Assembly: GCA_964514965.1 (NCBI GenBank)
Contig: CAZETV010000001.1
Coordinates: 889,239 to 953,238, forward strand
Length of the DNA: 64,000 nt
Direction of reading: 5' to 3'
Source of the DNA: Candidatus Hadarchaeota archaeon
Lineage (GTDB): Archaea > Hadarchaeota > Hadarchaeia > Hadarchaeales > Hadarchaeaceae
Shown piece after piece: positions 1 to 64,000 of the stretch. A program made the translations under genes and the position numbers. Numbering within the stretch: the first letter of the stretch is position 1; each line of letters begins with the position of its first letter. The notes beneath the pieces were generated by a model that saw nothing but the letters and a program-made list of their open reading frames with translations, had not been told where the DNA came from and ran no database searches.

Positions 1-270
1 GAGCTTGGGTATTATTGTTCCCCACCAATGGTTTTCCACGTTGTCTTGGATATTTTCGAATGTGACGTACGAAGCTTCGAGTGCGAGTATAATCCTAGAG
101 CCACCTATGATATCCACCCCAAAATGGAGACCACGTGTATACTGAGCTGGCCACCCCACCGCGGTTTCCGCTTTTGAATCAACCGCTTTCCAAGGGCTCC
201 AAACCAGCAAGGTACACAAGAAAACTGTGAATAGCAACAGTGCGATGCGGCGTTCTCTAAATACTGACAT
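1..270 (-). CDS. secD: Protein-export membrane protein SecD, N-terminal part (gene runs off the window start)
   Basis: Minus-strand frame starting at ATG 270..268 translates MSVFRERRIALLLFTVFLCTLLVWSPWKAV...GVDIIGGSRIILAL, a typical SecD N-terminus with signal anchor and GGxRI motif; overlaps the secF stop by 14 nt. Not in the supplied ORF track, which lists a different frame. Confidence 0.6.
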   Translation of the reverse strand, partial: MSVFRERRIALLLFTVFLCTLLVWSPWKAVDSKAETAVGWPAQYTRGLHFGVDIIGGSRIILALEASYVTFENIQDNVENHWWGTIIPKL

Positions 271-1129
271 GGTATTCCTTCCTCCTCTGTCGTTCTGCAT
301 GCCGCATAATGATTGCAGCGTTTAAGAACCAAGTGTTAAAAATGTCAATTATTATTCCAAAGATTATCACGGCTGTTAACTGGTAAAGCTGGGGGGCTGT
401 CGTTAGAATGTTGATGGCGAAGAGAGGGGTAAGTGTGCTGCCGCTCATCATCAAGCCCGTGCGCATCGCATCGACCACCTGCTCCTTGGGTTCGCCCCCG
501 ACCCGCTTGAGCACTCGGGTGGTGAGCAGGATGTTTGTGTCAACGGCGTATCCGATGAGCATCAGCAGACCTGCTACCGACGCCAGGCTGAGTTCGACAC
601 GGAACAGCGCCATACATCCGAAGACCCCCAGCAAGTCGAGCCCTACGGCGAGCAAGATTGCCCCCACCGTGACGCGGTGCCGGAAGGCGATGAAGATGAT
701 GACGCCCATCGCGATGAAGGCGCCGACCATAGCTCTTACGGCCTGCTCAGAATAGATGCTGGTGATGGTCGCTCCTCTCACCTCCACGGTGACGGAGTTC
801 TCAGGGATGCCAAATCGGGATAAAAGCATGCTTTTAATGAGGAGAGTTTCGTTTTCATTCAGTACGTTGCCGATCCCTATATCGAGACCATTTTCAACGA
901 TGTCAACATTAGCATTGTAGCCAGTTAGATTTTCAACGGAGATTTCAACAGCGCTAGCATCAGGGACATTTTCTACCCCCTGCACTCTTATTAAAGCACT
1001 TTCCCTGAAATCAGTACTGAATGGGACACTGAGCACTAACATGGAAATAGTCAGAACCGCAATCAGGGCTAGCGGAATCGCAGCTAATTGGCGGTTGCTT
1101 AAGTGCTTCTGAGGCCAAGCGAATTTCAT
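257..1129 (-). CDS. secF: Protein-export membrane protein SecF
   Basis: 290 aa multi-TM protein with SecF-like periplasmic domain and C-terminal TM bundle; adjacent to secD. Confidence 0.8.
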   Translation of the reverse strand: MKFAWPQKHLSNRQLAAIPLALIAVLTISMLVLSVPFSTDFRESALIRVQGVENVPDASAVEISVENLTGYNANVDIVENGLDIGIGNVLNENETLLIKSMLLSRFGIPENSVTVEVRGATITSIYSEQAVRAMVGAFIAMGVIIFIAFRHRVTVGAILLAVGLDLLGVFGCMALFRVELSLASVAGLLMLIGYAVDTNILLTTRVLKRVGGEPKEQVVDAMRTGLMMSGSTLTPLFAINILTTAPQLYQLTAVIIFGIIIDIFNTWFLNAAIIMRHAERQRRKEYHVSI

Positions 1130-1185
1130 CGTTAACCCTCTTGTTATTTTTAGTAGAGGATAAATAACTTGACGAGGTCGGACGA

Positions 1186-1941
1186 ATGATAGAGGAAAAC
1201 GAGCAAATCATCCTCATCGACGAGCGAGGCAGAAAATATCTTGTCAAAGCCGAGCGAAAACATCTCCACACGGATCTGGGGGTTATTGATTTGAGCGAAG
1301 CTATCAAACAAGAACCAGGAGCGAGGTTAAAATCTCATGTTGGCAAAGAATTCATTCTTCTGCGCCCGCGCATCGTTGATTACCTCCAGAAGCTCCGTCG
1401 CGTTCCCCAGATAATGCTGCCCAAAGATGCCGCACAGATCGTCGCGTATACCGGCGTGGGACCGGGAGATTTCGTCGTCGATGCAGGTGCGGGGTCTGGT
1501 GCACTGGCGATTTTTCTCGGCAACCTTGTTCGACCCAACGGACGTGTGGTGAGCTATGAGGTGCGGGAGGATTTCGCGTGCGTGGCGGAAGAGAACATCA
1601 ACATGGCAGGGCTCGGCGATATTGTGACGGTGAAGCTGAAAGATATCTATGAAGGAATTGACGAGCTTGATGTTGACTTGTTGACGCTTGACCTCCCCCA
1701 GCCCGAGCGAGTTTTGCCGCACGCGGAACGAGTCCTTAAACCTGGTGGGCACCTTGTGACATTTGCTCCCTGCGTTGAACATTTACAACGCCTCTATCGG
1801 GAGCTACCAAATTACCGCTTCGTACACTACAAGACTATCGAGTGTCTTGTTCGGGAATTCGAGGTCAAACCGAGTTGCACCCGCCCCAAGACGCGGATGA
1901 TTGCACACACAGGCTATTTAACATTCGCACGGCGCACGTAA
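1186..1941 (+). CDS. trmI: tRNA (adenine-N1)-methyltransferase, TrmI/Gcd14 family
   Basis: SAM-binding motif VVDAGAGSGALAIFL in a 251 aa protein with TrmI-like N-terminal domain. Confidence 0.7.
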   Translation: MIEENEQIILIDERGRKYLVKAERKHLHTDLGVIDLSEAIKQEPGARLKSHVGKEFILLRPRIVDYLQKLRRVPQIMLPKDAAQIVAYTGVGPGDFVVDAGAGSGALAIFLGNLVRPNGRVVSYEVREDFACVAEENINMAGLGDIVTVKLKDIYEGIDELDVDLLTLDLPQPERVLPHAERVLKPGGHLVTFAPCVEHLQRLYRELPNYRFVHYKTIECLVREFEVKPSCTRPKTRMIAHTGYLTFARRT

Positions 1942-1951
1942 CAAACAGTTT

Positions 1952-2350
1952 TTAAGACTTTATTAAGCGTCCTTTGAATCCGTAATAAATGACACCGTCT
2001 TGGCTCTCCTCGCCCATCCGCCTGAAGACTATTTCAACCTCATCGCCCATCTTGATCTCATCTATGTTGCAGTCGGTGATCTGCGCAGTCAAGCGTGGCC
2101 CATCTTCGAGTTCGATGATTGCGAGCACGTAGGGCACTTGATCTTCAAAACCTTCTGCAGCAACGTGTATCACCGTGTAAGAGAGAACCTTGCCTTGGCG
2201 TTTGAGCCGGTAAGGTTCGAGCTTACCCATCCTCCTGCAGAAGGGGCAGATTGAGCGGGGCGGAAATAAGATTTTGTTGCAATTTCCGCAGCGTGCCCCT
2301 ATGAGGTTATATCGGTTTGGTATCTCTCTCCAGAAACGCGGAACGGCCAT
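1952..2350 (-). CDS. DUF35 OB-fold/zinc-ribbon protein, partner of archaeal thiolase and HMG-CoA synthase
   Basis: CxxC...CxxC zinc ribbon (CGNCNK...CPFC) followed by OB-fold-like region; start set to ATG at 2350 (MAVPRFW), 2 nt after the thiolase stop, rather than the longer ORF-track start at 2407. Confidence 0.7.
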   Translation of the reverse strand: MAVPRFWREIPNRYNLIGARCGNCNKILFPPRSICPFCRRMGKLEPYRLKRQGKVLSYTVIHVAAEGFEDQVPYVLAIIELEDGPRLTAQITDCNIDEIKMGDEVEIVFRRMGEESQDGVIYYGFKGRLIKS

Positions 2351-2351
2351 A

Positions 2352-3515
2352 TTAGTCACCTCGCCTAAACACATGCACCACCGCAGTTCCTCCCGAGCCA
2401 CCGACATTGTGTGCTAACCCAATCTCCGCTCCATCGACTTGGCGCTTGCCCGCCTCGCTTCTAAGCTGTTGCGTGATTTCCACGGCTTGAGCGATGCCAG
2501 TAGCGCCCACGGGGTGCCCCTTACCCTTGAGCCCGCCACTCGTGTTTACAGGGATTCGTCCACCTATCGCGGTCTCGCCCTGCTCGGTCACTTTGCCACC
2601 TTCACCTTTCTTGCAAAACCCTAGATCCTCGATTGCCATGAGTTCGGCTATTGTGAAGCAGTCGTGAACCTCTGCTAGATCGATGTTATTCGGCTTGACA
2701 CCAGCCATTTTGTACGCTGTTCGTGCAGCTTCAATGGCAGCTTGTAGACTCGTGAGAGATGTACGGCTGTGGAGCGAGATAGTATCACTCGCTTGGCCGG
2801 TACCAACTACCAAGATTGGGGTATCTGTGAGTTTTCGCGCCTTCTCCGCGGAGGCGAGGATTACGCAGGCAGCGCCGTCGGTAATCGGGGAGCAATCGAG
2901 CAATTTCAGGGGCAGGGTAACGGGTGGAGACTTCATCACGTCATCGACTGTTACCTCCATCTGATATTGCGCGCAGGTGTTGAAACACGCGTTGTGGTGA
3001 TTTTTTACAGCCACTGCCGCCATTTGTTCTTCTGTGGTTCCAAATTCGTACATGTGGCGGCGAGCCATCAGCGCATAGAGACCTGGGAAGGTGGCACCTA
3101 CGAATACCTCCCATTCTTGGTCAGCTGCTGTCGCAAGTGCTCCGGTGGCTGCCCCTGTGAGAACATCAGTCATTTTCTCTATGCCAGCCGCGACGACGAT
3201 ATCGTGGAGGCCCGAGCCAACGTCGATTACCGCTTGGCGGAGTGCAAGTCCGCCTGACGCGCAGGCTCCCTCGACGCGCGTGGATGGGAGGGGTACAAGT
3301 CCAGCGTGGTCTGCGACAATTGAGGAAATATGTTCTTGGCGGATGAACTGACCAGAGGACATGTTTCCCACGTAAATCGCGCCTATCTGTTTTCCGTCGA
3401 TTCCAGCATCCTCAATCGCACGAGCACCTGCTTCCATCATCATCTCTCTAAAAGAGACATCCCAGAGTTCGCCGAACTTCGTCAGTCCAACGCCTATTAC
3501 TGCAACATCGCGCAT
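2352..3515 (-). CDS. Acetyl-CoA C-acetyltransferase (archaeal thiolase)
   Basis: 387 aa thiolase-fold protein with active-site Cys context (EGACASGG) and C-terminal thiolase motifs (HNVGGSG). Confidence 0.85.
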
Positions 3516-4571
3516 CTACTTCACCAGCAGTCTCCTGAATTTTGCGTAGGTGGCGTAGTCGATGTAAACCTTCCGATTCGAATAGTCGAGCACCTTGGGG
3601 GACGCATCACGTTTATCCTCAATACCGTCGCTCACGAGGATGCTGAAGGCATCGCTTCCTGCACCCGATCCATACGAAACAGCGAGTATCCGCTCCTTGG
3701 GCTTGGCTTGGTCGAGGACAGCGGCTAGGCCTATCATGGTTGATCCCGAGTAGGTGTTGCCTATTATAGGTGTCAGCAAGCCCGGTTTTACTTGCTCCCT
3801 CGAGAATCCCAAATCCGTGGCAGCATGCAAGGGGAATTTTCCATTTGGCTGGTGGAAAACTGCGTAGGCGAAATCTTTGGGAGTGAGCTGAAGTTGTCGG
3901 AGCAGACCGTTAGCCGCGGAGAGCACGTGTTTATAGTAAGCGGGCTTTCCAGTGAACCGCCCTCCGTGTTTGGGGTAAGGTCGCATATCCCGACGCCAGA
4001 AGTCGGGCGTATCAGTGGTGTAGGAGTAGGTACCTTCGATCTTTGCTATGGTCTTGCTTCCGTTCTTGCCCACAATGAAGGCGCCCCCTCCAGCTGCAGC
4101 GGTGTACTCGAGGCTATCTCCAGGGGCCCCTTGAGCTGTATCAGACCCGATTGCCATACCATATTTTATCATGCCAGCTTCAACTGCCCCCATACAGGTC
4201 TGAATCCCGGCTGTGCCCGCTTTGCACGCGAATTCGTAGTCGGCGGCTGTGAGGTCTGGGGTTGCTTCTATAGCTTCTGCTACAATCGTGGCCGTTGGTT
4301 TAACTGCGTAAGGATGGGACTCTGAGCCGATGTAGATTGCGCCTATATCTTGAGGGTCAATGTCCGCCTGCTTCACGGCGTTGCGCGCGGCTTCGACTGC
4401 TATGGTGGCGGTATCTTCATCAGGTCCAGGGACGGATTTTTCCCCGACCAAAAGCCCATGCTTAACGCGCTCGGGATTTTCCCCCCAGACTTTTGCTATC
4501 TCTTCTACCCGTATACGGTACCTAGGAATGTAAACGCCGTAACCGACTATGCCAACGTCCATTAGCGTCAC
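3516..4571 (-). CDS. Hydroxymethylglutaryl-CoA synthase (archaeal)
   Basis: 351 aa; N-terminus [17 protein letters not shown] and catalytic Cys context (EFACKAGT) typical of archaeal HMGCS; translationally coupled to thiolase and DUF35 genes. Confidence 0.85.
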
Positions 4572-4667
4572 CTTTTATTGAATGTTAATTTTTGTGTCAA
4601 TGCTCAAGCGAAAGCAATAAAAACCTTTCGATTGTCGGAAAAAACATCGGCAATTGTCGTGAGAAGG

Positions 4668-5381
4668 TCAGCGAACGCACTTTCGAAGCCCCTCGATTAG
4701 TTCCCTGACTGACGGAAGTTTAGAAATTACGAGTGGAACTCGTAGAACCTCGGCTATTTTTACCCCAAGCACATCGGCACGCTTGAGTTCGCCGTGTAAA
4801 ATTACCATCCCAGGGGTTATCCCGATCACCTTCACAGCTACCATGGGCGAGCGTCCCGTCGTTACACCAGTAAAGACAAGCGCCCGCTCAGTAGTTAATC
4901 CGTAGAGTCGCCTGAAATCGTCGGCGGAGAGACCCAGTACAGCTTTGTGGCTATCGATGATGGTATACCCAAAGAGCTTCTGGTCGAGCAGCTCCTTGTT
5001 CGCAACGACATTGCCGTCGACCACCTTACAGACGGTCTTCCCATCAGTTGGTTCGCCAAACTCTCGGATTTCAAGCACGACATCTGGCGGCAACTGAGTG
5101 CCGAACACATGAGAAAATATCCTAGACACTTCTCCCCCATGTTGTTCATCAAGCTTAAGGAAGGCGTCGACCACACGCTTGATAGTCGCTGCCCCAGGCG
5201 ATTTCCTCCGCCCGGCCTCGTAGTCGCTGATTACTGAGGAGGAAACGTTCATCATTTTGGCGAGCGAGGTCTGGTTAATCCCAAATCGCTCTCGCCAGCG
5301 CTTAAAAGCTCCTCCTGGGTCGTCGGAGAGGGTTATGTCGCCAGCTATCCATCGCGCGATCCTTTCTCTTACTTCAGCCAT
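4668..5381 (-). CDS. HTH-domain transcriptional regulator (XRE-like HTH plus C-terminal domain)
   Basis: Helix-turn-helix segment GINQTSLAKMMNVSSSVISDYEAGRR near the N-terminus; 237 aa. Confidence 0.5.
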   Translation of the reverse strand: MAEVRERIARWIAGDITLSDDPGGAFKRWRERFGINQTSLAKMMNVSSSVISDYEAGRRKSPGAATIKRVVDAFLKLDEQHGGEVSRIFSHVFGTQLPPDVVLEIREFGEPTDGKTVCKVVDGNVVANKELLDQKLFGYTIIDSHKAVLGLSADDFRRLYGLTTERALVFTGVTTGRSPMVAVKVIGITPGMVILHGELKRADVLGVKIAEVLRVPLVISKLPSVRELIEGLRKCVR

Positions 5382-5432
5382 AATGTACCAATATCTAATC
5401 TCGGGATCGGAGGATAAGAATATTGGGAATGC

Positions 5433-6014
5433 TCAGTTTTTTTTCTGCGGTTTTCCAGCTAGTTTAAATAAGTCTGCTTTGGTAACAATGCCGATTACTT
5501 TTCCGTGTTCAACGACGACAACCGCCGGTTCATGTTCGAGTAGGGGGTAAACGACATCAATATCGGTGTCCTTGCTCACGGTTGGAAACGAATTTTCCAT
5601 TATCTCGCTGACGTTGCGTTTAAGCAGTCTGTTCATGTTTTCGCCCGAGGCAATATTGCGCACAACTGTAGCTTCAGATATCGAGCCCACCTGCACTTCT
5701 TCATTAAGCACTGGAAGTTGCGAAATGTCGTATGATTTCATGAGGTGGATTGCTTTGTCTACGGCGTCATGAGACTTTAAAGCTACAATTGGCGAAGTCA
5801 TTATTTGTCCAACTGTTGCACGCTTCTCCATAGCAGTTGCCCGCTCAAGCGCTTTGGATATTTTTTCAAGGGTGGAAACCCGGGGGTCTGCGGCTTTTGC
5901 CTCGATTTTAGCGATATAAGCTTGGGTTACGCCTGCGAGTTCTGCTAGTTGCGCTTGGGTTAGTCCGAGCCTCGTGCGCATTACTTTGATTTCGGAAAGT
6001 CGTAGTATTCGCAT
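5433..6014 (-). CDS. HTH (XRE-type) regulator fused to a CBS domain
   Basis: N-terminal HTH (LGLTQAQLAELAGVTQAYIAKIE) followed by CBS-like region (VGQIMTSP...VVVEHGKVIGIVTKADL). Confidence 0.55.
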   Translation of the reverse strand: MRILRLSEIKVMRTRLGLTQAQLAELAGVTQAYIAKIEAKAADPRVSTLEKISKALERATAMEKRATVGQIMTSPIVALKSHDAVDKAIHLMKSYDISQLPVLNEEVQVGSISEATVVRNIASGENMNRLLKRNVSEIMENSFPTVSKDTDIDVVYPLLEHEPAVVVVEHGKVIGIVTKADLFKLAGKPQKKN

Positions 6015-6089
6015 AAAAATCTTCTATTCCTAGCAGTTATATTTTTGGCAAAACCTATAAATAGATAGCGGATTGAAAATCCGAGAGGC

Positions 6090-7307
6090 GTGAACTTGGC
6101 GCGTAATATAATAGTCGAGGAGTTTAAGCAAATTCCCCTCGAGAAACAAAAGCTGGAAATCGTTGAGCGAAAGGGGCTTGGCCATCCTGACTCTATGTGT
6201 GATGCGATTTTGGATCGAGTTTCAGTAGAGTTAAGCAAAGAGTATTTGAAAAAATTTGGCATGATTATGCACCACAATGCGGATAAATCTTTGCTCGTCG
6301 CTGGGGAGGTTGAGACAAGATTTGGTGGTGGCGAAGTGAAGCAACCAATGCTTTTGATTTTCGGCGACCGAGCGACTGAAGAGGTTGAGGGAACCAAAAT
6401 TCCGGTGAAGGATATCGCGATTAGTGCTGCGAAGAGCTGGATAAAAGAAAATTTGAGGTTTGTCGATCCGGAAAAGCACATGCGCTATCAAGTCGAGTTT
6501 AAACCTGGGTCTGCGGCGCTCACGGACATCTTCAAGCGCAAGGGTAAAGTGCTTAGCGCTAATGACACCTCGGCTGCAGTCGGCTATGCACCGATGACTT
6601 GGACAGAGCAGCTTGTGTTAAAGACAGAACGCTACTTGAATTCTCCGGAGTTAAAAAAGGAATTTCCTGAAGCTGGTGAGGATGTCAAGGTGATGGGCTT
6701 TCGTAAGAACGACGAGCTCTATCTAACTGTTGGGATGGCTTTCGTTGACCGGTTCGTAGAGAACGAGGACGATTACTTCAGAAAGAGGGAAGAAATCCTC
6801 AAGCAACTATACGAATTCGTGAAAGGGAATTCCGTCCTCAAAAAGATCAAGCTCAAACTTAACACTCTCGATGTGCGCGGGCGGGGTGTTGGAGGAACGT
6901 ATCTCACTGTGCTCGGAACGAGCGCTGATGGGGCGGACTCTGGTCAAGTCGGAAGAGGCAATCGTCCAAATGGAGTGATTCCGCTAAATCGTCATGTTGG
7001 TTCGGAGGCGGCAGCGGGCAAGAATCCAGTTAGTCACGTGGGCAAAATTTACAATTTGCTTACGCATCAAATCGCGAATGAAATTTACAGTCAAGTTTCA
7101 GGATTGGATGAGGTCTATGTTTGGATAGTTAGCCAAATAGGGAAATCTATTGATGAGCCAGCAATCGCAGTCGCTCGAGTCGTCACTAAGCCTGGCACAA
7201 CAATCGAGAGTGTCAGGAGGCAGATAGCGGAAGTAGTGGACGAAGAGCTTGGGCATATAGACAAAATCTGCATTAAGCTCGCCGAAGGAAAAATTCCAAT
7301 TTGTTGA
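6090..7307 (+). CDS. metK: S-adenosylmethionine synthetase, archaeal type
   Basis: 405 aa with the archaeal MAT signature GHPDSMCDAI; GTG start. Confidence 0.85.
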   Translation: MNLARNIIVEEFKQIPLEKQKLEIVERKGLGHPDSMCDAILDRVSVELSKEYLKKFGMIMHHNADKSLLVAGEVETRFGGGEVKQPMLLIFGDRATEEVEGTKIPVKDIAISAAKSWIKENLRFVDPEKHMRYQVEFKPGSAALTDIFKRKGKVLSANDTSAAVGYAPMTWTEQLVLKTERYLNSPELKKEFPEAGEDVKVMGFRKNDELYLTVGMAFVDRFVENEDDYFRKREEILKQLYEFVKGNSVLKKIKLKLNTLDVRGRGVGGTYLTVLGTSADGADSGQVGRGNRPNGVIPLNRHVGSEAAAGKNPVSHVGKIYNLLTHQIANEIYSQVSGLDEVYVWIVSQIGKSIDEPAIAVARVVTKPGTTIESVRRQIAEVVDEELGHIDKICIKLAEGKIPIC

Positions 7308-7394
7308 ATTTCGTATTTCAAGCGGAAAACCTTTGTAAGGATTATTCAAAGTTTTAGTGGTGATGTTATTTTTCGGATCTTACACCGCGATGGC

Positions 7395-8867
7395 ATGGGT
7401 CGAGTGAGCAGGCTTAGCACCCCACACGGTGATGTGACAACCCCCACTCTTATGCCTGTTATCAATCCATCGGATGTAATTTTATCGCCCAACCAGATGC
7501 GTCGTGAGTTCGGCTCTGAGTTAGTGATAACAAACGCTTACCTAACCCGTCGCTGCTTCGGAGAAAATGCGACCAAAAAAGGGATTCACGGCGTTCTTGA
7601 TTACGATGGCCCAATCGCAACCGATTCTGGAGGTTATCAGATTTTACGCTACGGTGACGTGGATGTCAGTCCTGAGGAAATTGTGCGCTACCAAGAAGCA
7701 ATCGCTCCTGATATCGCGACTATCCTCGATATCCCGACTGGTGTTCGAGCGACTAAGACGCATGCAGCAGAAACGGTGCGGATAACACTTGAGCGAGCCA
7801 AACAGGCGGTCGAACTCAGGTCCAACCCTAAAGTGATGTGGTGTGGACCGGTGCAGGGGGGTCTCTTCAGCGATTTGGTCGCCCAGAGTGCACGCGAGAT
7901 TGGGAAGCTCGACTTTCAGCTGCACGCGATAGGGAGCCCCGTCGAGTTGCTAGAGGGATATCGTTATGCGGAGCTTGTCGATCTCGTCATGACTGCGAAG
8001 CAGCACCTGCCACTCGATCGCCCCACGCATCTTTTCGGTGCAGGACATCCTATGATGTTTGCGCTCGCCGTGGCGATGGGCTGTGACTTCTTCGACTCCG
8101 CTGCGTACGTGCTCTACGCGCGTGATGGCCGTTACATGACATCGGATGGAACATTTTGTCTCGATGAGCTATCTTATCTGCCATGTGAGTGCCCTGTTTG
8201 TGTGGCGCATTTGCCAAATGAGTTCAGACATGTCTCGCAGGACGAGCGAATCAAACTCTTGGCTAGGCACAATCTTCATGTCGCTTTCGGTGAGCTGCGA
8301 CGCATCCGTCAGGCGATTGTTGAGGGAAGTTTATGGGCATATCTCGAGATGCGGTGTCGCGCCCATCCGCGACTGCTTGATGGGTTTCGAAGATTAGTGA
8401 AATATCGAGATTTCATCGAGCGGTTTGACCCAGTGACCAAGCCATCAGCATTCTGCTATCTTGGTGAAGGATCTGCGAATCGTCCGGAGGTCGTGCGCCA
8501 TAGAAGGAGGCTTGAGGAGCGTTATAGTCCACCTCCGTTGTCCACCCTAGCACTTCTACCGGCCTTTGAAGGCGAGCGCCCCAAGCTGGAGAAATTTGAG
8601 CAAACCCACCTCGTAAGACTAGTGCCTCCTTTCGGCATCGTCCCTGAGGAACTCGAAGAGGTTTACCCGCTCGGGCAATTTCAGATACCTCGAGAACTTG
8701 ACGCGGTACAGATTAAATCAGTGACCGAGGCCCTTTCTCGCTTTTTCGAGCGGTACGGTGAACACTACGAACGAGTCTTGCTGTTCAACGACGAACGACG
8801 ATGGGGCAACGCACTCGTTGATGCATGCGAAAAAGTTGAGGAAAAACTAAAAACAATTCAGCTCTGA
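7395..8867 (+). CDS. tgtA: Archaeosine tRNA-guanine transglycosylase
   Basis: 490 aa TIM-barrel TGT with zinc site CECPVCVAH and tRNA-guanine transglycosylase core motifs (TDSGGYQ). Confidence 0.7.
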   Translation: MGRVSRLSTPHGDVTTPTLMPVINPSDVILSPNQMRREFGSELVITNAYLTRRCFGENATKKGIHGVLDYDGPIATDSGGYQILRYGDVDVSPEEIVRYQEAIAPDIATILDIPTGVRATKTHAAETVRITLERAKQAVELRSNPKVMWCGPVQGGLFSDLVAQSAREIGKLDFQLHAIGSPVELLEGYRYAELVDLVMTAKQHLPLDRPTHLFGAGHPMMFALAVAMGCDFFDSAAYVLYARDGRYMTSDGTFCLDELSYLPCECPVCVAHLPNEFRHVSQDERIKLLARHNLHVAFGELRRIRQAIVEGSLWAYLEMRCRAHPRLLDGFRRLVKYRDFIERFDPVTKPSAFCYLGEGSANRPEVVRHRRRLEERYSPPPLSTLALLPAFEGERPKLEKFEQTHLVRLVPPFGIVPEELEEVYPLGQFQIPRELDAVQIKSVTEALSRFFERYGEHYERVLLFNDERRWGNALVDACEKVEEKLKTIQL

Positions 8868-8940
8868 TGTGCAAAATTGAGCCCACAAAAAATAAATAAT
8901 CTAAGCGCCTAACAAATTCGGGCTGGATTGGTGATAAAAC

Positions 8941-9381
8941 TTGGACAGTGTTGACATAAAACTTTTGAAAATGTTAAACAACGACGCACACGTTCCGTTG
9001 CGCAGAATGGGGCGCGAGGTTGGCCTCAGCACTTCAGGAGTGAGGCGGCGAATTAAGCAACTCGAGCGCTCTGGTCTGATTAAACAATACTCAGCGCTTA
9101 TAGACCCTAGAAAATTCGGCTATGGGGTGATGGCTTTCGTCAGTGTTGATGTCGATAACAGGAGCATGGACGAGCTCGTTCGTTCTTTGTCGCGCTGCCA
9201 TCAAGTATGTGAGATTCATCACACGACAGGAGGTCATGGGTTAATGATGAAGATACGTGCCCGTGATTTAGAAAGCCTGAAGAAGTTCGTTGATGACCGC
9301 ATCCAATCATTCGACTCGGTAAAGAGCGTCCAGACCATCGTGGCTATGGGGACCGTCAAGGAAACCATCTTGAATCTCTAG
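8941..9381 (+). CDS. Lrp/AsnC family transcriptional regulator
   Basis: N-terminal HTH (DIKLLKMLNNDAHVPLRRMGREVGLSTSGVRRRIKQLERSGLIKQY) and C-terminal RAM domain; TTG start in the ORF track. Confidence 0.7.
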   Translation: MDSVDIKLLKMLNNDAHVPLRRMGREVGLSTSGVRRRIKQLERSGLIKQYSALIDPRKFGYGVMAFVSVDVDNRSMDELVRSLSRCHQVCEIHHTTGGHGLMMKIRARDLESLKKFVDDRIQSFDSVKSVQTIVAMGTVKETILNL

Positions 9382-9389
9382 GTGCTAAG

Positions 9390-9620
9390 ATGCAGGAAGC
9401 CGAGGCAAAACTCATTCGAGATTCGTTCTCATCTGTTAGGCCTTATCTTGCGTACCCTCAGGAACTCCGAAGCTTGATCGAGCAGAATATTGATGAGAGC
9501 GCAAGCGTCGAGAAATTCATCGAGGAGCTCAAACAAAATATTTCTGAGAAATTAGATACTACGCGAAAAACAGATAAACAGATTTTCCTGAATGAGTTGC
9601 GCCGCCATCTTTCCAAATAA
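9390..9620 (+). CDS. Hypothetical small protein (76 aa)
   Basis: ORF immediately downstream of the Lrp gene; no recognisable motif. Confidence 0.25.
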   Translation: MQEAEAKLIRDSFSSVRPYLAYPQELRSLIEQNIDESASVEKFIEELKQNISEKLDTTRKTDKQIFLNELRRHLSK

Positions 9621-9667
9621 AATCTAAATTAGTTTAAATCTGGGGGATAATATAGAAATTAGGAACT

Positions 9668-10600
9668 ATGGTAAATGCTGAAATCAAGCAAATCGCGCAG
9701 GATATTCGAACGATGCGCATACGTGGTGCTGGTAGAATCGCTCGTGCTGCGGCTCGGGCCTTAAAAATCGTTGCAAAAACGAGCCGAGCTAAGGCACCTG
9801 CCGAGTTCACGAGAGAGCTCGGTCGCGTTTCAGAACTTTTGTTGGCAACCCGACCGACCGCGGTTTCGTTGTCAAACGCTGTTCGCTACGTCATTTTGGG
9901 TGTGAAGCGAGCAAAAGGGGTAGATACTAAAGCCCTGCGAAGGGCCGTCATTTCCCGCGCGGACGAGTTCATTCGCGGTTCAATGGGGGCCGTCGAGCAG
10001 ATAGGCGAGATAGGCGCGCGTCGTATCTCTGACGGCGACGTAATACTCACCCACTGCAACAGCGATTGTGCGCTCGCGATAATCAAGGCGGCTTTCAAAC
10101 AGGGCAAAAATATCCAAACATTCGCTACAGAATCCCGTCCGATGCGGCAGGGCTTAATAAGCGTGCGAGAGCTGAGGAAAGTTGGAATTCCCACCACACT
10201 CATCGTCGACTCGGCTGTGCGTCACTTTATTCGGGATATAGACAAGGTAATAGTTGGTGCAGACAGCATCGCGGCGAATGGAGCGGTAGTCAACAAAATA
10301 GGGACTTCCCAAATCGCCCTCATCGCTCACGAAGCTCGAGTGTTGTTTTTCGTTGCTGCGGAGAGCTATAAATTCCACCCTGAGACGCTAGTAGGGCGGC
10401 TGGTAGAGATCGAGGAGCGCCCGCCCAAAGAGATTGTTAATCCTAGGCGCTTTCCAGGCGTGAAAATCCGCAATCCAGTCTTCGATATCACGCCGCCAGA
10501 GTATGTAGACCTTATCATAACCGAGCACGGCATAATCCCGCCTTCAGCAGCTTACATGGTGATTCAGGAACTCTTTGAGTGGAAGCTTAGAAAAGGATGA
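9668..10600 (+). CDS. eIF-2B alpha/beta/delta family protein, probably ribose-1,5-bisphosphate isomerase
   Basis: 310 aa e2b2-family sequence (IRGAGRIARAAARAL...TRPTAVSL...SYKFHPETLVG...DITPPEYVDLIITEHGIIPP) resembling archaeal R15P isomerases. Confidence 0.55.
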   Translation: MVNAEIKQIAQDIRTMRIRGAGRIARAAARALKIVAKTSRAKAPAEFTRELGRVSELLLATRPTAVSLSNAVRYVILGVKRAKGVDTKALRRAVISRADEFIRGSMGAVEQIGEIGARRISDGDVILTHCNSDCALAIIKAAFKQGKNIQTFATESRPMRQGLISVRELRKVGIPTTLIVDSAVRHFIRDIDKVIVGADSIAANGAVVNKIGTSQIALIAHEARVLFFVAAESYKFHPETLVGRLVEIEERPPKEIVNPRRFPGVKIRNPVFDITPPEYVDLIITEHGIIPPSAAYMVIQELFEWKLRKG

Positions 10601-10730
10601 ATCTAAATCCATCTGAGTTAAATTTCCATTTCTAGGGAATAAGATTTTTTGCAGTGAGATGAAAATTTGTCAAAATCTTAATTATCTTAACATTCTTCAC
10701 GTAATTTTGGGGGCATGTTTAATGCTTTTT

Positions 10731-11669
10731 TCACTGTTGTGACAAGGAGAGAATCTGCATACGTGTATCGGAAAGTTTTCGCGCGATGAGTTCCGCTACC
10801 TTCATCATCACCAGATATCCTCGATGGTGATTTTTTTTGAAGATTTTATCTACCAATTCATCAGCGACAATAGTAACAACTTTTGCCTTGTCCAAACAGC
10901 GCGCGTGAGTAGTGAACTTGCGAGTGCGAAGTAGAGAGGGATAGCCAAAAAGCCTACCTTTGGTCATCGTATAGACGGAAATTCTCTTTCCAGGGTAAAT
11001 TTCTATTTCGATGGAAACCCTTCCTTCCAGGGACATGTATATTTTTTCTGCTTTGTCCCCCTCTTTGAAAATCAAGTCCCCCTGTTCGAACTCCTCGACT
11101 TTTGCCAGTTTGGCAATGTCTTTCAGTTCTTCCAATGTTAAAAACTCAAAAATATCCATTTCCTTCAAAATTTCCGGTTTCACTGCCATCTTACCCTCTT
11201 CTTGATTGTTTATTTCTTTTAAAACTTTTTCGGCTAGAGTAGGCAATTTTTTTTCGATGGTTTTGCTCAATCTGTCGCCCCATGAAACTTTCTTTGGTTG
11301 TATGCCGACAATTCTCACATTTTTAAAATCGTAACCAATTTTCTTCCCCACCTTGATGACATCGATTAAATCAATTTCATGTAGTGAAAATTTCTCGCTG
11401 CTTGGCATGGCGAGGATCTGCTCGGCGTCAAAGCTAGCAATATAGCCTGGTTCTTTTCCCATATCCGCGGCGTCTACTAGCACTACCTTTTCAAAGCCCT
11501 TCATCTCTTCCAGAAACTCGAATCCAAAAATAGCCCCATCTACAAGTTTTATCTTATTATCTAGGACTCTGCTCTTCAAGTACTCCACACATCTTATGCC
11601 CACACCTTCATCTTTCAGTAGGATATTTCCTAGGCCGACGATGAGTTTGCGCTCATTCAACGAAATCAA
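10731..11669 (-). CDS. Hydrogenase maturation endopeptidase (HycI/HybD family) fused to a C-terminal cyclic-nucleotide-binding (CAP-like) domain
   Basis: N-terminal 155 aa carry protease motifs (LIVGLGNILLKDEGVGI, VVLVDAADMG, SLHEIDL); C-terminal 150 aa carry a cNMP-binding beta-roll signature (FKEGDKAEKIYMSLEGRVSIE...KGRLFGYPSLL). Single uninterrupted ORF directly downstream of the hydrogenase large subunit. Confidence 0.7.
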   Translation of the reverse strand: MISLNERKLIVGLGNILLKDEGVGIRCVEYLKSRVLDNKIKLVDGAIFGFEFLEEMKGFEKVVLVDAADMGKEPGYIASFDAEQILAMPSSEKFSLHEIDLIDVIKVGKKIGYDFKNVRIVGIQPKKVSWGDRLSKTIEKKLPTLAEKVLKEINNQEEGKMAVKPEILKEMDIFEFLTLEELKDIAKLAKVEEFEQGDLIFKEGDKAEKIYMSLEGRVSIEIEIYPGKRISVYTMTKGRLFGYPSLLRTRKFTTHARCLDKAKVVTIVADELVDKIFKKNHHRGYLVMMKVAELIARKLSDTRMQILSLSQQ

Positions 11670-12984
11670 CTTTCAGCATGTGGGTTGAACATGAAATGCA
11701 TGGGTCATAAGCTCTGACTAGCATCTCCAATAAACGGGTGATCTCCTTTTTTGGTTTGTCTAGTATCTCCGGTACCAATCTCCGAATATCTCCTTCAATG
11801 TTGGCTAGATTTTGTGCCGTTGGAATGATGCAGTTCGCCGATTCGATTAGACCGCGATCATTAAGTTTGTACTCGTGGATTAGGAGCCCTCTAGGGGCCT
11901 CAACTATGCCTACACCCCAACTCCTTTTTATGTTGGGAAGTTTTACTGACCAACCTGCGATTGGCGGCCGTTTTTCCCTCTCATCCTTTATCCCCTGCGA
12001 TAATAACTCCTCAATCAATTCTACCATGGACTCCAGACAATGTACGAGTTCAACTATTTGGGCGAAAGTTATGTGGTAAGGATTATAGCTTAGGGTCTCC
12101 AATCCAAGTTCCTCCGCTGTTTCCCTCGCCTTTGGCGTCAGTTGCTTGAAGTTGTTGTTGAATCTGGAAAGGGCACCCACCATATACGGTTTCATAGGGC
12201 CTAATGCATGCTTTGCTGTGGAATAATCTACGACATTTTCGCGTATCTTGTGTTTGTAGTCTCTCTGTTGATATTTGTCAGTTTCAGAAGATTTTATCGT
12301 CCCATCGTAGAATGCGTACTCATCGGGGTGGGTAAAACAAACGTAGTCGGTTTTCCTTTCGAATTGGGGGGCTTTAAATTTAGAGAAAAATTTGACTGTA
12401 CTTGGAACATCTTTTTCTAAAAATTGTTTTATTTTGGAGAGTAGTTCCCGCATTTGGTCATTGGTCACCAAGTTAGTGAAGCCGTCCACGGTCATGGAGA
12501 TAGGATGTGTATGTCGACCCACAATTGTATCACAGATATCGTGGGCAAGTTTTTTCCAGCTGATGCCTGTTTTCACAACCTCTGGAGAGGTAGAAGCTAG
12601 GGGGATTATTGAGTGTGTTCCAACAAAATCTGGGGCAGCGAGGAAGAAGCAGTGGAGGGCATGAGAATCCATAATTTCTGCAGCTGTTAGAATTTTCCTC
12701 AAGGTCTCCGTTTGCCAAGTGGGTTTAATGCCAAGTGCATCTTCAATTGCCTTTATGGAGGCATTCGTGTGTGATATAGAACAGATGCCACAAATACGGC
12801 TGACGATGTGAACAGCTTCAGAAAAACGCCGGCCGGCCAGCATCGCTTCAAAAAAGCGAGGTGACTCGGCAATTTCGAGTTTGACCTCTTTCAACTCCCC
12901 TCTTTTTACATCTACAACGATGTTCCCGTGACCTTCAATTCTGGCGATATGATGGACATGAACGTTGATGTCTTTTCTACTCAT
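11653..12984 (-). CDS. hydA: [NiFe] hydrogenase large (alpha) subunit, sulfhydrogenase-like (group 3b-type)
   Basis: N-terminal RxCGxCxxxH motif (RICGICSISH) and C-terminal DPCxxCxxH motif (DPCISCSTH). Confidence 0.85.
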   Translation of the reverse strand: MSRKDINVHVHHIARIEGHGNIVVDVKRGELKEVKLEIAESPRFFEAMLAGRRFSEAVHIVSRICGICSISHTNASIKAIEDALGIKPTWQTETLRKILTAAEIMDSHALHCFFLAAPDFVGTHSIIPLASTSPEVVKTGISWKKLAHDICDTIVGRHTHPISMTVDGFTNLVTNDQMRELLSKIKQFLEKDVPSTVKFFSKFKAPQFERKTDYVCFTHPDEYAFYDGTIKSSETDKYQQRDYKHKIRENVVDYSTAKHALGPMKPYMVGALSRFNNNFKQLTPKARETAEELGLETLSYNPYHITFAQIVELVHCLESMVELIEELLSQGIKDEREKRPPIAGWSVKLPNIKRSWGVGIVEAPRGLLIHEYKLNDRGLIESANCIIPTAQNLANIEGDIRRLVPEILDKPKKEITRLLEMLVRAYDPCISCSTHMLKVDFVE

Positions 12985-13730
12985 CTTACCAACCCACTCA
13001 ACCCGTTGTACATACGATAAAACCTCAACTTATCTTCGGCGGATATTCCATATTTCTCCAAGACCTCTTCGAAAGCGTCCAAATTGGGGTCGGGGATTGG
13101 TCCTCGACATCCTTCACAAGCATTCCCCACAGATGGACAGGCCGCCCCGCAGCCTGCTCTCGTTATCGGTCCCATGCAAACAATAGGGTTCGGTTTATGG
13201 TATAGGCAGACGTTTCCTTTCATTTTACACTCAACGCAGATAGGATAATCCGGGACAAAAGGTTTCGTGCCGTTTAAAAGGGAGGCTGTGACACGCAAAA
13301 ACTCCTTTTTATCGATGGGACACTCCGGGATAAAGTAATCCACCTTAATGATCGCATCGACAGGCTGGGCCAATATGGAATCAAAAACCCATGCCTTGTC
13401 CCCGTAGACCCTCTTTCTGATCTCTAGCTGATTGTGAAAGTTTTTAATGGCGTTGATTCCAGCGATATGAGCGCATGCGCCCAATGCCACACATATTTTC
13501 GCCCTCTTTCTAATTTTCCTGACCCTCTCTATATCTTGAGAAGTAGAGATCGAACCTTCGATGAAAGCAATATCGTAATCCTGTCCCTTGTAACTAGATG
13601 CCTCACGAAAGTTTACTATATCCACCGATTCGAATAGGTCCAGAAGTTTTTCTCCTAAGGAAAGGACGGTCAACTGGCAACCTTCGCAGCAGGTGAAGTC
13701 AAAAAATGCCACTTTTGGTTTCTTCATCAT
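12981..13730 (-). CDS. hydD: [NiFe] hydrogenase small (delta) subunit
   Basis: 249 aa with proximal cluster cysteines (FFDFTCCEGCQL) and further Cys ligands. Confidence 0.8.
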   Translation of the reverse strand: MMKKPKVAFFDFTCCEGCQLTVLSLGEKLLDLFESVDIVNFREASSYKGQDYDIAFIEGSISTSQDIERVRKIRKRAKICVALGACAHIAGINAIKNFHNQLEIRKRVYGDKAWVFDSILAQPVDAIIKVDYFIPECPIDKKEFLRVTASLLNGTKPFVPDYPICVECKMKGNVCLYHKPNPIVCMGPITRAGCGAACPSVGNACEGCRGPIPDPNLDAFEEVLEKYGISAEDKLRFYRMYNGLSGLVR

Positions 13731-14542
13731 ATAGCCTCTGGCAAATTTTTAATTTGATTGTAGTTGAAAACTGGGCCATCTTGACAAACATAGATGTTGT
13801 TGATTTGGCAATGCCCGCATTTTCCTACTCCACATTTCATCTTGCGCTCCAATGATATCCAGATGTTTTCATCAGGAACTTTGCGATTTTTCAGTTCCCT
13901 GATGACAAAGCGATACATGACTGGTGGGCCGACAATGGCCGCTTGGGTTTTTCTAGGATCGAACTGAATATGGGGGAAAAGGTTGGTGATGACCCCTACG
14001 TTGCCCTGCCATGTTTCGTCTCCGACATCAACCGTTACATGATACTCGACATCATCTCTTTCTTCCCAGCTATTCAACTCCTCTTTGAAAAGAAGTTCCT
14101 GTGGTCTCCTCGAACCGTAGAGGATGTAGACTTTTCCATAATCTTCTCTGGAATTTAAAACGGTCCAGATGAAAGAACGAAGGGGGGCCAGCCCAAGCCC
14201 TCCTGCTATGAAGAGTATGTCTTTTCCCTTGAAATACTTAAGTTCAAACCCTTTACCGAAAGGACCTCGAATTCCAATTTTATCTCCTGATTTCCTGCTG
14301 TGCAGAGCTCTGGTGACATTCCCAATCGCCCGTACACATAGTTGAAATGTCGGTAAGCTGGAGGGAGCGGACGAGATGGAGATGGGAGCCTCTCCAACGC
14401 CAAAAACCGATACCTCCACAAATTGTCCTGGCTGATAGTTGAGATTTTTTCCTGACAGAAGCTCGATTTCAAACAAACGTTCCGTTTTGGTAAGTTGTTC
14501 TATTTTGTTTATTCTTGCTATCTCGGGCGCATAGATCGTCAT
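13727..14542 (-). CDS. hydG: Hydrogenase gamma subunit (FAD/NAD(P)-binding with 2Fe-2S)
   Basis: 271 aa ferredoxin-NADP-reductase-like fold with C-terminal Cys cluster (CGVGKCGHCQ). Confidence 0.75.
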   Translation of the reverse strand: MTIYAPEIARINKIEQLTKTERLFEIELLSGKNLNYQPGQFVEVSVFGVGEAPISISSAPSSLPTFQLCVRAIGNVTRALHSRKSGDKIGIRGPFGKGFELKYFKGKDILFIAGGLGLAPLRSFIWTVLNSREDYGKVYILYGSRRPQELLFKEELNSWEERDDVEYHVTVDVGDETWQGNVGVITNLFPHIQFDPRKTQAAIVGPPVMYRFVIRELKNRKVPDENIWISLERKMKCGVGKCGHCQINNIYVCQDGPVFNYNQIKNLPEAI

Positions 14543-15633
14543 ATCCGCTTCCTCTTCTCATAAAGTTCATTTTCGATGTCTAAAGGATCAACAATCTTCG
14601 TTAAGCAAGCTTTTCCACATCTTCCACATCCAGTGCAAAAAGACTTCCCCCATTTTTCAAAAAGGTACCAGTCCTTCCGGTTGGTTCTGTGACGCAATCG
14701 AGTACCCCTTTCTTCTCTGAATATCTCTCCTGAGGCCACCCTAGTGAAATCGGTAAGAAGACAACCGTCCCAGAAGCGAGAACGATTCCCCCGCTTCAAG
14801 TTTAACTCGATATAATCTCTTACATCAAAGCAGTAACAGGTGGGGCAGACCATGTTGCAAGACCCGCAGTTGAAACACTTTGCTCCATGCTCATCCCATA
14901 CACGGCTGTCGTAATTTTCTTTCAGTAGCTTGGGTAGGTCTTCAAGTTTGGGCTTAAGCTTTCGCTGCTGTTTATTAAAGAAATTGTCTCTTCTCCTTCG
15001 GATTTTTCCCAATTCCTTGGCATCTGATCGGGTCGCTTTTTTAGCAATCCCAGAAATAAGAGATTCTCCTCTTTTGGAACCTACTTCTACAAAGAAGTTG
15101 TCCCCCATATCGGTTAAGAAAAGGTCAAACCCCTCCCGCGGAAGTACGGACCCCTTGCGGTAGCAGAATGACTCTGGGGAGCAGGGGAGGAGACATTCCG
15201 CTCCGATTATAGTTAGATACCCCCGCTTCTTGAGATAATTTTCATCCAAATTTTTTTCCGAGAAAACTTTATCCAAAAGTGCAGTTCCATTTATGTCGCA
15301 AGGATGGATCCCGAGTAAAATCACCGGTTTTGCATCCATCTTGGCCTCTACCTTGACCTCATCGTCAACTTCGTATTCGGTCAATTCTTCTTCTTGTGGG
15401 AAAAGAAAAGTTTTTGGAGGGATGACTGTTTGAGGACCTTCCCAGAGAATCTCTTTCGTGGACTTTATCGGTTTAAAATTAGCTTGATTTTCCTGCTTCA
15501 CGGGGGCTACTACTTCTTTTCCGTCTCTAATTATTCTATCAATTAACTTTAAAAAATCTTTTTTGGTTATCGAATATTTCCCCATTTTTTCACCATTCTG
15601 GATTTCCAAATTCACTGCTATCCAAGCCATCAC
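14539..15633 (-). CDS. hydB: Hydrogenase beta subunit (iron-sulfur)
   Basis: 364 aa with multiple 4Fe-4S Cys motifs (CFNCGSCNMVCPTCYC, CTGCGRCGKAC). Confidence 0.75.
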   Translation of the reverse strand: MMAWIAVNLEIQNGEKMGKYSITKKDFLKLIDRIIRDGKEVVAPVKQENQANFKPIKSTKEILWEGPQTVIPPKTFLFPQEEELTEYEVDDEVKVEAKMDAKPVILLGIHPCDINGTALLDKVFSEKNLDENYLKKRGYLTIIGAECLLPCSPESFCYRKGSVLPREGFDLFLTDMGDNFFVEVGSKRGESLISGIAKKATRSDAKELGKIRRRRDNFFNKQQRKLKPKLEDLPKLLKENYDSRVWDEHGAKCFNCGSCNMVCPTCYCFDVRDYIELNLKRGNRSRFWDGCLLTDFTRVASGEIFREERGTRLRHRTNRKDWYLFEKWGKSFCTGCGRCGKACLTKIVDPLDIENELYEKRKRI

Positions 15634-15657
15634 CTTTATCAGGCTTATTTAATTAAT

Positions 15658-15672
15658 TATCGTATCGATAAT
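15658..15672. promoter_or_regulatory. Inverted repeat TTATCG-N3-CGATAA upstream of the hydrogenase operon
   Basis: Perfect 6-bp half-sites separated by 3 nt, about 25-40 bp upstream of the hydB start in an AT-rich intergenic region; a candidate operator or promoter element. Confidence 0.2.
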
Positions 15673-15847
15673 TTCTTGTTGAATCGCAATTCATGTTTAA
15701 TATTCCCCCGATAGAGAAATTTTTGTCCATGTTAAACCTTTTCGTTCTTTAATTAAGCAGCTCCAGCATTTGAAGTGCAAGTTAGTTTGTAATAGGCGTC
15801 GCGAAAGGAGTTGCCTTTCTTTTTCGAATTTAAGAGTGCAGATAGAA

Positions 15848-16114
15848 TTATCCCATCTTGTAGACGAGATCACCTTCACGCACGCGCTCTTGGACTCTCA
15901 ACCCAATTGATTGCCCCGCGCCAGCGCTCTGCACTTTTTCGTGCTCAATCTGTATTGAATCCACCGTCTGTTGGATATTGGTCGTCGCGCCTTCAATCGA
16001 TATTTTATCGCCTACTTTGACCTCGTCACTTAGGTCCACGACTCCAACCCCTATCTTTGTAAAGTAGTGGGATATTTTACCCACGAGTTTCTTCTCAACG
16101 GGTGCTTCTTCCAT
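15848..16114 (-). CDS. Hypothetical small protein (88 aa)
   Basis: ORF between the cbiO end and the hydrogenase operon; no diagnostic motif recognised. Confidence 0.35.
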   Translation of the reverse strand: MEEAPVEKKLVGKISHYFTKIGVGVVDLSDEVKVGDKISIEGATTNIQQTVDSIQIEHEKVQSAGAGQSIGLRVQERVREGDLVYKMG

Positions 16115-16202
16115 TCAATTCACCAGATTAAGATAAGTTGACCCTAATTTATGCCTTTTCCTCTTCCACCAGTTGACTTTAGTATCGACAATTGAGGGTC
16201 TC

Positions 16203-16877
16203 TCATTTGAAAATCTCACTTTTTTTGCCAATTTCCTTTACGATTTTTCCATCATTGATCAGATAAGTTCGGTTACATATTTTCATTAAATCTAAATCAT
16301 GTCCTGCCACTACCATCGTGTGGTGTTTTTTAAGTTCTTTTAAAAGTTTCATAAACTCTTTTTTTATCCAAGGGTCGAGAGCCAATGTTGGCTCATCAAG
16401 AACCAAAATCTCAGGCTTCATGGAGAGTACGGTTGCTATTGCGACTCTTTTCTTTTCCCCGTAGCTTAAGTGATGCGAGCTTCGGTTTTCTAACCTTTCA
16501 AGACCCACAGCTTTTAGTGCTTTTCTAACTCTCCTTTTTACTTCCCATTCACTGAGCCCCATATTTACTGGCCCAAACGCGACATCTTCGAAAACCGTCG
16601 GCATGAACATTTGGTCATCTGGATTTTGGAACACAAGCCCCACTTTGCTTCTGACTTCCCTTGTTTTTTTGCGTAAATCCATCCCGATAACGCGTACACG
16701 ACCTCTTTGTGGCTGTAGGATGCCGTTTAAGTGAAGAAGAAGAGTAGATTTTCCTGAGCCGTTGGGGCCTATTAAGCATATGCTCTCCTCTCTTTCGATA
16801 TCTAGGTTAATGCCATGTAACGCTTTCGTACCATCAGGATAGGTGTAGTGCAGATTTTTTATTTCAATAGCTTTCAT
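16203..16877 (-). CDS. cbiO: ECF/CbiO-type ABC transporter ATPase (cobalt/nickel)
   Basis: Walker A (GPNGSGKST), ABC signature (LSYGEKKR) and Walker B (LVLDEP). Confidence 0.8.
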   Translation of the reverse strand: MKAIEIKNLHYTYPDGTKALHGINLDIEREESICLIGPNGSGKSTLLLHLNGILQPQRGRVRVIGMDLRKKTREVRSKVGLVFQNPDDQMFMPTVFEDVAFGPVNMGLSEWEVKRRVRKALKAVGLERLENRSSHHLSYGEKKRVAIATVLSMKPEILVLDEPTLALDPWIKKEFMKLLKELKKHHTMVVAGHDLDLMKICNRTYLINDGKIVKEIGKKSEIFK

Positions 16878-17674
16878 ACCACCACTAATATTAGTATTAG
16901 AAGTAAGAAAAAGCTAGAGAAGAAGAAGGTATCCGATCTCTTGAATTCAAGTTTGTGTGTTAGCTTAATTTCCCCATTGAACCCTCTGGATCGCATTGCA
17001 GTATAAATGCGCTCTCCTCTTTCATAGCTTTTTGCGAACAATGTTCCAATCATGTATCCAAAGAGTTTTACATTTTGTAATCTGCTAAGACTAGGTGCCC
17101 TTGCATCGCGTGCCCTGCGCATTCGCTCGAACTCATCTATAGCGATGAAAATAAAGCGGTACATAAAAGAGAGAATCATTACGAAGATTTTTGGCAGTTT
17201 CAGTCTTTGAAATCCGTTTAGGAGTTTCGGAAACGGGGTTGTTGAAGTAAGAGCGATCATGGCAAGCACACAAAGCCACGATTTTACAAGCACGTTGAGA
17301 AAAATCAACAGGGCTGAGTGGGTTATTCTAAAAATGCCAATATTGTATGATCCAGCTGCGTCACCACCGCCTAAGAACGGCAACCCTATAGCAACGAGCA
17401 GCACAAATGGAACTATCACCGAGGATCTCTTCAGGATAAATCTAAGCGGAACTCGTGAGATTAGGATAATCGAGAAGACTAGTGCCCCGTAAAAGGCGAA
17501 TTTCGGGGCCTGAGTTATTGGAGTGAAAATTACGAAGAAAAGGAAGGAAAAAAGCGCGATTATTTTCACTCTTGGGTCTAAAACATGTATTGAACTATGC
17601 AAATTACTATGCTGGTCTAGAAAATGATGCTTCATATGCTGTTTCAGCGTCTCCGTTTTAAGATTGTACCCCAA
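16874..17674 (-). CDS. cbiQ: Cobalt/nickel ECF transporter transmembrane component CbiQ
   Basis: Multi-TM 266 aa protein translationally coupled to cbiO and cbiN. Confidence 0.7.
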   Translation of the reverse strand: MGYNLKTETLKQHMKHHFLDQHSNLHSSIHVLDPRVKIIALFSFLFFVIFTPITQAPKFAFYGALVFSIILISRVPLRFILKRSSVIVPFVLLVAIGLPFLGGGDAAGSYNIGIFRITHSALLIFLNVLVKSWLCVLAMIALTSTTPFPKLLNGFQRLKLPKIFVMILSFMYRFIFIAIDEFERMRRARDARAPSLSRLQNVKLFGYMIGTLFAKSYERGERIYTAMRSRGFNGEIKLTHKLEFKRSDTFFFSSFFLLLILILVVV

Positions 17675-17937
17675 CCCAGAGTTATACCGATAATGATAAA
17701 CACTCCGACTAGACCCGCTAGCGATGTGGCAAGTGCTTTATTTTCAATGCCGGGGATGGCATAGTCAGGCATCGGAGAGTGCATGGCTTCTTGTCCCTCA
17801 GCTTTCTCTGCGAATCCTTGATCCTCTGCAACTCGTTCGAGACCATCTGGCTCGGAGGAGGCGAAAAGCGATAGCACACATGCCATAGAGATCGCGATGA
17901 CAAGTCCGGCGATCCACCATTTTTCTTTGAGTTTCAT
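17644..17937 (-). CDS. cbiN: Cobalt/nickel transport protein CbiN-like small membrane protein
   Basis: 97 aa with two TM helices, located between cbiM and cbiQ. Confidence 0.55.
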   Translation of the reverse strand: MKLKEKWWIAGLVIAISMACVLSLFASSEPDGLERVAEDQGFAEKAEGQEAMHSPMPDYAIPGIENKALATSLAGLVGVFIIIGITLGWGTILKRRR

Positions 17938-17945
17938 TTTTTCAC

Positions 17946-18581
17946 CTAGATTTTTGGTAGCTTCAGCAAGTCTGGCCGCGTCTTTAGGACGAAGCTAATT
18001 ACCGAAATGGTGATGGCGGCCTCGATGATGCCGATTATTACGTGGATTCCTACCATTGCCGGCAGAGCTATCCCAAGAGGCGAAGTTCCTGAAGCTGCTA
18101 ACTCAAATGCGCATGCCGCCGACGCGAGCACCACAGCGATCCAAGCAGCGACGCCAGCTCCAATAATCATGCCTCTGTCCCCTTTCACAGCTTTTTTAAC
18201 ACCCTGGTAGATGAAATAGCCAAGGATGGTGCCAATAAGCCCCATGTTGATGATGTTCGCGCCCATCGTAGTTATCCCTCCATCTTGGAAGAATATTGCT
18301 TGTACACCAAAGATTGACCCCATTACAATCGATCCAGCCAGCGGGCCGACAAAAACAGCGATGAGTACTCCGCCGAGCATATGTCCGCTGGTGCCGCCAG
18401 CTACTGGCACGTTTAACATTTGTGCTGCGAAAATGAATGCTGCTAGCACGCCTAGTAGTGGAACGTGCCTATCTCCAAGTTTTTTATTAGTCCTCCAAAC
18501 TGCGACGACCAGAATCAGCATAGCGACTACCCACAATGGTGCCCATACCGCAACGCTTAGAAATCCATCTGGTATGTGCAT
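17946..18581 (-). CDS. cbiM: Cobalt/nickel ECF transporter substrate-capture component CbiM/NikM
   Basis: Start set to ATG at 18581 giving the N-terminus MHIPDGFLS; the ORF-track start at 18680 would abut the nikR start. Confidence 0.8.
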   Translation of the reverse strand: MHIPDGFLSVAVWAPLWVVAMLILVVAVWRTNKKLGDRHVPLLGVLAAFIFAAQMLNVPVAGGTSGHMLGGVLIAVFVGPLAGSIVMGSIFGVQAIFFQDGGITTMGANIINMGLIGTILGYFIYQGVKKAVKGDRGMIIGAGVAAWIAVVLASAACAFELAASGTSPLGIALPAMVGIHVIIGIIEAAITISVISFVLKTRPDLLKLPKI

Positions 18582-18597
18582 AATGGCCCCATCTGGG

Positions 18598-18627
18598 AGT
18601 AATACTTTTTGGTATAAAAATATTACT
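18598..18627. promoter_or_regulatory. Candidate NikR operator: AGTAATA-N16-TATTACT
   Basis: Perfect 7-bp inverted repeat with 16-bp spacer, in the 97-bp divergent intergenic region between cbiM (start 18581) and nikR (start 18679); the spacer contains a TATA-like GGTATAAAAATA. Confidence 0.45.
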
Positions 18628-18678
18628 GTCATAGATAACTTGAAAAACACTTGGCAACGAAGTTTGCAGGGAGTTGGC

Positions 18679-19083
18679 ATGCCGAAAAAGATAACGCGAG
18701 TGAGCTTGACGTTGCCTCAAGATTTGTTGGATGAGCTCGATTGCTCTCTTAAAGCTCAAGGTTATACAAGTCGTTCGGAGGCGATCCGTGATGCTTTACG
18801 AGATTTTTTGGCGAGCTACAAGTGGCGCAAGGAGCTTAAGGGCGAACGTATCGGGGTCGTAATACTAGTGTACGAGCACGATGTCCGAGGGCTGATTGAC
18901 GCACTCATGGATATCCAGCACGTGAGTTCGAGTATAATAAGCGCAGTCCAGCATTTGCATGTCGACGCCAAAAACTGCTTGGAAACACTGATTGTCAAGG
19001 GCCCCTCAGAGGAGATCCGCAAGCTTGTCGATCGCTTGGGCGCCCTGCGAGGCGTCAAACAGGTCAAGCTGGTGGTTGTTTGA
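18679..19083 (+). CDS. nikR: Nickel-responsive regulator NikR
   Basis: 134 aa; N-terminal ribbon-helix-helix (KITRVSLTLPQDLLDELD...GYTSRSEAIRDALRDFL) plus C-terminal ACT-like metal-binding domain with His/Cys (EHD...HVD..C). Start taken at ATG 18679, not the 285-aa ORF-track extension. Confidence 0.8.
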   Translation: MPKKITRVSLTLPQDLLDELDCSLKAQGYTSRSEAIRDALRDFLASYKWRKELKGERIGVVILVYEHDVRGLIDALMDIQHVSSSIISAVQHLHVDAKNCLETLIVKGPSEEIRKLVDRLGALRGVKQVKLVVV

Positions 19084-19667
19084 AATTAAATGAATTTTTG
19101 GAAAGGCTTAACAACCTCAAGCGAATCTCCCGCACGGGCTGGTTGATTTGCAACGTCCCACTCAGCGAGGTCGAGGATGTGGCGCAGCATACCTTCGACG
19201 TTACGGCAATAACCCTGTTACTTGCCGATGAACTCGAGCGTAAAGGCAAGAAACTTGACAGGGAGCGAGCTCTAAGCATGGCGGTCGTGCACGATTGGGC
19301 TGAGGTCGAAGTCGGAGATTTTCCCTACACGGCGTTGAAATACTTAGGTCCCGCTGGTACGAAGAAACGCATAGAGAGGGGAGTACTTGAGGATATTCTG
19401 AATGGGCTGCCGAATAAAGAAAAATACCTAAAGCTTTGGTTGGAATATAGCGAGAAACGCACTCTCGAGGCTAAGCTCGTTCATGTGGCAGATTATATAT
19501 CAATGCTCGTGCAGGCGGTCAAATATCGTGAGCGAGGCAATCGTTCTAAGGAACTCGATGAGCTTTGGCATGCGGTTCGCAAGGATATCAAGATTTATGG
19601 AAAGGAATTGCCGCCAATAATGGCGTTGATAAAAGAATTTGACAGACGCTATTCTAGTCTCCAATGA
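19080..19667 (+). CDS. HD-domain phosphohydrolase
   Basis: HD motif context (HTFDV...HDWAEVEVGD); TTG start overlapping the nikR stop. Confidence 0.6.
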   Translation: MKLNEFLERLNNLKRISRTGWLICNVPLSEVEDVAQHTFDVTAITLLLADELERKGKKLDRERALSMAVVHDWAEVEVGDFPYTALKYLGPAGTKKRIERGVLEDILNGLPNKEKYLKLWLEYSEKRTLEAKLVHVADYISMLVQAVKYRERGNRSKELDELWHAVRKDIKIYGKELPPIMALIKEFDRRYSSLQ

Positions 19668-19713
19668 ACAAAATTATTTCATTTTTTGGGGCTGGAATTT
19701 CTCACATTTAAGA

Positions 19714-21660
19714 TTAAGTTTTAACGGATTGTTTTTCTATCATTTTTCTGAATTCTTCATATTCACGTTTTACTTCCTCTACAGAAGCTCCATCCTCCAA
19801 TGTGGTGACATCACCTAATGGTATCTGTGAGGCGATTGCTTTCAAAACTCTTCTCATAATTTTTCCGCTTCTTGTCTTCGGAAGTTTTGAAACGAAGTGT
19901 ATTTCCTCTGGTTTCGCGACAGGCCCAACAGAATTTCTTAAGTGTTTTGTTATTTCTTTTTTAAGTTCTTCGCTGGGTTCATATTTTTTTCTTAAAATAG
20001 CGAAAACTACAATAACTTCTCCCTTAATTTCATCCGGTTTGCCGATCACTGCGGCCTCTGCTACCGCTGGGTGGGAAACAACTGCGCTTTCTAGTTCCAT
20101 GGTGCCTAACCTGTGTCCCGCGATTTTTAAAACCTCATCCGCCCTGCCGAGCAGCCAGAAGTATCCTTCTGAGTCTTTTATACAATAATCTCCCGTATAG
20201 TAAACATTTGGAAACTTAGACCAGTAAGTTTGCTTATAACGCTCGGGGTCCTTGTATATTGTCATAAACATGCCTGGCCAAGGCTTCTTTATAATGAGGT
20301 AACCTCTTACGCCTGGATTCGCAGGTGTGCCGTTTTCTTCCACCACATCGGCGTCAATGCCTGGTAACGGGAATGTTGCAGATCCAGGTTTAAGAGGGAC
20401 CAATCCTATACCTGGCGCGGGTGAAATCATCACACCTCCTGTTTCTGTCTGCCACCAAGTGTCGACTATGGGGCAACGTTCTCCGCCTATGTTTTTGAAA
20501 TACCATCTCCATGCCTCTGGGTTTATTGGCTCTCCTACAGTGCCTAAGATTGATAGGCTACTCAAATCGTGTTTTTTAGGCCATTCTTCTCCGTATCTCA
20601 TGAACATGCGTATGGCTGTTGGCGATGTGTAAAAGATTGTTACCTTATATTTTTCGATTATTTCCCACCACCTGTCTGGATTTGGATAATCAGGTGCTCC
20701 TTCGTGTACAACTATAGAAGCCCCGTGCATTAGTGGTGCGTAAACAATTGAGCTGTGCCCGGTCACCCATCCCACATCAGCAGTGCACCAATATACGCTG
20801 TCTTCTTTTATGTCGAAAACCCATTCATAGATGGAATTTATAAAGGTCAGGTAACCTCCTGTGCTGTGGACTATGCCTTTTGGTTTTCCTGTCGTGCCTG
20901 ACGTATATAGAATGTAAAGTGGATGAGTGCTTTCTACAAGCTCTGGGAGAATATATTCCCCGACATCTTTTTTCGTGATTTCGTGGTACCATAAGTCTCT
21001 CCCTTTCTTCATGTTAACCTCTTGGCCTGTTCTTTTCACCACTATTACTCTCTCAATTGAGGGGGTATTCTCCACGGCAGCGTCTACTATCTCTTTTAAT
21101 GGTATTTTTTTACCTCTTCTGAAGCTGCCATCTGCCGTTATGAGCACTTTTGCTCCCGTGTCGTTCACACGATCCGCGAGTGCTATTGAGCTGAATCCAG
21201 AAAATATCACGGTGTGTATTGCGCCTATTCTTGCTGCTGCCAACATAGCAATGGGTAGTTCGGGGATCATAGGCAAATAGAGGGCTACCTTATCCCCGAC
21301 TTTGACTCCGAGTTTTTGAAGTGCTGATCCTAAACGATTTACCATCCGCCCCAGTTGCGAGTAACTTAATGTTCTTTCCTCACCGCCCTCTCCTTCCCAG
21401 TATATTGCTACTTTGTTTCTCCTCCAAGTTTTCAAGTGTCTATCGATACACAAAGAAGAGGCGTTGAGCATTCCTCCAACGAACCATTTTGCAAATGGAG
21501 GATTCCATTCAAGTACCTTATCCCATGTTTTGAACCATTCAAGTTTTCTCGCTTCTTGTCCCCAAAACTCTTCTGGGTTATCTAAGGACTTTCGGTACAT
21601 ATCTTCATATTTCTTTATCGGCCAATATTTCAGCTCTGCCGGGAGAGATTCTGGTTGCAT
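19714..21660 (-). CDS. acs: Acetyl-CoA synthetase (AMP-forming)
   Basis: 648 aa with adenylate-forming motifs (YTSGTTGKPKG, YWCTADVGWVTGHS, TGDY, PKTRSGKIMRR). Confidence 0.9.
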   Translation of the reverse strand: MQPESLPAELKYWPIKKYEDMYRKSLDNPEEFWGQEARKLEWFKTWDKVLEWNPPFAKWFVGGMLNASSLCIDRHLKTWRRNKVAIYWEGEGGEERTLSYSQLGRMVNRLGSALQKLGVKVGDKVALYLPMIPELPIAMLAAARIGAIHTVIFSGFSSIALADRVNDTGAKVLITADGSFRRGKKIPLKEIVDAAVENTPSIERVIVVKRTGQEVNMKKGRDLWYHEITKKDVGEYILPELVESTHPLYILYTSGTTGKPKGIVHSTGGYLTFINSIYEWVFDIKEDSVYWCTADVGWVTGHSSIVYAPLMHGASIVVHEGAPDYPNPDRWWEIIEKYKVTIFYTSPTAIRMFMRYGEEWPKKHDLSSLSILGTVGEPINPEAWRWYFKNIGGERCPIVDTWWQTETGGVMISPAPGIGLVPLKPGSATFPLPGIDADVVEENGTPANPGVRGYLIIKKPWPGMFMTIYKDPERYKQTYWSKFPNVYYTGDYCIKDSEGYFWLLGRADEVLKIAGHRLGTMELESAVVSHPAVAEAAVIGKPDEIKGEVIVVFAILRKKYEPSEELKKEITKHLRNSVGPVAKPEEIHFVSKLPKTRSGKIMRRVLKAIASQIPLGDVTTLEDGASVEEVKREYEEFRKMIEKQSVKT

Positions 21661-21812
21661 TTACAAACCACCGAGGTTTAAATTCAATTTTATTGGATTA
21701 AAACTTTTTTACTACATTATATATTTATCTTTCCAAGCAAATTGGACCAATAGAGTCAGTTATTAAGACCTTTAGTCATGTCTAAATATCTACTAATTGA
21801 AAGTGCGTTAGA

Positions 21813-23681
21813 ATGGACCAGATTTCAATCGTCTTTCAGCCTTATGGCAAGAGGGTTCGCGCGTCTAACGATGATGACATACTGGAGATTGCAAATAGGG
21901 CTGGAATAAACATCAGGAGTATATGCGGCGGTAAGGGGAGCTGCGGCAAGTGCAAGGTGATAATAAGAAAAGGGAGGATCGATTTTAGATACAATCAAAA
22001 GGAAAAGCTTCTGACGGAGGAAGAACTCTCAAGCGGGTATGTGTTGGCTTGTTTAACCCGCTGCGAGTCGGACTGTGAAGTGCTGGTTCCACCTGAGTCT
22101 AGAATTGAGGGGCAAAAAATACTCTCGGACGCCACGATACCTGAAATCCAGATTGACCCCGCGGTTAAGAAATTCTTTATCCCGCCCAAGCAACTCCGCG
22201 GCCAATCCGCCGAACAGCTCATGAAGAGCTTTCAATCGTTTACCAAGGCGCGCAGCTTCTCGGACGAAGTCGGTTCAAAGCTAAAATCTATCGCTGACCG
22301 ATGCGGCGAGGAAGGAGCAACCCTGACCGTTTGGTTGTTGAAGCCTACGAAGATTTTGGATGTAGAGATCGGGGATACATCGAAAAGGAACTTCGGCCTT
22401 GCAATCGATATCGGGACAACAAAGCTTTCTGCATATCTTGTGGACCTAACGACGGGGAAAATCCTCGGAAGTGAATCCGATTACAATCGACAGCTGATGT
22501 ACGGTGAAGACTTGGTTTCGAGAATTGGGTATACGGTGGACAGAGAAGATGGGATAAAAAACATGCAGAGGGCGGTACTTAATACAGCTAATAACTTGAT
22601 CAAAAGGCTAGCCTCGAATCACGGTGTGGAAGCGAGTTGGATAACTGACGTGTGTACTGCAGGGAACACCGTGATGACCTATTTTTTCCTGAATAAGGAT
22701 GCATCTCCCCTCCTCGAACCGAACGCTGAGGTATCAAAGCAATCGATGATTACGGATGCTCAGTCCATAGGTCTTGGGGTTAATTCCGAGGCAAAAGTTT
22801 ACTGCCTGCCTTGCGTGAGCAGATTTTTAGGCGGGGACATCATTGGGGACGTCCTGCTCTCGCGAATCTACGCGTCTGAAGAAATCTCTTTGCTTTTAGA
22901 TATCGGAACAAACGTTGAGGTCATCTTCGGGAGCAAGGGATGGTTCCTTTCTACGACTGCGGCTGCGGGTCCGGCTTTTGAAGGGTGGGGAATAAAATTC
23001 GGAATGAGGTCGGTCGAAGGAGCAATAGACCATGTGAAGATTGACCCGGAGACTCTAAAGGCGAGCTTTACAGTTATCGGAGGGGTGAAACCGAGGGGGA
23101 TATGTGGTTCGGGCTTGATAGATGCGATGAGCGAGATGTTCAGGAATGGTATCTTAGATAGCTTGGGGAAGGTGAATATGAAGCTGGGCTCCCCCTACGT
23201 TCGGAGCGGCGAGGAAGGGTATGAATACGTTGTGGCGCCAGCTTCTGAAACGGACATCGGCAAGGATATAGTCATAACCAAAAAGGACATTCTAAACCTC
23301 ATCGATTCCAAGGCCGCGGCTTGCTCCTCCATCAGCGTTATAATGAAAAAAATGAATTTGTCCGTGCACGATGTTGCCAATGTGTATGTTTGTGGTGCGT
23401 TTGCCAACTACATGGACCTGAACAGCGCGATGGCGATAGGGCTCCTGCCGGAATTCCCAAAAGCCCAAATGAAGTTCCTCGGAAACGGTTCGGTAGCCGG
23501 GGCTTATTTGACATTAATTTCTCAGGAGCAGAGGAAAAAAGCAGATGAGATAGCAAGCTTGATGGCTTACTTCGATTTGCTCAAGGATGCGGACTTTATG
23601 GATGAATATACGGCGGCCTACATGCTTCCCGGAAAACGTGAGCTTTTCCCGACATGGTGGGAAGCGAGCCGGAAAAGGTAA
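21813..23681 (+). CDS. Reductive activator of corrinoid iron-sulfur protein (RACo-like): 2Fe-2S ferredoxin plus ASKHA ATPase
   Basis: N-terminal plant-type ferredoxin Cys motif (CGGKGSCGKCKV...C) followed by an ASKHA-like ATPase domain (DIGTTKL...); convergent with cdhE. Confidence 0.7.
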   Translation: MDQISIVFQPYGKRVRASNDDDILEIANRAGINIRSICGGKGSCGKCKVIIRKGRIDFRYNQKEKLLTEEELSSGYVLACLTRCESDCEVLVPPESRIEGQKILSDATIPEIQIDPAVKKFFIPPKQLRGQSAEQLMKSFQSFTKARSFSDEVGSKLKSIADRCGEEGATLTVWLLKPTKILDVEIGDTSKRNFGLAIDIGTTKLSAYLVDLTTGKILGSESDYNRQLMYGEDLVSRIGYTVDREDGIKNMQRAVLNTANNLIKRLASNHGVEASWITDVCTAGNTVMTYFFLNKDASPLLEPNAEVSKQSMITDAQSIGLGVNSEAKVYCLPCVSRFLGGDIIGDVLLSRIYASEEISLLLDIGTNVEVIFGSKGWFLSTTAAAGPAFEGWGIKFGMRSVEGAIDHVKIDPETLKASFTVIGGVKPRGICGSGLIDAMSEMFRNGILDSLGKVNMKLGSPYVRSGEEGYEYVVAPASETDIGKDIVITKKDILNLIDSKAAACSSISVIMKKMNLSVHDVANVYVCGAFANYMDLNSAMAIGLLPEFPKAQMKFLGNGSVAGAYLTLISQEQRKKADEIASLMAYFDLLKDADFMDEYTAAYMLPGKRELFPTWWEASRKR

Positions 23682-23698
23682 GGATACATTTTCGTCGT

Positions 23699-25117
23699 TT
23701 AGGAGTTTTTCCATTTCTCTTTGACGAATTTCGATATTCCCGAGGAGTCCCGGGGCCCTACCATAACTTCCCACCCGGTCTCGTCTTCGATCTCCCCCGA
23801 AAGCCTTGCGGCCATCCCCGGGATTATGAGCTTTTTGTGTTTGACCATTTTTTCTACGCCGGATTCCTTGACGACCTCGGCCACCTGCTTTGCGGTCAGC
23901 TTTCTACCGGCAACGGCGCTCTCAAGAGATATCCCTTCGGAGTCGGCCACGAGCAGGTAGCAATCGATTTTAGCGGCCTCGATATCCCCAGAGACGATAT
24001 AATATGTCAGGGCGAAGTTGCTCGTCACGAAAACGGGGGATGTTTCATTTGGATTGCCTATAGGCCTCAATCCGGGTTTGACCGAGACGGGCTTTCTAGG
24101 GTCTGTGTACATGTTGAATCTTAGCACGACGTTCGGCAATAGGGTCCAGCCCTCTAAACTGTGCATTATCAATATGTCTGTATACCTCTCTATCAGCATG
24201 GCCGCCACGAGCGCCTCTCGCCAAGCCTTCGATTGACCTTCCCCATTAGATGATGCCCACGCGGTTATCGGGGTTCCCATCAAGGGAAAACCGGATAGTT
24301 TATCTTCTTCGTTGCAAGCCTTCCATCGGAGCATCGTGAGCGCGTTTATGGTTGATGATAGACCTTCGCCGGAAAATGTGCCTGGGTCGATCACCAAGTT
24401 TTTCACACCATAGTCCAAGAGCGTTTTGGTCAGGGATCTTAACGTGCCCAAGTCATTCGGGCTGGAAACGGTCAAAGGACACTTATGCTTTAAAGAGAGC
24501 TCGGCCATCTCCTTCCAGTTATCCTTCGTTGCCGCGTAGAGAAGGGGGCTACTATCCCCGATTGCCGATAATCCTGCCTTCATGACTTCCGGGTTCAACG
24601 AACAGAGGACAAGGGGTAGGTTCGTGTTATTGCTCACAAATTTCACGATTTTCCCGAATTTTTTTGGTTCGTTTGAAACCGATCTAACGGCCAAGGCGTC
24701 GAGAGTTAGCTCCTTTCCTATGTAAGTGTAATCGAAATTTTCAACGAACTTGATTCTTTTCATCAACTCACTTTCACTCATTTCATCGGTTACATCGAGG
24801 GCGATCGTTGTGGGGTTAAAGTAAGTTAGTTCGTGCCTATGCATGACGAATTCTCCCCCGATCTTTGCCACTTTGCCCTTGTTCCCGAATTCCACCTCGT
24901 TCACGGATGGGCTCAGCATAACCTTCAACTCCGAGTAATTCTTCTTGTACTTTTCATCCTCCAAGAGCGGGGAGCACTTTTCGATTTTTGTCTCCATGTT
25001 CACGAGTCCCACTGCGAAGGCCATGCAGTTTTCCGCTCCGCACTTCTTGCAGTTGGTCCGCGGGAGCAGCGTGTAAACTTTGATTGGGCTAATGTTCTTC
25101 TTAGGCACTTCAACCAC
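23699..25117 (-). CDS. cdhE: CODH/ACS gamma subunit (corrinoid Fe-S protein large subunit)
   Basis: N-terminal 4Fe-4S motif (CKKCGAENCMAF) and TIM-barrel corrinoid-binding region; 472 aa. Confidence 0.85.
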   Translation of the reverse strand: MVEVPKKNISPIKVYTLLPRTNCKKCGAENCMAFAVGLVNMETKIEKCSPLLEDEKYKKNYSELKVMLSPSVNEVEFGNKGKVAKIGGEFVMHRHELTYFNPTTIALDVTDEMSESELMKRIKFVENFDYTYIGKELTLDALAVRSVSNEPKKFGKIVKFVSNNTNLPLVLCSLNPEVMKAGLSAIGDSSPLLYAATKDNWKEMAELSLKHKCPLTVSSPNDLGTLRSLTKTLLDYGVKNLVIDPGTFSGEGLSSTINALTMLRWKACNEEDKLSGFPLMGTPITAWASSNGEGQSKAWREALVAAMLIERYTDILIMHSLEGWTLLPNVVLRFNMYTDPRKPVSVKPGLRPIGNPNETSPVFVTSNFALTYYIVSGDIEAAKIDCYLLVADSEGISLESAVAGRKLTAKQVAEVVKESGVEKMVKHKKLIIPGMAARLSGEIEDETGWEVMVGPRDSSGISKFVKEKWKNS

Positions 25118-26294
25118 CTAATTTCGCCGATGTCCAGTCGGGGATCTCCCTCGCTACCCCATTTTTGAGTAGATAATCGACGATTTCTTTTACAGTTTTC
25201 ACGGATGTTGGATGAAGCATCATGAGGTAATCCGCGCCGGCCAAGAGCATGGACAAAGCCGTTATAGTTTCCCATATGGGCCCTCTGATTTCCTTCGGGC
25301 CCCATATTGGTTCCATCTCCAACCAGGCCTCTCTGGAAGCCCAAGCGTTCGATATCCCAGAGACCAATGGGTGCTGAAGTTCTTGGTCACCTTTCAGAGC
25401 TGCAAGCCTAGCCCGCTCCGCGATGGTGAACCCATATTCAAGACCATAACCTATCCCTGCGCAATTCGTGTCCATAACTATTTGGTTCTTTGATAGATAA
25501 TCGTATAGCCTTCGGTTGAGCTCTCTAGCCTTGTCCAAGTCCATCTGTGTGAAAGCGATGGCCACATGCCCATGCTCTTTGAATGGTTTGCTTGCTTTCT
25601 CGATATCCATGTCCAAGTTGAGAGAGTTTATCAGGAGCCTTTCGCCAGACCCCGCCTCGGCTACTTTTTCAAATACCTCAACATCTTTGGCGGGATTTCC
25701 AGAACCTCCCACGCATAGCGGAACCTTAATGGCTTGGAGAACTTCTTCGATTAACCTCGCCGAGTCTCGAGGAGAAGTGTCTTTAATGTACGGATCCGTG
25801 CTCACCAAGTGTAGGTTAACCATATCTGCGCCGTATTTTTCAACACATTGTTTGGCCCACTCAGGGGGATCTTCTAGCGCATCGCCGAAATAGCTCCTGA
25901 CCGCCCCGGGGAGTGTGATTTTCATGTCGAACACATCCATAGATATCACTGGACGGTGCACCATGGAGCCCTCGAACGTGTAGAATGCCGCTGTAGTCTC
26001 GCCCCCTATGATGTAATTCCTGTCCCGCGTCCCCTCATCGTTCACCTTGGCACCCAGTGTGACTTCGGGGATTTTTCCGACCCACTCGGTTTTCGGAAGA
26101 CTGAATTCGGCCTTGGCCAACTCAGTCGGTTTTACTTTGGTGGGGATAACTCTGTGGAGGGTTGGGAGCATTTTTAATGCTAGTTCTTTAACATCGATTG
26201 TAACGTCTTCCAGCTCAAGCTCTTCATACTTTGACAAATTTCCAACTAAACTGTCGCTGAGTTTTTTGGCGAGGTCATCTTCTTTTTTTGCCAT
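25110..26294 (-). CDS. cdhD: CODH/ACS delta subunit (corrinoid Fe-S protein small subunit)
   Basis: 394 aa TIM-barrel protein between cdhC and cdhE. Confidence 0.8.
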   Translation of the reverse strand: MAKKEDDLAKKLSDSLVGNLSKYEELELEDVTIDVKELALKMLPTLHRVIPTKVKPTELAKAEFSLPKTEWVGKIPEVTLGAKVNDEGTRDRNYIIGGETTAAFYTFEGSMVHRPVISMDVFDMKITLPGAVRSYFGDALEDPPEWAKQCVEKYGADMVNLHLVSTDPYIKDTSPRDSARLIEEVLQAIKVPLCVGGSGNPAKDVEVFEKVAEAGSGERLLINSLNLDMDIEKASKPFKEHGHVAIAFTQMDLDKARELNRRLYDYLSKNQIVMDTNCAGIGYGLEYGFTIAERARLAALKGDQELQHPLVSGISNAWASREAWLEMEPIWGPKEIRGPIWETITALSMLLAGADYLMMLHPTSVKTVKEIVDYLLKNGVAREIPDWTSAKLGG

Positions 26295-26315
26295 CTCATC
26301 CCTCTAAAGTAATGA

Positions 26316-27695
26316 TTACTCTTTTTTCTTTCGTCTTCGAATGATGACTTTTTCGGCATGGATTTTCGCGTTTTTAAGGATGATGGTAAAGCCGCCAGTC
26401 GTTGGTATTGCGATCTCCCCGGTCGATTCAGCAGGTACGGGCTCGTTGACCTCAGCTGGTGCAGCAACTTCTGGCGTGGCCTTCCAGCGCTCGGTGACTG
26501 GGTGTGTATGTGTCTCAAGGAACCCCTTTAAATCATCAATTGTTCCTACGTCTTTTTCGGTCGCGATTTTGTCCACAACCTCGGCAGGTATGAAATTCTT
26601 GACTCTCTCTTTTATCACCGCGGGCATCCAGACTATACGGTTCCATCCTCCGTCCACTTGGAGAAACTTGGGAGACCTCATGTACTCAATCGACACACCG
26701 TGGAAACCATCGACTTGCCGTCCCCCCGCAGTTGAATCAGCCATTGCCGAAAATGTCAATCCATTAACGGCCGATCCCCTGAAATCTCTGTGAATCAATC
26801 CAATCCCATCCACTTCAGGAATGTAGAACGCTGTCCCTTCAAAGCAGCCACATGATGTGTGAGGGTGATCAAATGCCGTGTATAACTGCACTCTGTCATA
26901 CTCCCCGAGCGTTTTTTCCTTCACTATTTTGTTAACACCTTCGAATTCGCCTGCAAACTCGTCGATGGTTTTTCCCTTTTTTATTTCAAAGATTGAACCC
27001 TTGGGATCAACTCGCGCGGCGGCCCTTCCATCGAACCAACTTATGGCACCGCAATTGGCGTATCTTTGTGGGGTTATTATGCAAACGTGAGTTGGAGCGA
27101 AGGATTGACAAAGTGTGCACCCGTAAAAAACCTCAACATCGCCGTCCTTCAATCCTCGAGCCCTAGCATCGCGGGCCTCGTAGATTTTGAGGGCCTCGGA
27201 GTGCATTTCCTGTACTTTCGAGGGGTCCGTGATGAAGGTGATTTGTATTTTTTCGATGATTGGCAATTCACTTCTGTATAACCTTTCCAAGACTTTTCCA
27301 ATCAATTGAAGAGTCAATCCTTTTTTGACTGACTTTTTGCTCACGCGGAACCAGATGTCATAACGCTGGTTTAGGTGCATGAACCCCTCGATGTAGTTGC
27401 AGAAATCGTGGATATGCCTCTCGAAGACTCCTTCCATCTCCTCATCGAGTTCATTGCCGGCAACTTCGATGTAGATTCCAAGTGGGACAGAACTCCCTTC
27501 CTTCAAATCCTTGAGTTCCGGGCCTATTACGGTGATTTTTCCGTCCTCAACATCATCCTTTACCCGCAAAAGTTCAAATTTATAATTTACTTTAGTTCCA
27601 CCGAACTCTACGTGCATGTCTGGCTTCCGGATTCTCTCTCCCTCGTATATCACTCCTACATCTACTGGGATGTCTGCAAACATGCCAGTTTTCAT
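26316..27695 (-). CDS. cdhC: CODH/ACS beta subunit (acetyl-CoA synthase, A-cluster)
   Basis: 459 aa with A-cluster cysteine region (CTLCQSF...C, HTSCGCFEG). Confidence 0.85.
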   Translation of the reverse strand: MKTGMFADIPVDVGVIYEGERIRKPDMHVEFGGTKVNYKFELLRVKDDVEDGKITVIGPELKDLKEGSSVPLGIYIEVAGNELDEEMEGVFERHIHDFCNYIEGFMHLNQRYDIWFRVSKKSVKKGLTLQLIGKVLERLYRSELPIIEKIQITFITDPSKVQEMHSEALKIYEARDARARGLKDGDVEVFYGCTLCQSFAPTHVCIITPQRYANCGAISWFDGRAAARVDPKGSIFEIKKGKTIDEFAGEFEGVNKIVKEKTLGEYDRVQLYTAFDHPHTSCGCFEGTAFYIPEVDGIGLIHRDFRGSAVNGLTFSAMADSTAGGRQVDGFHGVSIEYMRSPKFLQVDGGWNRIVWMPAVIKERVKNFIPAEVVDKIATEKDVGTIDDLKGFLETHTHPVTERWKATPEVAAPAEVNEPVPAESTGEIAIPTTGGFTIILKNAKIHAEKVIIRRRKKKE

Positions 27696-28228
27696 TTCCC
27701 TTCCACCTTTTGAGCAATTATTTCCAAATTTTCATGCCAATTTTTAAGCGAGAGATTTGGGAAAGACCAACTGCAATGTGGCTGATAAAATCTGTTTATG
27801 GAGATCGTCTTGAGGTTGGGAACAAAGGATTTGAGCCCAGATTCGATTACCCATTCCATATAATATGGGATTCCTAAGAGCAACGCGAGGTCGTGGGAAC
27901 TTCCTTCACCAGAAACGCTCCACTCCGGGTCGGTGAGTCTAGTACCTATATCCATCGCGGACATCCAGGCATCTGGCTGAAAATCCCTCTTAAGGAACTC
28001 CGCAACAGTTTGAGCAGTGGCAACTACAGGTATTTTCGCAGCTCTTGCGATGCGAATGACATAATCGATTGGCTTTTTATTCCCCAAATCTACTTCAGCA
28101 GCCTCATGCCCGACGATGAAAATCGGACGTTTGGCTTTCTTTATCATCGTGGAGGCAACTTCCGGATTTTTAATCACGAGGGCCTTTTTCGGACCAGGAA
28201 TTTCAGCTTTCTGCCAAGGCTCGGCCAT
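27692..28228 (-). CDS. cdhB: CODH/ACS epsilon subunit
   Basis: 178 aa protein between cdhA and cdhC, the conserved position and size of the epsilon subunit. Confidence 0.7.
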   Translation of the reverse strand: MAEPWQKAEIPGPKKALVIKNPEVASTMIKKAKRPIFIVGHEAAEVDLGNKKPIDYVIRIARAAKIPVVATAQTVAEFLKRDFQPDAWMSAMDIGTRLTDPEWSVSGEGSSHDLALLLGIPYYMEWVIESGLKSFVPNLKTISINRFYQPHCSWSFPNLSLKNWHENLEIIAQKVEGK

Positions 28229-28230
28229 GT

Positions 28231-30573
28231 TTATTCCTTCTTCGTTCTGATGAGTCTATGTATCAGTGTGGGATCTGGAATTTCGCTCTCCTTCCAGCCC
28301 TTCTCTTTGAGTACTCCTATTACCTCATCCTTCATCGTAATTGGGATGTCGCCGACTGAACGCACAAATAAGTGGATATCTTCGGGTAAGATTCTGTAAA
28401 GCCTCCTGTGCAGATCAATGTAATGATTCAGCTTTATTGCTCTACCTTTAGTTGTGTCGTTGGGCCTCATGCAAAGTTTGGGTATCATTACCATTGCTTC
28501 CTCTTTTGTCTCCGCCGTGCAGAATAAATGTTCAGGCGTCGGTCCTACATAAACGCGCTTCCCTGAGCGAGCGTCAAGCACATACCAGTCCTCCTCACGA
28601 TCTTCCCTCCCCAAGAGCATGCGTCTATATTTAGACCCGTGTGGGCCGACGATGACCGGAATACCCAGCCGCCAACAACCGCTGGCTATGGAAGCGGCCT
28701 TTTGGGACATAGCCCCCCAAGCTACACCAACCGCACCAACCCGATTGTGTATATAGTCTGCGATTTCCTCGTAATTTGCACGGAGCTTACGCTTAGCGAA
28801 AATGCTCGCTATCTTGATCGCGGCCCCTGTTATGTGAGAATTGGCGACACAAGAGCCAACGTTGACGAGCCCGCCGGCATCGAACACGCCGGAGTATGTT
28901 TCGTAAAGGCCGATCCCTTCCTCATTTTTATAATTCGCGATACTCATGGCGGAGCATCCCGAAGTTGTTATAATGTAGCGGCGCTTTGCGAATTCATTGA
29001 CCATGTTTCCAACATCTTTCCAGCTACCCGGATAGTTCGAGCAACCTACGAATGCCACGATTCCAGGTATCTCACCCAAGACTATTGGAGAACCCACCCG
29101 CCTTATTTCTACATCTTGGATCGCGCCCCTGCCAACCCGAATTTTACTCTTTTCCTCTTTGATCTTCGACCTCGATGCTCCGACTATCATGGTGTGTGGG
29201 AGCAAATTTTGGGGGCAGACCCACTCGCAACGCCCACAGCCTATGCAAGAATCGTAGAGGTCCGCGAACTTCTGTAAGTCCCTTTTAGCTGCTGCCTCCA
29301 TAGCTTCGGGAATGAGCAAATCGTTTGGACAGGCCCGCCTGCATGCATCGCACTTCGTGCATCGCTGTGCTGCCTTGATTATCTTCCCTTTCGCTGGAAC
29401 CACTTTGAACTTGTTTCGTTTTGGAGCTACTTCAATCGCTACTCTAACAGCTACTTCTCCAACCTTTTCTGGATCGACGATAAACGCGCCAGGGCTCTTC
29501 CCTTCCACGAGATCTCTCACTATTTCATCCGCTGGATCCAAAGTTCGGTTGGGCAACCCTTGAGAATTCTTGGGGTTCGTCGCAATCAGAGGTGCCTTGA
29601 CCTTCTGAGCTTCAATGAGCACATCCGCACGAATGCATTGCTCATCGGTCACGATAACATCCGGGATCCCGTTCCTCACGAATCTTAGTTGCCAAGAGAG
29701 TGGCCCAACTATCTTGGCCCTCGAATGATGTCTGGTGATATCATGAGCTGTACAGCATAGCCCACAGAGCTCTACGTTTTCCTCAAGCCCCCTTTCTTTT
29801 AAGTAATCCATTATCCCAATTGCAGGCGGGACGTTGTGTCCGATGACTAAGATAACTGGCTTGGATGCATCGATGGAACCCATGCCTATTTCAGCGAGCG
29901 GAGCTTCTGGGTCAGCTTTTGGAAAACCGTAGGTCGAAATTTGCGCTATATCTGCTATCTCCATGGCGACATGATCTATCATGCCAGCATGGAACACTTT
30001 GGACTCAAAATCTAGATTGTTGCCTTCTTGCCCCGTATGGGTGGCAGAAAGGAGTTGGACGATTTCAGTCTCGCAGTAATCGAGAGCATCCTCCAAGTCT
30101 CCAAGCCTTCTGGGCTTGATACCCGTTACCAAGCGGAGGTGAGGGGCCTCAACTTCAACATTTTCCTCCCCCACGTTGATTGGATAATCTCGGCCATATT
30201 TCTCCATCAAATGGTCGAATAAGTGTCTGGCGTGACCGCAATGGGTTGCTGCCCCTATGCAACACGCTAGCAAGACGATGCGTGACTGCTGTGCCGACAT
30301 GTCGAGCCCGCATGCCCCTCGCTTTCCTTGGCTCAGATCGCACTTACCCATCGTGCATAGGCAACAGAGATCGCAGAACGGTAGATAAAATGGTTTGTAT
30401 TTATTTAAGAGCTTGAGATCCCATTCCCTCAGGGCCTCCATCTCAGGCATAGGAGTTGGACCAGCCTCTTCCTCCCACTCCTCTATAATTTTTCCTATGG
30501 TTAACTCGAGGCCTTTTGCCTTCACGAGGCCTGTTTCAAGTTCATCAAGTTTGATTCGCGCTTTGGAGCCCAC
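28231..30573 (-). CDS. cdhA: CODH/ACS alpha subunit (Ni-Fe CO dehydrogenase catalytic subunit)
   Basis: 780 aa with N-terminal Cys-rich cluster region and internal two-4Fe-4S ferredoxin insert (CTKCDACRRACP, CIGCGRCEWVCP), typical of archaeal CdhA. Confidence 0.9.
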   Translation of the reverse strand: MGSKARIKLDELETGLVKAKGLELTIGKIIEEWEEEAGPTPMPEMEALREWDLKLLNKYKPFYLPFCDLCCLCTMGKCDLSQGKRGACGLDMSAQQSRIVLLACCIGAATHCGHARHLFDHLMEKYGRDYPINVGEENVEVEAPHLRLVTGIKPRRLGDLEDALDYCETEIVQLLSATHTGQEGNNLDFESKVFHAGMIDHVAMEIADIAQISTYGFPKADPEAPLAEIGMGSIDASKPVILVIGHNVPPAIGIMDYLKERGLEENVELCGLCCTAHDITRHHSRAKIVGPLSWQLRFVRNGIPDVIVTDEQCIRADVLIEAQKVKAPLIATNPKNSQGLPNRTLDPADEIVRDLVEGKSPGAFIVDPEKVGEVAVRVAIEVAPKRNKFKVVPAKGKIIKAAQRCTKCDACRRACPNDLLIPEAMEAAAKRDLQKFADLYDSCIGCGRCEWVCPQNLLPHTMIVGASRSKIKEEKSKIRVGRGAIQDVEIRRVGSPIVLGEIPGIVAFVGCSNYPGSWKDVGNMVNEFAKRRYIITTSGCSAMSIANYKNEEGIGLYETYSGVFDAGGLVNVGSCVANSHITGAAIKIASIFAKRKLRANYEEIADYIHNRVGAVGVAWGAMSQKAASIASGCWRLGIPVIVGPHGSKYRRMLLGREDREEDWYVLDARSGKRVYVGPTPEHLFCTAETKEEAMVMIPKLCMRPNDTTKGRAIKLNHYIDLHRRLYRILPEDIHLFVRSVGDIPITMKDEVIGVLKEKGWKESEIPDPTLIHRLIRTKKE

Positions 30574-30706
30574 CGAATCGCCTTGTTTAAATTTGTATCT
30601 ACCAATAATAACCCTTTTGAATTGTATGGAATTTCTTATTCATTTTTTTGGAAAAAATACTTAAAAAAAATAATAAAACTAGGTACAAACTGGAATATAG
30701 AAAAAA

Positions 30707-30997
30707 TTATTTTTCGGTTTTTGCACTTTTAGCTATTTTTTTAAGCTCTTTCGCCCTAGAAGGGGTTATAAGTTTTCGTTTTTCTAGATCTTCGATGCAT
30801 TTCAATGCATATCCACACCAGGTGACACATGAAGGCGTTGCCTCTCTATGCAACATTCGCCCACAATTATAACATTTTACTTCGGTCTCGTAGCCCAAGA
30901 ATTCTACTTCTTCACCGCAGGCTGGGCAAGTTCGCACTGTTATTTTTGGCTCCACGAGTTCCTTAGCACCCGGACATCTCTTCAGCATTTTTCCCAC
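30707..30997 (-). CDS. Cys-rich zinc-ribbon-like small protein (96 aa), unknown function
   Basis: Eight Cys in CxxC-type pairs (CPACGEE, KCYNCG, SCVTWCGYALKC) and a basic C-terminal tail; sits 133 bp upstream of cdhA on the same strand. Confidence 0.4.
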   Translation of the reverse strand: MGKMLKRCPGAKELVEPKITVRTCPACGEEVEFLGYETEVKCYNCGRMLHREATPSCVTWCGYALKCIEDLEKRKLITPSRAKELKKIAKSAKTEK

Positions 30998-31117
30998 TTT
31001 TGGATATAATTGTTTAATTAAACGATTTAAGCTTAATTTTTAAAATGAGCGAAAGAAAGTTACTGTTAAAGTCTTAGACGGCGAATAAGTTTTAGGACGG
31101 AAAATAAAGGTGTTCGA

Positions 31118-31897
31118 ATGGAAAAGAAGAGGTTGGTTTTAGCCATCTCAGGAAAGGGCGGGGTGGGCAAAACCACTTTGGCCGCTTTAATGCTGAAAAT
31201 CTTAACCGAAAAAAAACAAAAAAGTATCTTGGTCATCGATGCGAATCCCGACTCAAATCTCTCCAATCTCTTAGGGATTTCTAATGGTAAAAAAACAGTT
31301 GGGAACGTAACGGATGAGCTGAAGAGGTCCCTCTGGAAAGGCGAAATCCCGCCAAATGTGATGAAGAAGGATATTCTCGAATACCACATTTTTGAAATTT
31401 TGGAGGAAACTCCGAATTTTGATCTATTAGTAATGGGGAGGAGTGAGGGTGAAGGATGCTATTGTTTGTTGAACAAGCTCATCGCAGATATCATCGACAC
31501 GCTCTCTAAAAATTACGACTTGACGATAATGGACGAGCATGCGGGGCTAGAGCACCTAAGTCGAAGAACTGATCGGGATGTTGATGTAATGATAATCGTC
31601 ACAGATCCTAGCTCCATGGGATTTCAGACGGCGCGGAGGATAAAGGAGCTAGCTAAAGAGGTCCACATCGAGTTCAAAAAAATCTACCTCGTGGGGAACA
31701 AGTTCACGCCTGAGATGGAGCAGATGCTAGAGGACGAAGCAAATAAAATAGGCGTCGAATATGCTGGTAATATCCCGCACGACGACGATGTTCTCAGATA
31801 TAACCTCACCGGGCGACCGTTGGTTGAACTGCCGTCCATGAGCCCGGCCTTGGTGACGGCGAAAAACATCTTGATACGGATGGGGCTTTTGGGCTAA
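31118..31897 (+). CDS. cooC: CO dehydrogenase nickel-insertion ATPase CooC/AcsF
   Basis: Deviant Walker A (GKGGVGKTT) and MinD/ParA-like fold; divergent from the cdh operon. Confidence 0.8.
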   Translation: MEKKRLVLAISGKGGVGKTTLAALMLKILTEKKQKSILVIDANPDSNLSNLLGISNGKKTVGNVTDELKRSLWKGEIPPNVMKKDILEYHIFEILEETPNFDLLVMGRSEGEGCYCLLNKLIADIIDTLSKNYDLTIMDEHAGLEHLSRRTDRDVDVMIIVTDPSSMGFQTARRIKELAKEVHIEFKKIYLVGNKFTPEMEQMLEDEANKIGVEYAGNIPHDDDVLRYNLTGRPLVELPSMSPALVTAKNILIRMGLLG

Positions 31898-31952
31898 ACA
31901 AGAAGTCAAAAATTTGAACCAAAATTAAAGGATTCGGTTCGCATGAAGGGAT

Positions 31953-32681
31953 TTATTTTCTGAATTTTTGTAGTTTTTTTAGCAGCTCCTTGTCACCTTC
32001 ATAGTCTCCAGCGCAAGTCGCGATTATGCCATCTACAAGACCATCCAATTTCGCTGCGTATTCTTCAACACGATCCATAGTCGTTGTGCTTGGCCACCCG
32101 ATTATCTTTAAAATTTCCTTATTTTTGGGGGTTCCTACAAGGAAGTAAGAGTACAAGGGTTTGTTTAGACGTTTACACTCTTCAGCTATTCGCTCCAGTA
32201 TGGGGAAGGACTTATCTTCAAGTCTCATGAAACATATGAAATCCCATGCACCCCCCACTCGGGCAATACTTTCTTCCGCGGATCGGCGTGCTGTAATCAA
32301 GCAGCCTAACTTTAGATCTTTTATATGCACCGTTGTGCGTAAGAAATTTCGGGCTTCCTCGGAGGATTTTAACATTTTTATGGGCTCTCCGTGCTTGGGG
32401 ATGTCGCCCATAGAGAGCACGATTCCGTCAAGACCTATAGCATCTGCAGCTAGAGCCAGGCCCCCGGCTTCAACCGGGCCCTTATAGTGTAATATGAAGA
32501 TGGGTATCACCATTTTGTCTGGGTATTTAGTTTTGAGGATGCAGCCCACAACCGTCCCGCTGGGTGCCGGCATGCCTGCGGCGCTATCCGTGACGTTCCA
32601 TCCATCAACCAAATCATGAGTTTCTTCGGCAAGTTTCAGAAAATCGCGCGTTGGGACAAACTCGTGTAATATCCTCATCAC
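31953..32681 (-). CDS. MetF-like methylene-tetrahydrofolate/H4MPT reductase family protein (short form)
   Basis: Segments EFVPTRD, VTDSAAG and IVLSMGD align by eye with E. coli MetF segments EFFPPRT, VTYGANS and IVALRGD; only 242 aa, shorter than canonical MetF. Confidence 0.5.
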   Translation of the reverse strand: MMRILHEFVPTRDFLKLAEETHDLVDGWNVTDSAAGMPAPSGTVVGCILKTKYPDKMVIPIFILHYKGPVEAGGLALAADAIGLDGIVLSMGDIPKHGEPIKMLKSSEEARNFLRTTVHIKDLKLGCLITARRSAEESIARVGGAWDFICFMRLEDKSFPILERIAEECKRLNKPLYSYFLVGTPKNKEILKIIGWPSTTTMDRVEEYAAKLDGLVDGIIATCAGDYEGDKELLKKLQKFRK

Positions 32682-32951
32682 AATCCCTAAGAAGGATATT
32701 GGTTGGGATTAAAAAATCTTTTGGGCGCAATCACAATCGTTCTTTATAAACCTTGAGTGGTTCATGGCTTTGCTAATAAACTCCCCGATCACCCCGACTT
32801 TATTAGCAGAATCGACTTTATGAGCAAAGCCGTGGTTCATCCCTCCGAAATACGGGAAGGACCGCAAAGCCTACGATTCGGGAAAGCTGGGGGGGAAAGG
32901 CATAAGTCAACATACTTTACCACGCTCAAGTGAATAGGGTGGGCGTCTGCC

Positions 32952-33722
32952 ATGATGGCTAAAAGAAAAATCCTAAAAATCGACCTCAGAAAACGCAAAA
33001 AATCCGAAGAGGAGGATCTCCTAGCTGTTGACAAGCTTATTAACATCTTCGTTAACGGGGAGTATTTCGTCACCCTCATGGCAAGTCCAAGAAATATTCG
33101 GGAATTGGCGATCGGTCACTTGCTGGGGCAGGGCATCATTAGTACGCTGGAGGATATCGAGCATGTGAGCATAAGGGGAAAAAACGTCAACCTGAGGACA
33201 AAAGCTGAAATTCAACTTGGAGCCACCAAATTCCCGAAGGTAATCCCGACCGCTTGTGGTGCATCGGAGGACATTATTGAACTTCTAGGTAAATCGGGTG
33301 TACTGAAACTCAAGGTGAAATTTAGTGCAGAAAATATTGGGGGTGCGTTTAAATCACTTTACTCTGCGTCTAAGATTTTTAAAAAAAGCGGGGGCACCCA
33401 CGCAGCGGCTTTGTTCGCGTGGAATGGAAAAATGAAATTTTGCATAGAGGATGTCGGGAGGCATAACGCGGTAGACAAGGTCATCGGGAGAGGGCTGATT
33501 GAGGGCGTGAATTTTACAAGGAGCTTTATGATCTCGACGGGTAGGTTATCGGCGGATATGGTGATCAAGTGTGCGAGAGCCGGGATACCGCTCGCTGCAT
33601 CAAAAGCAGCCCCTCTTGAATCAGGCCTCCTAGCGGCTGAGATGAGCGGCTTGACGCTTGTCGGTTTCGTTAGGGGGAGCCGAATGAACGTGTACACGCG
33701 CCCTGAACGGGTGAAATTTTAG
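32952..33722 (+). CDS. fdhD: Formate dehydrogenase accessory sulfurtransferase FdhD
   Basis: 256 aa FdhD-like sequence (TACGASE...GGTHAAALF...GRHNAVDKVIG). Confidence 0.8.
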   Translation: MMAKRKILKIDLRKRKKSEEEDLLAVDKLINIFVNGEYFVTLMASPRNIRELAIGHLLGQGIISTLEDIEHVSIRGKNVNLRTKAEIQLGATKFPKVIPTACGASEDIIELLGKSGVLKLKVKFSAENIGGAFKSLYSASKIFKKSGGTHAAALFAWNGKMKFCIEDVGRHNAVDKVIGRGLIEGVNFTRSFMISTGRLSADMVIKCARAGIPLAASKAAPLESGLLAAEMSGLTLVGFVRGSRMNVYTRPERVKF

Positions 33723-34343
33723 ATGGGAAAGCTCGGCATTTTGGTTTTAGCGGGCGGGGGCAGCAAGAGGTTTGGTAGAGAGAAGCCCTTTTTCGAGATA
33801 AACGGGAAACCCATGATTCAGCACGTAGTAGGAAAGATCTCCAAACTATCCAAAGAATTAGTGATATCGTGTAGGTCTAGCCGAGAGAAACTGGCGAGAA
33901 TGTTTCCTAGCGCAAAAGTCATTGTGGACAAGGATGAGAGGAAAGGAGCATTAACGGGCCTAGTGAGCGTGCTTCCTGAGATCAGATCTGAGTACACGGC
34001 TTTGGTAACGTGCGACTGCCCGAAAATCAGGCTGGAAGTCATTGAGTTGTTATTTGAGAAAGCGAAAAACCATAGCGGTGCAGTCGCCAGATGGCCGAAT
34101 GGTTATGTGGAACCACTTCAAGCCGTTTACGAAACGGAAAAACTGCTAAAGGCCGTGAACGAGGTGTGGAAAAGGGGGGAAATGAGGTTAATGGAGGTCC
34201 TAAATATAGTCCCGGATATCGTTTACGTATCGACGGAGGAACTAAGGGGGATTGATCCAAAATTGGAATCATTCCTGAATGTGAACTCACCTGAGGACAT
34301 CGAGCTTCTGTCGGCGGGAAATCTAAATAGAGGATATAGGTAG
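33723..34343 (+). CDS. mobA: Molybdenum cofactor guanylyltransferase MobA
   Basis: N-terminal LAGGGSKRFG nucleotide-binding motif, 206 aa; start immediately after the fdhD stop. Confidence 0.75.
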   Translation: MGKLGILVLAGGGSKRFGREKPFFEINGKPMIQHVVGKISKLSKELVISCRSSREKLARMFPSAKVIVDKDERKGALTGLVSVLPEIRSEYTALVTCDCPKIRLEVIELLFEKAKNHSGAVARWPNGYVEPLQAVYETEKLLKAVNEVWKRGEMRLMEVLNIVPDIVYVSTEELRGIDPKLESFLNVNSPEDIELLSAGNLNRGYR

Positions 34344-34448
34344 GCGAGTTAACCCTGAAAACCTTCGACCATTCTATAAACAGCATTTACCAAAACCATG
34401 TTAATGGTGGTAATTACGTCAAGGCCCACTTTGCCTATTAATTCAATC

Positions 34449-35612
34449 ATGGTGGTCGGTGTCAACACCAGACCAATCGTCAAATCAGCGAAGGCCCTCG
34501 GCTTGAAAACTATTGCTGTAGATTGTTTTGGCGACATCGATTTGCGTGGATATGCAGATGATGTGTTTTCTGTCAGATCCGCCGAGTTGAAGGTTCAGCC
34601 TAAAAGCTCGAAAAGACCTAGTCTCTTTCATCTCTCGCTCCAAGCTCTTGAAACCCACAACGTCGATGCAATTATTTTAACATCGGGCATGGAGCACTAC
34701 TCAGCGTTTATTGAGGATCTTGGAAAGAGGGCAAAAATAATTGGAAATGACACGACAAGCTTGGAGACGTGCAAAAATAAAGAGAAACTTTTTCGCATAG
34801 CGGATAAACTTGGCATCCCCTACCCGCTCACACGTAGGGTTAGAAAGCTAGATGAAGCGTTAGAGGCCGCACGGGATATCGGGTACCCCGTTGTTTTGAA
34901 GCCGGCTTTTGGAGGCGGCGGCATCGGGATAAGGCTTGCTAGGTCACCGGATGAGTTGGTGCGATTCTTTGGAAGGGTGTTGTCAGCGGGTGATAAAAAG
35001 AATTTGTACGTGCAAAAGTACATTCAAGGCATCGATGCTAGCACATCTATCTTGTCGAACGGTGATGAGGCCAAGTGTCTAACAATTAACGAGCAAATCA
35101 TAGGCGACAAACGGTTGGGCGTGCCCAGGCCATTTGGTTACTGTGGCAACGTGATACCTCTAAACAAAACCGAGTTTGAAAACCAAATCGCCGAGACATC
35201 GAAAGCGATTTGTGAGGAAATCGGATTGGTGGGCTCGAATGGGGTCGATTTCGTCCTTTCTGACAAGCCATACCTGATGGAGATAAATCCCAGATTTCAG
35301 AATACGATTGATTGCGTCGAAGGACTTCTCGGGATAAACCTTGTTTGGGAACATATCCAATCTTGTCTGGGTGAGCTAGGCAGATACAAGCAACCCAGCG
35401 GTTACTCCGCTAAGCTAATCCTGTATGCTAAGAGAGATTCTAGAATTCCGGACCTCAGAGGAACACCAAGTATTGTTGATGTGCCCGCACCCAAAACAAC
35501 GGTTAGAAAAGGAAAACCAATTTGCTGCGTCTTAAAGTTTGGTGGAGACAGACGCAGGCTAATCGTCGATGCGTATAGAGCGGCGGGTAAGCTCTACGAG
35601 AAAATATATTAA
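34449..35612 (+). CDS. ATP-grasp family ligase, unassigned (adjacent to methanofuran biosynthesis genes)
   Basis: ATP-grasp fold features (VVLKPAFGGGGIGIRLA, nucleotide-binding and Mg-binding regions EINPRFQ); start chosen at ATG 34449 (MVVGVNTRP). Confidence 0.6.
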   Translation: MVVGVNTRPIVKSAKALGLKTIAVDCFGDIDLRGYADDVFSVRSAELKVQPKSSKRPSLFHLSLQALETHNVDAIILTSGMEHYSAFIEDLGKRAKIIGNDTTSLETCKNKEKLFRIADKLGIPYPLTRRVRKLDEALEAARDIGYPVVLKPAFGGGGIGIRLARSPDELVRFFGRVLSAGDKKNLYVQKYIQGIDASTSILSNGDEAKCLTINEQIIGDKRLGVPRPFGYCGNVIPLNKTEFENQIAETSKAICEEIGLVGSNGVDFVLSDKPYLMEINPRFQNTIDCVEGLLGINLVWEHIQSCLGELGRYKQPSGYSAKLILYAKRDSRIPDLRGTPSIVDVPAPKTTVRKGKPICCVLKFGGDRRRLIVDAYRAAGKLYEKIY

Positions 35613-36334
35613 CACAGCTTCAACCGATTAATGTCTTCTCTTGTAATCACTCCTTTGTGAAGTGATGTTGCAACAAGGACGCCTGCTGCGCCATGGTCAC
35701 GCAACAAGCGAATATCTTCGATGCTTATCACCCCGCCCCCCACAAGCACTGGCATATTTGTGCATTGCAAAGCTAAGTTCAACGATTCAAAATCCGGCCC
35801 CCCTTGGGTGCCTACCCTATCTAAGGACAGAAGAATTATCTCAGAAGCCCCCTCACCCTCAAATTTTCGAATGAGTTCTTCTAGTCGTAGCCGCATCAAG
35901 TCCGACCTAGCAACCACATGTCCAAATTTAACATCGATACTGGCCGCCACGGGCATTTTATGAGCGTTTATTAATTTGGGAATTTCCTCGAAGGATTCAA
36001 GCGTCTCCGTAGCGAGCACAATTTTTTCCACACCTTTTTCCACGTATTTATCAACTTCATCAGCTCGTCTGAAGCCCGCATCCACCATGATTTTCATCCC
36101 GGTTTCGGCCACGATTTGGCCTATCACACGGTGATTGTGGCCGATTCGACGAATGGCATCCAGATCTGCGATGTAGAGTTCTTCTAGGCCGAGCTTTTGG
36201 AACGCCCTTGCCACTGATAGGGGATCAGAATTCCCCACGAGGACACTTCGAACCGCTTTGTATCTCTCTCGTTCACCTGCAATCGCATGGACGACTTTGC
36301 TGTGCATGATGTCAATGACTGGAATAACCCTCAT
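35609..36334 (-). CDS. HisA/HisF-family TIM-barrel protein, unassigned
   Basis: 241 aa with (beta/alpha)8 HisA/HisF-like phosphate-binding segments (VIPVIDI...YIADLD...VLVGGGVISIEDI); translationally coupled to mfnE. Confidence 0.6.
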   Translation of the reverse strand: MRVIPVIDIMHSKVVHAIAGERERYKAVRSVLVGNSDPLSVARAFQKLGLEELYIADLDAIRRIGHNHRVIGQIVAETGMKIMVDAGFRRADEVDKYVEKGVEKIVLATETLESFEEIPKLINAHKMPVAASIDVKFGHVVARSDLMRLRLEELIRKFEGEGASEIILLSLDRVGTQGGPDFESLNLALQCTNMPVLVGGGVISIEDIRLLRDHGAAGVLVATSLHKGVITREDINRLKLC

Positions 36335-36972
36335 AGCGAGACCTCCGGTAATATCGTTGTGCAGGTAGTTTCCTTTCCACTTAGTATTTTTTTGATTCGA
36401 TCAGGATGCCTTCCGTTCACCACCCAGCAGGTTATACCCGTGTGCTCTAAAGTCTGCGACAGTTTTGGATCCACACAGGATTGGTCAATTTTCCTAAGCT
36501 TCTGGATGGAGATAGATTTCTGAAGTCGCCCCTGTTCGAGAATTCCGTCAATCATTTTAACCAAAAGGAGTTTTTTACAACCAATCTTTTCGGTGACCCA
36601 TGCTGCAATTGAATCTGAGGTTACCTTCCATGTGGGTTCAAGTTCCGGAGAGCAACCCAAAGTTCTATACGGAAGAAATATCGAACACCCCCGCGCTTCC
36701 CTTTTAGGGATATCCGTTAAGGTCGAGCCATCGATTAGATCGTGGAACATCAACCCATAGAGATTCATGCTAAGAATCGCCATTTGGTGGGCAACTTGAT
36801 CGGAGAACTCGTGCTTCATCTGCAGCTTACGCACGAGATTCGCAAAATCACCACCGCCTGGGATAATGAGTAAGCCGTGGCGATTGGATATCTCCTTTAA
36901 AGTTCTGCATAAGTTCCTCAGGGCAGGGGGGTCAGCTTGTAAGCCTCCACCCACCTTAATCACGACATCCAT
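36331..36972 (-). CDS. mfnE: Amino-acid-kinase-family kinase, probable MfnE (methanofuran biosynthesis)
   Basis: 213 aa with kinase N-terminus VVIKVGGGL and IIPGGGDFAN; position inside the mfn cluster. Assignment by family and context. Confidence 0.5.
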   Translation of the reverse strand: MDVVIKVGGGLQADPPALRNLCRTLKEISNRHGLLIIPGGGDFANLVRKLQMKHEFSDQVAHQMAILSMNLYGLMFHDLIDGSTLTDIPKREARGCSIFLPYRTLGCSPELEPTWKVTSDSIAAWVTEKIGCKKLLLVKMIDGILEQGRLQKSISIQKLRKIDQSCVDPKLSQTLEHTGITCWVVNGRHPDRIKKILSGKETTCTTILPEVSL

Positions 36973-38002
36973 GCTTGAGCGCCTCCGCAGCCAGTAGACT
37001 GGCGCCGAATGCGGGCGCCATCAACGCCGCCTCCTCACCATACAGAGTTGCGAAATCGATGACTTCATTGAATCCCAAGGCCCGAACAGCTTTTTCAGCG
37101 AGAATCCTCCTACCGAGGCCTGCCACTACAATCTTCGAACTCTTTGGAAGCTTATGTAATCTAATGACTTTTTCAAGTACTTTGGCCACGAGGTCTATTT
37201 GTTTCTCATGGAAGGCTTTCGCAGCCATGATGATTTGCCTTTTCCCGATCTCATCCACATCACTGCAGAAAACCCTTGCGATACGTTGCATACAGCTCGC
37301 TCTATCCTTTTTCCTGCCGTCGGGAGTTTCGCACATATAATCCTCCTCTTCAATCATCCCAAGCACTCTATAGACATCGGCTGTGATGGCAAAGTTTTCG
37401 GCGGCAATCCTCGTTTTTTTGCCGCTGAGCGACACTTCTGAGCAAATAAATGGCAGCGGGGTGCGGAGAACCCCCATATAAAGAAGTTCGCCAGTCCTCA
37501 ATCTCTGAAGGTCGGTCTGTCCCAGAGGGGAGGGCCTGACTTTCTTTAAGGGAATTATGTCTGTGGTAGTGCTTCCGACGTCCATGAAAATGCAATTAGG
37601 ATATTTCCTTCCCACGATCGAGGTGCTGGCAATCCAATTGGCTGCTGCGAGCTTTCCCGGGAAAGCAAGCGATTGTTCGCGCGTAAACAAGGCACCATCT
37701 AACGACACAAACAAACAGACCTTTTTCCCAAATGCACCACATGTGACTTCAACTATCTCAGCTACTCCTTCATGTTTGGTCCGAAAGATATCGCAGAGTT
37801 CCCCAGTTAAGGTAACTCCAACGACTTGTGGGCGGGTGAATTCGGCGAGATTTCTAAGGAATCGGTCGAGCGCTTCCTTGTTCTTCCATAGCGGAATGTA
37901 CTTGAGCCAGCATCTTTGTACTTTCTCGTCCTCAAGCAGAACGGCTTTTGTGTTTGCCCCGCCTATGTCAAGACCAAGCGATCGCATCCCCACCGACCCC
38001 AA
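36956..38002 (-). CDS. mfnF: Hydantoinase-A-like ASKHA protein, probable MfnF (methanofuran biosynthesis)
   Basis: 348 aa ASKHA-like protein with LGLDIGGANTK and FMDVGSTTTDIIP motifs, matching the H4MPT-linked C1 pathway family to which MfnF belongs. Confidence 0.5.
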   Translation of the reverse strand: MGSVGMRSLGLDIGGANTKAVLLEDEKVQRCWLKYIPLWKNKEALDRFLRNLAEFTRPQVVGVTLTGELCDIFRTKHEGVAEIVEVTCGAFGKKVCLFVSLDGALFTREQSLAFPGKLAAANWIASTSIVGRKYPNCIFMDVGSTTTDIIPLKKVRPSPLGQTDLQRLRTGELLYMGVLRTPLPFICSEVSLSGKKTRIAAENFAITADVYRVLGMIEEEDYMCETPDGRKKDRASCMQRIARVFCSDVDEIGKRQIIMAAKAFHEKQIDLVAKVLEKVIRLHKLPKSSKIVVAGLGRRILAEKAVRALGFNEVIDFATLYGEEAALMAPAFGASLLAAEALKHGCRD

Positions 38003-39116
38003 TCAAAGTAGCAACCTCGTTTAACGTGCTTTCGAGCCTGTGTTCAGCGCTTCTGGCGGTGATTCCAGATTCCACGATGATTGAAAGCGGGCGCCCTTTC
38101 TGGATACTCCCATTGGACGGGATGGGTGGAGAGATAACTCCTGGGATTTCCCGGAGTTTGCCCAGCTTTTTGACATTCATTCTGATGTTCTTTCCAGCTT
38201 TGGGGATTTTCATCAAAGAATATCCCTCAAGCTTTGGGTTGGGCATGGTTGCTCCGTCGATGAGCACCCTCACCAAGATTTCTCCTAGATTTGCTTGGAG
38301 TACTCGAGCTAATGCGACGAAGGATGTAGTTATCCGAGGGTTTAACTCTATGAAAAAAGGCGAAGTTCCGACAACTAGGTCGACCCCACAATAACCGCGC
38401 AAACCTAGACTTTCGGCAGCTTTGAGAGCGATCTCGGCGCATTTTTCTTTTAGCGGATGATCAAGCGGGACTGCTCCGCCAACATACATGAATCGGCCTT
38501 TTTGAATTGCTATCTCCTGTCGGTTTACAGATAGTACAGTTCCTCCCTCTTCCCCCATCATCAAACAACAACTTGCATGTTCACCCTCAAGGAATTCCTG
38601 AAAAATCACACCCGCGGCGCCACGTGATGACGTAGCAAATTTGATTCCTTCGCAGCCAATCCCATCCACAGGTTTGATAAGGACTCTTCCGGTGCCGCGC
38701 GGTTTTTTCCATGTCTTCGGCTGTGGAACAATCCCTTGGAGCATGCGATGCGTGAGCCATTTGTTTGCGCAAATCCGAATGATTTCTGCTTGGGACCCGA
38801 GCACCTTTATACTCCTTTTTCTTAGTTTCGTGCTTATCTCCTCAAGCTCGCGTCCTTTCTCAGGTGCTATAACCAATGCTGCATCGGGCCTGCATTTCAA
38901 AGCTGCATTTAATCCATTTCGATTTGGGAACACATCTGCATCTAACCAATCAGCTAGCCCCCTAAGCCTTTTGTCGAGAACCGTGATGATGTCGAAGCCG
39001 CTACCGCTGAACTCGCTCACCATGGTTCTCAACATGGCGAAGCCTTCGGAGAGAAGTTGAGCGTTAGTCTCTGGATGAAGGCCCCCAGCCACACTTTCAA
39101 GTATTAAGACGCGCAT
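37968..39116 (-). CDS. mfnD: ATP-grasp ligase, probable tyramine--L-glutamate ligase MfnD
   Basis: 382 aa ATP-grasp protein (KPVDGIGCEGI, ELNPRITTSF) between mfnB and mfnF. Confidence 0.5.
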   Translation of the reverse strand: MRVLILESVAGGLHPETNAQLLSEGFAMLRTMVSEFSGSGFDIITVLDKRLRGLADWLDADVFPNRNGLNAALKCRPDAALVIAPEKGRELEEISTKLRKRSIKVLGSQAEIIRICANKWLTHRMLQGIVPQPKTWKKPRGTGRVLIKPVDGIGCEGIKFATSSRGAAGVIFQEFLEGEHASCCLMMGEEGGTVLSVNRQEIAIQKGRFMYVGGAVPLDHPLKEKCAEIALKAAESLGLRGYCGVDLVVGTSPFFIELNPRITTSFVALARVLQANLGEILVRVLIDGATMPNPKLEGYSLMKIPKAGKNIRMNVKKLGKLREIPGVISPPIPSNGSIQKGRPLSIIVESGITARSAEHRLESTLNEVATLIGVGGDAIAWS

Positions 39117-39118
39117 AA

Positions 39119-39850
39119 CTAAGCCCTCAGAATTTTTTTCAGCCGCCGAACGAGTCTCTCGGATACTCTGCCATTTTTTCTGTCCCCACCCTCACAGACC
39201 ACTCCCCTAACCCCGATTACGTCTGGATTCAGCGACTTCAGCGTCTGTACTTCTTTAAGCCCTAACGAACCGGCGAGAGAAGCCCATAGACCGTATGAAT
39301 GTGAATTGTTAACGAAATTCTCCAAATCTTCTCTCCGAAGGAAATCTGTGAGGGGCCGGCCGTCCTTGATTGCCGTATCTATCATTGCAATGTCAGCTTC
39401 ACATTCGCCCGCTATTTCAGGTATGAGCAGGGGATTTATTGTTCCAGACCTCTCAAAGTCCCCATAAGTACATACAGCAACCTTTGCCGATCCATAAGTG
39501 CCTTTAACCGCCCTTACCACCTGCTTTACAAAGTATATGGCACTTTTCACATCTTTTGGACCTTTCAGTCCGACTTTTATTATATTAGCCCCCGCTTTAA
39601 GGGCACCAAACGCCGCTAGGGCAGCACTTCCCGGAAGGTCAGGGAAATCGCCAATGGCCGCGCTGAGAGGTATGTTCGCGGGTACGGATTGCCTCACGTT
39701 AGCTATGACCCATGGGAAGTTTGCACCGAGCGATCCCTCTTCAGGGTTCTTAATGTCGAGAATATCGGCTCCCCCTCTGATAGCGGCCAATGCCTCCTCG
39801 ATGTCTCTAGGGCTGACAAGAAGTAGGGTCAAGTTAGGTCCTCCAGGCAT
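39119..39850 (-). CDS. mfnB: DUF556/MfnB-type (5-formylfuran-3-yl)methyl phosphate synthase
   Basis: 243 aa class I aldolase-like TIM barrel with LLLVSPRDIEEALAAIRGGADILDIKNP N-terminus and catalytic Lys context (IIKVGLKG). Confidence 0.65.
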   Translation of the reverse strand: MPGGPNLTLLLVSPRDIEEALAAIRGGADILDIKNPEEGSLGANFPWVIANVRQSVPANIPLSAAIGDFPDLPGSAALAAFGALKAGANIIKVGLKGPKDVKSAIYFVKQVVRAVKGTYGSAKVAVCTYGDFERSGTINPLLIPEIAGECEADIAMIDTAIKDGRPLTDFLRREDLENFVNNSHSYGLWASLAGSLGLKEVQTLKSLNPDVIGVRGVVCEGGDRKNGRVSERLVRRLKKILRA

Positions 39851-40959
39851 TCGTCGAAATCAGCCAAAAATGAAGTTATGTGTTTTAGACGATGATGGGG
39901 CATGACCACAAGTCTGATGCTCCGCGGCTGACTATTCATAGATACGAGCCACCCTCTTGCTTCCAGTTTATCGCAGACATCGCTTAAATTGACAGTATCC
40001 GATTTGACGGCAACGATGTTGAGTTCGGGCTCCACTATGAGGTCCACGGCGTCCATCTTTCTGATGCCTATCGCCAGCTTTTGCGTTAGGTCCATGCAGC
40101 GCTTAACTATCTTTTGGTAGCCTTTGTACCCTAATGAGTTAAGAAGGGCCCAAACTGCGGCTACGGACGCGCCCGATCTCGTGCCCAAGAGAGTTGAGTT
40201 TGGGCTGTTCAGATAGGGCGGATTCATTTCGATTTTTTTAAGCCAATTTCCATTGCGGAAAAGGATGGACCCCGCTGGTATGGGGGCAAGCCCCATCTTA
40301 TGAGGGTCTAGGGTGATGGATGATACCGAACCTATGCTAAAATCCCAAGGGGGAGGATTTTTAATGAAGGGTAAGACAAAACCTCCAAACGATGCATCTA
40401 CGTGAAGAAAACAGCCAAGATCCTCAGCAATTTCAGCGATCTCCTCGATTGGATCTACCAAACCAAGTGCCACCGTGCCAGCAGTGGCCGTAATGGCTAG
40501 AGTCTCTTTGCTGGCTTTTTCTTGTATGCTGTCGACGCTTGCACGGTAAGTCTCATCGAGTGCTATGTGAGTAAGATTCAGCTGTTGAAGATTACATGCC
40601 TTAGTTACAGAATAATGAGCAGAAACAGGCGCGATTACATTTTTTCGGTTTAGTAGTTTTCTGGCAACCCACAAGGTAACTATGTTCCCTTCAGTTCCTC
40701 CCGAAGTTATGTAGCCAGCTGCCTCAGGTCTTGAAGTCAATGTACCGATTTTTCTTATCGCCTCTTCTTCCAGTGATTTCACGCTTGGGAAAATTCGGGG
40801 GTCCAATAGATTCGTTTCAAGAAACATCAAATATGCATCAACGGCTACCTTCAATGGTTTTGAACACATGGAGCAAAAAACTCTGCCAGAATCATAGCTC
40901 CAATCCTGGCTCCGTCTGTCCTCAAGCGATTTCAACAGCTCTTTGGCGGAGCCAGTCAT
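39829..40959 (-). CDS. mfnA: L-tyrosine decarboxylase MfnA (PLP-dependent, group II decarboxylase)
   Basis: 376 aa with PLP-lysine motif context (SITLDPHKMGLAPIPAG) and SGGTEGN segment typical of archaeal MfnA. Confidence 0.8.
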   Translation of the reverse strand: MTGSAKELLKSLEDRRSQDWSYDSGRVFCSMCSKPLKVAVDAYLMFLETNLLDPRIFPSVKSLEEEAIRKIGTLTSRPEAAGYITSGGTEGNIVTLWVARKLLNRKNVIAPVSAHYSVTKACNLQQLNLTHIALDETYRASVDSIQEKASKETLAITATAGTVALGLVDPIEEIAEIAEDLGCFLHVDASFGGFVLPFIKNPPPWDFSIGSVSSITLDPHKMGLAPIPAGSILFRNGNWLKKIEMNPPYLNSPNSTLLGTRSGASVAAVWALLNSLGYKGYQKIVKRCMDLTQKLAIGIRKMDAVDLIVEPELNIVAVKSDTVNLSDVCDKLEARGWLVSMNSQPRSIRLVVMPHHRLKHITSFLADFDECLEDLT

Positions 40960-41030
40960 AGAATCCCAAGCGTAAATTTTTGGTCTGAATTTATAAATGC
41001 GAGAGTGCCAATAAATTTGGAGGTTTGGTC

Positions 41031-41858
41031 ATGGTTCAAAGGGTGAGAGTAGGATTAGTTAAGATGGGCAACCTCGGCACTTCTGCCATGTTAGATCTGA
41101 TGCTCGATGAGCGGGCGGAAAGGGAGGACATCGACTTTAGGGTTGTGGCATCTGGGCCGAAAATAACCGAGGAGGACTGTAAAGGGGTTTCTGAAAAAAT
41201 TCTTGATTTCAATCCCGAACTAATCATAGCAATAAGCCCAAATCCTTCCGTTCCGGGACCTTCGAAGGCCAGAGAAATCCTCAAGAAATCTGGCAAGCCT
41301 TGCATAATCATCGGCGATGCCCCAGGTACTAAAATCGCCGGAGAACTTGAGAAGACAGGTTTTGGCTACATATTCGTCGAGGCGGATTCCATGCTTGGCG
41401 CAAGAATGGAATTTCTTGACCCTATCGAGATGTCGCTCTTTAATGCGGATGTAATCAAGGTTCTTTCAGTAACCGGCGCTTTCCGAGTTGTTTATGAGGA
41501 GGTTGATAAAGCAATCGAGGGCGTGAAGTCTAGCAAGCCCTATTTGCCGAAGATAATTATCGACCGTGATAAAGCTGTAAACGCCGCCGAATTTGAAAAT
41601 CCCTATGCGCGTGCGAAGGCCATGGCAGCTTTTGAAATAGCGAAAAAAGTTGCAGACGTAAGCGTTGAGGGCTGTTTTAGGGTCAAGGAGAAAGAGAGGT
41701 ACATACCGATTGTGGCGGCGGCGCATGAGATGATGAGGACGGCCGCAAAGTTATGTGACGAAGCTCGCGAAATAGAAAAAAGCGAGGACTCTGTGCTAAG
41801 GAGGCCGCATGGAAGAAAAGGCGAACTCCTCTCGAAACGAAAGCTTATGGGAATCTAG
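41031..41858 (+). CDS. mtd: F420-dependent methylene-tetrahydromethanopterin dehydrogenase
   Basis: N-terminus MVQRVRVGLVKMGNLGTSAMLDLMLDERAERED matches the Mtd family; GGAGGT Shine-Dalgarno 8 nt upstream of ATG 41031 (ORF track began at an upstream TTG). Confidence 0.85.
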   Translation: MVQRVRVGLVKMGNLGTSAMLDLMLDERAEREDIDFRVVASGPKITEEDCKGVSEKILDFNPELIIAISPNPSVPGPSKAREILKKSGKPCIIIGDAPGTKIAGELEKTGFGYIFVEADSMLGARMEFLDPIEMSLFNADVIKVLSVTGAFRVVYEEVDKAIEGVKSSKPYLPKIIIDRDKAVNAAEFENPYARAKAMAAFEIAKKVADVSVEGCFRVKEKERYIPIVAAAHEMMRTAAKLCDEAREIEKSEDSVLRRPHGRKGELLSKRKLMGI

Positions 41859-41860
41859 AA

Positions 41861-42967
41861 TTGGCACTCCTCGGTACTAAGTGCGGGGATTCTTGTACGC
41901 TCATTAATAGAGGGGCACTAAAATTGTTTGGAATAGGGATGAAAGGAAAACCGCTGGAAGGTGACATGGTAGAAACGGCGGATAACATTATTTTCGATGT
42001 TAGAGGACATACCCATCCGCCCGGAAGGGTCATTGCTTATCCCAAGTACGTGTCAGATTTGAGAGGGAACTTGAGGCGTGGCGAAACCACTTTTCGGAGG
42101 GTCCGCACCTTTCAAGATTTGCATGATGCAATTGAGCAGTTGGATTCAAAGTATTTGATTTACGATCCTGTTTTCGGCGAAAAATTATGCGAAGTTTCGG
42201 AGGAAGGTATAAACTATCACTATAGACCCAGCGACTGTCTGTCAGAGCTGCGACGTAAAAAGGAGCTGGACAAAGTCGAAAATGAGGCACTTTCCCTGCT
42301 TCAGCTCATGAAAACGGAAGCCAAAGTTCCGTGGAACAAGCTAGGACTTTCTGGGTCAATACTTACGAAGCTCTACACAATCTCGTCTGACATTGATCCC
42401 GTTGTTTATGGATTGAAGAACTGCTGCCGAGTATACGCGAGCATAATGCAGTTGTTGGAGGATGGGGAAATAGAATTAGAGAAGGTGAAGGAGGAAGAGA
42501 AGAAGGAAGATTATAAAAAAGAAATTCGTTCCGGAGAGTTGGATAAATCTGTAGTCTCTTATGAAGATTACATGCGCGTGGAAATGAGAAAAACCTTTGT
42601 GGGGCGGTTTGGCGGTCGGAAGTACTCCATAAAATTCGTCAAGGATTGGGGTGAGGTAGAGAGTACCTATGGGGTGGTTAAGTGTACTCCAAGAGGAAGT
42701 GTTAGAATAAAGGCCAAAATCGAGGACGATTCGGATGCAATCTTCATGCCAGGCGCCTATAAGATTTGTAACGTCAAGCTCTTGGAGGGGCCAGATTTTG
42801 TGCCAGTGGAGATTTTATCAGTTCACTTAAGGTTCTGTGAACAGGCAAAAAGGGGCGAAACTGTTATCGCGCGGGGAAAGCTTGAATCTGTACAGCGGAG
42901 AAGTGGGGACGAATATTATAGGCTCGTCCTTGGGAACGAGGCTTCAGACTACATGATTTTAGTTTGA
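41861..42967 (+). CDS. Uncharacterized protein with central Pol-beta-superfamily nucleotidyltransferase motif
   Basis: 368-aa ORF starting 3 nt after the mtd stop; contains GS-x9-DxD signature (LGLSGSILTKLYTISSDIDPVVYG) about 150 aa from the N-terminus, flanked by unrecognised N- and C-terminal domains. Confidence 0.4.
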   Translation: MALLGTKCGDSCTLINRGALKLFGIGMKGKPLEGDMVETADNIIFDVRGHTHPPGRVIAYPKYVSDLRGNLRRGETTFRRVRTFQDLHDAIEQLDSKYLIYDPVFGEKLCEVSEEGINYHYRPSDCLSELRRKKELDKVENEALSLLQLMKTEAKVPWNKLGLSGSILTKLYTISSDIDPVVYGLKNCCRVYASIMQLLEDGEIELEKVKEEEKKEDYKKEIRSGELDKSVVSYEDYMRVEMRKTFVGRFGGRKYSIKFVKDWGEVESTYGVVKCTPRGSVRIKAKIEDDSDAIFMPGAYKICNVKLLEGPDFVPVEILSVHLRFCEQAKRGETVIARGKLESVQRRSGDEYYRLVLGNEASDYMILV

Positions 42968-43004
42968 GGTTCAAAAATCAGGTTTCTAAAACTAAGATTA
43001 AAAT

Positions 43005-43877
43005 TCAATGAGTTAAAACGTGATCGATTATCTTTTTGGTTATACTTACTTTTGTCGTGGATTGGAGACCTTTCCACCCAGGAATGGCGTTGACCTCAGT
43101 AATGAAGAACTCGTCATCCCGTTCAACGATGTCCACCCCGGCGTACTCACATCTCAAGATTTCTGCCGACTTTATCGATGCTTCTTCTAGCTCTCCACGT
43201 AATTCACATGGCTCGACTCTCGCTCCCTTTGAAAAGTTAGTCTTCCAGCTTTCGCCGACTCTCTTCATTGCCGCTATAACTTCATCCCCGATAATGAAAG
43301 CCCTTATATCCTCGTTGCGATGAGGAATGAACTCTTGGACGTAATACACATACCTTCCAAATTCAAGGGCCGTAAAAACTCTATATGCTAGGTCCCGATC
43401 ACTCACTCGTACCATCCCCGCACCCAAAGAGCCGAAGAGGGGCTTGACTATCACGTCCTTGAACTCCTCGAAGGCCTTCATGGCATCGTCATGCTTTTCG
43501 GTAACGATAGTCTTGGGGGTCGGGATTCCCGCATCTTCCAACAAAGAGCACGTATAGAACTTATCCGCACATCGCTCTATGGCGATTGCAGGGTTCAGTA
43601 CCTTTACTCCCAAATTCTCCAGCCTGTGAAGCGTATCCATTCTGAATATCAGCTGTTCCGCTGATCCTTTCGGCACCCATCTGACAATTAATGAGTCGAA
43701 CTCATCAAGATCGTGACCACAACATGAGACGCGTGGCTTTCCGCTCAACTTTGCGACTAGGTAAGAAAGAGGAAAGGTAAAACAGCTGATTTTTCTGCTT
43801 TCTATTTCTTCCCTCAACTGCTCAACATTCCAGTCATTTTTACCTGAGGTAAAAATTCCGATTTTCTTCACACGCAT
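43005..43877 (-). CDS. mptN: RimK-like ATP-grasp glutamate ligase, probably tetrahydromethanopterin:alpha-L-glutamate ligase (MptN) or CofF-like
   Basis: 290 aa RimK-type ATP-grasp (VIVKPLFGSLGAGM, EVNAIPGWKG); last gene of the fwd-ftr-mch operon. Confidence 0.55.
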   Translation of the reverse strand: MRVKKIGIFTSGKNDWNVEQLREEIESRKISCFTFPLSYLVAKLSGKPRVSCCGHDLDEFDSLIVRWVPKGSAEQLIFRMDTLHRLENLGVKVLNPAIAIERCADKFYTCSLLEDAGIPTPKTIVTEKHDDAMKAFEEFKDVIVKPLFGSLGAGMVRVSDRDLAYRVFTALEFGRYVYYVQEFIPHRNEDIRAFIIGDEVIAAMKRVGESWKTNFSKGARVEPCELRGELEEASIKSAEILRCEYAGVDIVERDDEFFITEVNAIPGWKGLQSTTKVSITKKIIDHVLTH

Positions 43878-44809
43878 GCACCCAGTGATTTCGCCAGCAC
43901 TTCCTCGTCAATGCTTCCGGCATGAAAAACTCTTCCGGTCCTCAGGTTGTTTATCGTTACTTCGGCGGGGGAGAAAAGTTTTGGATCGATCTTGAAGAAG
44001 TCCCTATCATATTTTTCGAAGAGTTCAAGGAATGGCAGGCCGTAGTCCTTGGAGGCGCGTGAGGGAATTTCATCGATCACCTTCTCAACCTCAGAGTCGT
44101 CAGCATCCACGAAGTACATCGTCCTCCCACCGTAGAGCACACAGTCGTTGGTTTTCCCCATCGCTTCTAGATCGTTTTTGGTCACTGGCGCTACGGGAGC
44201 ACTTCCGCTCCCGCAGATTATCTCGCCTATATCGAACCCGACCTCATGTAGCTTGTGCACGCCGGTTTCCACAATTCTCGCTGATATCTGGATGCTCCCA
44301 ACAATGCTTGCAGTCGGGGCAGCCAAGATGTAGAGACTATCGGGCTTCACCTTGCATTTTTGGGCGATGAAATCCGCTACCTTTTCGTTTGGTATTTTTC
44401 TAGTCTCGAGCGTGATGACCGCTTTCTCACACCTATCTTCATATTTCAATTCTCGGAACAGCTTTTCCTCCACCCTCGCCAGCGCCCTCGCGGGACCCGA
44501 ACCCATCGCGAAGTAATCTTCAACTTTTATCGCCCACCCAGCAAATTGAGAAGCCATGCATGATATCGCGGGATGGTCCACGTTCACATGGACATAGGGC
44601 CTTTTCTCCATGCAAAGACTAACGCCGCCAAGACCCCCTAGACACGCCTCTGAAAAAAGTTTGCCAGCTTTAAGGCTCCCCTGCACCTTGATTCCAGAGT
44701 CGATCACTACTGCCCCATTTTTTAGTTTGAGGACTTTGACCCCCAGTTCTTCCTCACTTTGAGTCATCGCGTCTGCTATTTTTGAAGCTCTTTCGTTCAC
44801 GCTTATCAT
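43868..44809 (-). CDS. mch: Methenyl-tetrahydromethanopterin cyclohydrolase
   Basis: 313 aa with the Mch family N-terminus (ISVNERASKIADAM) and conserved core. Confidence 0.85.
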   Translation of the reverse strand: MISVNERASKIADAMTQSEEELGVKVLKLKNGAVVIDSGIKVQGSLKAGKLFSEACLGGLGGVSLCMEKRPYVHVNVDHPAISCMASQFAGWAIKVEDYFAMGSGPARALARVEEKLFRELKYEDRCEKAVITLETRKIPNEKVADFIAQKCKVKPDSLYILAAPTASIVGSIQISARIVETGVHKLHEVGFDIGEIICGSGSAPVAPVTKNDLEAMGKTNDCVLYGGRTMYFVDADDSEVEKVIDEIPSRASKDYGLPFLELFEKYDRDFFKIDPKLFSPAEVTINNLRTGRVFHAGSIDEEVLAKSLGACV

Positions 44810-45627
44810 GTCGCGCCTCCTTTCCAGATCAGTATCTCCCCCTTCCCTAGGGCGGCAATATCTCCGTTATACCTATCGTAGAAACCCTCGATGTGTTCTT
44901 TTTTGACAGGTAAATCATATTTTTCCAGTCTTTTTAGGAAGGCTCTGATGAAAGTCGGTTTGTAGGTGCAACTATATCTGAAGGTCGGCAGTAGCTTCGG
45001 GGGATTGAAGGCTATGATGGTTCCCCTATCCATCCCGGCTCCCGCTTTCTCCCCGATATCGCCGGAACAGACTATTGACCCACCTGTCATGAGTGCGCCG
45101 GTTAAGTTTCCTAGTTTGCCTTTGATGACGATTGCGCCCCTTCTCATCAGTTCTCCGACCTCGCGTCCGGCATCGCCTTCAATTATAATCATTCCGCCCT
45201 TCATTCCGACTTTAGAACCCCGGTAACCCGAACCAACGAGGTTTCGGGCGTTCCCTCTGACCCTTATCAGCCCCCCTTTCATCTCGGCCCCGAGCCAATC
45301 CCCAGCGTTTCCGTGAACGAGTATCTCTCCTCCTTGCATCTCCCGACCAAGGTGCATTCCAGCACTCCCCTCGATTACCAACTTGCCTTTGCTCATCCTT
45401 GCCCCAATATGCTTGACCGCGCTGACATCGCCAGTGATAACTATCTTCTCAGTTCCATCCGATTCCTGTTCGATATTGAAGATATCAGTCAATCTTTTCC
45501 TTCGGTTTCCCCACAAAAGCTCGAGACTTTTTAGCTCCGCCACAGACTTACCAGAAAATACATCGGGTGAGATGCATTCGGCCTCAACCGGCACCTTAAA
45601 TTTGACTTTAGGTTTGAGGATGATCAT
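44806..45627 (-). CDS. fwdC: Formylmethanofuran dehydrogenase subunit C
   Basis: 273 aa beta-helix protein with repeated G-x-x-G-x-x-M/L-x-x-G repeats (GNAGDWLGAEMKGG, GDAGREVGELMRRG). Confidence 0.8.
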   Translation of the reverse strand: MIILKPKVKFKVPVEAECISPDVFSGKSVAELKSLELLWGNRRKRLTDIFNIEQESDGTEKIVITGDVSAVKHIGARMSKGKLVIEGSAGMHLGREMQGGEILVHGNAGDWLGAEMKGGLIRVRGNARNLVGSGYRGSKVGMKGGMIIIEGDAGREVGELMRRGAIVIKGKLGNLTGALMTGGSIVCSGDIGEKAGAGMDRGTIIAFNPPKLLPTFRYSCTYKPTFIRAFLKRLEKYDLPVKKEHIEGFYDRYNGDIAALGKGEILIWKGGAT

Positions 45628-46520
45628 CGGTTGCCCTCGAAGAGTTTGTGGAGGTAGACCAAGTGTTTGCCCAGCTTGCCCCCATAGTTTCCGGCAGTTA
45701 TGAGCTTTATCCCGTCCACACTACAGGCTTCTTCGATTCCCGCCTTCGTGGCTTTTTTCACGCTTTCTCCGTCCAATCCGTTTATCACTATTTCTAGGAC
45801 GGAGTTGACATCCTGCGGTATCTTGCTTTCCACTACAGATCTCAGGGTCGGACAATATGCGGTATTCGTCGAAGCCCTTAGGAACTTGTACTTCGACCCG
45901 ACCTTGCTACCGCTCCTTACTACACCGCCGGGAAATGGAGTTATCACATTTTTGATTCCTTTTATAGCTTCGACTGCTTTCTCCGCGGCCTCAAGCACGC
46001 AGTCGGCATCTCTCCCCAAGATGAGGAAGTTACCTCCTCCCACGGCTTTTCGGACTTTGAACTTTTCCTCAACTAAAAATTCACCCTCCATGGCGGGGAT
46101 TCTCCAAAACCTCCTGCCGTCGATCCGCTTGGCAATTTGATAGCCGTCCCCGAAAAATCTCAACTTCCCACCAATGTTTATTTCCTTCTCCCCTTCCAAG
46201 TTGTTGAAACAGGCCGTTGTGGGACAAGTCATTATGCATTGACCAACCCTCCGCATGAGCTGGTCCTCGAGGGTCTTTTCGGACATGGCTAAAACTAGAA
46301 TGTTCGCCCCCGGTCTTCCATCTGGGGTTTCTTTGACTCTCACAAGATTCTCTATCCCAGCTTCAGCCCCGCACGCTATGACTGAAGTGGCAAATCCCGT
46401 GGTGGTGTTCGTAGCGTGCAAAGCCCATTTTTTGTTTTTCGCCGTTATCAACAAGCGTGCCGCTACCATATCGAAGGCTTCGGCAAATGTATCTTCTATT
46501 TCCACTCCGTTTATCTGCAT
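45624..46520 (-). CDS. ftr: Formylmethanofuran--tetrahydromethanopterin N-formyltransferase
   Basis: 298 aa with the Ftr N-terminus (MQINGVEIEDTFAEAFDMVAARLLITA) and length typical of Ftr. Confidence 0.9.
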   Translation of the reverse strand: MQINGVEIEDTFAEAFDMVAARLLITAKNKKWALHATNTTTGFATSVIACGAEAGIENLVRVKETPDGRPGANILVLAMSEKTLEDQLMRRVGQCIMTCPTTACFNNLEGEKEINIGGKLRFFGDGYQIAKRIDGRRFWRIPAMEGEFLVEEKFKVRKAVGGGNFLILGRDADCVLEAAEKAVEAIKGIKNVITPFPGGVVRSGSKVGSKYKFLRASTNTAYCPTLRSVVESKIPQDVNSVLEIVINGLDGESVKKATKAGIEEACSVDGIKLITAGNYGGKLGKHLVYLHKLFEGNR

Positions 46521-48118
46521 GGTATCATCTCTCCTCTGGGCAGGTACTCGTCCTGCACGGGGTAGTTTTCTAAGGCGACCGTATAGTACTTAGCGAAATC
46601 TTCCCTCATCTCATCGGTCACCTCGCCTCCAGCGTTTACCCAGTAAGTTCTCCCTTGGGGTGATTCAACTATTTTCCCATCCTTCAACACAATTTTCCCA
46701 TCCTTGATCACGTATTTAGCCCTCGAGAAAGAGCGTTTTATATCGTTCTCTTTGAACTCGTAAATTGCTACATCGGCATCGGCTCCCACACCTAGATGTC
46801 CTTTTTGCGTGAGTCCCAAGAGCTTGGCAGCGGCTGCCCTCGTTATTATGGCAATTTCGAACAGCGAATATTCCCTGTCTATCCCTCCGAGACCAGTTCT
46901 AGACGAAGCGGCGCGATGAACGGACTGAAGCATCTGATCGCGCGCCTGCTTGTTCATCAACCAAGAGATGACTTCTGGGTAGTGGTAGAATGGGCCCCCG
47001 TTGGGGTGATCGGTGGTCATGAAGAACTTCCACGGATCTTTAACTAGCAGAGCCATCTCCAACCCGATTGCCCACTGAACGGCATTGACGGGGCTCTTAG
47101 CTTTGTAAACATGCGGGACTATGCCAGCGCCCTCTTCCATCTCCACATCTGCATTGTACCACTTGTTCCCGGTCATCTTGTAAAGGCTGTGTTGCATTGG
47201 ACCGTCGGCCGTCATTGTGGTAGCGTCGTCGAATATGACTTGCCCCATATCACAAGTCACGTTTTCGCGCTGGTTTATCCGCTTCGCGAGCTCGGCTGCC
47301 CCCGAGGCTAATTTCGCCCAACTGTCCCCCGCGTAAGAGTTAAACTGGATGTGAGTGATGTGAATCCTTCCTTTGACTGCATTTATCGATTCTGCGGTCG
47401 TCTCGAAATTCCCGGGTGTCCCAAGGTTGTTGCAGTGAACGTGAATGGGGTGGGGGAGTTTCAACTCTTCGTTGACCTTCGCTAGACCAGTGAGTATCTC
47501 TCGGGGGGTTACTTCGTAATTATCGACCCTGTCATTGATGCTTTTTACGTTCCTGCCCCACTTCCAGTTTTCCACTCCACCTGGATTCACTATTTTTACG
47601 ACGCACCCCCTTGTCGCCTTTAAGAGCCATGCAACGAAGTTCTTGAGCTTTTCAAAGTCCTTCTCCTTGACGTACCTCAAGACGAAGTGGTTATTGCCCA
47701 TGAGTGTGTAACACCCCTTGTCCACGATTGGGATGTCGTTTAGCTCCTCGTGTGTGTGCCTCGCCCCTAGTGGAGGTACAGCAGCTTCCATCAGGGTCGT
47801 GTAACCAAGCTTCACGTACCTATACCCTGTCACAAACGTTGTGGGGACAGTGTATCCGACCCCGCCTCTCGTGATTTCTGTTTTCGAAACGGGGTCCTTT
47901 CTGTGGTCTTCAGGTCTGAACAACCTGCCGAGGTTAACCTTAGAACCAGCGATGTGGGTGTGGATCTCCACGCCTCCAGGTAGGACGATCAGCCCAGAGG
48001 CATCTATTTCCTTTCCATCAGCTTCCTCGACTATTTTCCCGTTTTTGATGAACAGATCTTTCTTTTCTCCGTTTATCCCGTTCAAGGGGTCGTAGATGGT
48101 GCCATTCTTGATAATCAA
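46511..48118 (-). CDS. fwdA: Formylmethanofuran dehydrogenase subunit A (amidohydrolase)
   Basis: 535 aa amidohydrolase fold with metal-binding HxH (GGVEIHTHIAG) and downstream His/Asp ligands. Confidence 0.85.
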   Translation of the reverse strand: MIIKNGTIYDPLNGINGEKKDLFIKNGKIVEEADGKEIDASGLIVLPGGVEIHTHIAGSKVNLGRLFRPEDHRKDPVSKTEITRGGVGYTVPTTFVTGYRYVKLGYTTLMEAAVPPLGARHTHEELNDIPIVDKGCYTLMGNNHFVLRYVKEKDFEKLKNFVAWLLKATRGCVVKIVNPGGVENWKWGRNVKSINDRVDNYEVTPREILTGLAKVNEELKLPHPIHVHCNNLGTPGNFETTAESINAVKGRIHITHIQFNSYAGDSWAKLASGAAELAKRINQRENVTCDMGQVIFDDATTMTADGPMQHSLYKMTGNKWYNADVEMEEGAGIVPHVYKAKSPVNAVQWAIGLEMALLVKDPWKFFMTTDHPNGGPFYHYPEVISWLMNKQARDQMLQSVHRAASSRTGLGGIDREYSLFEIAIITRAAAAKLLGLTQKGHLGVGADADVAIYEFKENDIKRSFSRAKYVIKDGKIVLKDGKIVESPQGRTYWVNAGGEVTDEMREDFAKYYTVALENYPVQDEYLPRGEMIPCR

Positions 48119-49386
48119 GCTTTCACCTTCTCAATAATTCTTTTCAAAATTTCTCTATCGGGTAAGAACTCCGAATCGATTACTTTTTTGAGCCTTAGGG
48201 GGATTCCGTCCATTCTGTAGGCAGTTCCATCGCACTCTATCCCAGCTATCGCTGAGGGAATTACAATCCTGGCAATTAAGGAAGTAAGGCTGATTTTTGG
48301 ATCGATAACGATTGTTGGGATCGTAGTCAAATGCTTGGAAGCTTGGGCGGGGAAATGCGCAACGGGGTCGGAGGCTATTATGAGAGCGGCATCACATTCT
48401 CCACGAGCCAAGATATCCACAGCAGAAAATTCACCTGGATTGTAAACCGGATAACCTTTGGAGAAATTGACCGCATAAGGGTAGCCAGTGCACCAAGTCA
48501 TCACATCGTTGGCACCAGACACGTTATAGTGGCCCCTCATCGGGATTATGGCGAATTTGGTGTGGTCATTCAAATCCCTGACGAGGCGGAGAGCCGCGTC
48601 GACGTTCATGTGCTTTCCCCCAGTCATCGTAAGACCTAGGCCGAAGAATATCACCCCAAATTTGCAACTCTTCATTTTCTCCGCAAGTTGTTTGATGGTT
48701 TCAGAAGGTACCCCTGCAACATCCCCCACATCATATCCCTTGACCACAGCTCTGAATGCCGAAAGCAACTCGTAGTCTTGGCCGGGCTTAACTTTTACAA
48801 AAAGATTGGCCATCTTCGAGGTCTTCGTTTCTCTCACATCAATGTGCACTATCTCCCGACCTTTCTTTCCACTTTCTGTGTAGAGGCCTCTAGGGGTTAT
48901 CGAGTATCGCGTTGCGTGCTTGATATGGGCCTCCGCTGGGTTACACCCCCAGAAAATCACCAAATCGGCCCTGTTTTTGACTTCCCCTAGTGTACATTTT
49001 GCAGCTCCACAATCTTGGGCTGCTTGAATGGTTGGTCCGTGGCAGACGGAGCTCGTGTTATCAATGGATGCTCCAGTCAATTCGGCGAGCTCGACAGCCA
49101 GTCTCTGGGCGTCGGTTTCGGTAGAGCTCAGGCCGTATATCAATGGAAAATCGGCTTTCTTCAAAATCTCCGCTGTTTTCTCCAAAGTTCTTTCTATTGA
49201 CACTTCAACGAGTTTCCTTTTTTTCTTTATTTGAGGTTTAGCTCTGTCTTTAGCGTGGTTCAGAAATTTACTTTTGGAGAATGCGCAAGCATTTTTAACA
49301 TCGACTACCCTTCCATCTTCCGTTACAACTTCTATATCATCACAAAGACATCCACAAAGAGGACACACGATATTTTTGTAATTCAT
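48115..49386 (-). CDS. fwdB: Formylmethanofuran dehydrogenase subunit B (molybdo/tungstopterin catalytic subunit, Cys-type)
   Basis: N-terminal 4Fe-4S motif CPLCGCLCDD; catalytic Cys-His dipeptide in SSVCHGP (Cys, no in-frame TGA), so not a selenoprotein. Confidence 0.85.
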   Translation of the reverse strand: MNYKNIVCPLCGCLCDDIEVVTEDGRVVDVKNACAFSKSKFLNHAKDRAKPQIKKKRKLVEVSIERTLEKTAEILKKADFPLIYGLSSTETDAQRLAVELAELTGASIDNTSSVCHGPTIQAAQDCGAAKCTLGEVKNRADLVIFWGCNPAEAHIKHATRYSITPRGLYTESGKKGREIVHIDVRETKTSKMANLFVKVKPGQDYELLSAFRAVVKGYDVGDVAGVPSETIKQLAEKMKSCKFGVIFFGLGLTMTGGKHMNVDAALRLVRDLNDHTKFAIIPMRGHYNVSGANDVMTWCTGYPYAVNFSKGYPVYNPGEFSAVDILARGECDAALIIASDPVAHFPAQASKHLTTIPTIVIDPKISLTSLIARIVIPSAIAGIECDGTAYRMDGIPLRLKKVIDSEFLPDREILKRIIEKVKA

Positions 49387-49772
49387 TTAATCCCTTTTAT
49401 TTGTGTTATGGCATTTACTATTTTCAATATATCTTTGTCCGTCGCTAAAATCTCCGCTTCAACGCCTTTAGAATCTGGCATCCCGGTTCCTTGAGTATCC
49501 GCGCTTATCACCATATTTGCCCAAGGCCCGTAGGGCATGAAAGCGATTCCGTGGTCTATTCTCGACTCTTTACACCTAACGACGGTTGAACCGAATTTGG
49601 TGCTAACTTCTACATTTTCACCCTCTTTAGCACCGATTTCTTTCATATCGTTTTCATTCATCATGACCATGGCGACATTTTTAGAATATTCCTCAGAAGT
49701 TTTGCTAATTTCTAGACTTGTCCCCTGTTCTACCGTCCTTCCACTGATTAAAATCACTTTCATGTGATTCAT
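49383..49772 (-). CDS. fwdD: Formylmethanofuran dehydrogenase subunit D
   Basis: 129 aa molybdopterin-dinucleotide-binding-domain-like small subunit, first gene of the operon. Confidence 0.75.
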   Translation of the reverse strand: MNHMKVILISGRTVEQGTSLEISKTSEEYSKNVAMVMMNENDMKEIGAKEGENVEVSTKFGSTVVRCKESRIDHGIAFMPYGPWANMVISADTQGTGMPDSKGVEAEILATDKDILKIVNAITQIKGIK

Positions 49773-49876
49773 CTAGCTCTTTTCTAGTTCTAATATTAAA
49801 GCGGGACATTTTAACTTTTTGTAAAAAATATTTGTGTAGATATGGAAAAAGTTGTAGGCAGAAGATTTAAACAAAA

Positions 49877-50941
49877 ATGAAACATACGCAAACTTGTAGC
49901 GACGATGGAAAGGTAAAGTTGATGAATATACCATATGGGGAACTTAAAACGACCGTGGTCGGGAGCTTTCCCTTACAGCACTCTATAGAAAACATGCGTA
50001 GGACATTTTCAGATCAGATCGAAGCTGGGATAAATTTCCCATGTTATGGGCAACTTTTGGATATGAATTTAATGTTTCTAGAACCTTTGGCAAAAGAAAA
50101 ATGTGGAATCGATATAATTGCGGGGGAGGCGTGGATCACCGGTTTATTAGAGGTTCCTAAGAGGCCCATATCTCTCGAGTTCTTGGAACTAGCTCAAGAG
50201 TACCTCAAAAAGAACCCCTCCGAAGAGGTTGACGGGATTAAAGTCCCCATCACAGGCCCAATCACCTTATCATCCGCGACGAAGGTTTCTGAAAAACATC
50301 TTGCTATAGAACACCCAGATTTTATTCTAGATTTTTCCAATATCGTGGCTGAAATCGCGAAATGGTACGACAAAGCAGGGGCGGGGCTGATAATGATTGA
50401 TGAGCCTTCTTTGAGTTATGCCAAATGGTTTGGGACGGAGCCCGATGTTCTAATCGAAGCGATTAATAAACCCATGAAAGCGATAAAGAACGCCCTATCT
50501 TCGGTTCACGTATGTGGTGACATTTCCGCGGTCACGGACATCCTCATCCAATCGGAAGCTCCAATATTAGATCACAGCTTCAGTGACTTTCCAGCCAACT
50601 TAGGATTTTATTCCAGAGGCGTTTTAGAGAGAGCCGATAAGATGATAGGGTTTGGCTGTGTGAGTTCAACACCAGACCCACAGCTTCTGTTAGACATCAG
50701 CGCGGGAAAGGCTCAATGGACGGAAGCGGTAGAATCCGTGGATAAAATAGAAAAGTTGATTCTTGAGGGAGGGAAGAGGTTCGGACTTGAGAGATTAATT
50801 ATAGACCCAGATTGCGGGTTTGGCGGGATGAGAGAATATTTTAAAGACGACACTGGGCAGAGGATAGCAACTGGAAAGCTGAGAAATATGGTCGGGGCTG
50901 TAAGGGGTGCTAGGAAAAAATTGGGAATGCCCCATAGTTAG
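49877..50941 (+). CDS. metE: Cobalamin-independent methionine synthase (MetE C-terminal domain) family protein
   Basis: VVGSFP motif, IMIDEP, and zinc-ligand contexts HVCGD and DPDCGFG characteristic of the MetE catalytic domain; archaeal short form. Confidence 0.6.
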   Translation: MKHTQTCSDDGKVKLMNIPYGELKTTVVGSFPLQHSIENMRRTFSDQIEAGINFPCYGQLLDMNLMFLEPLAKEKCGIDIIAGEAWITGLLEVPKRPISLEFLELAQEYLKKNPSEEVDGIKVPITGPITLSSATKVSEKHLAIEHPDFILDFSNIVAEIAKWYDKAGAGLIMIDEPSLSYAKWFGTEPDVLIEAINKPMKAIKNALSSVHVCGDISAVTDILIQSEAPILDHSFSDFPANLGFYSRGVLERADKMIGFGCVSSTPDPQLLLDISAGKAQWTEAVESVDKIEKLILEGGKRFGLERLIIDPDCGFGGMREYFKDDTGQRIATGKLRNMVGAVRGARKKLGMPHS

Positions 50942-50968
50942 TGATTATTTTCAGATGAGTGTGATATT

Positions 50969-51922
50969 TTGAGAATTCACATCAAAACACCATCGCGGTT
51001 GCATTTTGGGATAATCGATCTCAGCAGAAGCTTAGGCCGCAGCTATGGTTCAATGGGTTTAGCGATAGAGGGGCGTGGGTATGAAATCCTTGCCGAGAAA
51101 GGCGAGGAGCTAGAGGTACTTGGGCCGGGGGAGGATGCAGAGCAAGCAAGAAAGATTGCCGAAAAAGTTACGCAAATTTACAAAATTCCACGTCAGGTCA
51201 AAATAAACATACTTGAGAACATCCCGATGCATGTAGGGCTGGGCTCCACGACCCAACTGACGCTGGCGGTGGCAACGGCTATCACGAAACTTTATGGTGT
51301 GAAGGCTTCATCCGTTGAGCTTGCGGAGAAAATGGGCAGGGGGAAAAATTCTGGTGTGGGGGCCTACGCTTTCATGAAGGGGGGTTTCATTGTTGGTGGA
51401 GGGATTAAGAGAAGAGGATTTCCGCCGATGATTTTCAGACACGATTTTCCTGAAGAATGGCGCTTCGTAATCGTTATACCGCAAATTGGGAGGGGACTCG
51501 ATGAAAAAACTGAAGAGGGGCTGTTCAAGCGAATAACAGCTTCTACTGATGTTGCCCGAAGAATTTGCCACTCACTCGTCATGAAAATGCTGCCCTCTAT
51601 TGTGGAACATGACGTAGAGAGTTTTGGACAGGTTTTGACTGAGGTTCAGAGGCTCGTTGGGGAAGCTTTTTCCCCCTACCAAGGAGGCGTGTTCGGGGGT
51701 CAGATAGTTTCTGATATCGTTAATCGGATGCTGGAGGAGGGGGCATATGGTGCTGGGCAGAGTTCTTGGGGTCCGACGGTTTATGGGTTGGTTGAGGATA
51801 ATGCCCAAGCGGAGGAACTAAAAGAAAAAATTTTGGAGTTCTTAAAGGGTAAAAGTTACAAAGCTGGCTTAATGGTGGTCAGACCAAACAATGAAGGAGC
51901 TAAGGTAGAAATCGAGGACTAA
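50969..51922 (+). CDS. mptG: Beta-ribofuranosylaminobenzene 5'-phosphate synthase (GHMP-kinase fold), methanopterin biosynthesis
   Basis: N-terminus PSRLHFGIIDL and GHMP motif (PMHVGLGSTTQL) typical of beta-RFAP synthase. Confidence 0.7.
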   Translation: MRIHIKTPSRLHFGIIDLSRSLGRSYGSMGLAIEGRGYEILAEKGEELEVLGPGEDAEQARKIAEKVTQIYKIPRQVKINILENIPMHVGLGSTTQLTLAVATAITKLYGVKASSVELAEKMGRGKNSGVGAYAFMKGGFIVGGGIKRRGFPPMIFRHDFPEEWRFVIVIPQIGRGLDEKTEEGLFKRITASTDVARRICHSLVMKMLPSIVEHDVESFGQVLTEVQRLVGEAFSPYQGGVFGGQIVSDIVNRMLEEGAYGAGQSSWGPTVYGLVEDNAQAEELKEKILEFLKGKSYKAGLMVVRPNNEGAKVEIED

Positions 51923-53063
51923 ATGGGATTTTCTCTTCCAACTTTTGTTTCACGCTTTTTCCTTTTGGATGATAAATATGGTCCAATGCTGTACCTTTTG
52001 AATTTTTGATGCCCATCCACTCGATGAGCTTGGCAAATTTGCTCCTTGTCAAACCATCAGCGACCATTGCGTACCCTTGAGCCGATTCTTTGACCCTTCT
52101 CGCCCCCTGAAGCCACCCGATTCTCCTCACTGGCGCGAATTTGGCGAGTCTCTCTAGCAGTTCATCCTTAACTCTTTCGATTCTCGTTAATCTACCTGAA
52201 AGCAGGATTTCTTTGGGATGGGGAACCGTGACCATCATTGAAGCGACGCCCTTTACTATATCCTCGATCATTGTCTCCCACGCCACTTCGCAGTGCTTAT
52301 CAGAATTTGCGCATCCAATCAGCTCTTCAGGGGAAAGCTTGCCAGACACGGAAATTCCACCACCCGTGAAAATATCCATTTTTTCCCATTTCCCGACTAG
52401 CTGTGTGAGTTCCGCGTCCATGCCGCCTGAAGTTAGAAATCCGATTCCCCCCATAGTTCCGCCGATTCCATCGACAATTTTTCCTTCGCTTATGCCAAGA
52501 ACTGCGTTATACCCAAAGCCCATCTCAACGAGGATGAAGGAGACCTCGGAGTATGGAATGTTTAGCTTTTGGGCCTGATCGTAAACTCCGAGGACGCCAA
52601 TGCACATCTTGTCGACTGTCCCCATGTCAAGCTTGTTGATTTTTCTGTGCGCGGGCACTGTGGGAAGCTCAATCACGCCTGGGATGTAACAAACCGGCCA
52701 ACCCCTGCGCTTCATTTCCATTGCTGTTTCGGTCATAGCTGAATAGACCATTATTCCGATGTCACCTTTTGTTAAAGCGGCCTCCAAGTCCTCTTTCTTC
52801 AGGAGGAGTATGTAGGTAAGGTACCAGTCCCTAAGGGTCTGGATGTTCAAATCTCTCAGATACGTTAATTCAACGCCGTATCCAGAGGGACCAGCTATCA
52901 AATCTAGCGGCATCGCTTTTTCGGTAGCTTCGATTAACAGCTTTGGGTTTTTGGCAACCTCAGGAGTTTCTAAAATTTCCTCAAAGTACACTTCTCCATT
53001 TTCCAGCCCGCATAAATCAAAACTCTTTGTACCGGGGTCTATACCCAAAACCCTGACTTTCAT
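51900..53063 (-). CDS. ASKHA-superfamily protein (DUF1464-like), unknown function
   Basis: N-terminal phosphate-1 motif (VLGIDPGTKSFD) of the actin/sugar-kinase fold; last gene of the H4MPT biosynthesis operon. Confidence 0.4.
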   Translation of the reverse strand: MKVRVLGIDPGTKSFDLCGLENGEVYFEEILETPEVAKNPKLLIEATEKAMPLDLIAGPSGYGVELTYLRDLNIQTLRDWYLTYILLLKKEDLEAALTKGDIGIMVYSAMTETAMEMKRRGWPVCYIPGVIELPTVPAHRKINKLDMGTVDKMCIGVLGVYDQAQKLNIPYSEVSFILVEMGFGYNAVLGISEGKIVDGIGGTMGGIGFLTSGGMDAELTQLVGKWEKMDIFTGGGISVSGKLSPEELIGCANSDKHCEVAWETMIEDIVKGVASMMVTVPHPKEILLSGRLTRIERVKDELLERLAKFAPVRRIGWLQGARRVKESAQGYAMVADGLTRSKFAKLIEWMGIKNSKGTALDHIYHPKGKSVKQKLEEKIPFSPRFLP

Positions 53064-53110
53064 CGATTCATCCTTCCGTGAGGTCTATTCCATTTTCCAT
53101 TGTGTGCGAT

Positions 53111-54676
53111 TTAGAAAAGCTCTTTCTCCTGCAGATAGCTCCTGCCAGTTCTCAGAGCAATCTCGGCTTTCTGGAGTTCGCGCCCCAAGTATGCGGCATG
53201 TTCGATATCACTAATCAATCCTTTTTCTATAATTTCATAGCATATCTCCTCGGCGGTTTTCCCTCTTATCACGATTTTTGGGTCCCTTCCAGCGTACATG
53301 ACGGCGACTATCTCATATTTGTCAACGAAAATTTTGAAGAAACCTGTTTGATCGAGCTTAAACTTTCTCTTTGCCGATGCGTGGATTGCACTTGCTACCT
53401 TCTCGACATTTTTATCGTATAGGTCGAAAACCTTTCTCTTTTCCTTTAGGATTAGCAGGTCCAATCCTAAATCCTTGGGGACGGTGGACCTTATCTTCGA
53501 TATCGTCGTCATCTCCCTCGCCTTTCTGACCTCTGCAACATTTCCCTGCGTTTTATCGCTCGCTTCCACGGTGAGCACGAAACTTGTCCCTAGTTCGCTT
53601 GCGGCTCCAACTAACAAAGCTGTCATACCCACTGAATCTGCATCGTAAAGCTCAACCACGTTTCCTATCCCCATCAAGATCGGAAGTTCGGGATCAAGTC
53701 CCCTCAACTCGTAAAAGGACAACAGGGAGGCAACGAATCCACGGTTAACGGGTTCTAGGATGGGGTCGGCTATCACCCGTTTGTATCCGAGTTTCTCCGA
53801 TTTTTTCACCAGTTTCATCAAATACTCTACCTTTTCTCTTGGTGCACGCGGGTAATAGCCGCGCTTCGTGTTTAATGGAACGAGGACAGCGGGCACTTCA
53901 AGATTTTGAAATTCATTGATGGTGGCGCCGTTTATGCTCAGGATCAAATCAATTTCGCACTCGATGGCCTTTTTGATCTCAGTTTTGTTTAAAGTGTCAA
54001 TGCTTATCGGGACATCGAAATTATCTTTTAGTGTGGACACAAGCCTCGGAACTTCATCGACCATCTCCCTTCCCGCGAGCATTCCGATATCGATGATTTC
54101 AGCTCCGCTTTCGAAGTATCGTTTGGCGACTTCAATGATTTTCTCGTCAGAAAAGAGTGGCGCATCAGCTATTTCTCCGATGACCCTCGGCGGAAAATCT
54201 CTGCCAGCGGGAACCGCCGTCTTGCCCTTCCCAATCAAGAAATTGTGAGGTTCAGAAAGCCTTTTTTTAGCAGCTTCCTCGGCGATTTTAAGTTGTTTTT
54301 TTATAGAGGCTTTAATCTCAGAGTTTAGGAGCTCGCATGCTGGTTTCTCTTTCGAAAGCTCTATTTTATCTAAATTGTCCAGCACAATGGGGATGTCTGC
54401 AGCGTACTTTGGCCCCTTAAAAGTGGGTATCCCAAGTTTATTTTCTATCATCTTCAAGTCAAATCTAACTAGCCCTGGAACGAGGAGCATCGAGAAGTTG
54501 TTCAAGTTGATTTTTTTTAATTCATTTATCAAAAGTTCTGGAGTCATGAATGATGCAACGGAGAGTGGCAGGACTTTTACATCAGAAGGTATAGTGCTTT
54601 CGACGGCATACCTTCGAACTAACTTTTCAGCGAGTTCAGCCGTTACCAGCAGTATTCTCTTGCCCATCGGCACCAC
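53111..54676 (-). CDS. Dihydropteroate-synthase-like protein with C-terminal extension (methanopterin biosynthesis)
   Basis: 521 aa; pterin-binding TIM-barrel segments (EIIDIGMLAG, ISIDT) resembling the DHPS homologues that condense dihydropterin-PP with beta-RFAP in methanogens. Confidence 0.6.
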   Translation of the reverse strand: MVPMGKRILLVTAELAEKLVRRYAVESTIPSDVKVLPLSVASFMTPELLINELKKINLNNFSMLLVPGLVRFDLKMIENKLGIPTFKGPKYAADIPIVLDNLDKIELSKEKPACELLNSEIKASIKKQLKIAEEAAKKRLSEPHNFLIGKGKTAVPAGRDFPPRVIGEIADAPLFSDEKIIEVAKRYFESGAEIIDIGMLAGREMVDEVPRLVSTLKDNFDVPISIDTLNKTEIKKAIECEIDLILSINGATINEFQNLEVPAVLVPLNTKRGYYPRAPREKVEYLMKLVKKSEKLGYKRVIADPILEPVNRGFVASLLSFYELRGLDPELPILMGIGNVVELYDADSVGMTALLVGAASELGTSFVLTVEASDKTQGNVAEVRKAREMTTISKIRSTVPKDLGLDLLILKEKRKVFDLYDKNVEKVASAIHASAKRKFKLDQTGFFKIFVDKYEIVAVMYAGRDPKIVIRGKTAEEICYEIIEKGLISDIEHAAYLGRELQKAEIALRTGRSYLQEKELF

Positions 54677-55414
54677 TTAGAGAACTTCATTTAGAGTTTT
54701 TGGAATTTTTTTCGGACTATCGATTACAACATAGTTTTTATTTTTCTGCATTTTCTTGACATTTTCGATATCAATTTTTCTGAGAGTAACTTTGACTTCT
54801 TGGCCGAAGGTAACCGCGCCATAAGGGCACTTTTTGAGGCAAATGCCGCACCCTTCACACTTGGTGAGGTCTATTTTTGAATGTCCGTCAGAGAGAACTA
54901 TCGCTTCAAATAGGCAAAGGTCGATTATCGAACAAGCTTCGCAATTCAGACAAATTTCTCGGTTTATCAGGTACGGAAGTCTCGTTCTTTTCTTAATCCC
55001 AATTTGATCGCTCGGAACAATTATTATCGGTACTTTTCCCTTCTCGGCCTGTGCTATGGCGTTTGTAACTAAGGTGTCGGTGATTCCAGCAATAGTTTTT
55101 GCAACCGTGTTTGCACTCGCCGGTGAAATGATCAGAGCATCGTAGGTTCCTCTTAATAAACGTCCTGCAAGCGGGAAGTCGGGGCCCTGCTGGACTTCAA
55201 GGATCACTTCTCGGTAATAATTACCCGGGCAAATCTTGCTCAGTTTTTGCCAAAGCCCATAAACGCGAACGACCCTTTCTCCAGCTGAGGAAACGAAGCA
55301 TGATACCACATGCTCTCTCGCTAATTTCTCCATAACGTCGAATGTCTCTTGAAGAAAATGTCCGGCTCCTGTTATGCCCCACCCTATTTTTACCAATTCA
55401 CTACCCCATCTCAT
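54677..55414 (-). CDS. dmrX: Flavoprotein with two 4Fe-4S ferredoxin motifs, DmrX-like dihydromethanopterin reductase
   Basis: N-terminal flavoprotein fold (IGWGITGAGH, IISPASANT) plus C-terminal CLNCEAC...CEGCGICLKKCP motifs. Confidence 0.55.
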   Translation of the reverse strand: MRWGSELVKIGWGITGAGHFLQETFDVMEKLAREHVVSCFVSSAGERVVRVYGLWQKLSKICPGNYYREVILEVQQGPDFPLAGRLLRGTYDALIISPASANTVAKTIAGITDTLVTNAIAQAEKGKVPIIIVPSDQIGIKKRTRLPYLINREICLNCEACSIIDLCLFEAIVLSDGHSKIDLTKCEGCGICLKKCPYGAVTFGQEVKVTLRKIDIENVKKMQKNKNYVVIDSPKKIPKTLNEVL

Positions 55415-56087
55415 TTTTGAAGAGACCCTTAATTTTTATCATCAGGTTTAGCTCCACTGAGTGAGGAGCGATTCGCCGACATTTTTCCAAATATTCACTA
55501 ATCTCAAGGAATTTCTTTTTTGCCACGTCATATTTACCATTTTTTAACGCTTCCTTTACCCGAGTTGCCAGTATTGCGGATTCGGTCACGAAGAACTCGG
55601 ACCTTTTGAACGGATAGATGGACGGAGTAATTAACTCAATATTTTTCACCCTTGCAGTAATGTGGGCCACTTCCGAACTGCCGATCTCATCCGAAATCTT
55701 TGCTCGTTCTACCTTTTCAACCTCAATCTCCACATGGGCATCGCTTTTCGCCAGTTTGGGCGCGTTCACGTTTCTCGATTTTTCGAATTCTATTGCGATT
55801 TTACCGAAGCTGGTGAATTCTTTTAGAGCAAGAGATACCAGGAGTTCCACATCTCTTACGATGTTTATAACCGCGGCCTTCGAATGGAGGAGATTCTGGA
55901 AAGTTCTGGTGTTAGTGAAAATTCTTAGAAACAACTTTGATTGATTTATTGTCTTGATACCAACAACCGATGCGTGCGGTCTTTTATCAGGTGAGAAGGT
56001 AGTCAAAATGATTTCCGCTGGGGATTGCTCAGATAGCCCAGTTTCTGCTAATGAGGACATAACAGGCATCTTCATTTCAACATGCAT
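55401..56087 (-). CDS. DUF447-like protein associated with methanopterin biosynthesis
   Basis: 228 aa protein between dmrX-like and CitG-like genes; the same gene set (DUF447 plus CitG-like) accompanies H4MPT biosynthesis in methylotrophs. Confidence 0.45.
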   Translation of the reverse strand: MHVEMKMPVMSSLAETGLSEQSPAEIILTTFSPDKRPHASVVGIKTINQSKLFLRIFTNTRTFQNLLHSKAAVINIVRDVELLVSLALKEFTSFGKIAIEFEKSRNVNAPKLAKSDAHVEIEVEKVERAKISDEIGSSEVAHITARVKNIELITPSIYPFKRSEFFVTESAILATRVKEALKNGKYDVAKKKFLEISEYLEKCRRIAPHSVELNLMIKIKGLFKNEMG

Positions 56088-56120
56088 ATGTTTTTCTCAC
56101 ACATAAAACTCTCAAAGATT

Positions 56121-57104
56121 TCAAGGTATCAACCCATCGAGGATTGCCAGCATTAGGGAGGATGCGGTGAGGTCAGCCGTTGTTCCTGGATTTATTCTTT
56201 TTTTTCTCAGCTCCTCATCAAATTTTTTGATAAGGGTTCTCCCCGCACTTGTTAACATTCCTCCTTTCTTGATGATCGACCTTGCCTCCCCCGATACGTT
56301 TTCCGAGATTTCTTTGCCGTGTATCCTTTGCACGAAGGTATCGGGATATTTTGAGAGTATCTCGAGAAAGCTCTGGACGGTCGTCGTGTTCATGGTTTTA
56401 GTCTTTTCGTACAATTTTTTCACGAGTGGATAGCCGAATTCAAAAGTTATCTCCATGCCGGTGACCCATTCTCTGGATATGTTATCCCACTTTGAGCTGA
56501 TATTCATTATCTCATAGAGCGAGATATGCTCTTTCTTTATCCTATCCTTTGATGTCTCATTCTTTACATCGAGTTCATCCACTCCCTCAAGGCCTGCCGG
56601 GTCCGCAATCAAGATCGCATCGTAGACATTCAGCGCGTCCTCAGGAGTCGTGGATTTCAAGACATTTGAGAGGTTTGCCCTAAGCTTTTTCATTTCAATT
56701 TTACCTTCCCTGCCCAGCGTTATTCCTGCTGCTGCTGCAAGCGGTGTTAAGAGCAGCACTACGCCCAGATTTGTGTTTCCGTCTCTTTGCCATTTCATCG
56801 TGTTTTCAATTGCACTTTTTATTGCTCTTCCAACTCCGATATGAGTCGTTTTGACCCCTCTCTTTCCAACCCTGAACCCTCTCTTGGCCACATCGAGCAA
56901 AATGGGGCCTATCGCTATGGAGCTTGCTATGAAATGCTCAAACGTCATTTCCTTTATATCCGCAGTTCTGTGAACATTTCCCGGCTTTGGGTACCCGCTA
57001 ACCTCTAGCGCTGACGCGAGTTGTGCGGCTCTTGCTATATCTTCGATATCCATCAAGATTACCTGCGCGGCCTTGCTTATTTTTCGTGTTGTATCATTTA
57101 ACAA
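56121..57104 (-). CDS. Triphosphoribosyl-dephospho-CoA synthase (CitG)-like protein, methanopterin biosynthesis associated
   Basis: CitG-family motif GYPKPGNVHR and 327 aa length. Confidence 0.6.
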   Translation of the reverse strand: MLNDTTRKISKAAQVILMDIEDIARAAQLASALEVSGYPKPGNVHRTADIKEMTFEHFIASSIAIGPILLDVAKRGFRVGKRGVKTTHIGVGRAIKSAIENTMKWQRDGNTNLGVVLLLTPLAAAAGITLGREGKIEMKKLRANLSNVLKSTTPEDALNVYDAILIADPAGLEGVDELDVKNETSKDRIKKEHISLYEIMNISSKWDNISREWVTGMEITFEFGYPLVKKLYEKTKTMNTTTVQSFLEILSKYPDTFVQRIHGKEISENVSGEARSIIKKGGMLTSAGRTLIKKFDEELRKKRINPGTTADLTASSLMLAILDGLIP

Positions 57105-57107
57105 CGT

Positions 57108-57578
57108 TTATGAGAGATGTTTGAGGTTACCAGACTTGGCTCGTTTTTTCTTCACGAGTTTTCCGAGCCCACGTTTTTGGAGCATCGCTTCGATCTCTCG
57201 CTCGGACGGTTGCGGGAGTAAGGTAGGAGCAGGGGTTCGGGACAGTTTCATCCTGAACGCTCCAATTATTTTGCTTGCAGCGAGCGTATACGCAAGCACT
57301 ACCGCGCAGAAGTAGAGCGGTTCAAGCGCGAGCGCCATGGATGTGAAGATTGCGGGTCCGACGATTGCGACCCCGACCGCTAGGGCAATCACGATCGTTT
57401 TGACCTTTCGACGGCGATAAATTACCGTGAGCTTGCCGCCCAGACCTAAGAGCAGCGCCTCCAGCCCAAAAGCCAAAGAACCGAAGAGGAGAATTATATA
57501 GAGGATTTCGATGGTGCTCAAGCAGGTCACCAATCGAGCTAGGTTGACAAACGATTTAAAATGTGAGCGGCGCCGCAT
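57108..57578 (-). CDS. Small membrane protein (start uncertain)
   Basis: Hydrophobic helices (ILYIILLFGSLAFGLEALLLGL, IVIALAVGVAIVGPAIF); longest ORF overlaps the nth start, so the true start is probably internal (TTG at 57521 or ATG at 57338). Confidence 0.35.
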   Translation of the reverse strand: MRRRSHFKSFVNLARLVTCLSTIEILYIILLFGSLAFGLEALLLGLGGKLTVIYRRRKVKTIVIALAVGVAIVGPAIFTSMALALEPLYFCAVVLAYTLAASKIIGAFRMKLSRTPAPTLLPQPSEREIEAMLQKRGLGKLVKKKRAKSGNLKHLS

Positions 57579-58227
57579 GGTGGCAATTTTGGGACGTTTG
57601 GGTGCTGAGTTCGAGCTCTGGCGCCGTTACACTAATGACCCGTTTCTCCTATTGGTTGGGACGGTGCTCTCGCAGAACACCAACTGGCGCAACACCCGTG
57701 CAGCCTATAACCGGCTCATCGCTAAGTTTCGAACACCCGAACAGCTCGCGAGGGCGAGAATAAGGGATATTCAACAGTTAATCAAACCTGCTGGCCTGTA
57801 CAGGATGAAATCTAAACACCTGAAGGAGCTAGCGCGCATAGTGCTCGAGCGATATCACGGGGACCTAAGCACTTTGCTCCGAAAGCCGCCCGAAAAGGCG
57901 CGCCAAGAGTTGCTCTCTTTGCCCGGAATCGGCTACAAGACCGCTGATGTGCTGCTGGTCTTCGGGGCAGGGCGTGACGTGCTGCCGGTTGACACCCACA
58001 TTTTCAGGATCTCAAAACGTCTTGGGTTTGCTTCACCTAAGGCCAACTACGAAAAAGTAAGACTCAAACTTGAGGAACTCACACCTAGCGGCCGTCGCGG
58101 CGAGGCGCATGTGCTGTTGATTCAACACGGTCGGCGTTACTGTCTCGCTCGCAACCCGCTTTGCGATGAATGCCCGATCAAAGACCTCTGCCCAATTGGA
58201 ATTAGTCGTGTAAAGCACGCGCCATAG
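57511..58227 (+). CDS. nth: Endonuclease III (DNA glycosylase/AP lyase)
   Basis: HhH-GPD fold (LPGIGYKTADVLL) and C-terminal 4Fe-4S motif (CLARNPLCDECPIKDLC). Confidence 0.8.
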   Translation: MVLKQVTNRARLTNDLKCERRRMVAILGRLGAEFELWRRYTNDPFLLLVGTVLSQNTNWRNTRAAYNRLIAKFRTPEQLARARIRDIQQLIKPAGLYRMKSKHLKELARIVLERYHGDLSTLLRKPPEKARQELLSLPGIGYKTADVLLVFGAGRDVLPVDTHIFRISKRLGFASPKANYEKVRLKLEELTPSGRRGEAHVLLIQHGRRYCLARNPLCDECPIKDLCPIGISRVKHAP

Positions 58228-58292
58228 CGGAGTTGACGACCACGAGCTTGTCACGCTTTGTATCGAAAAAATGAACTTGATAAATTAACTGT

Positions 58293-58646
58293 TCATCTTT
58301 CTTCAGATTCGATTACATAGTATCTATCTAGCAACTCACAGACGGCTTTAGAAAGAGCATGATAGCACATGTCGGCATCAACTTTTTCTGTGGAGATGCT
58401 AAGAACGTAGTCTCTACAGGTGCAGAAAGTGCGGAAAACTTCATACTCGTCTGATTTCCCCCGCACGAACCATCGCCTACCCCGCCTTATAACGCAATGG
58501 TGCTTGATGGCCTCTAAAGCACGCTTCCCTCGTCCGCTGTAGGCGTCAATTATCGCTCGCTCAAGTTGCGGAGTCAAAATTTCGCCTCGCTTGAGCTGCT
58601 TGAACAGTTCATTCTTTTTGCGGAGGAAAGTTTCCGAGACCACCAC
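58293..58646 (-). CDS. Hypothetical Cys/His-containing small protein (SWIM-zinc-finger-like)
   Basis: 117 aa with CTCRDY...CYH pattern; no firm family assignment. Confidence 0.35.
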   Translation of the reverse strand: MVVSETFLRKKNELFKQLKRGEILTPQLERAIIDAYSGRGKRALEAIKHHCVIRRGRRWFVRGKSDEYEVFRTFCTCRDYVLSISTEKVDADMCYHALSKAVCELLDRYYVIESEER

Positions 58647-58692
58647 ATCCCTATTTCTAAAGGCACGAGAGAGCTATAAAAAATGGAGGCAC

Positions 58693-59523
58693 ATGCTCGA
58701 GCAAACTTTAAGCCTGTTGCGCAAGCAGGGCATAAGACTCAGTAAGCGTGCTGGGCAGCATCAAGTTATAGATTCAACCATTTTGAAACAGATGGTTGGT
58801 TACGCCGAACTCTCCCGTGATGACATGGTGCTGGAGATAGGTGCCGGGATAGGAAATTTAACGCTTTTACTCGTCGCGAATGCGGGTAGAGTGATAGCGA
58901 TAGAGCGAGATAGAAAGCTCGTGAAAGTTCTGGGGGAACGATTGAGGGGGCACTCAAATTTTGAGTTGTTGTGCGGGGATGCGTTGCACATCGAGCTCCC
59001 CAAGTTTAACAAGGTAGTCGCGAACCTCCCCTATGGCATCTCCTCGGACATCACGTTCAAATTACTCGAGCATGGTTTCGAGTCAGCCGTACTTATGTAC
59101 CAACGGGAGTTCGCCGAGCGGCTCGTGGCAAAGCCGGGGTCCGATGATTACAGCCGCCTGACGGTGAATGCTTATTACCGGGCAAGCGTCGAGTTGTTGG
59201 AGGAAGTGTTACCCGAGGCATTTTTCCCCCAACCGAAGGTCACGTCGGCGATCGTCAGGTTCAGGCCGCGAGAGCCCCCATTCAAAGTTAAAAACGAGCA
59301 AGTTTTTTTTGATGTTGTTCGAGCGCTCTTTCAGCATCGGCGCCAGCGGGTGAGGAACGCAATGTACCATTCGTTCGGGGAAATATTCCAGGGGAGGCGC
59401 CCCCCGAAAGCTGAGCGCAGGGCGTTTATCGATAGGAAACTTACAAAGAAGCTTGCGGAGGCCCGTGTGATGGACCTACCGCCCGAGAAATTTGGGGAAA
59501 TAGCGAATTGTTTGGTTAGCTAA
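58693..59523 (+). CDS. rsmA: 16S rRNA (adenine1518/1519-N6)-dimethyltransferase KsgA/Dim1
   Basis: SAM-binding motif LEIGAGIGNLT and catalytic ANLPYGISS; start set at ATG 58693 (MLEQTLSLL) rather than the longer ORF. Confidence 0.8.
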   Translation: MLEQTLSLLRKQGIRLSKRAGQHQVIDSTILKQMVGYAELSRDDMVLEIGAGIGNLTLLLVANAGRVIAIERDRKLVKVLGERLRGHSNFELLCGDALHIELPKFNKVVANLPYGISSDITFKLLEHGFESAVLMYQREFAERLVAKPGSDDYSRLTVNAYYRASVELLEEVLPEAFFPQPKVTSAIVRFRPREPPFKVKNEQVFFDVVRALFQHRRQRVRNAMYHSFGEIFQGRRPPKAERRAFIDRKLTKKLAEARVMDLPPEKFGEIANCLVS

Positions 59524-59609
59524 TCTTCTTTTTTCCTTGTGTTCGTTAAGAAAATGTAGTGAATAGTGAACGGCGAGGATAGCAGCCGCCTGTTCCATTT
59601 TGTCCGGTC

Positions 59610-61805
59610 TTACTCCATAAAGTCTTCAGGCTTGGGCGGCTCCAGTTTTAATCCTTTGCGTTTTCGCGTGTCCCGAACGACTTGTTCTTGAAGCTCCTTT
59701 GGCAGTTGTTCGAATTTTTCGAATTCTGTTCCCCAGATTGCCCTCCCCTCGGTCTCCGAACGCATCTCTGCCGCGAGTCCGAAGGAATTTGCTACTGGCA
59801 GCGAAGCTTTGATGATCGCGATGTCTTCTTCTGACTCCATGGTGGTGATTCGGCCCCGGCGCCCTTGGATGACCTTGGTGGCGCCACCCATGAACTCCTG
59901 CGGCACCCGTACCTCGAGTTTGAGCAAGGGTTCGAGCACCACTGGATTGGCGAGAAGGACCCCAGCCTGAATTGGGCGCCTGACCGCCGGGATGATCTGC
60001 GCTGGCCCGCGGTGCACCGAGTCTTCGTGCAACGATGCGTCGGTGATGAGTAACTTGAGCCTGCGTATGGGCTCACGCATCAGCGGTCCCTCTTCGACTA
60101 CCTCTTTGAAAGCCTCGATAGCATAGTCTTCGACTTCGCGCATGTACTGCACGCCTTTTGTAGCATCAACGAAAATGTTTGAACCGATTATCGAGAGTAC
60201 ATTCCGAGCGGTGTGGGTCTCCCAGCCCAGCTCCCGGAGCACGTTTGCGCGCTCCTTTTTGTCTTGTTTTTCAGCAACTTTGCCCTCCTCGATTGCTTTT
60301 ATAACCTCCGGCTTGAGGGGTTCGGCTGTAATAAAAAAGCGATTGTGTTTGTTTGGGGACTTTCCCTCGACATGTTCGGCCTTACCAAGAATCGTCTCGC
60401 GATAGACGACTATGGGTTCAGATGATTTCACTTCCAGTCCGGCTTCCTTAAGTTTGTATTCGACTATCTCGAGATGAACTTCACCCATCCCCGAAACTAG
60501 GTACTCCCCAGTCTCCTCGTTGATTTTTATCTTTATGTTTGGGTCCTCGCGGGAAATTTTCTTGAGTTCGTTGATGAGCTTTGGCAGATCTTGGAAGTTC
60601 TTCGGCTCGACAGCAACGGTAACTACAGGTTCACTGATGTAGCGGAGCTCCTCGAAGCCCTTACCCTCCGCCCCAACTTCTACTAGCGTCTCTCCCACGT
60701 AGGCCTCTTTCATCCCGATGAGCGCGGCGATGTTGCCAGCGGGCACCTTGTCGACCATCTCGCGCTTAGGCCCTATGTAAATACCGACCTGCTGGATGCG
60801 CGCGTCCTGCCCAGCACTCACCAGTTTGACTGTTTTGCCCTTTTCAAGTGTGCCGGAGAAGACTCGGCCCGTCGAGATGACTCCCGCCTGCTCGTCGACG
60901 ATGACATCGGTGACTATCATGCAAATTTTGCCCTCAGGATTGCAGGAGAACATGTCCTTACCGAGTTCACTCTCCACGTCTCCCTTCCATATAATTGGGA
61001 TTCGGTTCGCCTGTGCCTGTTTTGGGTTGGGAAGGTGGCGAATAACCATATCGAGCACGACCTCGTAAAGTGGGCTTTTCTTCGCCAGCTCCGCTATGTT
61101 GTTCGTCTGGTAAGCGTTGATGATGTCCTTGAAGCTGATGTTTCTGGCCTTCATCTGGGGAATCGAGAGGGCCCACTTCTCTTTCGCCGACCCAAAGGCG
61201 ACTGAACCCTTCTCAACACTTACCCGCCATTTTTCGGCGATGTCAGGAGAAGCGTACCTCCCGATTAGCTGGTTGAACCTAGTTATGAGTTTGACGAACC
61301 GTGCTTGCATCCCATCGGGGGTTAGTTTGAGCTCGTCAATGAGGCGATCCACCTTGTTGATGAATAGTATGGGTCTCGCTCGCTCGCGCAGCGCTTGGCG
61401 GAGCACGGTTTCGGTCTGTGGCATGACGCCCTCGACTGCATCCACAACTACAATCACACCATCGATTGCGCGCAGGGCTCGCGTGACATCACCGCTGAAG
61501 TCGACATGACCCGGGGTGTCAAGCAAGTTGATGAGGTGCTCCTTCCCCCCGAAAGCATGCGCCAGACTCACTGCCGCAGTCTGCACGGTTATCCCGCGCT
61601 GCTGTTCGATTTCAAGATAATCTGTGAAAAGTTGCTCACCCGCCAGCTCGAAACTTATGATTCCCGAAGCGGCGACTAAGCTGTCTGTGAGCGTCGTCTT
61701 GCCGTGATCGACGTGGGCAACTATACCTATGTTTCGGACATGTTCTGGCGTCCACATTATCTTGGCCACGTCGCCTAAGTGTTTGTAACGTCGCATATCC
61801 ACCAC
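59610..61805 (-). CDS. fusA: Translation elongation factor 2 (aEF-2)
   Basis: 731 aa; GTPase motifs AHVDHGKTT, DTPGHVDF, NKVD, and diphthamide-region GRRG...H context (RGPAQIIPAVRR). Confidence 0.9.
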   Translation of the reverse strand: MVDMRRYKHLGDVAKIMWTPEHVRNIGIVAHVDHGKTTLTDSLVAASGIISFELAGEQLFTDYLEIEQQRGITVQTAAVSLAHAFGGKEHLINLLDTPGHVDFSGDVTRALRAIDGVIVVVDAVEGVMPQTETVLRQALRERARPILFINKVDRLIDELKLTPDGMQARFVKLITRFNQLIGRYASPDIAEKWRVSVEKGSVAFGSAKEKWALSIPQMKARNISFKDIINAYQTNNIAELAKKSPLYEVVLDMVIRHLPNPKQAQANRIPIIWKGDVESELGKDMFSCNPEGKICMIVTDVIVDEQAGVISTGRVFSGTLEKGKTVKLVSAGQDARIQQVGIYIGPKREMVDKVPAGNIAALIGMKEAYVGETLVEVGAEGKGFEELRYISEPVVTVAVEPKNFQDLPKLINELKKISREDPNIKIKINEETGEYLVSGMGEVHLEIVEYKLKEAGLEVKSSEPIVVYRETILGKAEHVEGKSPNKHNRFFITAEPLKPEVIKAIEEGKVAEKQDKKERANVLRELGWETHTARNVLSIIGSNIFVDATKGVQYMREVEDYAIEAFKEVVEEGPLMREPIRRLKLLITDASLHEDSVHRGPAQIIPAVRRPIQAGVLLANPVVLEPLLKLEVRVPQEFMGGATKVIQGRRGRITTMESEEDIAIIKASLPVANSFGLAAEMRSETEGRAIWGTEFEKFEQLPKELQEQVVRDTRKRKGLKLEPPKPEDFME

Positions 61806-61845
61806 GTTAGAAAATATCTATATGTCTCATCGTTTAAAAGTAGAG

Positions 61846-63036
61846 CTAACGTAAAGGTAGGAAATCAGATTCAAGTTCATCCTTATTTTTCTCGGGTGGT
61901 GAGGGAAATTCCGTTGGTAACTCCTCGACGCGCTGTCCTATCCCAATCGTATTTCCTATACCGGCGACAATAACCACGTCACCCGGTTTAGTCCGCTCCC
62001 GCACCGCTCGCTTGATTCGTTCGACAGCTACATCGACAGCGCGTACGAGACGTTTGTTGAGGGGTTTTATAGCTTCCTTGAATGACTCCTTGATTATGAT
62101 CGCATCGAGCGGCACCTTGCGCTTTACCGATATTTCCTCGATCTTGTATTTCTCCGTGGGGGGTCCACCTATCGCAGCCCCGACGCCCTCGACCACCTGT
62201 CCGCTCACGTCTCCCTCAAGCTTCAGGGCGGCATCTATCATGATGATTCTGTTCACCTTGCGTTGTGCTACCAAGTGCTTGATTAATTCGCCGGGTTTGC
62301 CGACCCGCCCCCCAGGCCCTTTTGCCTTGACTACAAGCAGTTTTCGCCCCTCGAACTTTGTCTCAGCGTAGACGGTATCTTCGATGGGTTCCCGGCAGGA
62401 GGCCTTCCCGATCAACTGCGTCGCTGTCATTGCCCCAACTCCGTCACCTATCGGTTTTCCGGCAACGAAGGTTTTCGTCGCATCCACGAACGCTTTCGCA
62501 TACTCTTTCAGGAAGGGTAGTTGCATCTGGAGGATCATGACGAGTTGATAACTCTTCGTCTTCTCGGCCAGCAACGTGAAGTGGCGCACCAAGCGATAGA
62601 GGCTGTAGCTCGCCATCGTTCCCTCGATAGTCATCTCCAAATTGGCGGCAGCTTCGGATTCGGCGTTTGGAGCCAAGCGTGTGACGATGTCCTCGAACCT
62701 TTTCTTCCGCACATCCAACACATGTTCAAGTCTGCTAAGCACTCCCGCTGGGTCATCGCTAACTGGCGAAATTGCGAAGAATTCGAGAAAATTGTTGAGC
62801 TCCTGCTCGACATCACGTTTTGGTTTGCCGTGTTTTGTTATCTCCCGGAGCGCGACTCTTTTGCTCTCTTTCGCCCAGCCCTCGAGCTCGTGGACCGACT
62901 TGCGCAGCTGTCCCATCCCCATGCGGGCTTGTAGCCCTATCATGCGGGGCGTGATGAATATGGAGATAGCGAAGAAGACAAAGGCGAAGAGTATCCACGT
63001 AAATATGTCTATGTCGAACGGCATAGCAATCCCCAA
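61846..63036 (-). CDS. Conserved archaeal membrane-anchored protein (DUF1512-like)
   Basis: N-terminal TM helix (IFTWILFAFVFFAISIFI) followed by a soluble domain; 396 aa. Confidence 0.45.
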   Translation of the reverse strand: MGIAMPFDIDIFTWILFAFVFFAISIFITPRMIGLQARMGMGQLRKSVHELEGWAKESKRVALREITKHGKPKRDVEQELNNFLEFFAISPVSDDPAGVLSRLEHVLDVRKKRFEDIVTRLAPNAESEAAANLEMTIEGTMASYSLYRLVRHFTLLAEKTKSYQLVMILQMQLPFLKEYAKAFVDATKTFVAGKPIGDGVGAMTATQLIGKASCREPIEDTVYAETKFEGRKLLVVKAKGPGGRVGKPGELIKHLVAQRKVNRIIMIDAALKLEGDVSGQVVEGVGAAIGGPPTEKYKIEEISVKRKVPLDAIIIKESFKEAIKPLNKRLVRAVDVAVERIKRAVRERTKPGDVVIVAGIGNTIGIGQRVEELPTEFPSPPEKNKDELESDFLPLR

Positions 63037-63111
63037 TCTTGATTGTTCTCTTTTTTCATATAAGTTTGCCGTCGAAAAATTAAAGCCATTCGGTAGTGAA
63101 GTTTGTTAGCT

Positions 63112-63218
63112 GCGGGGGTAGCCAAGTCAGGTCAAAGGTCTAACGACCGGCTGAAGGCGTACGGTTCAGGGCCGTATCCCGTAGGGGTTCGGGGGTTCGA
63201 ATCCCCTCCCCCGCACCA
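63112..63218 (+). tRNA. tRNA-Leu (anticodon CAG) with a 19-nt insertion between the D-arm and the anticodon stem (probable non-canonical intron); CCA encoded
   Basis: Acceptor stem GCGGGGG/CCCCCGC, discriminator A and CCA; D-arm GCC-AAGTCAGGTCAAA-GGT; perfect 5-bp anticodon stem TACGG/CCGTA (63160..63164 with 63172..63176) enclosing loop TTCAGGG (anticodon CAG at 63167..63169); long variable arm CCCGTAGGGGTTC; T-arm GGGGG-TTCGAAT-CCCCT. Nineteen extra nt (about 63140..63158) lie between the D-stem and the anticodon stem. Confidence 0.7.
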
Positions 63219-63307
63219 AATGCGCAATGAGTAAGAAGGTCTATGGAGGTATTTGCGGGCTTTATAGACAAAAATAAGGCAGGAAAACAGGAATTTACAG
63301 TTGCTGC

Positions 63308-63448
63308 CTATTTTCCGAGGAAATTTCGTATTTGCTCTCTCAACCATTCAGCCTTTGAATTATAACCAGATGCCTTCAGTTTTGCTTCAAAAGCTTCAAG
63401 AATCTCCTTTTCAATTTGGGCTTTGATTTCAATAATATCCTGCATCAT
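63308..63448 (-). CDS. Putative ribbon-helix-helix (CopG/antitoxin-like) mini-protein, 46 aa
   Basis: Translated by hand: MMQDIIEIKAQIEKEILEAFEAKLKASGYNSKAEWLREQIRNFLGK; the GYNSKAEWLREQIRNFL segment resembles the RHH helix-2 of NikR and CopG (compare GYTSRSEAIRDALRDFL in the nikR product here). Below the ORF-track length cutoff. Confidence 0.3.
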   Translation of the reverse strand: MMQDIIEIKAQIEKEILEAFEAKLKASGYNSKAEWLREQIRNFLGK

Positions 63449-63501
63449 GATCACTAACGAACAATAAGTTTATAAATATAAGAATATTCTAATATGTTAA
63501 T

Positions 63502-63807
63502 ATGAAAGAGATATATAAAATCCATGCTGAGATGTGTAAAGTTTTTTCAAATCCAACTAGATTGGAAATTCTTAATCTATTAAGAGACAATGAACTGACT
63601 GTTTCTGAATTGACTAATAAGTCAGAATTTACTCAAGTTAACATTTCTCAGCATTTGTCAATAATGAAAAATAAAGGAATAGTCTCATCAAGACGAAAAG
63701 GGAAAAACGTTTACTACAAACTTACTAATCCCAAGATAATCAAAGCATTTGATATAATTAAAGAAGTGTTGGCTGAAAGGTTGAAGAAGAATGGAACGCT
63801 TGTTTAA
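63502..63807 (+). CDS. arsR: ArsR/SmtB family transcriptional regulator
   Basis: 101 aa winged-helix regulator (FSNPTRLEILNLLRDNELTVSELTNKSEFTQVNISQHLSIMKNKGIV). Confidence 0.75.
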   Translation: MKEIYKIHAEMCKVFSNPTRLEILNLLRDNELTVSELTNKSEFTQVNISQHLSIMKNKGIVSSRRKGKNVYYKLTNPKIIKAFDIIKEVLAERLKKNGTLV

Positions 63808-63825
63808 GTGCTATGAGGTGGAAAA

Positions 63826-64000
63826 ATGAGAAAAACTTTCACAATTTTGATTTTTAGTATGTTGTTGTTAAGTGTAAGTCTAGTGTCTGCACATGAATAC
63901 AATTTTAATGAGACAAAGCAACTTATAGATTCAGGAATAAATTGCGATAAACTCACAGACGAGCAGCTTGAAGCCATTGGAGATTATTATATGGAACAAA
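63826..64000 (+). CDS. Secreted or membrane-anchored hypothetical protein (5' part; continues beyond window)
   Basis: ATG preceded by GAGGTG ribosome-binding site; N-terminal signal peptide MRKTFTILIFSMLLLSVSLVSA. Confidence 0.4.
   Translation, partial: MRKTFTILIFSMLLLSVSLVSAHEYNFNETKQLIDSGINCDKLTDEQLEAIGDYYMEQ

Follow-up and report, generated by a model that had tools for sequence, protein, structure and literature searches.

The hydBGDA operon and its fused last gene

The window, a stretch of 64,000 nucleotides from a Hadarchaeota genome, contains an operon for a group 3b-type [NiFe]-hydrogenase on the minus strand with the gene order hydB-hydG-hydD-hydA. Pfam and NCBIfam profiles assigned hydB (14539..15633) to the 4Fe-4S subunit, hydG (13727..14542) to the FAD/NAD(P)-binding subunit and hydD (12981..13730) to the small subunit, and hydA (11653..12984) encodes the [NiFe] large subunit, which is the substrate of the protease described below. 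Directly downstream of hydBGDA, at the place given in the initial annotation, follows an ORF on the same strand (10731..11669, with the stop codon at 10731-10733), whereby the last codons of hydA overlap the protease start. The ORF list gave one frame of 312 aa for this region with zero internal stops, in agreement with the single ORF that had been claimed, and all of the motifs quoted for it were found again (GLGNILLKDEGVG, VLVDAAD, SLHEID, FKEGD and LFGYPSLL). The 312-aa ORF starts with TTG; in the public annotation the gene begins at a TTG three codons further in and encodes 309 aa. No tRNA or Rfam features were found in the window.

Both halves of the predicted protein exceeded the Pfam cut-offs. 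The N-terminal half (residues 1-155; 11205..11669, minus strand) belongs to the HybD/HycI family according to Pfam and NCBIfam. It matched the HycI profile PF01750 over residues 25-152 with 80.7 bits (cut-off 23), which covers profile positions 1-130 of 130, and it reached 123.6 bits with NCBIfam TIGR00072 against a cut-off of 47.45. In a phmmer alignment to E. coli HybD (1cfz) the metal ligands E16, D62 and H93 of HybD aligned with E21 (11607-11609), D66 (11472-11474) and H97 (11379-11381; all minus strand), and D20, D66 and H97 do not vary among the fusions. Thus, with profile scores above the cut-offs and intact metal ligands, the N-terminal half is on sequence grounds a bona fide HybD/HycI-type maturation endopeptidase, as had been proposed, and it is predicted to be Ni-dependent. 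It resembles E. coli HybD/HycI and their archaeal homologues (MEROPS A31) over the full length (E 1e-16 to 1cfz), at the three metal-ligand positions and in having a neighbouring large-subunit gene with a C-terminal extension. The cognate HydA extends past the DPCxxCxxH/R motif and ends with ...DPCISCSTH followed by the 8-residue tail MLKVDFVE (11656-11679), which the endopeptidase would remove after His435, following nickel insertion. Unlike the known HybD/HycI enzymes, which are stand-alone proteins of ~150-165 aa, the protein of the window carries a 152-aa CNB-like module on a 5-residue tether.

Origin of the fusion

The junction was compared with the corresponding region of six further Hadarchaeota loci (L001-L006). 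In four sister Hadarchaeota species (L003, L004, L005 and L006) there are two separate, tightly coupled genes for proteins of about 155 and 152 aa, with a stop-start distance of 1-11 nt; in the window, L001 and L002 the two are fused and the TAA lies out of frame. The comparison identified the linker QEEGK (residues 156-160; 11190..11204, minus strand) as the translated former intergenic region. It still contains the old stop triplet TAA, now read out of frame as GG-TAA-G (11191-11193), as well as an SD-like GAGGG (11194-11198), and it is followed by the ATG of Met161 (11187..11189; all minus strand), which served as the start codon of the 152-aa CNB-like gene while this stood alone and may still act as an internal start. 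Met161 does not vary in any of the fusion lineages, and the SD and ATG are kept at the junction in all three of them.

The fused and the split state differ by a single-nucleotide length change, as would also be expected if a sequencing or assembly frameshift had merged two genes. We regard such an artefact as extremely improbable, however, since the same in-frame junction is common to at least three independently assembled, divergent genomes or contigs which differ at many nucleotides: besides the window, the unbroken fused frame is present in L001 (P0002; 89% amino acid identity, with differences at many nucleotides) and in L002 (91% identity, an independent assembly), and the cluster 2 members P0007 and P0008 carry it as well. 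The frame was therefore not taken to be an artefact, and no frameshift or hidden stop separates two genes at this site.

A survey of homologous fusions across 1.84e9 representatives and 5.8e9 clusters yielded only four fusion clusters (P0001, P0002, P0015 and P0016), which fall into three lineages. About 75 Hadarchaeota-like clusters consist of stand-alone module proteins of 142-157 aa. Sister Hadarchaeota and Bacteria normally have two separate genes, and the fusion is a young, rare and lineage-restricted joining of adjacent genes. A literature search for a fusion of a protease with a cyclic nucleotide-binding domain returned incidental co-mention only. In the sub-clade of the window, a 1-nt length change in the ~12-nt spacer shifted the stop into another frame and made one chain of the two proteins, with a flexible 5-residue tether between protease and module. 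The surviving ribosome-binding site and start codon might still allow the free module to be made. If the module is a HoxI-like accessory, as discussed below, the fusion would chiefly be a consequence of adjacency and co-translation and no new allosteric switch on the protease. It presents a neat case of how translationally coupled genes can be joined by a 1-nt change and is no new regulatory principle in itself.

The C-terminal module and its degenerate cassette

The C-terminal part of the protein (residues 161-312; 10734..11189, minus strand) is a CNB-like module that consists of N-helices, an 8-stranded beta-roll and a 30-residue C-helix and lacks a helix-turn-helix (HTH). That it has a cNMP-binding fold, as read from its motifs in the initial annotation, was borne out by a match to cNMP_binding PF00027 over residues 192-274 (46.4 bits; the cut-off is 27.5). 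The AF2 model of the module has a pLDDT of 84-96, and Foldseek matched it to CRP, GlxR and PKA domains with E ~1e-10. In the model of the whole fused protein (pTM 0.56) the linker residues 156-159 have a pLDDT below 50 and no confident inter-domain packing is predicted, whereby the input alignment contained three sequences over the N-domain, so that the confidence of this domain and the missing interface are weak evidence.

In cyclic nucleotide-binding domains the phosphate-binding cassette contributes a Glu that contacts the ribose 2'-OH and an Arg that contacts the phosphate (E72 and R82 in CRP). In the alignment to CRP the cassette of the module, FGYPSLLRTRKFTTHARC (residues 241-258; 10896..10949, minus strand), has Y243 at the position of Glu72 and F252 at the position of Arg82 of E. 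coli CRP, and it is one residue shorter than the cassette of CRP. The same holds throughout the family: among 132 members the Glu72-equivalent is Tyr in 77, Trp in 54 and Phe in one, with Glu in 0/132, and the Arg82-equivalent is Phe in 77, Ala in 38, Tyr in seven, Ser in six, Leu in three and Trp in one, with Arg or Lys in 0/132. On the strength of this alignment and these residue counts an intact cNMP cassette was rejected. Since aromatic residues take the place of the cassette Glu and Arg, the module is predicted from its sequence not to sense cAMP or cGMP.

This bears on the idea, put forward in the initial annotation, that a cAMP/cGMP-binding domain gates the protease allosterically, so that activation of the hydrogenase would follow a second messenger. 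The PF00027 score above threshold and the canonical CNB fold found by Foldseek would fit this idea, which nevertheless appears very improbable, as both nucleotide-contacting residues are absent in every one of the 132 members, the cassette is short by one residue and the tether is disordered in the AF2 model. Furthermore, no nucleotide cyclase domain was detected among the ~45 window ORFs that were scanned, comprising those of at least 150 aa and, between 4 and 16 kb, also shorter ones. The two parts are separate proteins in most genomes, and an intramolecular allostery can therefore not be the ancestral mechanism. Gating by a cyclic nucleotide is thus unlikely, with a degenerate cassette, a recent fusion and a disordered tether. 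What is left of the proposed small-molecule control is a minority hypothesis, in which a module with a ligand-binding fold is tied to maturation or activation and responds to a ligand other than cAMP/cGMP.

It had also been suggested that the protein doubles as a regulator, which could mean that it controls transcription of the hydrogenase operon in the manner of CRP/FNR. There is a weak NCBIfam similarity to the effector domains of CRP, FtrB and NtcA, and many database entries label members of the family 'CRP-like'. However, these matches cover the effector domain only, and neither Pfam nor NCBIfam gave a match to HTH_Crp_2 or a similar HTH in the fused protein. As the chain ends with the C-helix at residue 312 and has no DNA-binding domain, it is not a regulator of the CRP type, and we see hardly any room for this suggestion.

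The module family in hydrogenase operons and the HoxI precedent

The module belongs to a family of stand-alone, HTH-less and hitherto uncharacterised proteins, of which one member, PDB 3MDP, has been solved. The module matches the family profile over its full length of ~150 aa, including the cassette FG[WY][SP]..P..[FYA]T and the C-helix GYLVM...RL.DTR.QL (alignments A1 and A2), and 671 proteins match this profile at E<=1e-10. PDB 3MDP (Gmet_1532 from Geobacter metallireducens, a putative cyclic nucleotide-binding protein) is a full-length homologue with 112 bits to the family profile, and it superimposes on the module with a Foldseek TM of 0.88 and an rmsd of 1.9 A at 31% identity. It has the same type of cassette, FGVSSLIKPYHYTSSARA, without the Glu and without the Arg, whereby a Val stands where the family has Tyr or Trp. 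Unlike the protein of the window, 3MDP is a stand-alone protein of ~141 aa and is not fused to a protease. It is a structural-genomics structure, and we know of no published function for it.

A bacterial member of the same family is WP_059583937 from Burkholderia savannae pMSMB0266 (hhalign 99.7%, E 3e-26), which is encoded in a cluster of the order hydB-CNB-hydG-hydD-hydA-protease-hyp. The cluster of R. equi WP_013415449 has the same gene set, and its module gene likewise lies between hydB and hydG, four genes away from the protease (PMC13332983). These two bacterial proteins share 28-31% identity with the module of the window, and unlike the latter they are encoded among the structural genes, apart from the protease. 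A gene with a cNMP domain has already been listed for group 3b clusters in two papers, one of which names it HoxI (PMC12319191, PMC13332983). In a small, non-random sample of 13 contexts, which comprised the Hadarchaeota loci as well as L007, L009, L012, L014, L015, L017, L019, L020, L022, L023 and L024, all 13 were located within hydrogenase operons, either of group 3b or of the Hdr-Mvh type, from Archaea as well as Bacteria. The module gene directly follows the protease gene, or is fused to it, in 10 of these 13. In the others its neighbours are structural genes and not a protease gene on the same strand: it lies after hydA in an operon with no protease (L012), between hydB and hydG with the protease four genes away (L020), and directly after mvhA (L023).

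The closest precedent, by gene order and fold and not by specific homology, is HoxI, which is encoded in hoxFUYHWI, the operon of the soluble NAD+-reducing [NiFe]-hydrogenase (group 3d) of Cupriavidus necator / Ralstonia eutropha H16. On pHG1, hoxH is followed by the protease gene (hoxW), the gene of a CNB-domain protein (hoxI, PHG093) and hypA. To our knowledge, no other accessory subunit of this kind has been described, and HoxI is mostly regarded as particular to a single bacterial enzyme. It is reported to be a diaphorase-bound homodimer that provides the site of NADPH activation (PMC3702609). HoxI and the module have in common a small, HTH-less cNMP-binding fold and a gene right after that of the protease, as the last part of a soluble group-3 operon, and neither of the two is a cyclic-nucleotide sensor. 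Their cassettes differ: HoxI has kept the Glu, and a His takes the place of its Arg; at these two positions the module family has Tyr/Trp and Phe/Ala/Tyr, respectively. In addition, the data examined contain no fusion of HoxI with HoxW, and HoxI belongs to group 3d, whereas the module family occurs in group 3b and Hdr-Mvh-type operons. When aligned to the family profile by hhalign, HoxI gave a score of 58 at 17% identity, and the CRP control a score of 62 at 19%. HoxI was therefore rejected as a family member and kept as an analogue only, because it scores no better against the family profile than E. coli CRP does.

On balance we lean, with some reserve, towards the explanation that the fused gene arose recently by fusion of the operon's last two genes and that the module is a HoxI-like hydrogenase accessory and no cNMP switch. 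By analogy to HoxI, we infer a small, probably dimeric accessory which would dock onto the hydrogenase. It might bind another ligand, for example a pyridine nucleotide, or a protein surface, and in this way support assembly or (re)activation. Against this explanation stand the lack of support for specific homology to HoxI and the Glu that HoxI retains in its cassette. Furthermore, a diaphorase module that binds NAD(P)H is absent from the Hdr-Mvh-type enzymes, and a strictly HoxI-like NADPH role therefore fails for some members. Finally, three independent fusions have arisen and all of them are with the protease, so that the protease could be the true partner.

It is indeed conceivable, albeit rather unlikely in our view, that the module is a dedicated partner of the endopeptidase and not of the mature enzyme, and that it recruits the protease, or gates it, when maturation reaches its last, irreversible step. 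The module would then bind a ligand that is not a cyclic nucleotide, or the large-subunit precursor, and the fusions would be a Rosetta-stone sign of a complex. The three fusions speak for this, as do the position next to or within the protease gene in 10 of the 13 contexts, which spans Archaea and Bacteria and both 3b and Hdr-Mvh-type operons, and the coupling of stop and start in Hadarchaeota. However, the arrangements in L012, L020, L023 and R. equi (PMC13332983), where the module gene is separated from the protease gene or the operon has none, do not fit well. A 1-nt change is enough to fuse coupled neighbours, so that the fusion is possibly near neutral; AF2 predicted no confident inter-domain interface, and most proteases of the HycI family do without a partner of this kind. 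Still more doubtful is the wider proposal that the module is a widespread, hitherto unrecognised maturation factor of soluble group 3b/3c [NiFe]-hydrogenases, which forms a complex with the endopeptidase and whose remodelled aromatic pocket senses a metabolite (e.g., NAD(P)H) or holds the tail of the large subunit. If it were true, a ligand would control the final, irreversible proteolytic checkpoint, for which the three independent protease fusions would serve as the Rosetta stone.

As annotations of these genes, 'cAMP-binding' and 'CRP-like regulator', which are assigned automatically, are almost certainly incorrect. The modules make up a separate CNB-fold family that is far more widespread than HoxI and is tied to group 3b and Hdr-Mvh-type operons. 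The family is thereby a concrete candidate, open to testing, for an assembly or activation factor that has been overlooked in these hydrogenases, which matter for H2 cycling in the subsurface and for regenerating NAD(P)H in biotechnology.

The fused gene and its surroundings

Positions 10731-11669 (minus strand) form a single uninterrupted ORF of 312 aa; the identical protein in public databases (P0001) has 309 aa, its start being called three codons downstream. The initial annotation had described this ORF as a maturation protease fused to a cyclic-nucleotide-binding domain directly after hydBGDA. All motifs that it quoted were found, and both halves exceed the Pfam cut-offs, with HycI (PF01750) matching residues 25-152 (80.7 bits, cut-off 23) and cNMP_binding (PF00027) residues 192-274 (46.4 bits, cut-off 27.5). 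In NCBIfam, the hydrogenase maturation protease superfamily model reached 123.6 bits, and there was a weak, sub-threshold likeness to CRP-type effector domains. Upstream, Pfam and NCBIfam identified hydB (14539-15633), hydG (13727-14542), hydD (12981-13730), and hydA (11653-12984), all on the same minus strand as the fused ORF and with overlapping stops and starts. Since the best NCBIfam matches of hydBGDA are sulfhydrogenase I/II subunits, the operon is of the group 3b type. HydA ends in DPCISCSTH-MLKVDFVE and thus carries an 8-residue tail for removal. Alignment to E. coli HybD (PDB 1cfz, E 1e-16) placed the metal-ligand positions Glu16, Asp62, and His93 at E21, D66, and H97, of which D66 and H97 are unchanged in every fusion protein found. 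Judged by its sequence, the endopeptidase appears intact, with no sign of degeneracy, and adjoins its substrate gene.

Around the hydrogenase operon, a nickel-enzyme neighborhood (16203-30573) includes cbiO (16203-16877, -), cbiQ (16874-17674, -), a NikR homologue (18226-19083, +), an AMP-forming acetyl-CoA synthetase (19714-21660, -), RACo (21813-23681, +), and the CODH/ACS cdh genes (23699-30573, -), which suggests that hydrogenase and CODH/ACS draw on one nickel supply and belong to one NikR regulon. In the NikR ORF (285 aa), the RHH and NikR_C domains are confined to residues 158-284. Translation probably begins near 18697, given that an opposite-strand ORF (17946-18680) overlaps the first 157 codons. 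A further cluster (39119-48118) in this non-methanogen lineage encodes H4MPT-linked C1 and methanofuran biosynthesis functions, among them MfnB, a 4-HFC-P synthase (39119-39850), an MfnA-like decarboxylase (39829-40959), Mtd (41025-41858), Mch (43868-44809), an FwdC-like GXGXG protein (44806-45627), Ftr (45624-46520), and an FwdA-like amidohydrolase (46511-48118), which indicate an archaeal Wood-Ljungdahl pathway. Four sizeable ORFs had no Pfam match at E<=1e-5: 31953-32681 (-), 41861-42967 (+), 48115-49386 (-), and 57108-57578 (-). The third of these (423 aa) immediately precedes the FwdA-like gene, in the place expected for an FwdB-type subunit.

Origin of the fusion

Scanning a single genome for each species located the gene only in Hadarchaeota/Hadesarchaea MAGs. 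The ORF is fused in two relatives, L002 (91% identity) and L001 (P0002, 89%), and in L003, L004, L005, and L006 (DG-33) there are two genes, one for the protease (155-156 aa) and one for a CNB-like (cNMP-binding-fold) protein (152-155 aa). The split junctions read ...CAAAAGGGGGAGTAAAATGGCA in L003 (stop, 1 nt, ATG), ...CAAAAGGGTGATTAAAATGACA in L004 and L006, and ...AACTAAAGGGGGGTAAGATGGCA in L005 (stop, 11 nt with an SD-like GGGGGGT, ATG); the fused ones read ...CAAGAAGAGGGTAAGATGGCA in the window and CAAAAAGAGGGTAAGATGGC[G/A] in L001 and L002. Compared with L003 and L004, the fused genes have one spacer nucleotide fewer, the old TAA persists out of frame (GGT AAG), Met161 is the start codon of the formerly separate CNB-like gene, and the SD-like GAGGG is now coding, inside the linker QEEGK. 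The fusion thus arose recently through a one-nucleotide change, with the internal SD and ATG retained. A frameshift, which the initial annotation had considered as an objection, did not hold up, as the in-frame junction is common to the window, L001, and L002; because these three sequences diverge at many nucleotides, assembly error is ruled out as the origin of the shared frame, and an artefact of any kind is highly improbable. Among 5.8 billion protein clusters, a profile search recovered about 75 stand-alone Hadarchaeota-type proteins, 142-157 aa long and with 57-83% identity to the C-half of the window's protein, versus only two fused Hadarchaeota clusters, so that the fused state is derived and restricted to a narrow sub-clade. 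The fusion is real, rare, and young.

The survey for homologous fusions that had been suggested, run exhaustively with HMMER on 1.84 billion representatives, led to two distant full-length proteins: P0015 (327 aa, 30% identity), encoded by the last gene of an hdrCBA-mvhDGA operon, and P0016 (323 aa, 27%), by the last gene of a bacterial-looking hydBGDA operon that is followed by hypA. Their junctions, CTGGAGGAGGGGAGCATG (L007) and AAAGGAGTCACGCTATG (L009), respectively, retain an intact SD and ATG, and the stand-alone P0084 (150 aa) is almost the same as the C-half of P0016. Thus, the same gene pair underwent three independent, recent stop-loss fusions. P0077 (450 aa) and P0098 (391 aa), which combine an N-terminal HycI domain with a C-terminal extension of 230-290 aa, may represent further kinds of protease fusion. 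At L007 (1-3435), genes for a Cache/HAMP histidine kinase, a hybrid kinase, and a stand-alone receiver precede the Hdr-Mvh operon ending in P0015 and may provide dedicated two-component control of that hydrogenase.

Fold and cassette of the C-terminal module

The module belongs to a coherent HTH-less family of about 150-170 aa (671 matches at E<=1e-10 in the profile search of 5.8 billion clusters) with the signatures FG[WY][SP]xL[LV]xPxx[FYA]T in the cassette and GYLVM...RLxDTRxQL in the C-helix. Structurally, the family is represented by PDB 3MDP (Gmet_1532 of Geobacter metallireducens), solved by structural genomics. This protein matches the family profile over its full length (112 bits) and ranks first among the full-coverage matches that Foldseek gave for the AF2 model (TM 0.88, rmsd 1.9 A, 31% identity). 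In this model, the module (pLDDT 84-96) ends in a 30-residue helix resembling the CRP dimerisation helix, and the tether is disordered (residues 156-159, pLDDT below 50; pTM 0.56). The two domains are predicted as separate beads on a string, and no interface between them is confident; the N-domain alignment behind this prediction had only three sequences. In the literature, we found no account of a protease-CNB fusion, and none that describes the 3MDP-type family as a group tied to hydrogenases.

Alignment to E. coli CRP showed Y243 in place of Glu72 and F252 in place of Arg82, with the loop one residue shorter. Among 132 family members, the Glu position is occupied by Y (77), W (54), or F (1) and the Arg position by F (77), A (38), Y (7), S (6), L (3), or W (1), and none has Glu at the former or Arg/Lys at the latter. 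The sequences therefore point to an aromatic-lined, remodelled cassette on a CNB fold. The initial annotation had proposed that the domain gates large-subunit processing by a small-molecule signal or that the protein doubles as a regulator, and an intact phosphate-binding cassette was not found. Given this cassette, the lack of a nucleotide cyclase domain among about 45 window ORFs scanned, and the lack of a DNA-binding domain in the fused protein, gating by cAMP/cGMP and a CRP-type regulator role are each very unlikely. The observation of the initial annotation stood, and its interpretation was over-reaching.

Hydrogenase association and proposed role

Soluble group-3 [NiFe]-hydrogenase operons surround the CNB gene in 13 of 13 sampled contexts, a small and non-random set of all retrievable ones; in ten the gene directly follows the protease gene or is fused to it, and in three it lies beside structural genes instead. 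The order hydBGDA-protease-CNB occurs in the Hadarchaeota (window, L002-L006), and hydBGDA-hycI-CNB in L024, a MAG labelled Margulisiibacteriota. L009 carries the fusion (3b type), L012 reads hydBGDA-CNB and lacks a protease gene, and L020, a Burkholderia savannae plasmid, reads hydB-CNB-hydG-hydD-hydA-protease-hypAFCDE, its CNB protein matching the family at 99.7% in hhalign. Chloroflexota-type bacteria (L015/16, L017/18, L019, L022) show (hdrCBA-)mvhDGA-hycI-CNB, L023 hdrCBA-mvhDGA-CNB, L007 the fused form (Hdr-Mvh type), and L014 two tandem CNB genes followed by an hdrC-like gene. The association with hydrogenase operons is consistent over Archaea and Bacteria as well as over the 3b and Hdr-Mvh enzyme types.

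The tandem genes of L014 (172-1127; 153 and 158 aa), directly upstream of the hdrC-like Fe-S gene, are a duplicated module. In L023 (7001-7948), the CNB-like gene directly follows mvhA and overlaps at its 3' end with a protease gene on the opposite strand, which is part of a second, convergent hydrogenase cluster. P0215 of L024 (JGI 3300028032, 226-kb contig) is 65% identical to the Hadarchaeota CNB protein, which may reflect inter-domain transfer or mis-binning; its operon continues with DUF1858, glutaredoxin, and thioredoxin-reductase-like genes.

The Cupriavidus necator SH operon shares the order large subunit, protease, small CNB-fold protein. Its HoxI is described as a homodimer that binds the diaphorase module and itself provides the NADPH activation site, and NADPH activates only the HoxI-containing enzyme (PMC3702609; PMC3189943). 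A cNMP-domain gene in group 3b clusters has been mentioned in passing under the name HoxI (PMC12319191), and one is listed in passing for the R. equi group 3b cluster (PMC13332983). However, HoxI scores 58 against the family profile in hhalign (17% identity), no better than the E. coli CRP control (62), and keeps the cassette Glu; it was therefore rejected as a family member and is taken as the closest functional analogue. The module has a degenerate CNB fold, and its family is widespread and tied to hydrogenases, with HoxI as functional precedent.

By this analogy, we somewhat favor a HoxI-like accessory that docks on the hydrogenase. It would dimerize, probably through the C-helix, and support assembly or (re)activation, its ligand or protein partner being something other than a cyclic nucleotide; the fusion would be tolerated because the protease and the module are produced jointly and have one complex as their common target. 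That the module is instead the protease's own partner, gating or recruiting it, would fit the three fusions and the predominant position next to the protease gene, but is rather unlikely in view of three loci where the module lies among structural genes or has no same-strand protease. The module is thus a candidate for an accessory factor in group 3b/3c hydrogenases, and of modest interest as such, rather than a cyclic-nucleotide switch.

Follow-up and report, generated by a model that had tools for sequence, protein, structure and literature searches.

A NikMNQO-type transporter, nikR and a group 3b-type hydrogenase operon side by side in a Hadarchaeota archaeon

Gene content of the locus

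Using the ORF list and profile searches, we found that all genes named in the preliminary description lie in the window (the whole 64-kb stretch of DNA that was analysed) on the strands assigned to them, namely an ECF-type transporter, nikR and, on the minus strand, the tightly overlapping genes of a four-subunit hydrogenase followed by its protease (Table 1). The co-localisation of nickel importer, nikR and hydrogenase is real and extends wider than had been described, with a CODH/ACS operon also nearby.

Table 1. Features of the locus and its surroundings, with positions in the window.
Feature	Position	Strand	Basis
Protease ORF (fused), whole	10731-11669	-	
cNMP-binding-like (CAP effector) domain, in-frame fusion to protease	10731..11189	-	PF00027
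Hydrogenase maturation endopeptidase domain, residues 1-155 of fused ORF	11205..11669	-	PF01750, TIGR00072
hydA, alpha, [NiFe] large subunit	11653..12984	-	PF00374
hydD, delta (small) subunit	12981..13730	-	PF01058
hydG, gamma subunit (FAD/NAD(P)-binding + 2Fe-2S domain)	13727..14542	-	PF00970, PF00175, PF10418
hydB, beta subunit of the group 3b-type hydrogenase (Fe-S, AsrA-like)	14539..15585	-	PF17179
88-aa translation-factor domain-II-like beta-barrel (predicted)	15848..16114	-	PF03144 below cut-off; predicted fold
BRE/TATA-like element (GAAAAGGCATAAATTAG), putative promoter	16144..16160	-	Conserved upstream of 88-aa gene
Transporter genes O, Q, N, M	16203-18581	-	
nikO, ECF ATPase, 224 aa	16203..16877	-	PF00005, TIGR01166
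nikQ, ECF T component	16874..17674	-	PF02361, TIGR02454 above cut-off
nikN, PDGLE-domain two-TM accessory subunit, 97 aa	17644..17937	-	PF13190
nikM, ECF substrate-capture (S) component, 211 aa, N-terminus MHIPDG	17946..18581	-	PF01891
Candidate NikR operator, GTAATAC-N14-ATATTAC	18599..18626	n/a	Inverted-repeat search
nikR, nickel-responsive ribbon-helix-helix repressor, 134 aa	18679..19083	+	PF01402, PF08753
HD-domain (YfbR-like) phosphohydrolase gene	19080..19667	+	PF13023, PF12917
cdhEDCBA, archaeal CODH/ACS	23699..30573	-	Pfam, TIGR00314, TIGR00316
CooC-like MinD/ParA-family P-loop ATPase	31118..31897	+	PF01656, PF13614, PF02374

The 244-aa ORF called as 'cbiM' is over-extended. Pfam and NCBIfam profiles begin at residue 34/35 (MHIPDG), PF01891 spans residues 35-238 and, among the matches listed, complete M homologues are nearly all 207-217 aa long and begin at MHIPDG; because profiles and complete homologues share this start, we adopted it for nikM. 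Similarly, nikR is confined to the last 134 codons of a 285-aa plus-strand ORF. The true start of nikQ is likely M14, at 17635, and nikQ and nikO overlap by 4 nt. The hydB ORF reaches 15633, and the gene probably starts at M17 (15585), since the profile alignment begins there and GGTGAAAAAATG is common to relatives. The TTG start of the HD-domain gene overlaps the nikR stop by 4 nt, and the adjacency of these two genes is retained in related loci L004, L008, L093 and L102.

Of the cbiMNQO-type transporter described previously, the ECF M, N, Q and O genes are present, with nikO scoring 229.8 bits against TIGR01166 (cut-off 211.8), but the N subunit is of the PDGLE/NikN type. CbiN was rejected for this subunit as PF02553 gave no match at E<=0.01 and PF13190 matched instead (E 2.9e-25). 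The assignment of nikR, divergent from the transporter, held up: the product combines RHH and NikR_C domains, reached 161 bits with NF002169 (cut-off 111), passed the cut-offs of three further NikR models and matched Helicobacter pylori and Pyrococcus horikoshii NikR at E about 1e-28. Its ligand set, H-x10-H-x-H-x5-C, aligned with that of solved NikRs and all four nickel ligands are retained.

The 97-bp nikM-nikR spacer contains a 28-bp inverted repeat with extended arms of 12 nt (18598-18627), which by its sequence matches the class of the published reversed NikR signal, GTAACAC-N13/14-GTGTTAC (PMC545781). This is the only NikR-type site in the 64-kb window, where shuffles expect 0.08, and within the repeat lies the AT-rich core TTTTTGGTATAAAAAT, TATA-like in character, of both putative divergent promoters. 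The same class of signal recurs in other archaea, and either nikM or the gene divergent from nikR is preceded by it in L004, L005, L008/9, L010, L011, L012, L017, L093 and L102, and in related loci such sites are enriched about 20-fold upstream of nikM (8/20 kb vs 16/840 kb). The NikRs of P. horikoshii, H. pylori and E. coli share the RHH and C-terminal nickel-binding domains, four high-affinity ligands that align with those found here, a palindromic operator of 27-28 bp and a nikR gene adjoining the transporter target. The window's system differs from them in its half-site, and in that a single site would span two divergent archaeal TATA-like elements.

The hydrogenase genes follow the order beta, gamma, delta, alpha. 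The best NCBIfam matches were sulfhydrogenase ShyB and HydB for hydB and sulfhydrogenase HydD and ShyD for hydD, while hydG reached 283 bits with NF006220, below the cut-off of 395. HydA carries the motifs RICGICSISH and DPCISCSTH and an 8-residue C-terminal extension, MLKVDFVE; its best PDB matches were the sulfhydrogenase alpha subunits of Thermococcus kodakarensis and Pyrococcus furiosus (231-239 bits), with weaker matches to Mvh (181 bits), the NAD-reducing hydrogenase (154 bits) and Frh (149 bits). Since the subunit set, the motifs and the best matches are in agreement, we assign hydBGDA on sequence grounds to the four-subunit group 3b (sulfhydrogenase-like) [NiFe] enzymes. Sulfhydrogenases I and II of P. 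furiosus and Hyh of T. kodakarensis, its best sequence matches, have the same gene order and domain set and likewise a C-terminal extension needing an endopeptidase, whereas the scores of the window's enzyme fall below the Thermococcales-tuned equivalog cut-offs (273 bits vs 880).

The protease domain matched PF01750 over positions 1-130 of 130 and TIGR00072 with 123.6 bits (cut-off 47). This HycI protease is fused to a cNMP-binding-like domain (PF00027, E 3.8e-12) that is degenerate, with FGY in place of FGE. Protease and cNMP-binding-like protein have separate ORFs in L094, L096, L097, L099/L100 and L102. In the window a 1-nt deletion immediately ahead of the ancestral TAA has joined them, and they are also fused in L093. 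Such a terminal protease and cNMP-binding-like protein are, to our knowledge, not a feature of Thermococcales group 3b operons.

The cdhABCDE genes and the CooC-like ATPase gene extend over 23.7-31.9 kb, the CODH/ACS operon lying 5 kb away. CdhA (TIGR00314, 1166 bits) and CdhC (TIGR00316, 638 bits) both scored above the equivalog cut-offs and contribute two more nickel sites, the C-cluster and the A-cluster, respectively. The CooC-like ATPase, encoded divergently from cdhA, had no specific model above cut-off and may act in nickel insertion. No hyp maturation genes were found in the 64-kb window, so that the nickel delivery path is not visible there.

Arrangement of the importer and hydrogenase genes

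Comparison with related loci suggests that importer and hydrogenase are neighbouring modules and not one unit. The place of the hydrogenase is taken in relatives by a group 3b, another [NiFe] or an [FeFe] enzyme or is left empty, and, independently of the hydrogenase type, either nikMNQO or a small membrane protein occupies the uptake position; in sister genomes, a ~100-aa uncharacterised membrane protein replaces the nik operon at the same site. The GAAAAGGCATAAATTAG-type element, which precedes the 88-aa gene by about 35-50 nt, is kept in L004, L005, L093 and L102 and in part also in L001 and L008, regardless of the gene farther upstream, and hydB is also preceded by a BRE/TATA-like element of its own. 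These promoter elements were inferred solely from AT-rich conserved motifs, and the modules would be transcribed separately. The co-ordinated expression of transporter and hydrogenase put forward earlier finds no support in the sequence, given the single NikR box, the promoter-like elements of the individual modules and the modular synteny.

We consider it probable (about 0.8) that the locus consists of two adjacent, separate modules, a NikR-controlled NikMNQO nickel importer and a group 3b hydrogenase with its endopeptidase, and that the 88-aa gene is independent, representing a conserved, independently transcribed backbone gene between them. Transcripts could nevertheless read through into the hydrogenase genes, since nikM, the protease gene and all genes between them, ten in total, point the same way and the gaps of 88 bp and 262 bp show no visible oligo-T terminator. 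If so, transporter, 88-aa gene, hydBGDA and protease might form one nickel-responsive super-operon served by the NikR-controlled promoter, and hydrogenase output would track nickel status; the short gaps would fit this, as would L093 and L102, where the NikR-box promoter also faces the 88-aa gene and the same hydrogenase operon. We judge such an arrangement rather unlikely because its logic would be inverted, with nickel excess repressing a nickel enzyme, because L004/L005 and L001 have the hydrogenase in convergent orientation to the 88-aa gene and L008 has nikMNQO inverted relative to it, and because the 88-aa gene and hydB are each preceded by a conserved or TATA-like element and hydB is without a NikR-type site.

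Metal carried by the transporter

The suggestion that the transporter imports nickel rather than cobalt is well supported by its sequence and context. The nikM product scored 104.8 bits against NikM2 of Thermoanaerobacter tengcongensis (4M58) and 38.1 bits against Rhodobacter capsulatus CbiM (5X3X), and with 74 bits it fails the TIGR00123 cbiM equivalog cut-off of 184. The nearest NCBIfam models for M and N are legacy 'cobalt transporter CbiM/CbiN' entries, all of which remained below cut-off. H2 and H67 of NikM are invariant among 27 relatives. A nikN homologue directly follows M in 80/80 related genome loci; nikR lies <=6 kb from M in 11 of these 80 and also in the Methanofastidiosia locus L012, in which the M orthologue sits beside nikABCDE-like genes.

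NikMNQO, NikR repressor and operator together are an ordinary, previously described kind of nickel uptake system. Naming of NikMNQO as ECF-type nickel transporters is reportedly due to Rodionov et al. (2004/2006). Systems of this type share with the window the M-N-Q-O order, the MHIP(D/E)G N-terminus, a non-CbiN N subunit, an adjacent nikR and an upstream NikR-type inverted repeat, and His67 of NikM2 has an aligned His in the window's NikM. Differences are the archaeal (Hadesarchaea-type) lineage, the half-site GTAATAC instead of GTAACAC and the substitution of the operon in sister genomes. Nearness of this family to hydrogenase genes has already been noted (PMC545781).

The CbiMNQO transporters of Salmonella and R. 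capsulatus have the same ECF group-I architecture, and the Pfam families of M, Q and O, which carry cobalt names, are common to both. Moreover, the genes for the corrinoid-dependent proteins CdhDE and RACo lie 3-7 kb away, and NikM2-type S components are said to bind Co2+ in vitro as well (Yu et al. in 2014). Some cobalt may enter through the transporter, because the organism needs corrinoid for CdhDE/RACo; that its physiological role is the import of cobalt, or of both Ni and Co, for the cobamide synthesis that serves the CODH/ACS corrinoid protein appears distinctly unlikely to us. CbiN is cobalt-specific and NikN nickel-specific, and the two are mutually dissimilar (Zhang et al. 2009, PMC2667541). 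In addition to the similarity scores and the nikR or nikABCDE-like neighbours of orthologues, the operon is apparently under NikR and a NikR-type operator; an Rfam search of the 64-kb window gave no match, hence no cobalamin riboswitch, such riboswitches were found upstream of M in 0/17 bacterial relatives, and the 64-kb window contains no cbi/cob genes.

In the two-module reading, Ni2+ would be captured by the free N-terminus of NikM (Met1-His2) together with His67, with PDGLE-type NikN assisting and ATP hydrolysis coupled via NikQ and NikO. When nickel is plentiful, Ni-NikR would bind the 28-bp repeat and, because this covers the TATA-like core of the divergent promoters, would shut down both the importer and nikR itself. 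The imported nickel would most likely supply CODH/ACS and the hydrogenase, predicted to be a cytoplasmic NAD(P)-linked enzyme, the C-terminus of which would be processed by the endopeptidase that in this lineage appears as a fusion to the degenerate cNMP-binding-like protein.

The 88-aa protein between the modules

It had been proposed that the 88-aa protein could be a metallochaperone or maturation factor, and its gene does sit between nickel importer and hydrogenase, and across all Hadesarchaea-type loci examined it remains close to nikR, but we regard a role as nickel metallochaperone or hydrogenase maturation factor as highly improbable because the protein has no Cys and no conserved metal ligands and occurs with or without a nickel hydrogenase. 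Its two His (H16, H58) are unconserved in the wider family, whose near-invariant positions are occupied by Gly, Val, Gln and Ser; Pfam and NCBIfam searches gave no HypA/HypC-type match, and the gene is found in genomes whose adjacent hydrogenase is [FeFe] or absent. Judged by sequence and modelled fold, the protein is neither nickel-specific nor a nickel chaperone.

The protein, a stand-alone domain named 'translation elongation factor-like protein', reached 25 bits with PF03144, below the cut-off. With the best 120 relatives listed, those with names being mostly from Hadesarchaea, it shares 75-95% identity, and the widespread family comprises 767 clusters at E<=1e-10. The structure model (pLDDT 89.7) most closely resembled the U32 peptidase C-terminal domain (PDB 4HE6, TM 0.85), with which it has the translation-factor domain II fold in common, EF-Tu domain 2 and Pbp11. 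The latter (PDB 7ANU), a small protein of Pyrococcus abyssi that binds tRNA and associates with the proteasome, has the same fold with TM 0.68, while its match to the 88-aa family profile is weak (E 0.01) and the sequence likeness marginal. Lys/Arg-rich N-terminal tails, present in 51/98 members of 96-200 aa among the best 150 family representatives, suggest nucleic-acid binding for the family, and tRNA binding is described for the closest stand-alone analogue that has been characterised (PMC9540759). The predicted fold makes an RNA- or protein-binding factor more likely than a nickel factor.

Gene content of the region and metal specificity of the importer

ORF listing and profile searches recovered ten genes that all run on the minus strand, and an eleventh that diverges from them, between 10731 and 19083, in line with the co-localisation of importer, hydrogenase, protease and nikR genes put forward in the preliminary description. 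The four hydrogenase genes all overlap tightly. Some gene boundaries were redrawn. The 244-aa ORF called 'cbiM' is too long: its profile matches begin at residue 34/35, and nearly all complete homologues among the matches listed are 207-217 aa in length and start with MHIPDG, which places nikM as given in the table. The nikR gene corresponds to the last 134 codons of a 285-aa ORF, and its position therefore leaves a nikM-nikR spacer of 97 bp. Sulfhydrogenase profiles align from M17 of HydB (15585), the most likely start, and GGTGAAAAAATG is common to the relatives. The nearest named relatives of NikM come from Hadesarchaea/Hadarchaeum MAGs (up to 98% identity), and the region is flanked by archaeal genes, namely those for archaeosine TGT and the H4MPT pathway and an IF-2B-like gene.

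Features of the window and of the related loci compared with it (positions in nucleotides of the window or of the locus named)
Feature	Position	Strand	Assignment or context
nikR	18679-19083	divergent from nikM	RHH + NikR_C
HD-domain gene	19080-19667	+	YfbR-like 5'-deoxynucleotidase family
Candidate NikR operator	18599-18626		GTAATAC-N14-ATATTAC
nikM	17946-18581	-	PF01891
PDGLE-domain gene (N subunit)	after nikM	-	PF13190
nikQ	after N gene	-	PF02361
nikO	after nikQ	-	ABC ATPase (profile search)
88-aa ORF	15848-16114	-	between nikO and hydrogenase genes
Hydrogenase beta	first of four	-	Fer4_22
Hydrogenase gamma	second	-	FAD/NAD-binding + DHODB-type Fe-S domain
Hydrogenase delta	third	-	Oxidored_q6
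Hydrogenase alpha	fourth	-	NiFeSe_Hases
Protease/CNB region (HycI-family endopeptidase ORF)	10731-11669	-	last of ten genes
Hydrogenase slot	10.7-15.6 kb		between IF-2B-like gene and 88-aa gene
RACo, cdhEDCBA, divergent CooC-like P-loop ATPase	21813-31897		archaeal CODH/ACS
Wood-Ljungdahl block	33-57 kb		MfnA/MfnB-like, Mtd, Mch, Ftr, formylmethanofuran dehydrogenase-like subunits
Protease/CNB region	L093 8313-9254; L094 4126-5068; L102 8313-9255
~100-aa membrane protein	L005 7599-7919; L004 7618-7923; L093 3558-3842; L102 3523-3840; L097 3955-4260
GTAACAC-type inverted repeats	L024 4513-4539; L025 1395-1421; L035 4545-4571; L039 1464-1490		two mismatches; adjoin nikR
Cobalamin riboswitch	L019 7497-7686		downstream of nikM-nikN

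Five lines of sequence and context evidence lend good support to the earlier proposal that the transporter imports nickel rather than cobalt, and we regard a NikR-regulated NikMNQO system as the well-supported reading. The M subunit belongs to the S components of the CbiM/NikM family and has the predicted metal ligands, an N-terminal Met-His and a further conserved His: it carries MHIPDG and H67, both aligned with NikM2, and neither H2 nor H67 varies across 27 relatives. Against solved structures, M scored 104.8 bits (E 5e-29) with Thermoanaerobacter NikM2 (4M58) and only 38.1 bits with Rhodobacter CbiM (5X3X), and it failed the cobalt equivalog TIGR00123 (74 bits vs a cut-off of 184). Its best legacy model is NF004902 (200 bits vs a cut-off of 219); legacy NCBIfam model names for M and N do say 'cobalt', but every such model lies below its cut-off. 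The N subunit belongs to the PDGLE family (PF13190, E 2.9e-25), and the profile search returned no match to CbiN (PF02553 / COG1930) at E<=0.01. CbiN is specific to cobalt systems and NikN types to nickel systems, with unrelated sequences (Zhang et al. 2009, PMC2667541). We infer that the PDGLE protein is equivalent to NikN; our literature search found nothing relevant on PDGLE. Q and O pass TIGR02454 and TIGR01166, respectively, and are encoded in the same operon with overlapping stop and start codons.

The gene neighbourhood is likewise nickel-linked, with a divergent nikR, a candidate operator, and hydrogenase and CODH/ACS genes close by. No Rfam family matched within the 64 kb, and the window therefore contains no cobalamin riboswitch; nor were cbi/cob genes found in it. 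Unlike a CbiMNQO cobalt importer, the system in the window thus comes without CbiN, a cobalt equivalog score, a riboswitch or cbi/cob neighbours. Among 80 related reference-genome loci (48-69% identity), all 80 carry a PDGLE-type N after M and 11 have nikR within 6 kb; in the 17 bacterial loci examined, no riboswitch precedes M. Beyond these 80 loci, in Methanofastidiosia (L012), nikR lies between a nikMNQO-type operon and a nikABCDE-like operon. Some cobalt transport through the importer is conceivable. In an Auribacterota locus (L019), a cobalamin riboswitch is located downstream, not upstream, of nikM-nikN and presumably controls the next gene; nikR, nikQ and nikO are found elsewhere in that locus.

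The CODH/ACS genes add two further nickel active sites and a corrinoid protein, encoded within 5-12 kb of nikR, and because of this proximity the importer probably serves three nickel sites. No hypA-F genes were found in the 64-kb window; some relatives have hypA and the gene of an Mrp/ParA-type ATPase directly after nikR. A NikR-regulated NikMNQO near nickel enzymes is an ordinary, previously described arrangement, and these findings leave knowledge of nickel homeostasis unchanged. What they correct are the probable database labels of an uncultured subsurface lineage, with 'Cobalt transporter CbiM/N/Q/O' becoming a nickel importer and the 'unknown' 88-aa protein a translation-factor-like barrel.

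NikR and its candidate operator

NikR passes four curated NikR models and aligns over its full length with the P. horikoshii and H. pylori proteins (2BJ1, 2CA9), and the His3Cys nickel ligands (H...HxH...C) are conserved in this alignment. A perfect AGTAATA-N16-TATTACT repeat, whose extended arms measure 12 nt, lies in the nikM-nikR spacer, giving a 27-28-bp inverted repeat at the target promoter that we identify as a candidate NikR site by comparison with published signals (PMC545781). It is the sole such site in the window, and 200 shuffles gave 0.08 sites per window. The repeat surrounds TTTTTGGTATAAAAAT, and 17 nt separate its end from the nikM ATG; in this arrangement, Ni-NikR would occlude the TATA elements of the two divergent promoters.

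The same site architecture is found directly upstream of nikM in Hadarchaeum yellowstonense (L008/9), Altiarchaeales (L010 and L017), Hydrothermarchaeota (L011, two sites) and Methanofastidiosia (L012, two sites), and in L004, L005, L093 and L102 the gene divergent from nikR is preceded by the same site class. Across loci, 8 NikR-type sites fall in 20 kb upstream of nikM, compared with 16 in 840 kb elsewhere. Rodionov et al. 2004 (PMC545781) described the forward NikR signal GTGTTAC-N13/14-GTAACAC, a reversed signal and the enterobacterial signal GTATGAT-N13/14-ATCATAC. The Altiarchaeales locus L010 and the Methanofastidiosia locus L012 carry exact GTAACAC-N13-GTGTTAC, which is the published reversed signal, whereas the Hadesarchaea operator differs from the published signal by one transition per half-site. 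The motif comparisons provide Hadesarchaea-type genomes with a concrete candidate operator, GTAATAC-N14-GTATTAC, from which their nickel regulon can be defined.

Two side observations concern nikR itself. GTAACAC-type inverted repeats adjoin nikR in four bacterial relatives from Omnitrophota and delta-proteobacteria (L024, L025, L035 and L039), suggesting that one NikR signal class is used across domains. In the window, the TTG start of the HD-domain gene overlaps the nikR stop by 4 nt, and since this adjacency is kept in several relatives, co-transcription of the two genes is suggested.

The hydrogenase and the 88-aa protein

HydA contains the L1 motif RICGICSISH (RxCGxCxxxH) and the L2 motif DPCISCSTH (DPCxxCxxH), the latter followed by an 8-residue C-terminal extension (...STH-MLKVDFVE). 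Its best structural relatives are the sulfhydrogenase alpha subunits of T. kodakarensis and P. furiosus (231-239 bits), compared with 181 bits for Mvh, 154 for the NAD-reducing hydrogenase (5XF9) and 149 for Frh. This ranking and the beta-gamma-delta-alpha set, including an AsrA-like Fe-S beta and an FAD/NAD(P)-binding gamma subunit, assign the enzyme by sequence to the group 3b [NiFe]-hydrogenases.

The preliminary description had also suggested that importer and hydrogenase expression are co-ordinated. This is left unsupported by our data, given the lack of a second NikR-type site, the separate upstream elements and the modular synteny. With up to two mismatches, no NikR-type site was found at hydB, the 88-aa gene or cdhA, and matches with three mismatches were fewer than in shuffles. 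The 88-aa gene has a conserved upstream element of its own, GAAAGGCATTTAATTAG...GGTGAGGTGAATG, and keeps it with different upstream neighbours, which are nikO in the window, divergent nikM in L008, and the gene of a small membrane protein in L004, L005, L093 and L102. A TTAATTAA-type element is present ~55-65 nt upstream of hydB in several relatives. All genes are co-directional and no oligo-T terminator was seen between them, so that read-through from the importer into the hydrogenase genes is a conceivable form of coupling.

A role of the 88-aa protein as metallochaperone or maturation factor, raised at the same time, has to be rejected because of its residue conservation, fold and family matches. 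The protein lacks Cys, its two His are not conserved family-wide, and its fold is that of translation-factor domain II. Profile searches gave only a sub-threshold match to EF-Tu domain 2, and the family profile matches EF-1alpha domain 2 (E 1e-4) and P. abyssi Pbp11 (E 0.01). A confident AlphaFold model (pLDDT 89.7) has its closest structural matches in the C-terminal domain of U32 peptidases (TM 0.85), in EF-Tu/IF2 domain II and in Pbp11, which is a small tRNA-binding, proteasome-associated protein (PMC9540759). The best 120 relatives are 75-95% identical, and the named ones among them are mostly from Hadesarchaea and annotated as 'translation elongation factor-like protein'. The wider family comprises 767 clusters at E<=1e-10, and its proteins are found singly, in tandem or C-terminal to other regions. 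Of the 98 members of 96-200 aa within the best 150 representatives, 51 have Lys/Arg-rich N-terminal tails. With low confidence, we propose an RNA or protein-binding role tied to translation or proteostasis. HypA, HypB, HypC and SlyD-like nickel factors were considered and discarded, as the protein has no domain of these families and no conserved Cys/His metal site.

Modular synteny and the protease-CNB pair

Synteny around the region is modular, with a backbone that runs from the IF-2B-like gene through the 88-aa gene to nikR and the HD gene. The hydrogenase slot varies in otherwise syntenic genomes: it is occupied by the group 3b operon in the window, L093 and L102, by a different [NiFe] enzyme with CCG and Complex1_30kDa subunits in L004 and L005, and by an [FeFe] hydrogenase with HydEFG in L001-3, and it is empty in L008/9. 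The uptake slot is filled by nikMNQO, which occurs in both orientations, or by the gene of an unannotated membrane protein of ~100 aa, and L093, representing the closest relatives with the same hydrogenase (89% HydA identity), has no nikMNQO at the site. This chromosomal site is thus a swap-point at which different hydrogenases and nickel uptake modules are exchanged. The ~100-aa protein, which is absent from the window, has a DHLWNGE motif and, as judged by eye, about three hydrophobic stretches that are putative TM segments; it has no Pfam or NCBIfam match. In four of five loci (not L097) its gene lies directly downstream of a NikR-type palindrome, the position taken by nikMNQO in the window, and it may be a NikR-regulated component of nickel uptake or handling.

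The 312-aa product of the last gene of the operon joins a HybD/HycI endopeptidase to a cNMP-binding-like (CNB) domain. The endopeptidase domain is full length (PF01750/TIGR00072, 123.6 bits vs a cut-off of 47), and its HydA substrate carries the C-terminal extension. Among 5.8 billion clusters, the fusion was found only in the window protein and in one 89%-identical cluster with three members from other assemblies, and a fusion/fission survey of Archaea makes no mention of it. A sequencing artefact was rejected, the same frame being present in the window, in L093 and in this three-member cluster. Relatives carrying the same operon encode the cNMP-binding domain in a gene of its own (~150 aa), and the protease TAA lies 1 nt before the ATG of that gene; in the window and L093, one base has been lost just upstream of the ancestral stop, merging the frames. 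As the relatives keep two separate, nearly abutting genes, what is conserved is the gene pair, and the fusion is a recent event confined to the sub-lineage of the window. The conserved pair closes the group 3b operon, with a CNB-like gene directly after the endopeptidase gene in all full-length Hadesarchaea-type group 3b operons recovered.

The phosphate-binding cassette of the CNB domain lacks the conserved Glu and Arg: FGY aligns with FGE and the RxA arginine is missing. FGYP(S/A)LL is kept in the relatives shown. The highest-ranking alignment of the CNB domain is to the third cNMP-binding domain of Plasmodium PKG, which we take to be degenerate and non-binding. Judged from these residues, the domain probably lacks canonical cAMP/cGMP binding. 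Discovery potential, of a modest kind, is confined to two leads, the protease-CNB pairing and the small membrane protein encoded downstream of the NikR box in sister genomes. A speculative and rather unlikely proposal is that the CNB-like protein is a dedicated hydrogenase-maturation partner, acting as a ligand-sensing or scaffolding gate on how the C-terminus of the large subunit is processed. Of the same low standing is a related idea, that the ~100-aa three-TM protein of sister genomes is a new minimal nickel uptake component.

Between 33 and 57 kb the window is dense in methanofuran/H4MPT Wood-Ljungdahl genes. The genes flanking this block (EndoIII, RrnaAD) adjoin the ACS-HD-nikR region in L001 and L004, and the block may therefore be an insertion or rearrangement.

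Follow-up and report, generated by a model that had tools for sequence, protein, structure and literature searches.

The NikR operator of E. coli has the sequence GTATGA-N16-TCATAC (PMC7055735). The predicted NikR signals of the delta-proteobacterial nik(MN)QO genes are GTGTTAC-N13/14-GTAACAC and the reversed form GTAACAC-N13/14-GTGTTAC, and NikR signals diverge between taxa (PMC545781). PMC10617489, drawing on Rodionov et al. 2006, gives NikR control of nikMNQO as a prediction in methanogens. The sites of H. pylori NikR (HpNikR) show a weak consensus and two tiers of affinity, and this regulator acts on many genes, both as activator and as repressor (PMC7949043).

The locus considered here lies between the divergent genes nikM (also cbiM) and nikR of a Hadarchaeota genome, within a 64-kb stretch of DNA analysed as a whole and referred to as the window. 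A 28-bp box in this gap (18599..18626) is put forward with good confidence as a putative NikR operator over the nikMNQO core promoter. From the sequence we infer that NikR is the protein bound, that it needs nickel to bind, where transcription starts and in which direction regulation works. The link between NikR and the box is most likely, on the grounds of genomic context and architecture. No literature joining NikR with the Hadesarchaea was found. The Hadarchaeota consensus and the placement of a TATA box in the spacer were likewise not found in the searchable literature, which does not extend to Rodionov et al. 2006.

The nikM-nikR locus and its palindrome

The genes on either side of the gap are as follows.

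18679..19083, plus strand: nikR, nickel-responsive ribbon-helix-helix (RHH) regulator, presumed to bind the box (RHH_1 and NikR_C domains)
17946..18581, minus strand: nikM/cbiM, S component of an ECF-type nickel/cobalt transporter (Pfam CbiM, 3.6e-61)
17644..17937, minus strand: N component, CbiN/NikN-like (Pfam PDGLE, 2.9e-25; CbiN models below cut-off)
16874..17635, minus strand: cbiQ/nikQ, T component (Pfam CbiQ, 7.9e-39)
16203..16877, minus strand: cbiO/nikO, ABC ATPase (Pfam ABC_tran, 3.7e-33)

The NikR protein matches Pfam RHH_1 (6.7e-09) and NikR_C (4.5e-27), and scores 161 bits against NCBIfam NF002169, the cut-off of which is 111. It also matches the solved NikR structures of H. pylori (the best structural match), P. 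horikoshii and E. coli. The His3Cys nickel ligands H81, H92, H94 and C100 show no variation among 19 homologues; in the alignment their counterparts in H. pylori NikR are H88, H99, H101 and C107. The recognition strand R7-x-S9-x-T11 is kept. In the NikR encoded next to the box, both the DNA-binding domain and the nickel ligands are intact. It is 95% identical to a protein of Hadesarchaea archaeon DG-33 and has hundreds of relatives.

The M, N, Q and O components of the transporter are contiguous. The start of cbiQ/nikQ is probably an internal ATG (MKHHFLDQ...), as judged by the N-termini of homologues in L018, L020 and L031. For nikM, the NCBIfam CbiM models match below their equivalog cut-offs, and the family models do not split nickel from cobalt. 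Nickel as the candidate metal of the transporter is suggested by context only: nikR alongside, the box, and an operon for a [NiFe] hydrogenase. This hydrogenase operon lies downstream on the same strand and encodes the beta, gamma, small and large subunits together with a HycI protease. A sequence-only reading of this DNA had placed such an operon beyond the transporter; its subunits are indeed there, with an 88-aa gene intervening.

The 88-aa gene (15848..16114, minus strand) encodes a stand-alone EF-Tu domain-2-like beta-barrel protein. It adjoins the nickel transporter or an smp gene (described below) in most box-bearing Hadarchaeota loci, either downstream or divergent, and in the window, L007, L010 and L012 it separates the transporter gene from the hydrogenase genes. 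The window copy is preceded by a TATA-like element of its own, 39 nt before the ATG, and by no NikR box. An unusual gene closes the hydrogenase operon (10731..11669, minus strand): in its product the HycI-type maturation protease is fused to a cyclic-nucleotide-binding (cNMP) domain.

The start codon of nikM is at 18581 on the minus strand and opens the N-terminus MHIPDG, where all nikM homologues begin. The nikR ATG is at 18679, and the gap between the two genes (18582..18678) is 97 bp. Within it lies a perfect inverted repeat, AGTAATA-N16-TATTACT, at 18598..18627 (AGTAATA 18598-18604; TATTACT 18621-18627), the spacer of which holds 'TATAAAAA' at 18613-18620. The sequence-only reading had given the same repeat, coordinates, gap length and TATA-like spacer, and the sequence agrees with it on each. 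The symmetry runs further inward to form 12-nt arms, AGTAATACTTTT / AAAAATATTACT, with one mismatch around a 6-nt centre, the single occurrence of its kind in the 64-kb window. Taken alone, the palindrome barely exceeds chance: when the 97-bp region was shuffled 20000 times, 978 of the shuffles (~5%) contained at least one perfect inverted repeat of 7 nt with a spacer of 10-20 nt. It is far beyond chance because it is conserved across loci.

The part of the palindrome that is conserved is a 28-bp box with the following elements.

18599..18626: predicted NikR box (operator core), plus strand GTAATAC-TTTTTGGTATAAAA-ATATTAC, from the weight matrix and the conservation footprint
18599..18605: nikM-proximal half-site, GTAATAC (GTATTAC on the minus strand), mean information 1.68 bits/position over 30 sites
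18620..18626: nikM-distal half-site, ATATTAC (GTAATAT on the minus strand), mean information 1.90 bits/position, overlapping the expected nikM BRE position
18606..18610: T-tract beside the proximal half-site, with high information columns, a mirror of the A-tract at 18616-18620

Towards nikM the box reads GTAATAT-TTTTATACCAAAAA-GTATTAC; the 30-bp version of the earlier reading is 18598..18627. The dyad can be written as GTAATA-N16-TATTAC, which is equivalent to a 7-N14-7 layout, with 22 bp between the centres of the half-sites GTAATA / TATTAC. In the window the box lies 17 nt before nikM.

Conservation and distribution of the box

The conservation footprint was drawn from 30 distinct loci, nearly all of Hadarchaeota, with the sites oriented toward the regulated gene. 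The consensus of these 30 sites over the 28-bp box is GTAATATTTnTATAnnAAAAAGTATTAC. Information within the box is 1.57 bits/position, against 0.16 and 0.17 in the 45-nt flanks, and the spacer itself carries 1.35 bits/position. The 14-nt spacing between the 7-mers is constant in all 30 sites, and TTTnTATA is kept at box positions 7-14 in nearly all sites of the Hadarchaeota type. The centre of the arm (TAWTA) flips between A and T with no compensation opposite, as in the GTAATA...TAATAC of L004, L016, L040, L062 and L094.

A weight matrix (PWM) was built from nine sites. In a scan of the window the box scores 43 bits and the next best match 8.5 bits, so that the 64-kb window holds no second copy by this measure and nothing else above 8.5 bits. 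Matches to the box with three mismatches number 12 in the window, against 17.7 expected. The sequence-only reading had suggested that extra copies might stand before hyd or cdh genes; the same scan finds none there within the 64-kb window. The 8.5-bit match (63489-63516), which is probably due to chance, falls between a gene for a 48-aa protein (63308..63454, minus strand) and a divergent gene for an ArsR-family regulator (63502..63807, plus strand). The 48-aa protein has weak similarity to the ribbon-helix-helix N-terminus of NikR and no Pfam match.

A scan of one genome per species for nikR yielded 32 loci, nearly all from Hadarchaeota MAGs. By PWM the box is present in 19 of these 32. A nikM or smp gene is present in 18 of the 19; in the other, L004, the contig ends just past the box. 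The remaining 13 loci lack the box, and 12 of them also lack nikM and smp genes. In the thirteenth, L030, smp genes are present and the box is represented only by a divergent sequence that resembles it. There is no further match of 12 bits or more in the 32 loci, the others at this threshold in the 19 box-bearing loci being the same site on the opposite strand.

Among the box-bearing nikR-anchored loci, the box stands directly upstream of nikM/cbiM, of smpA or of smpB1/smpB2, 4-35 nt before the start codon of nikM or smp and always in the same orientation. The arrangement of nikR varies around it. The box precedes nikM with nikR divergent in the window, L001 and L032; in L018, L020 and L031 it precedes nikM with nikR ~2.5 kb downstream on the same strand. 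Orientation and position also stay fixed where another gene separates nikR, as in L024 and L028. In L003, nikR faces the 88-aa gene only and there is no box, so the box follows the transporter-type gene, and neither nikR nor the 88-aa gene. In these respects the box is specific to a regulon, being found at orthologous promoters and as a single copy in the 64-kb window.

Most of these loci were gathered through nikR itself, a bias which is lessened by sets based on the DNA pattern and on smp. A scan of metagenome contigs by DNA pattern alone returned at least 120 stretches, mostly chance matches in AT-rich contigs, and since such matches dominate there, it was used only for contigs of higher G+C. 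Among the matches listed, 21 have at least 45% G+C; nikM or smp lies directly downstream in 10 of these 21, and 7 of those 10 contigs also encode NikR. On L076, a contig of 70% G+C, the box (4168-4195) stands 24 nt before a cbiM homologue of 39% identity, with no nikR within 10 kb. Both arms and the T- and A-tracts are kept there, in a spacer with no TATA-like sequence. Its presence in L076 means that the motif reaches beyond the close relatives of this genome. On L119 (48% G+C), a box of full consensus (1102-1128) stands 6 nt before an operon running to 5205, which encodes Peripla_BP_2, a HemN-like radical SAM protein, FecCD and an ABC-ATPase. A THUMP-domain methyltransferase gene adjoins it, and no nikR is found on the fetched stretch. 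This operon may encode an importer of chelated nickel that is controlled in the same way.

The box is also present in loci that were collected solely through smpA homologues. In L153, where the locus of 5.3 kb contains no nikR, smpA lies behind the box and hypA comes after it; in L154 and L155 nikR is 1.2 kb away. A box-like GTAATAT-N14-GTAGCAC with two mismatches was also observed on a bacterial contig (L156:2396-2423), between the nikR stop codon and a gene for an OprB porin.

Promoter architecture and alternative readings

The TATA box of archaeal promoters lies at -30..-23 by the usual spacing. The promoter elements predicted in the gap are listed below.

18613..18620, minus strand: predicted nikM TATA box, TTTTTATA, within the spacer and starting 39 nt before the ATG
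18588..18592 (about 18590), minus strand: predicted nikM transcription start, placed from the TATA position, with a leader of roughly 9 nt
18640..18647, plus strand: probable TATA-like element for nikR, TTGAAAAA, lying in the conserved GAAARYTTGAAAAY and 39 nt ahead of the ATG

Relative to the predicted nikM start, the box spans about -37 to -9. Several further genes of the window have TATA-like 8-mers 32-41 nt before the ATG, a sign that leaders are short in this genome. Under the proposed mechanism, NikR carrying nickel would bind the 28-bp dyad over the nikM-N-Q-O core promoter when nickel is sufficient. The distal half-site would occupy the BRE position, with the TATA box filling the distal part of the spacer, and the proximal half-site would end ~9 nt before the predicted start site. 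The two arms would be matched to the two ribbon-helix-helix dimers at the ends of the NikR tetramer. Bound in this way, NikR would exclude TBP/TFB and RNA polymerase, thereby blocking initiation of transcription. When nickel is scarce, the nikM promoter would be free.

Repression of the transporter, as the sequence-only reading had proposed, is the natural reading because the TATA box sits within the spacer of the predicted operator. Its proposal of a NikR-type operator likewise holds up as a prediction, given the 6-N16-6 geometry, the footprint over about 30 loci and the constant position at the promoter of a gene of the nickel-transport type. Part of the conservation could nevertheless reflect promoter function, with the distal arm coinciding with a BRE-like sequence.

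The same reading had NikR regulating its own gene, and on this point the distribution of the box gives no support. Among the 32 loci, the box is absent from nikR promoters with no nikM or smp neighbour, while a separate nikR-proximal element is kept. In relatives, box-bearing or not, GAAARYTTGAAAAY keeps a fixed place 39 nt upstream of the nikR ATG. The stretch GAAARYTTGAAAAY...GGTTTGCnGGGAG (18633..18678 in the window) is conserved in position, also in L003, L005, L008, L011, L016 and L017, and is probably the promoter and leader of nikR itself. The element TTGAAAAA sits 13 nt past the box, outside the predicted operator. Taking it as the TATA of nikR would put the box at about -71..-44 of the nikR start, and autoregulation by occlusion is therefore not indicated. 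Across a distance of 13 nt a NikR tetramer could still interfere sterically, and nikR could be regulated through co-transcription where it follows smp genes behind the box (L013, L015) or comes after nikM in the same orientation (L018, L020, L031). On balance it is doubtful that NikR also controls nikR, or activates one of the two divergent promoters.

The box may instead be the operator of a regulator other than NikR, such as a metal- or redox-responsive factor encoded elsewhere. The binding of NikR to the box is a prediction, and the fetched stretches of L076, L153 and L119 carry the box with no nikR. Against this, no regulator gene apart from nikR shows a repeated link with the box, and the geometry 6-N16-6 is that of NikR operators which have been solved and characterised (PMC7055735). 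The box has genes of the nickel-uptake type as its targets, one of them followed by hypA, and a different regulator is accordingly judged improbable.

It is more improbable still that the box is a core promoter only (BRE, TATA and a proximal element), with no dedicated repressor and an incidental symmetry. On the minus strand, AGTAAT stands immediately before TTTTTATA, and the two read as BRE and TATA, the TATA part being conserved and the orientation fixed. However, GTAATA arms are missing from the other promoters of the window that have TATA-like octamers at an equal distance, and the PWM yields no second site. The proximal arm mirrors the distal arm at a strictly constant spacing of 14 nt, and in L076 both arms are present in the absence of a TATA-like spacer. 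A generic promoter was rejected on these grounds, the arms being absent elsewhere in the window and persisting in L076 where the TATA does not.

Least of all is the palindrome likely to be a transcribed RNA hairpin (leader or attenuator) or a DNA cruciform in place of a protein site: the region can form a hairpin (-9.3 to -9.8 kcal/mol, with z from -2.6 to -3.8), but the stem is weak and A/U-rich, it contains the TATA box and so is probably upstream of the nikM start site, the A/T switches at the arm centres break its pairing and suit a degenerate protein site, and a search of 18300-19000 against Rfam matched no RNA family.

The smp family and comparison with known NikR systems

The smp genes encode unannotated membrane proteins of ~100 aa and occur either as a single gene (smpA, ~105 aa) or as a paralogous pair (smpB1/B2). 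Representative copies are as follows.

L008:2574-2894, minus strand: smp gene
L013:1807-2136 and 2139-2432, plus strand: smp genes
L153:4001-4315, plus strand: smp gene
L156:4001-4288, plus strand: smp gene

No smp homologue is present in the 64-kb window. There are 184 homologues, none of them named, and no match to Pfam or NCBIfam was obtained. Three transmembrane helices are predicted (AlphaFold pLDDT 82). Comparison with PDB folds brought no meaningful match, the best E being 1.9 and the top hits three-helix subunits of complex I. Cys3, Asp44-His45 and Asp61 are invariant in the single-gene form smpA, and across the whole family His45, in a D/E-H motif, is the only invariant residue that could act as a metal ligand.

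Wherever nikMNQO does not stand directly behind the NikR box, smp does, in the same position of the locus. In L156/L157 a bacterial cluster runs nikR, OprB porin gene, smpA. What makes a role in nickel uptake plausible is that smp lies behind the predicted NikR box, is linked to hypA and occurs in this bacterial cluster. It can be suggested, tentatively and at somewhat less than even chances, that the box defines a Hadarchaeota nickel regulon of which smp, and not NikMNQO, is the commonest member, and that smp could be an unrecognised family for nickel uptake or delivery. The smp family is a by-product of the analysis, and more novel than the box itself.

As regulation, the box is what would be expected beside nikR. 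It nonetheless provides a sharp predicted recognition sequence of NikR for an uncultured archaeal phylum, and an architecture for metal-dependent repression in archaea in which the TATA box would lie between two half-sites. With it, subsurface archaea relying on [NiFe]-hydrogenase and CO dehydrogenase can be probed for genes of nickel homeostasis, and in this use it already indicates unannotated candidate genes for nickel handling.

Occlusion of the BRE/TATA region by a repressor, or the blocking of polymerase recruitment, is a general mechanism in archaea. The predicted operator resembles those of such repressors in that it overlaps the core promoter and would compete with TBP/TFB or RNA polymerase; the repressors themselves belong to protein families other than NikR. 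No demonstration of this mechanism for an archaeal NikR was found in the accessible literature.

In geometry the box equals the E. coli operator, which also has two 6-bp half-sites in a perfect dyad and a 16-bp spacer in a total of 28 bp, with an identical outer GTA...TAC. It too lies over the core promoter of a nickel importer, and its regulator, like the NikR encoded here, is a tetramer of RHH and NikR_C domains with His3Cys ligands (PMC7055735). The half-site differs at 2 of 6 positions (GTATGA in E. coli, GTAATA here), so that 8 of the 12 arm positions match. In the Hadarchaeota the setting is an archaeal BRE/TATA promoter with the TATA in the spacer and conserved T- and A-tracts beside the arms, and the target is the ECF-type NikMNQO, whereas that of E. 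coli is the peptide-type NikABCDE.

Similar to the box, the predicted delta-proteobacterial signals have a 7-N14-7 layout and stand upstream of the same transporter family. Set against their reversed form, the box agrees at 11 of 14 arm positions (PMC545781), and the central bases of the arms are different. The sites of H. pylori are alike in their AT-rich half-sites and spacer, and one target is a divergent region that includes nikR (nikR-exbB) (PMC7949043). In contrast to these, the box has a sharp consensus and is confined to uptake genes. NikR boxes before nikMNQO are already known, and what is new here is the Hadarchaeota consensus, the placement of the TATA in the spacer and the members of the predicted regulon.
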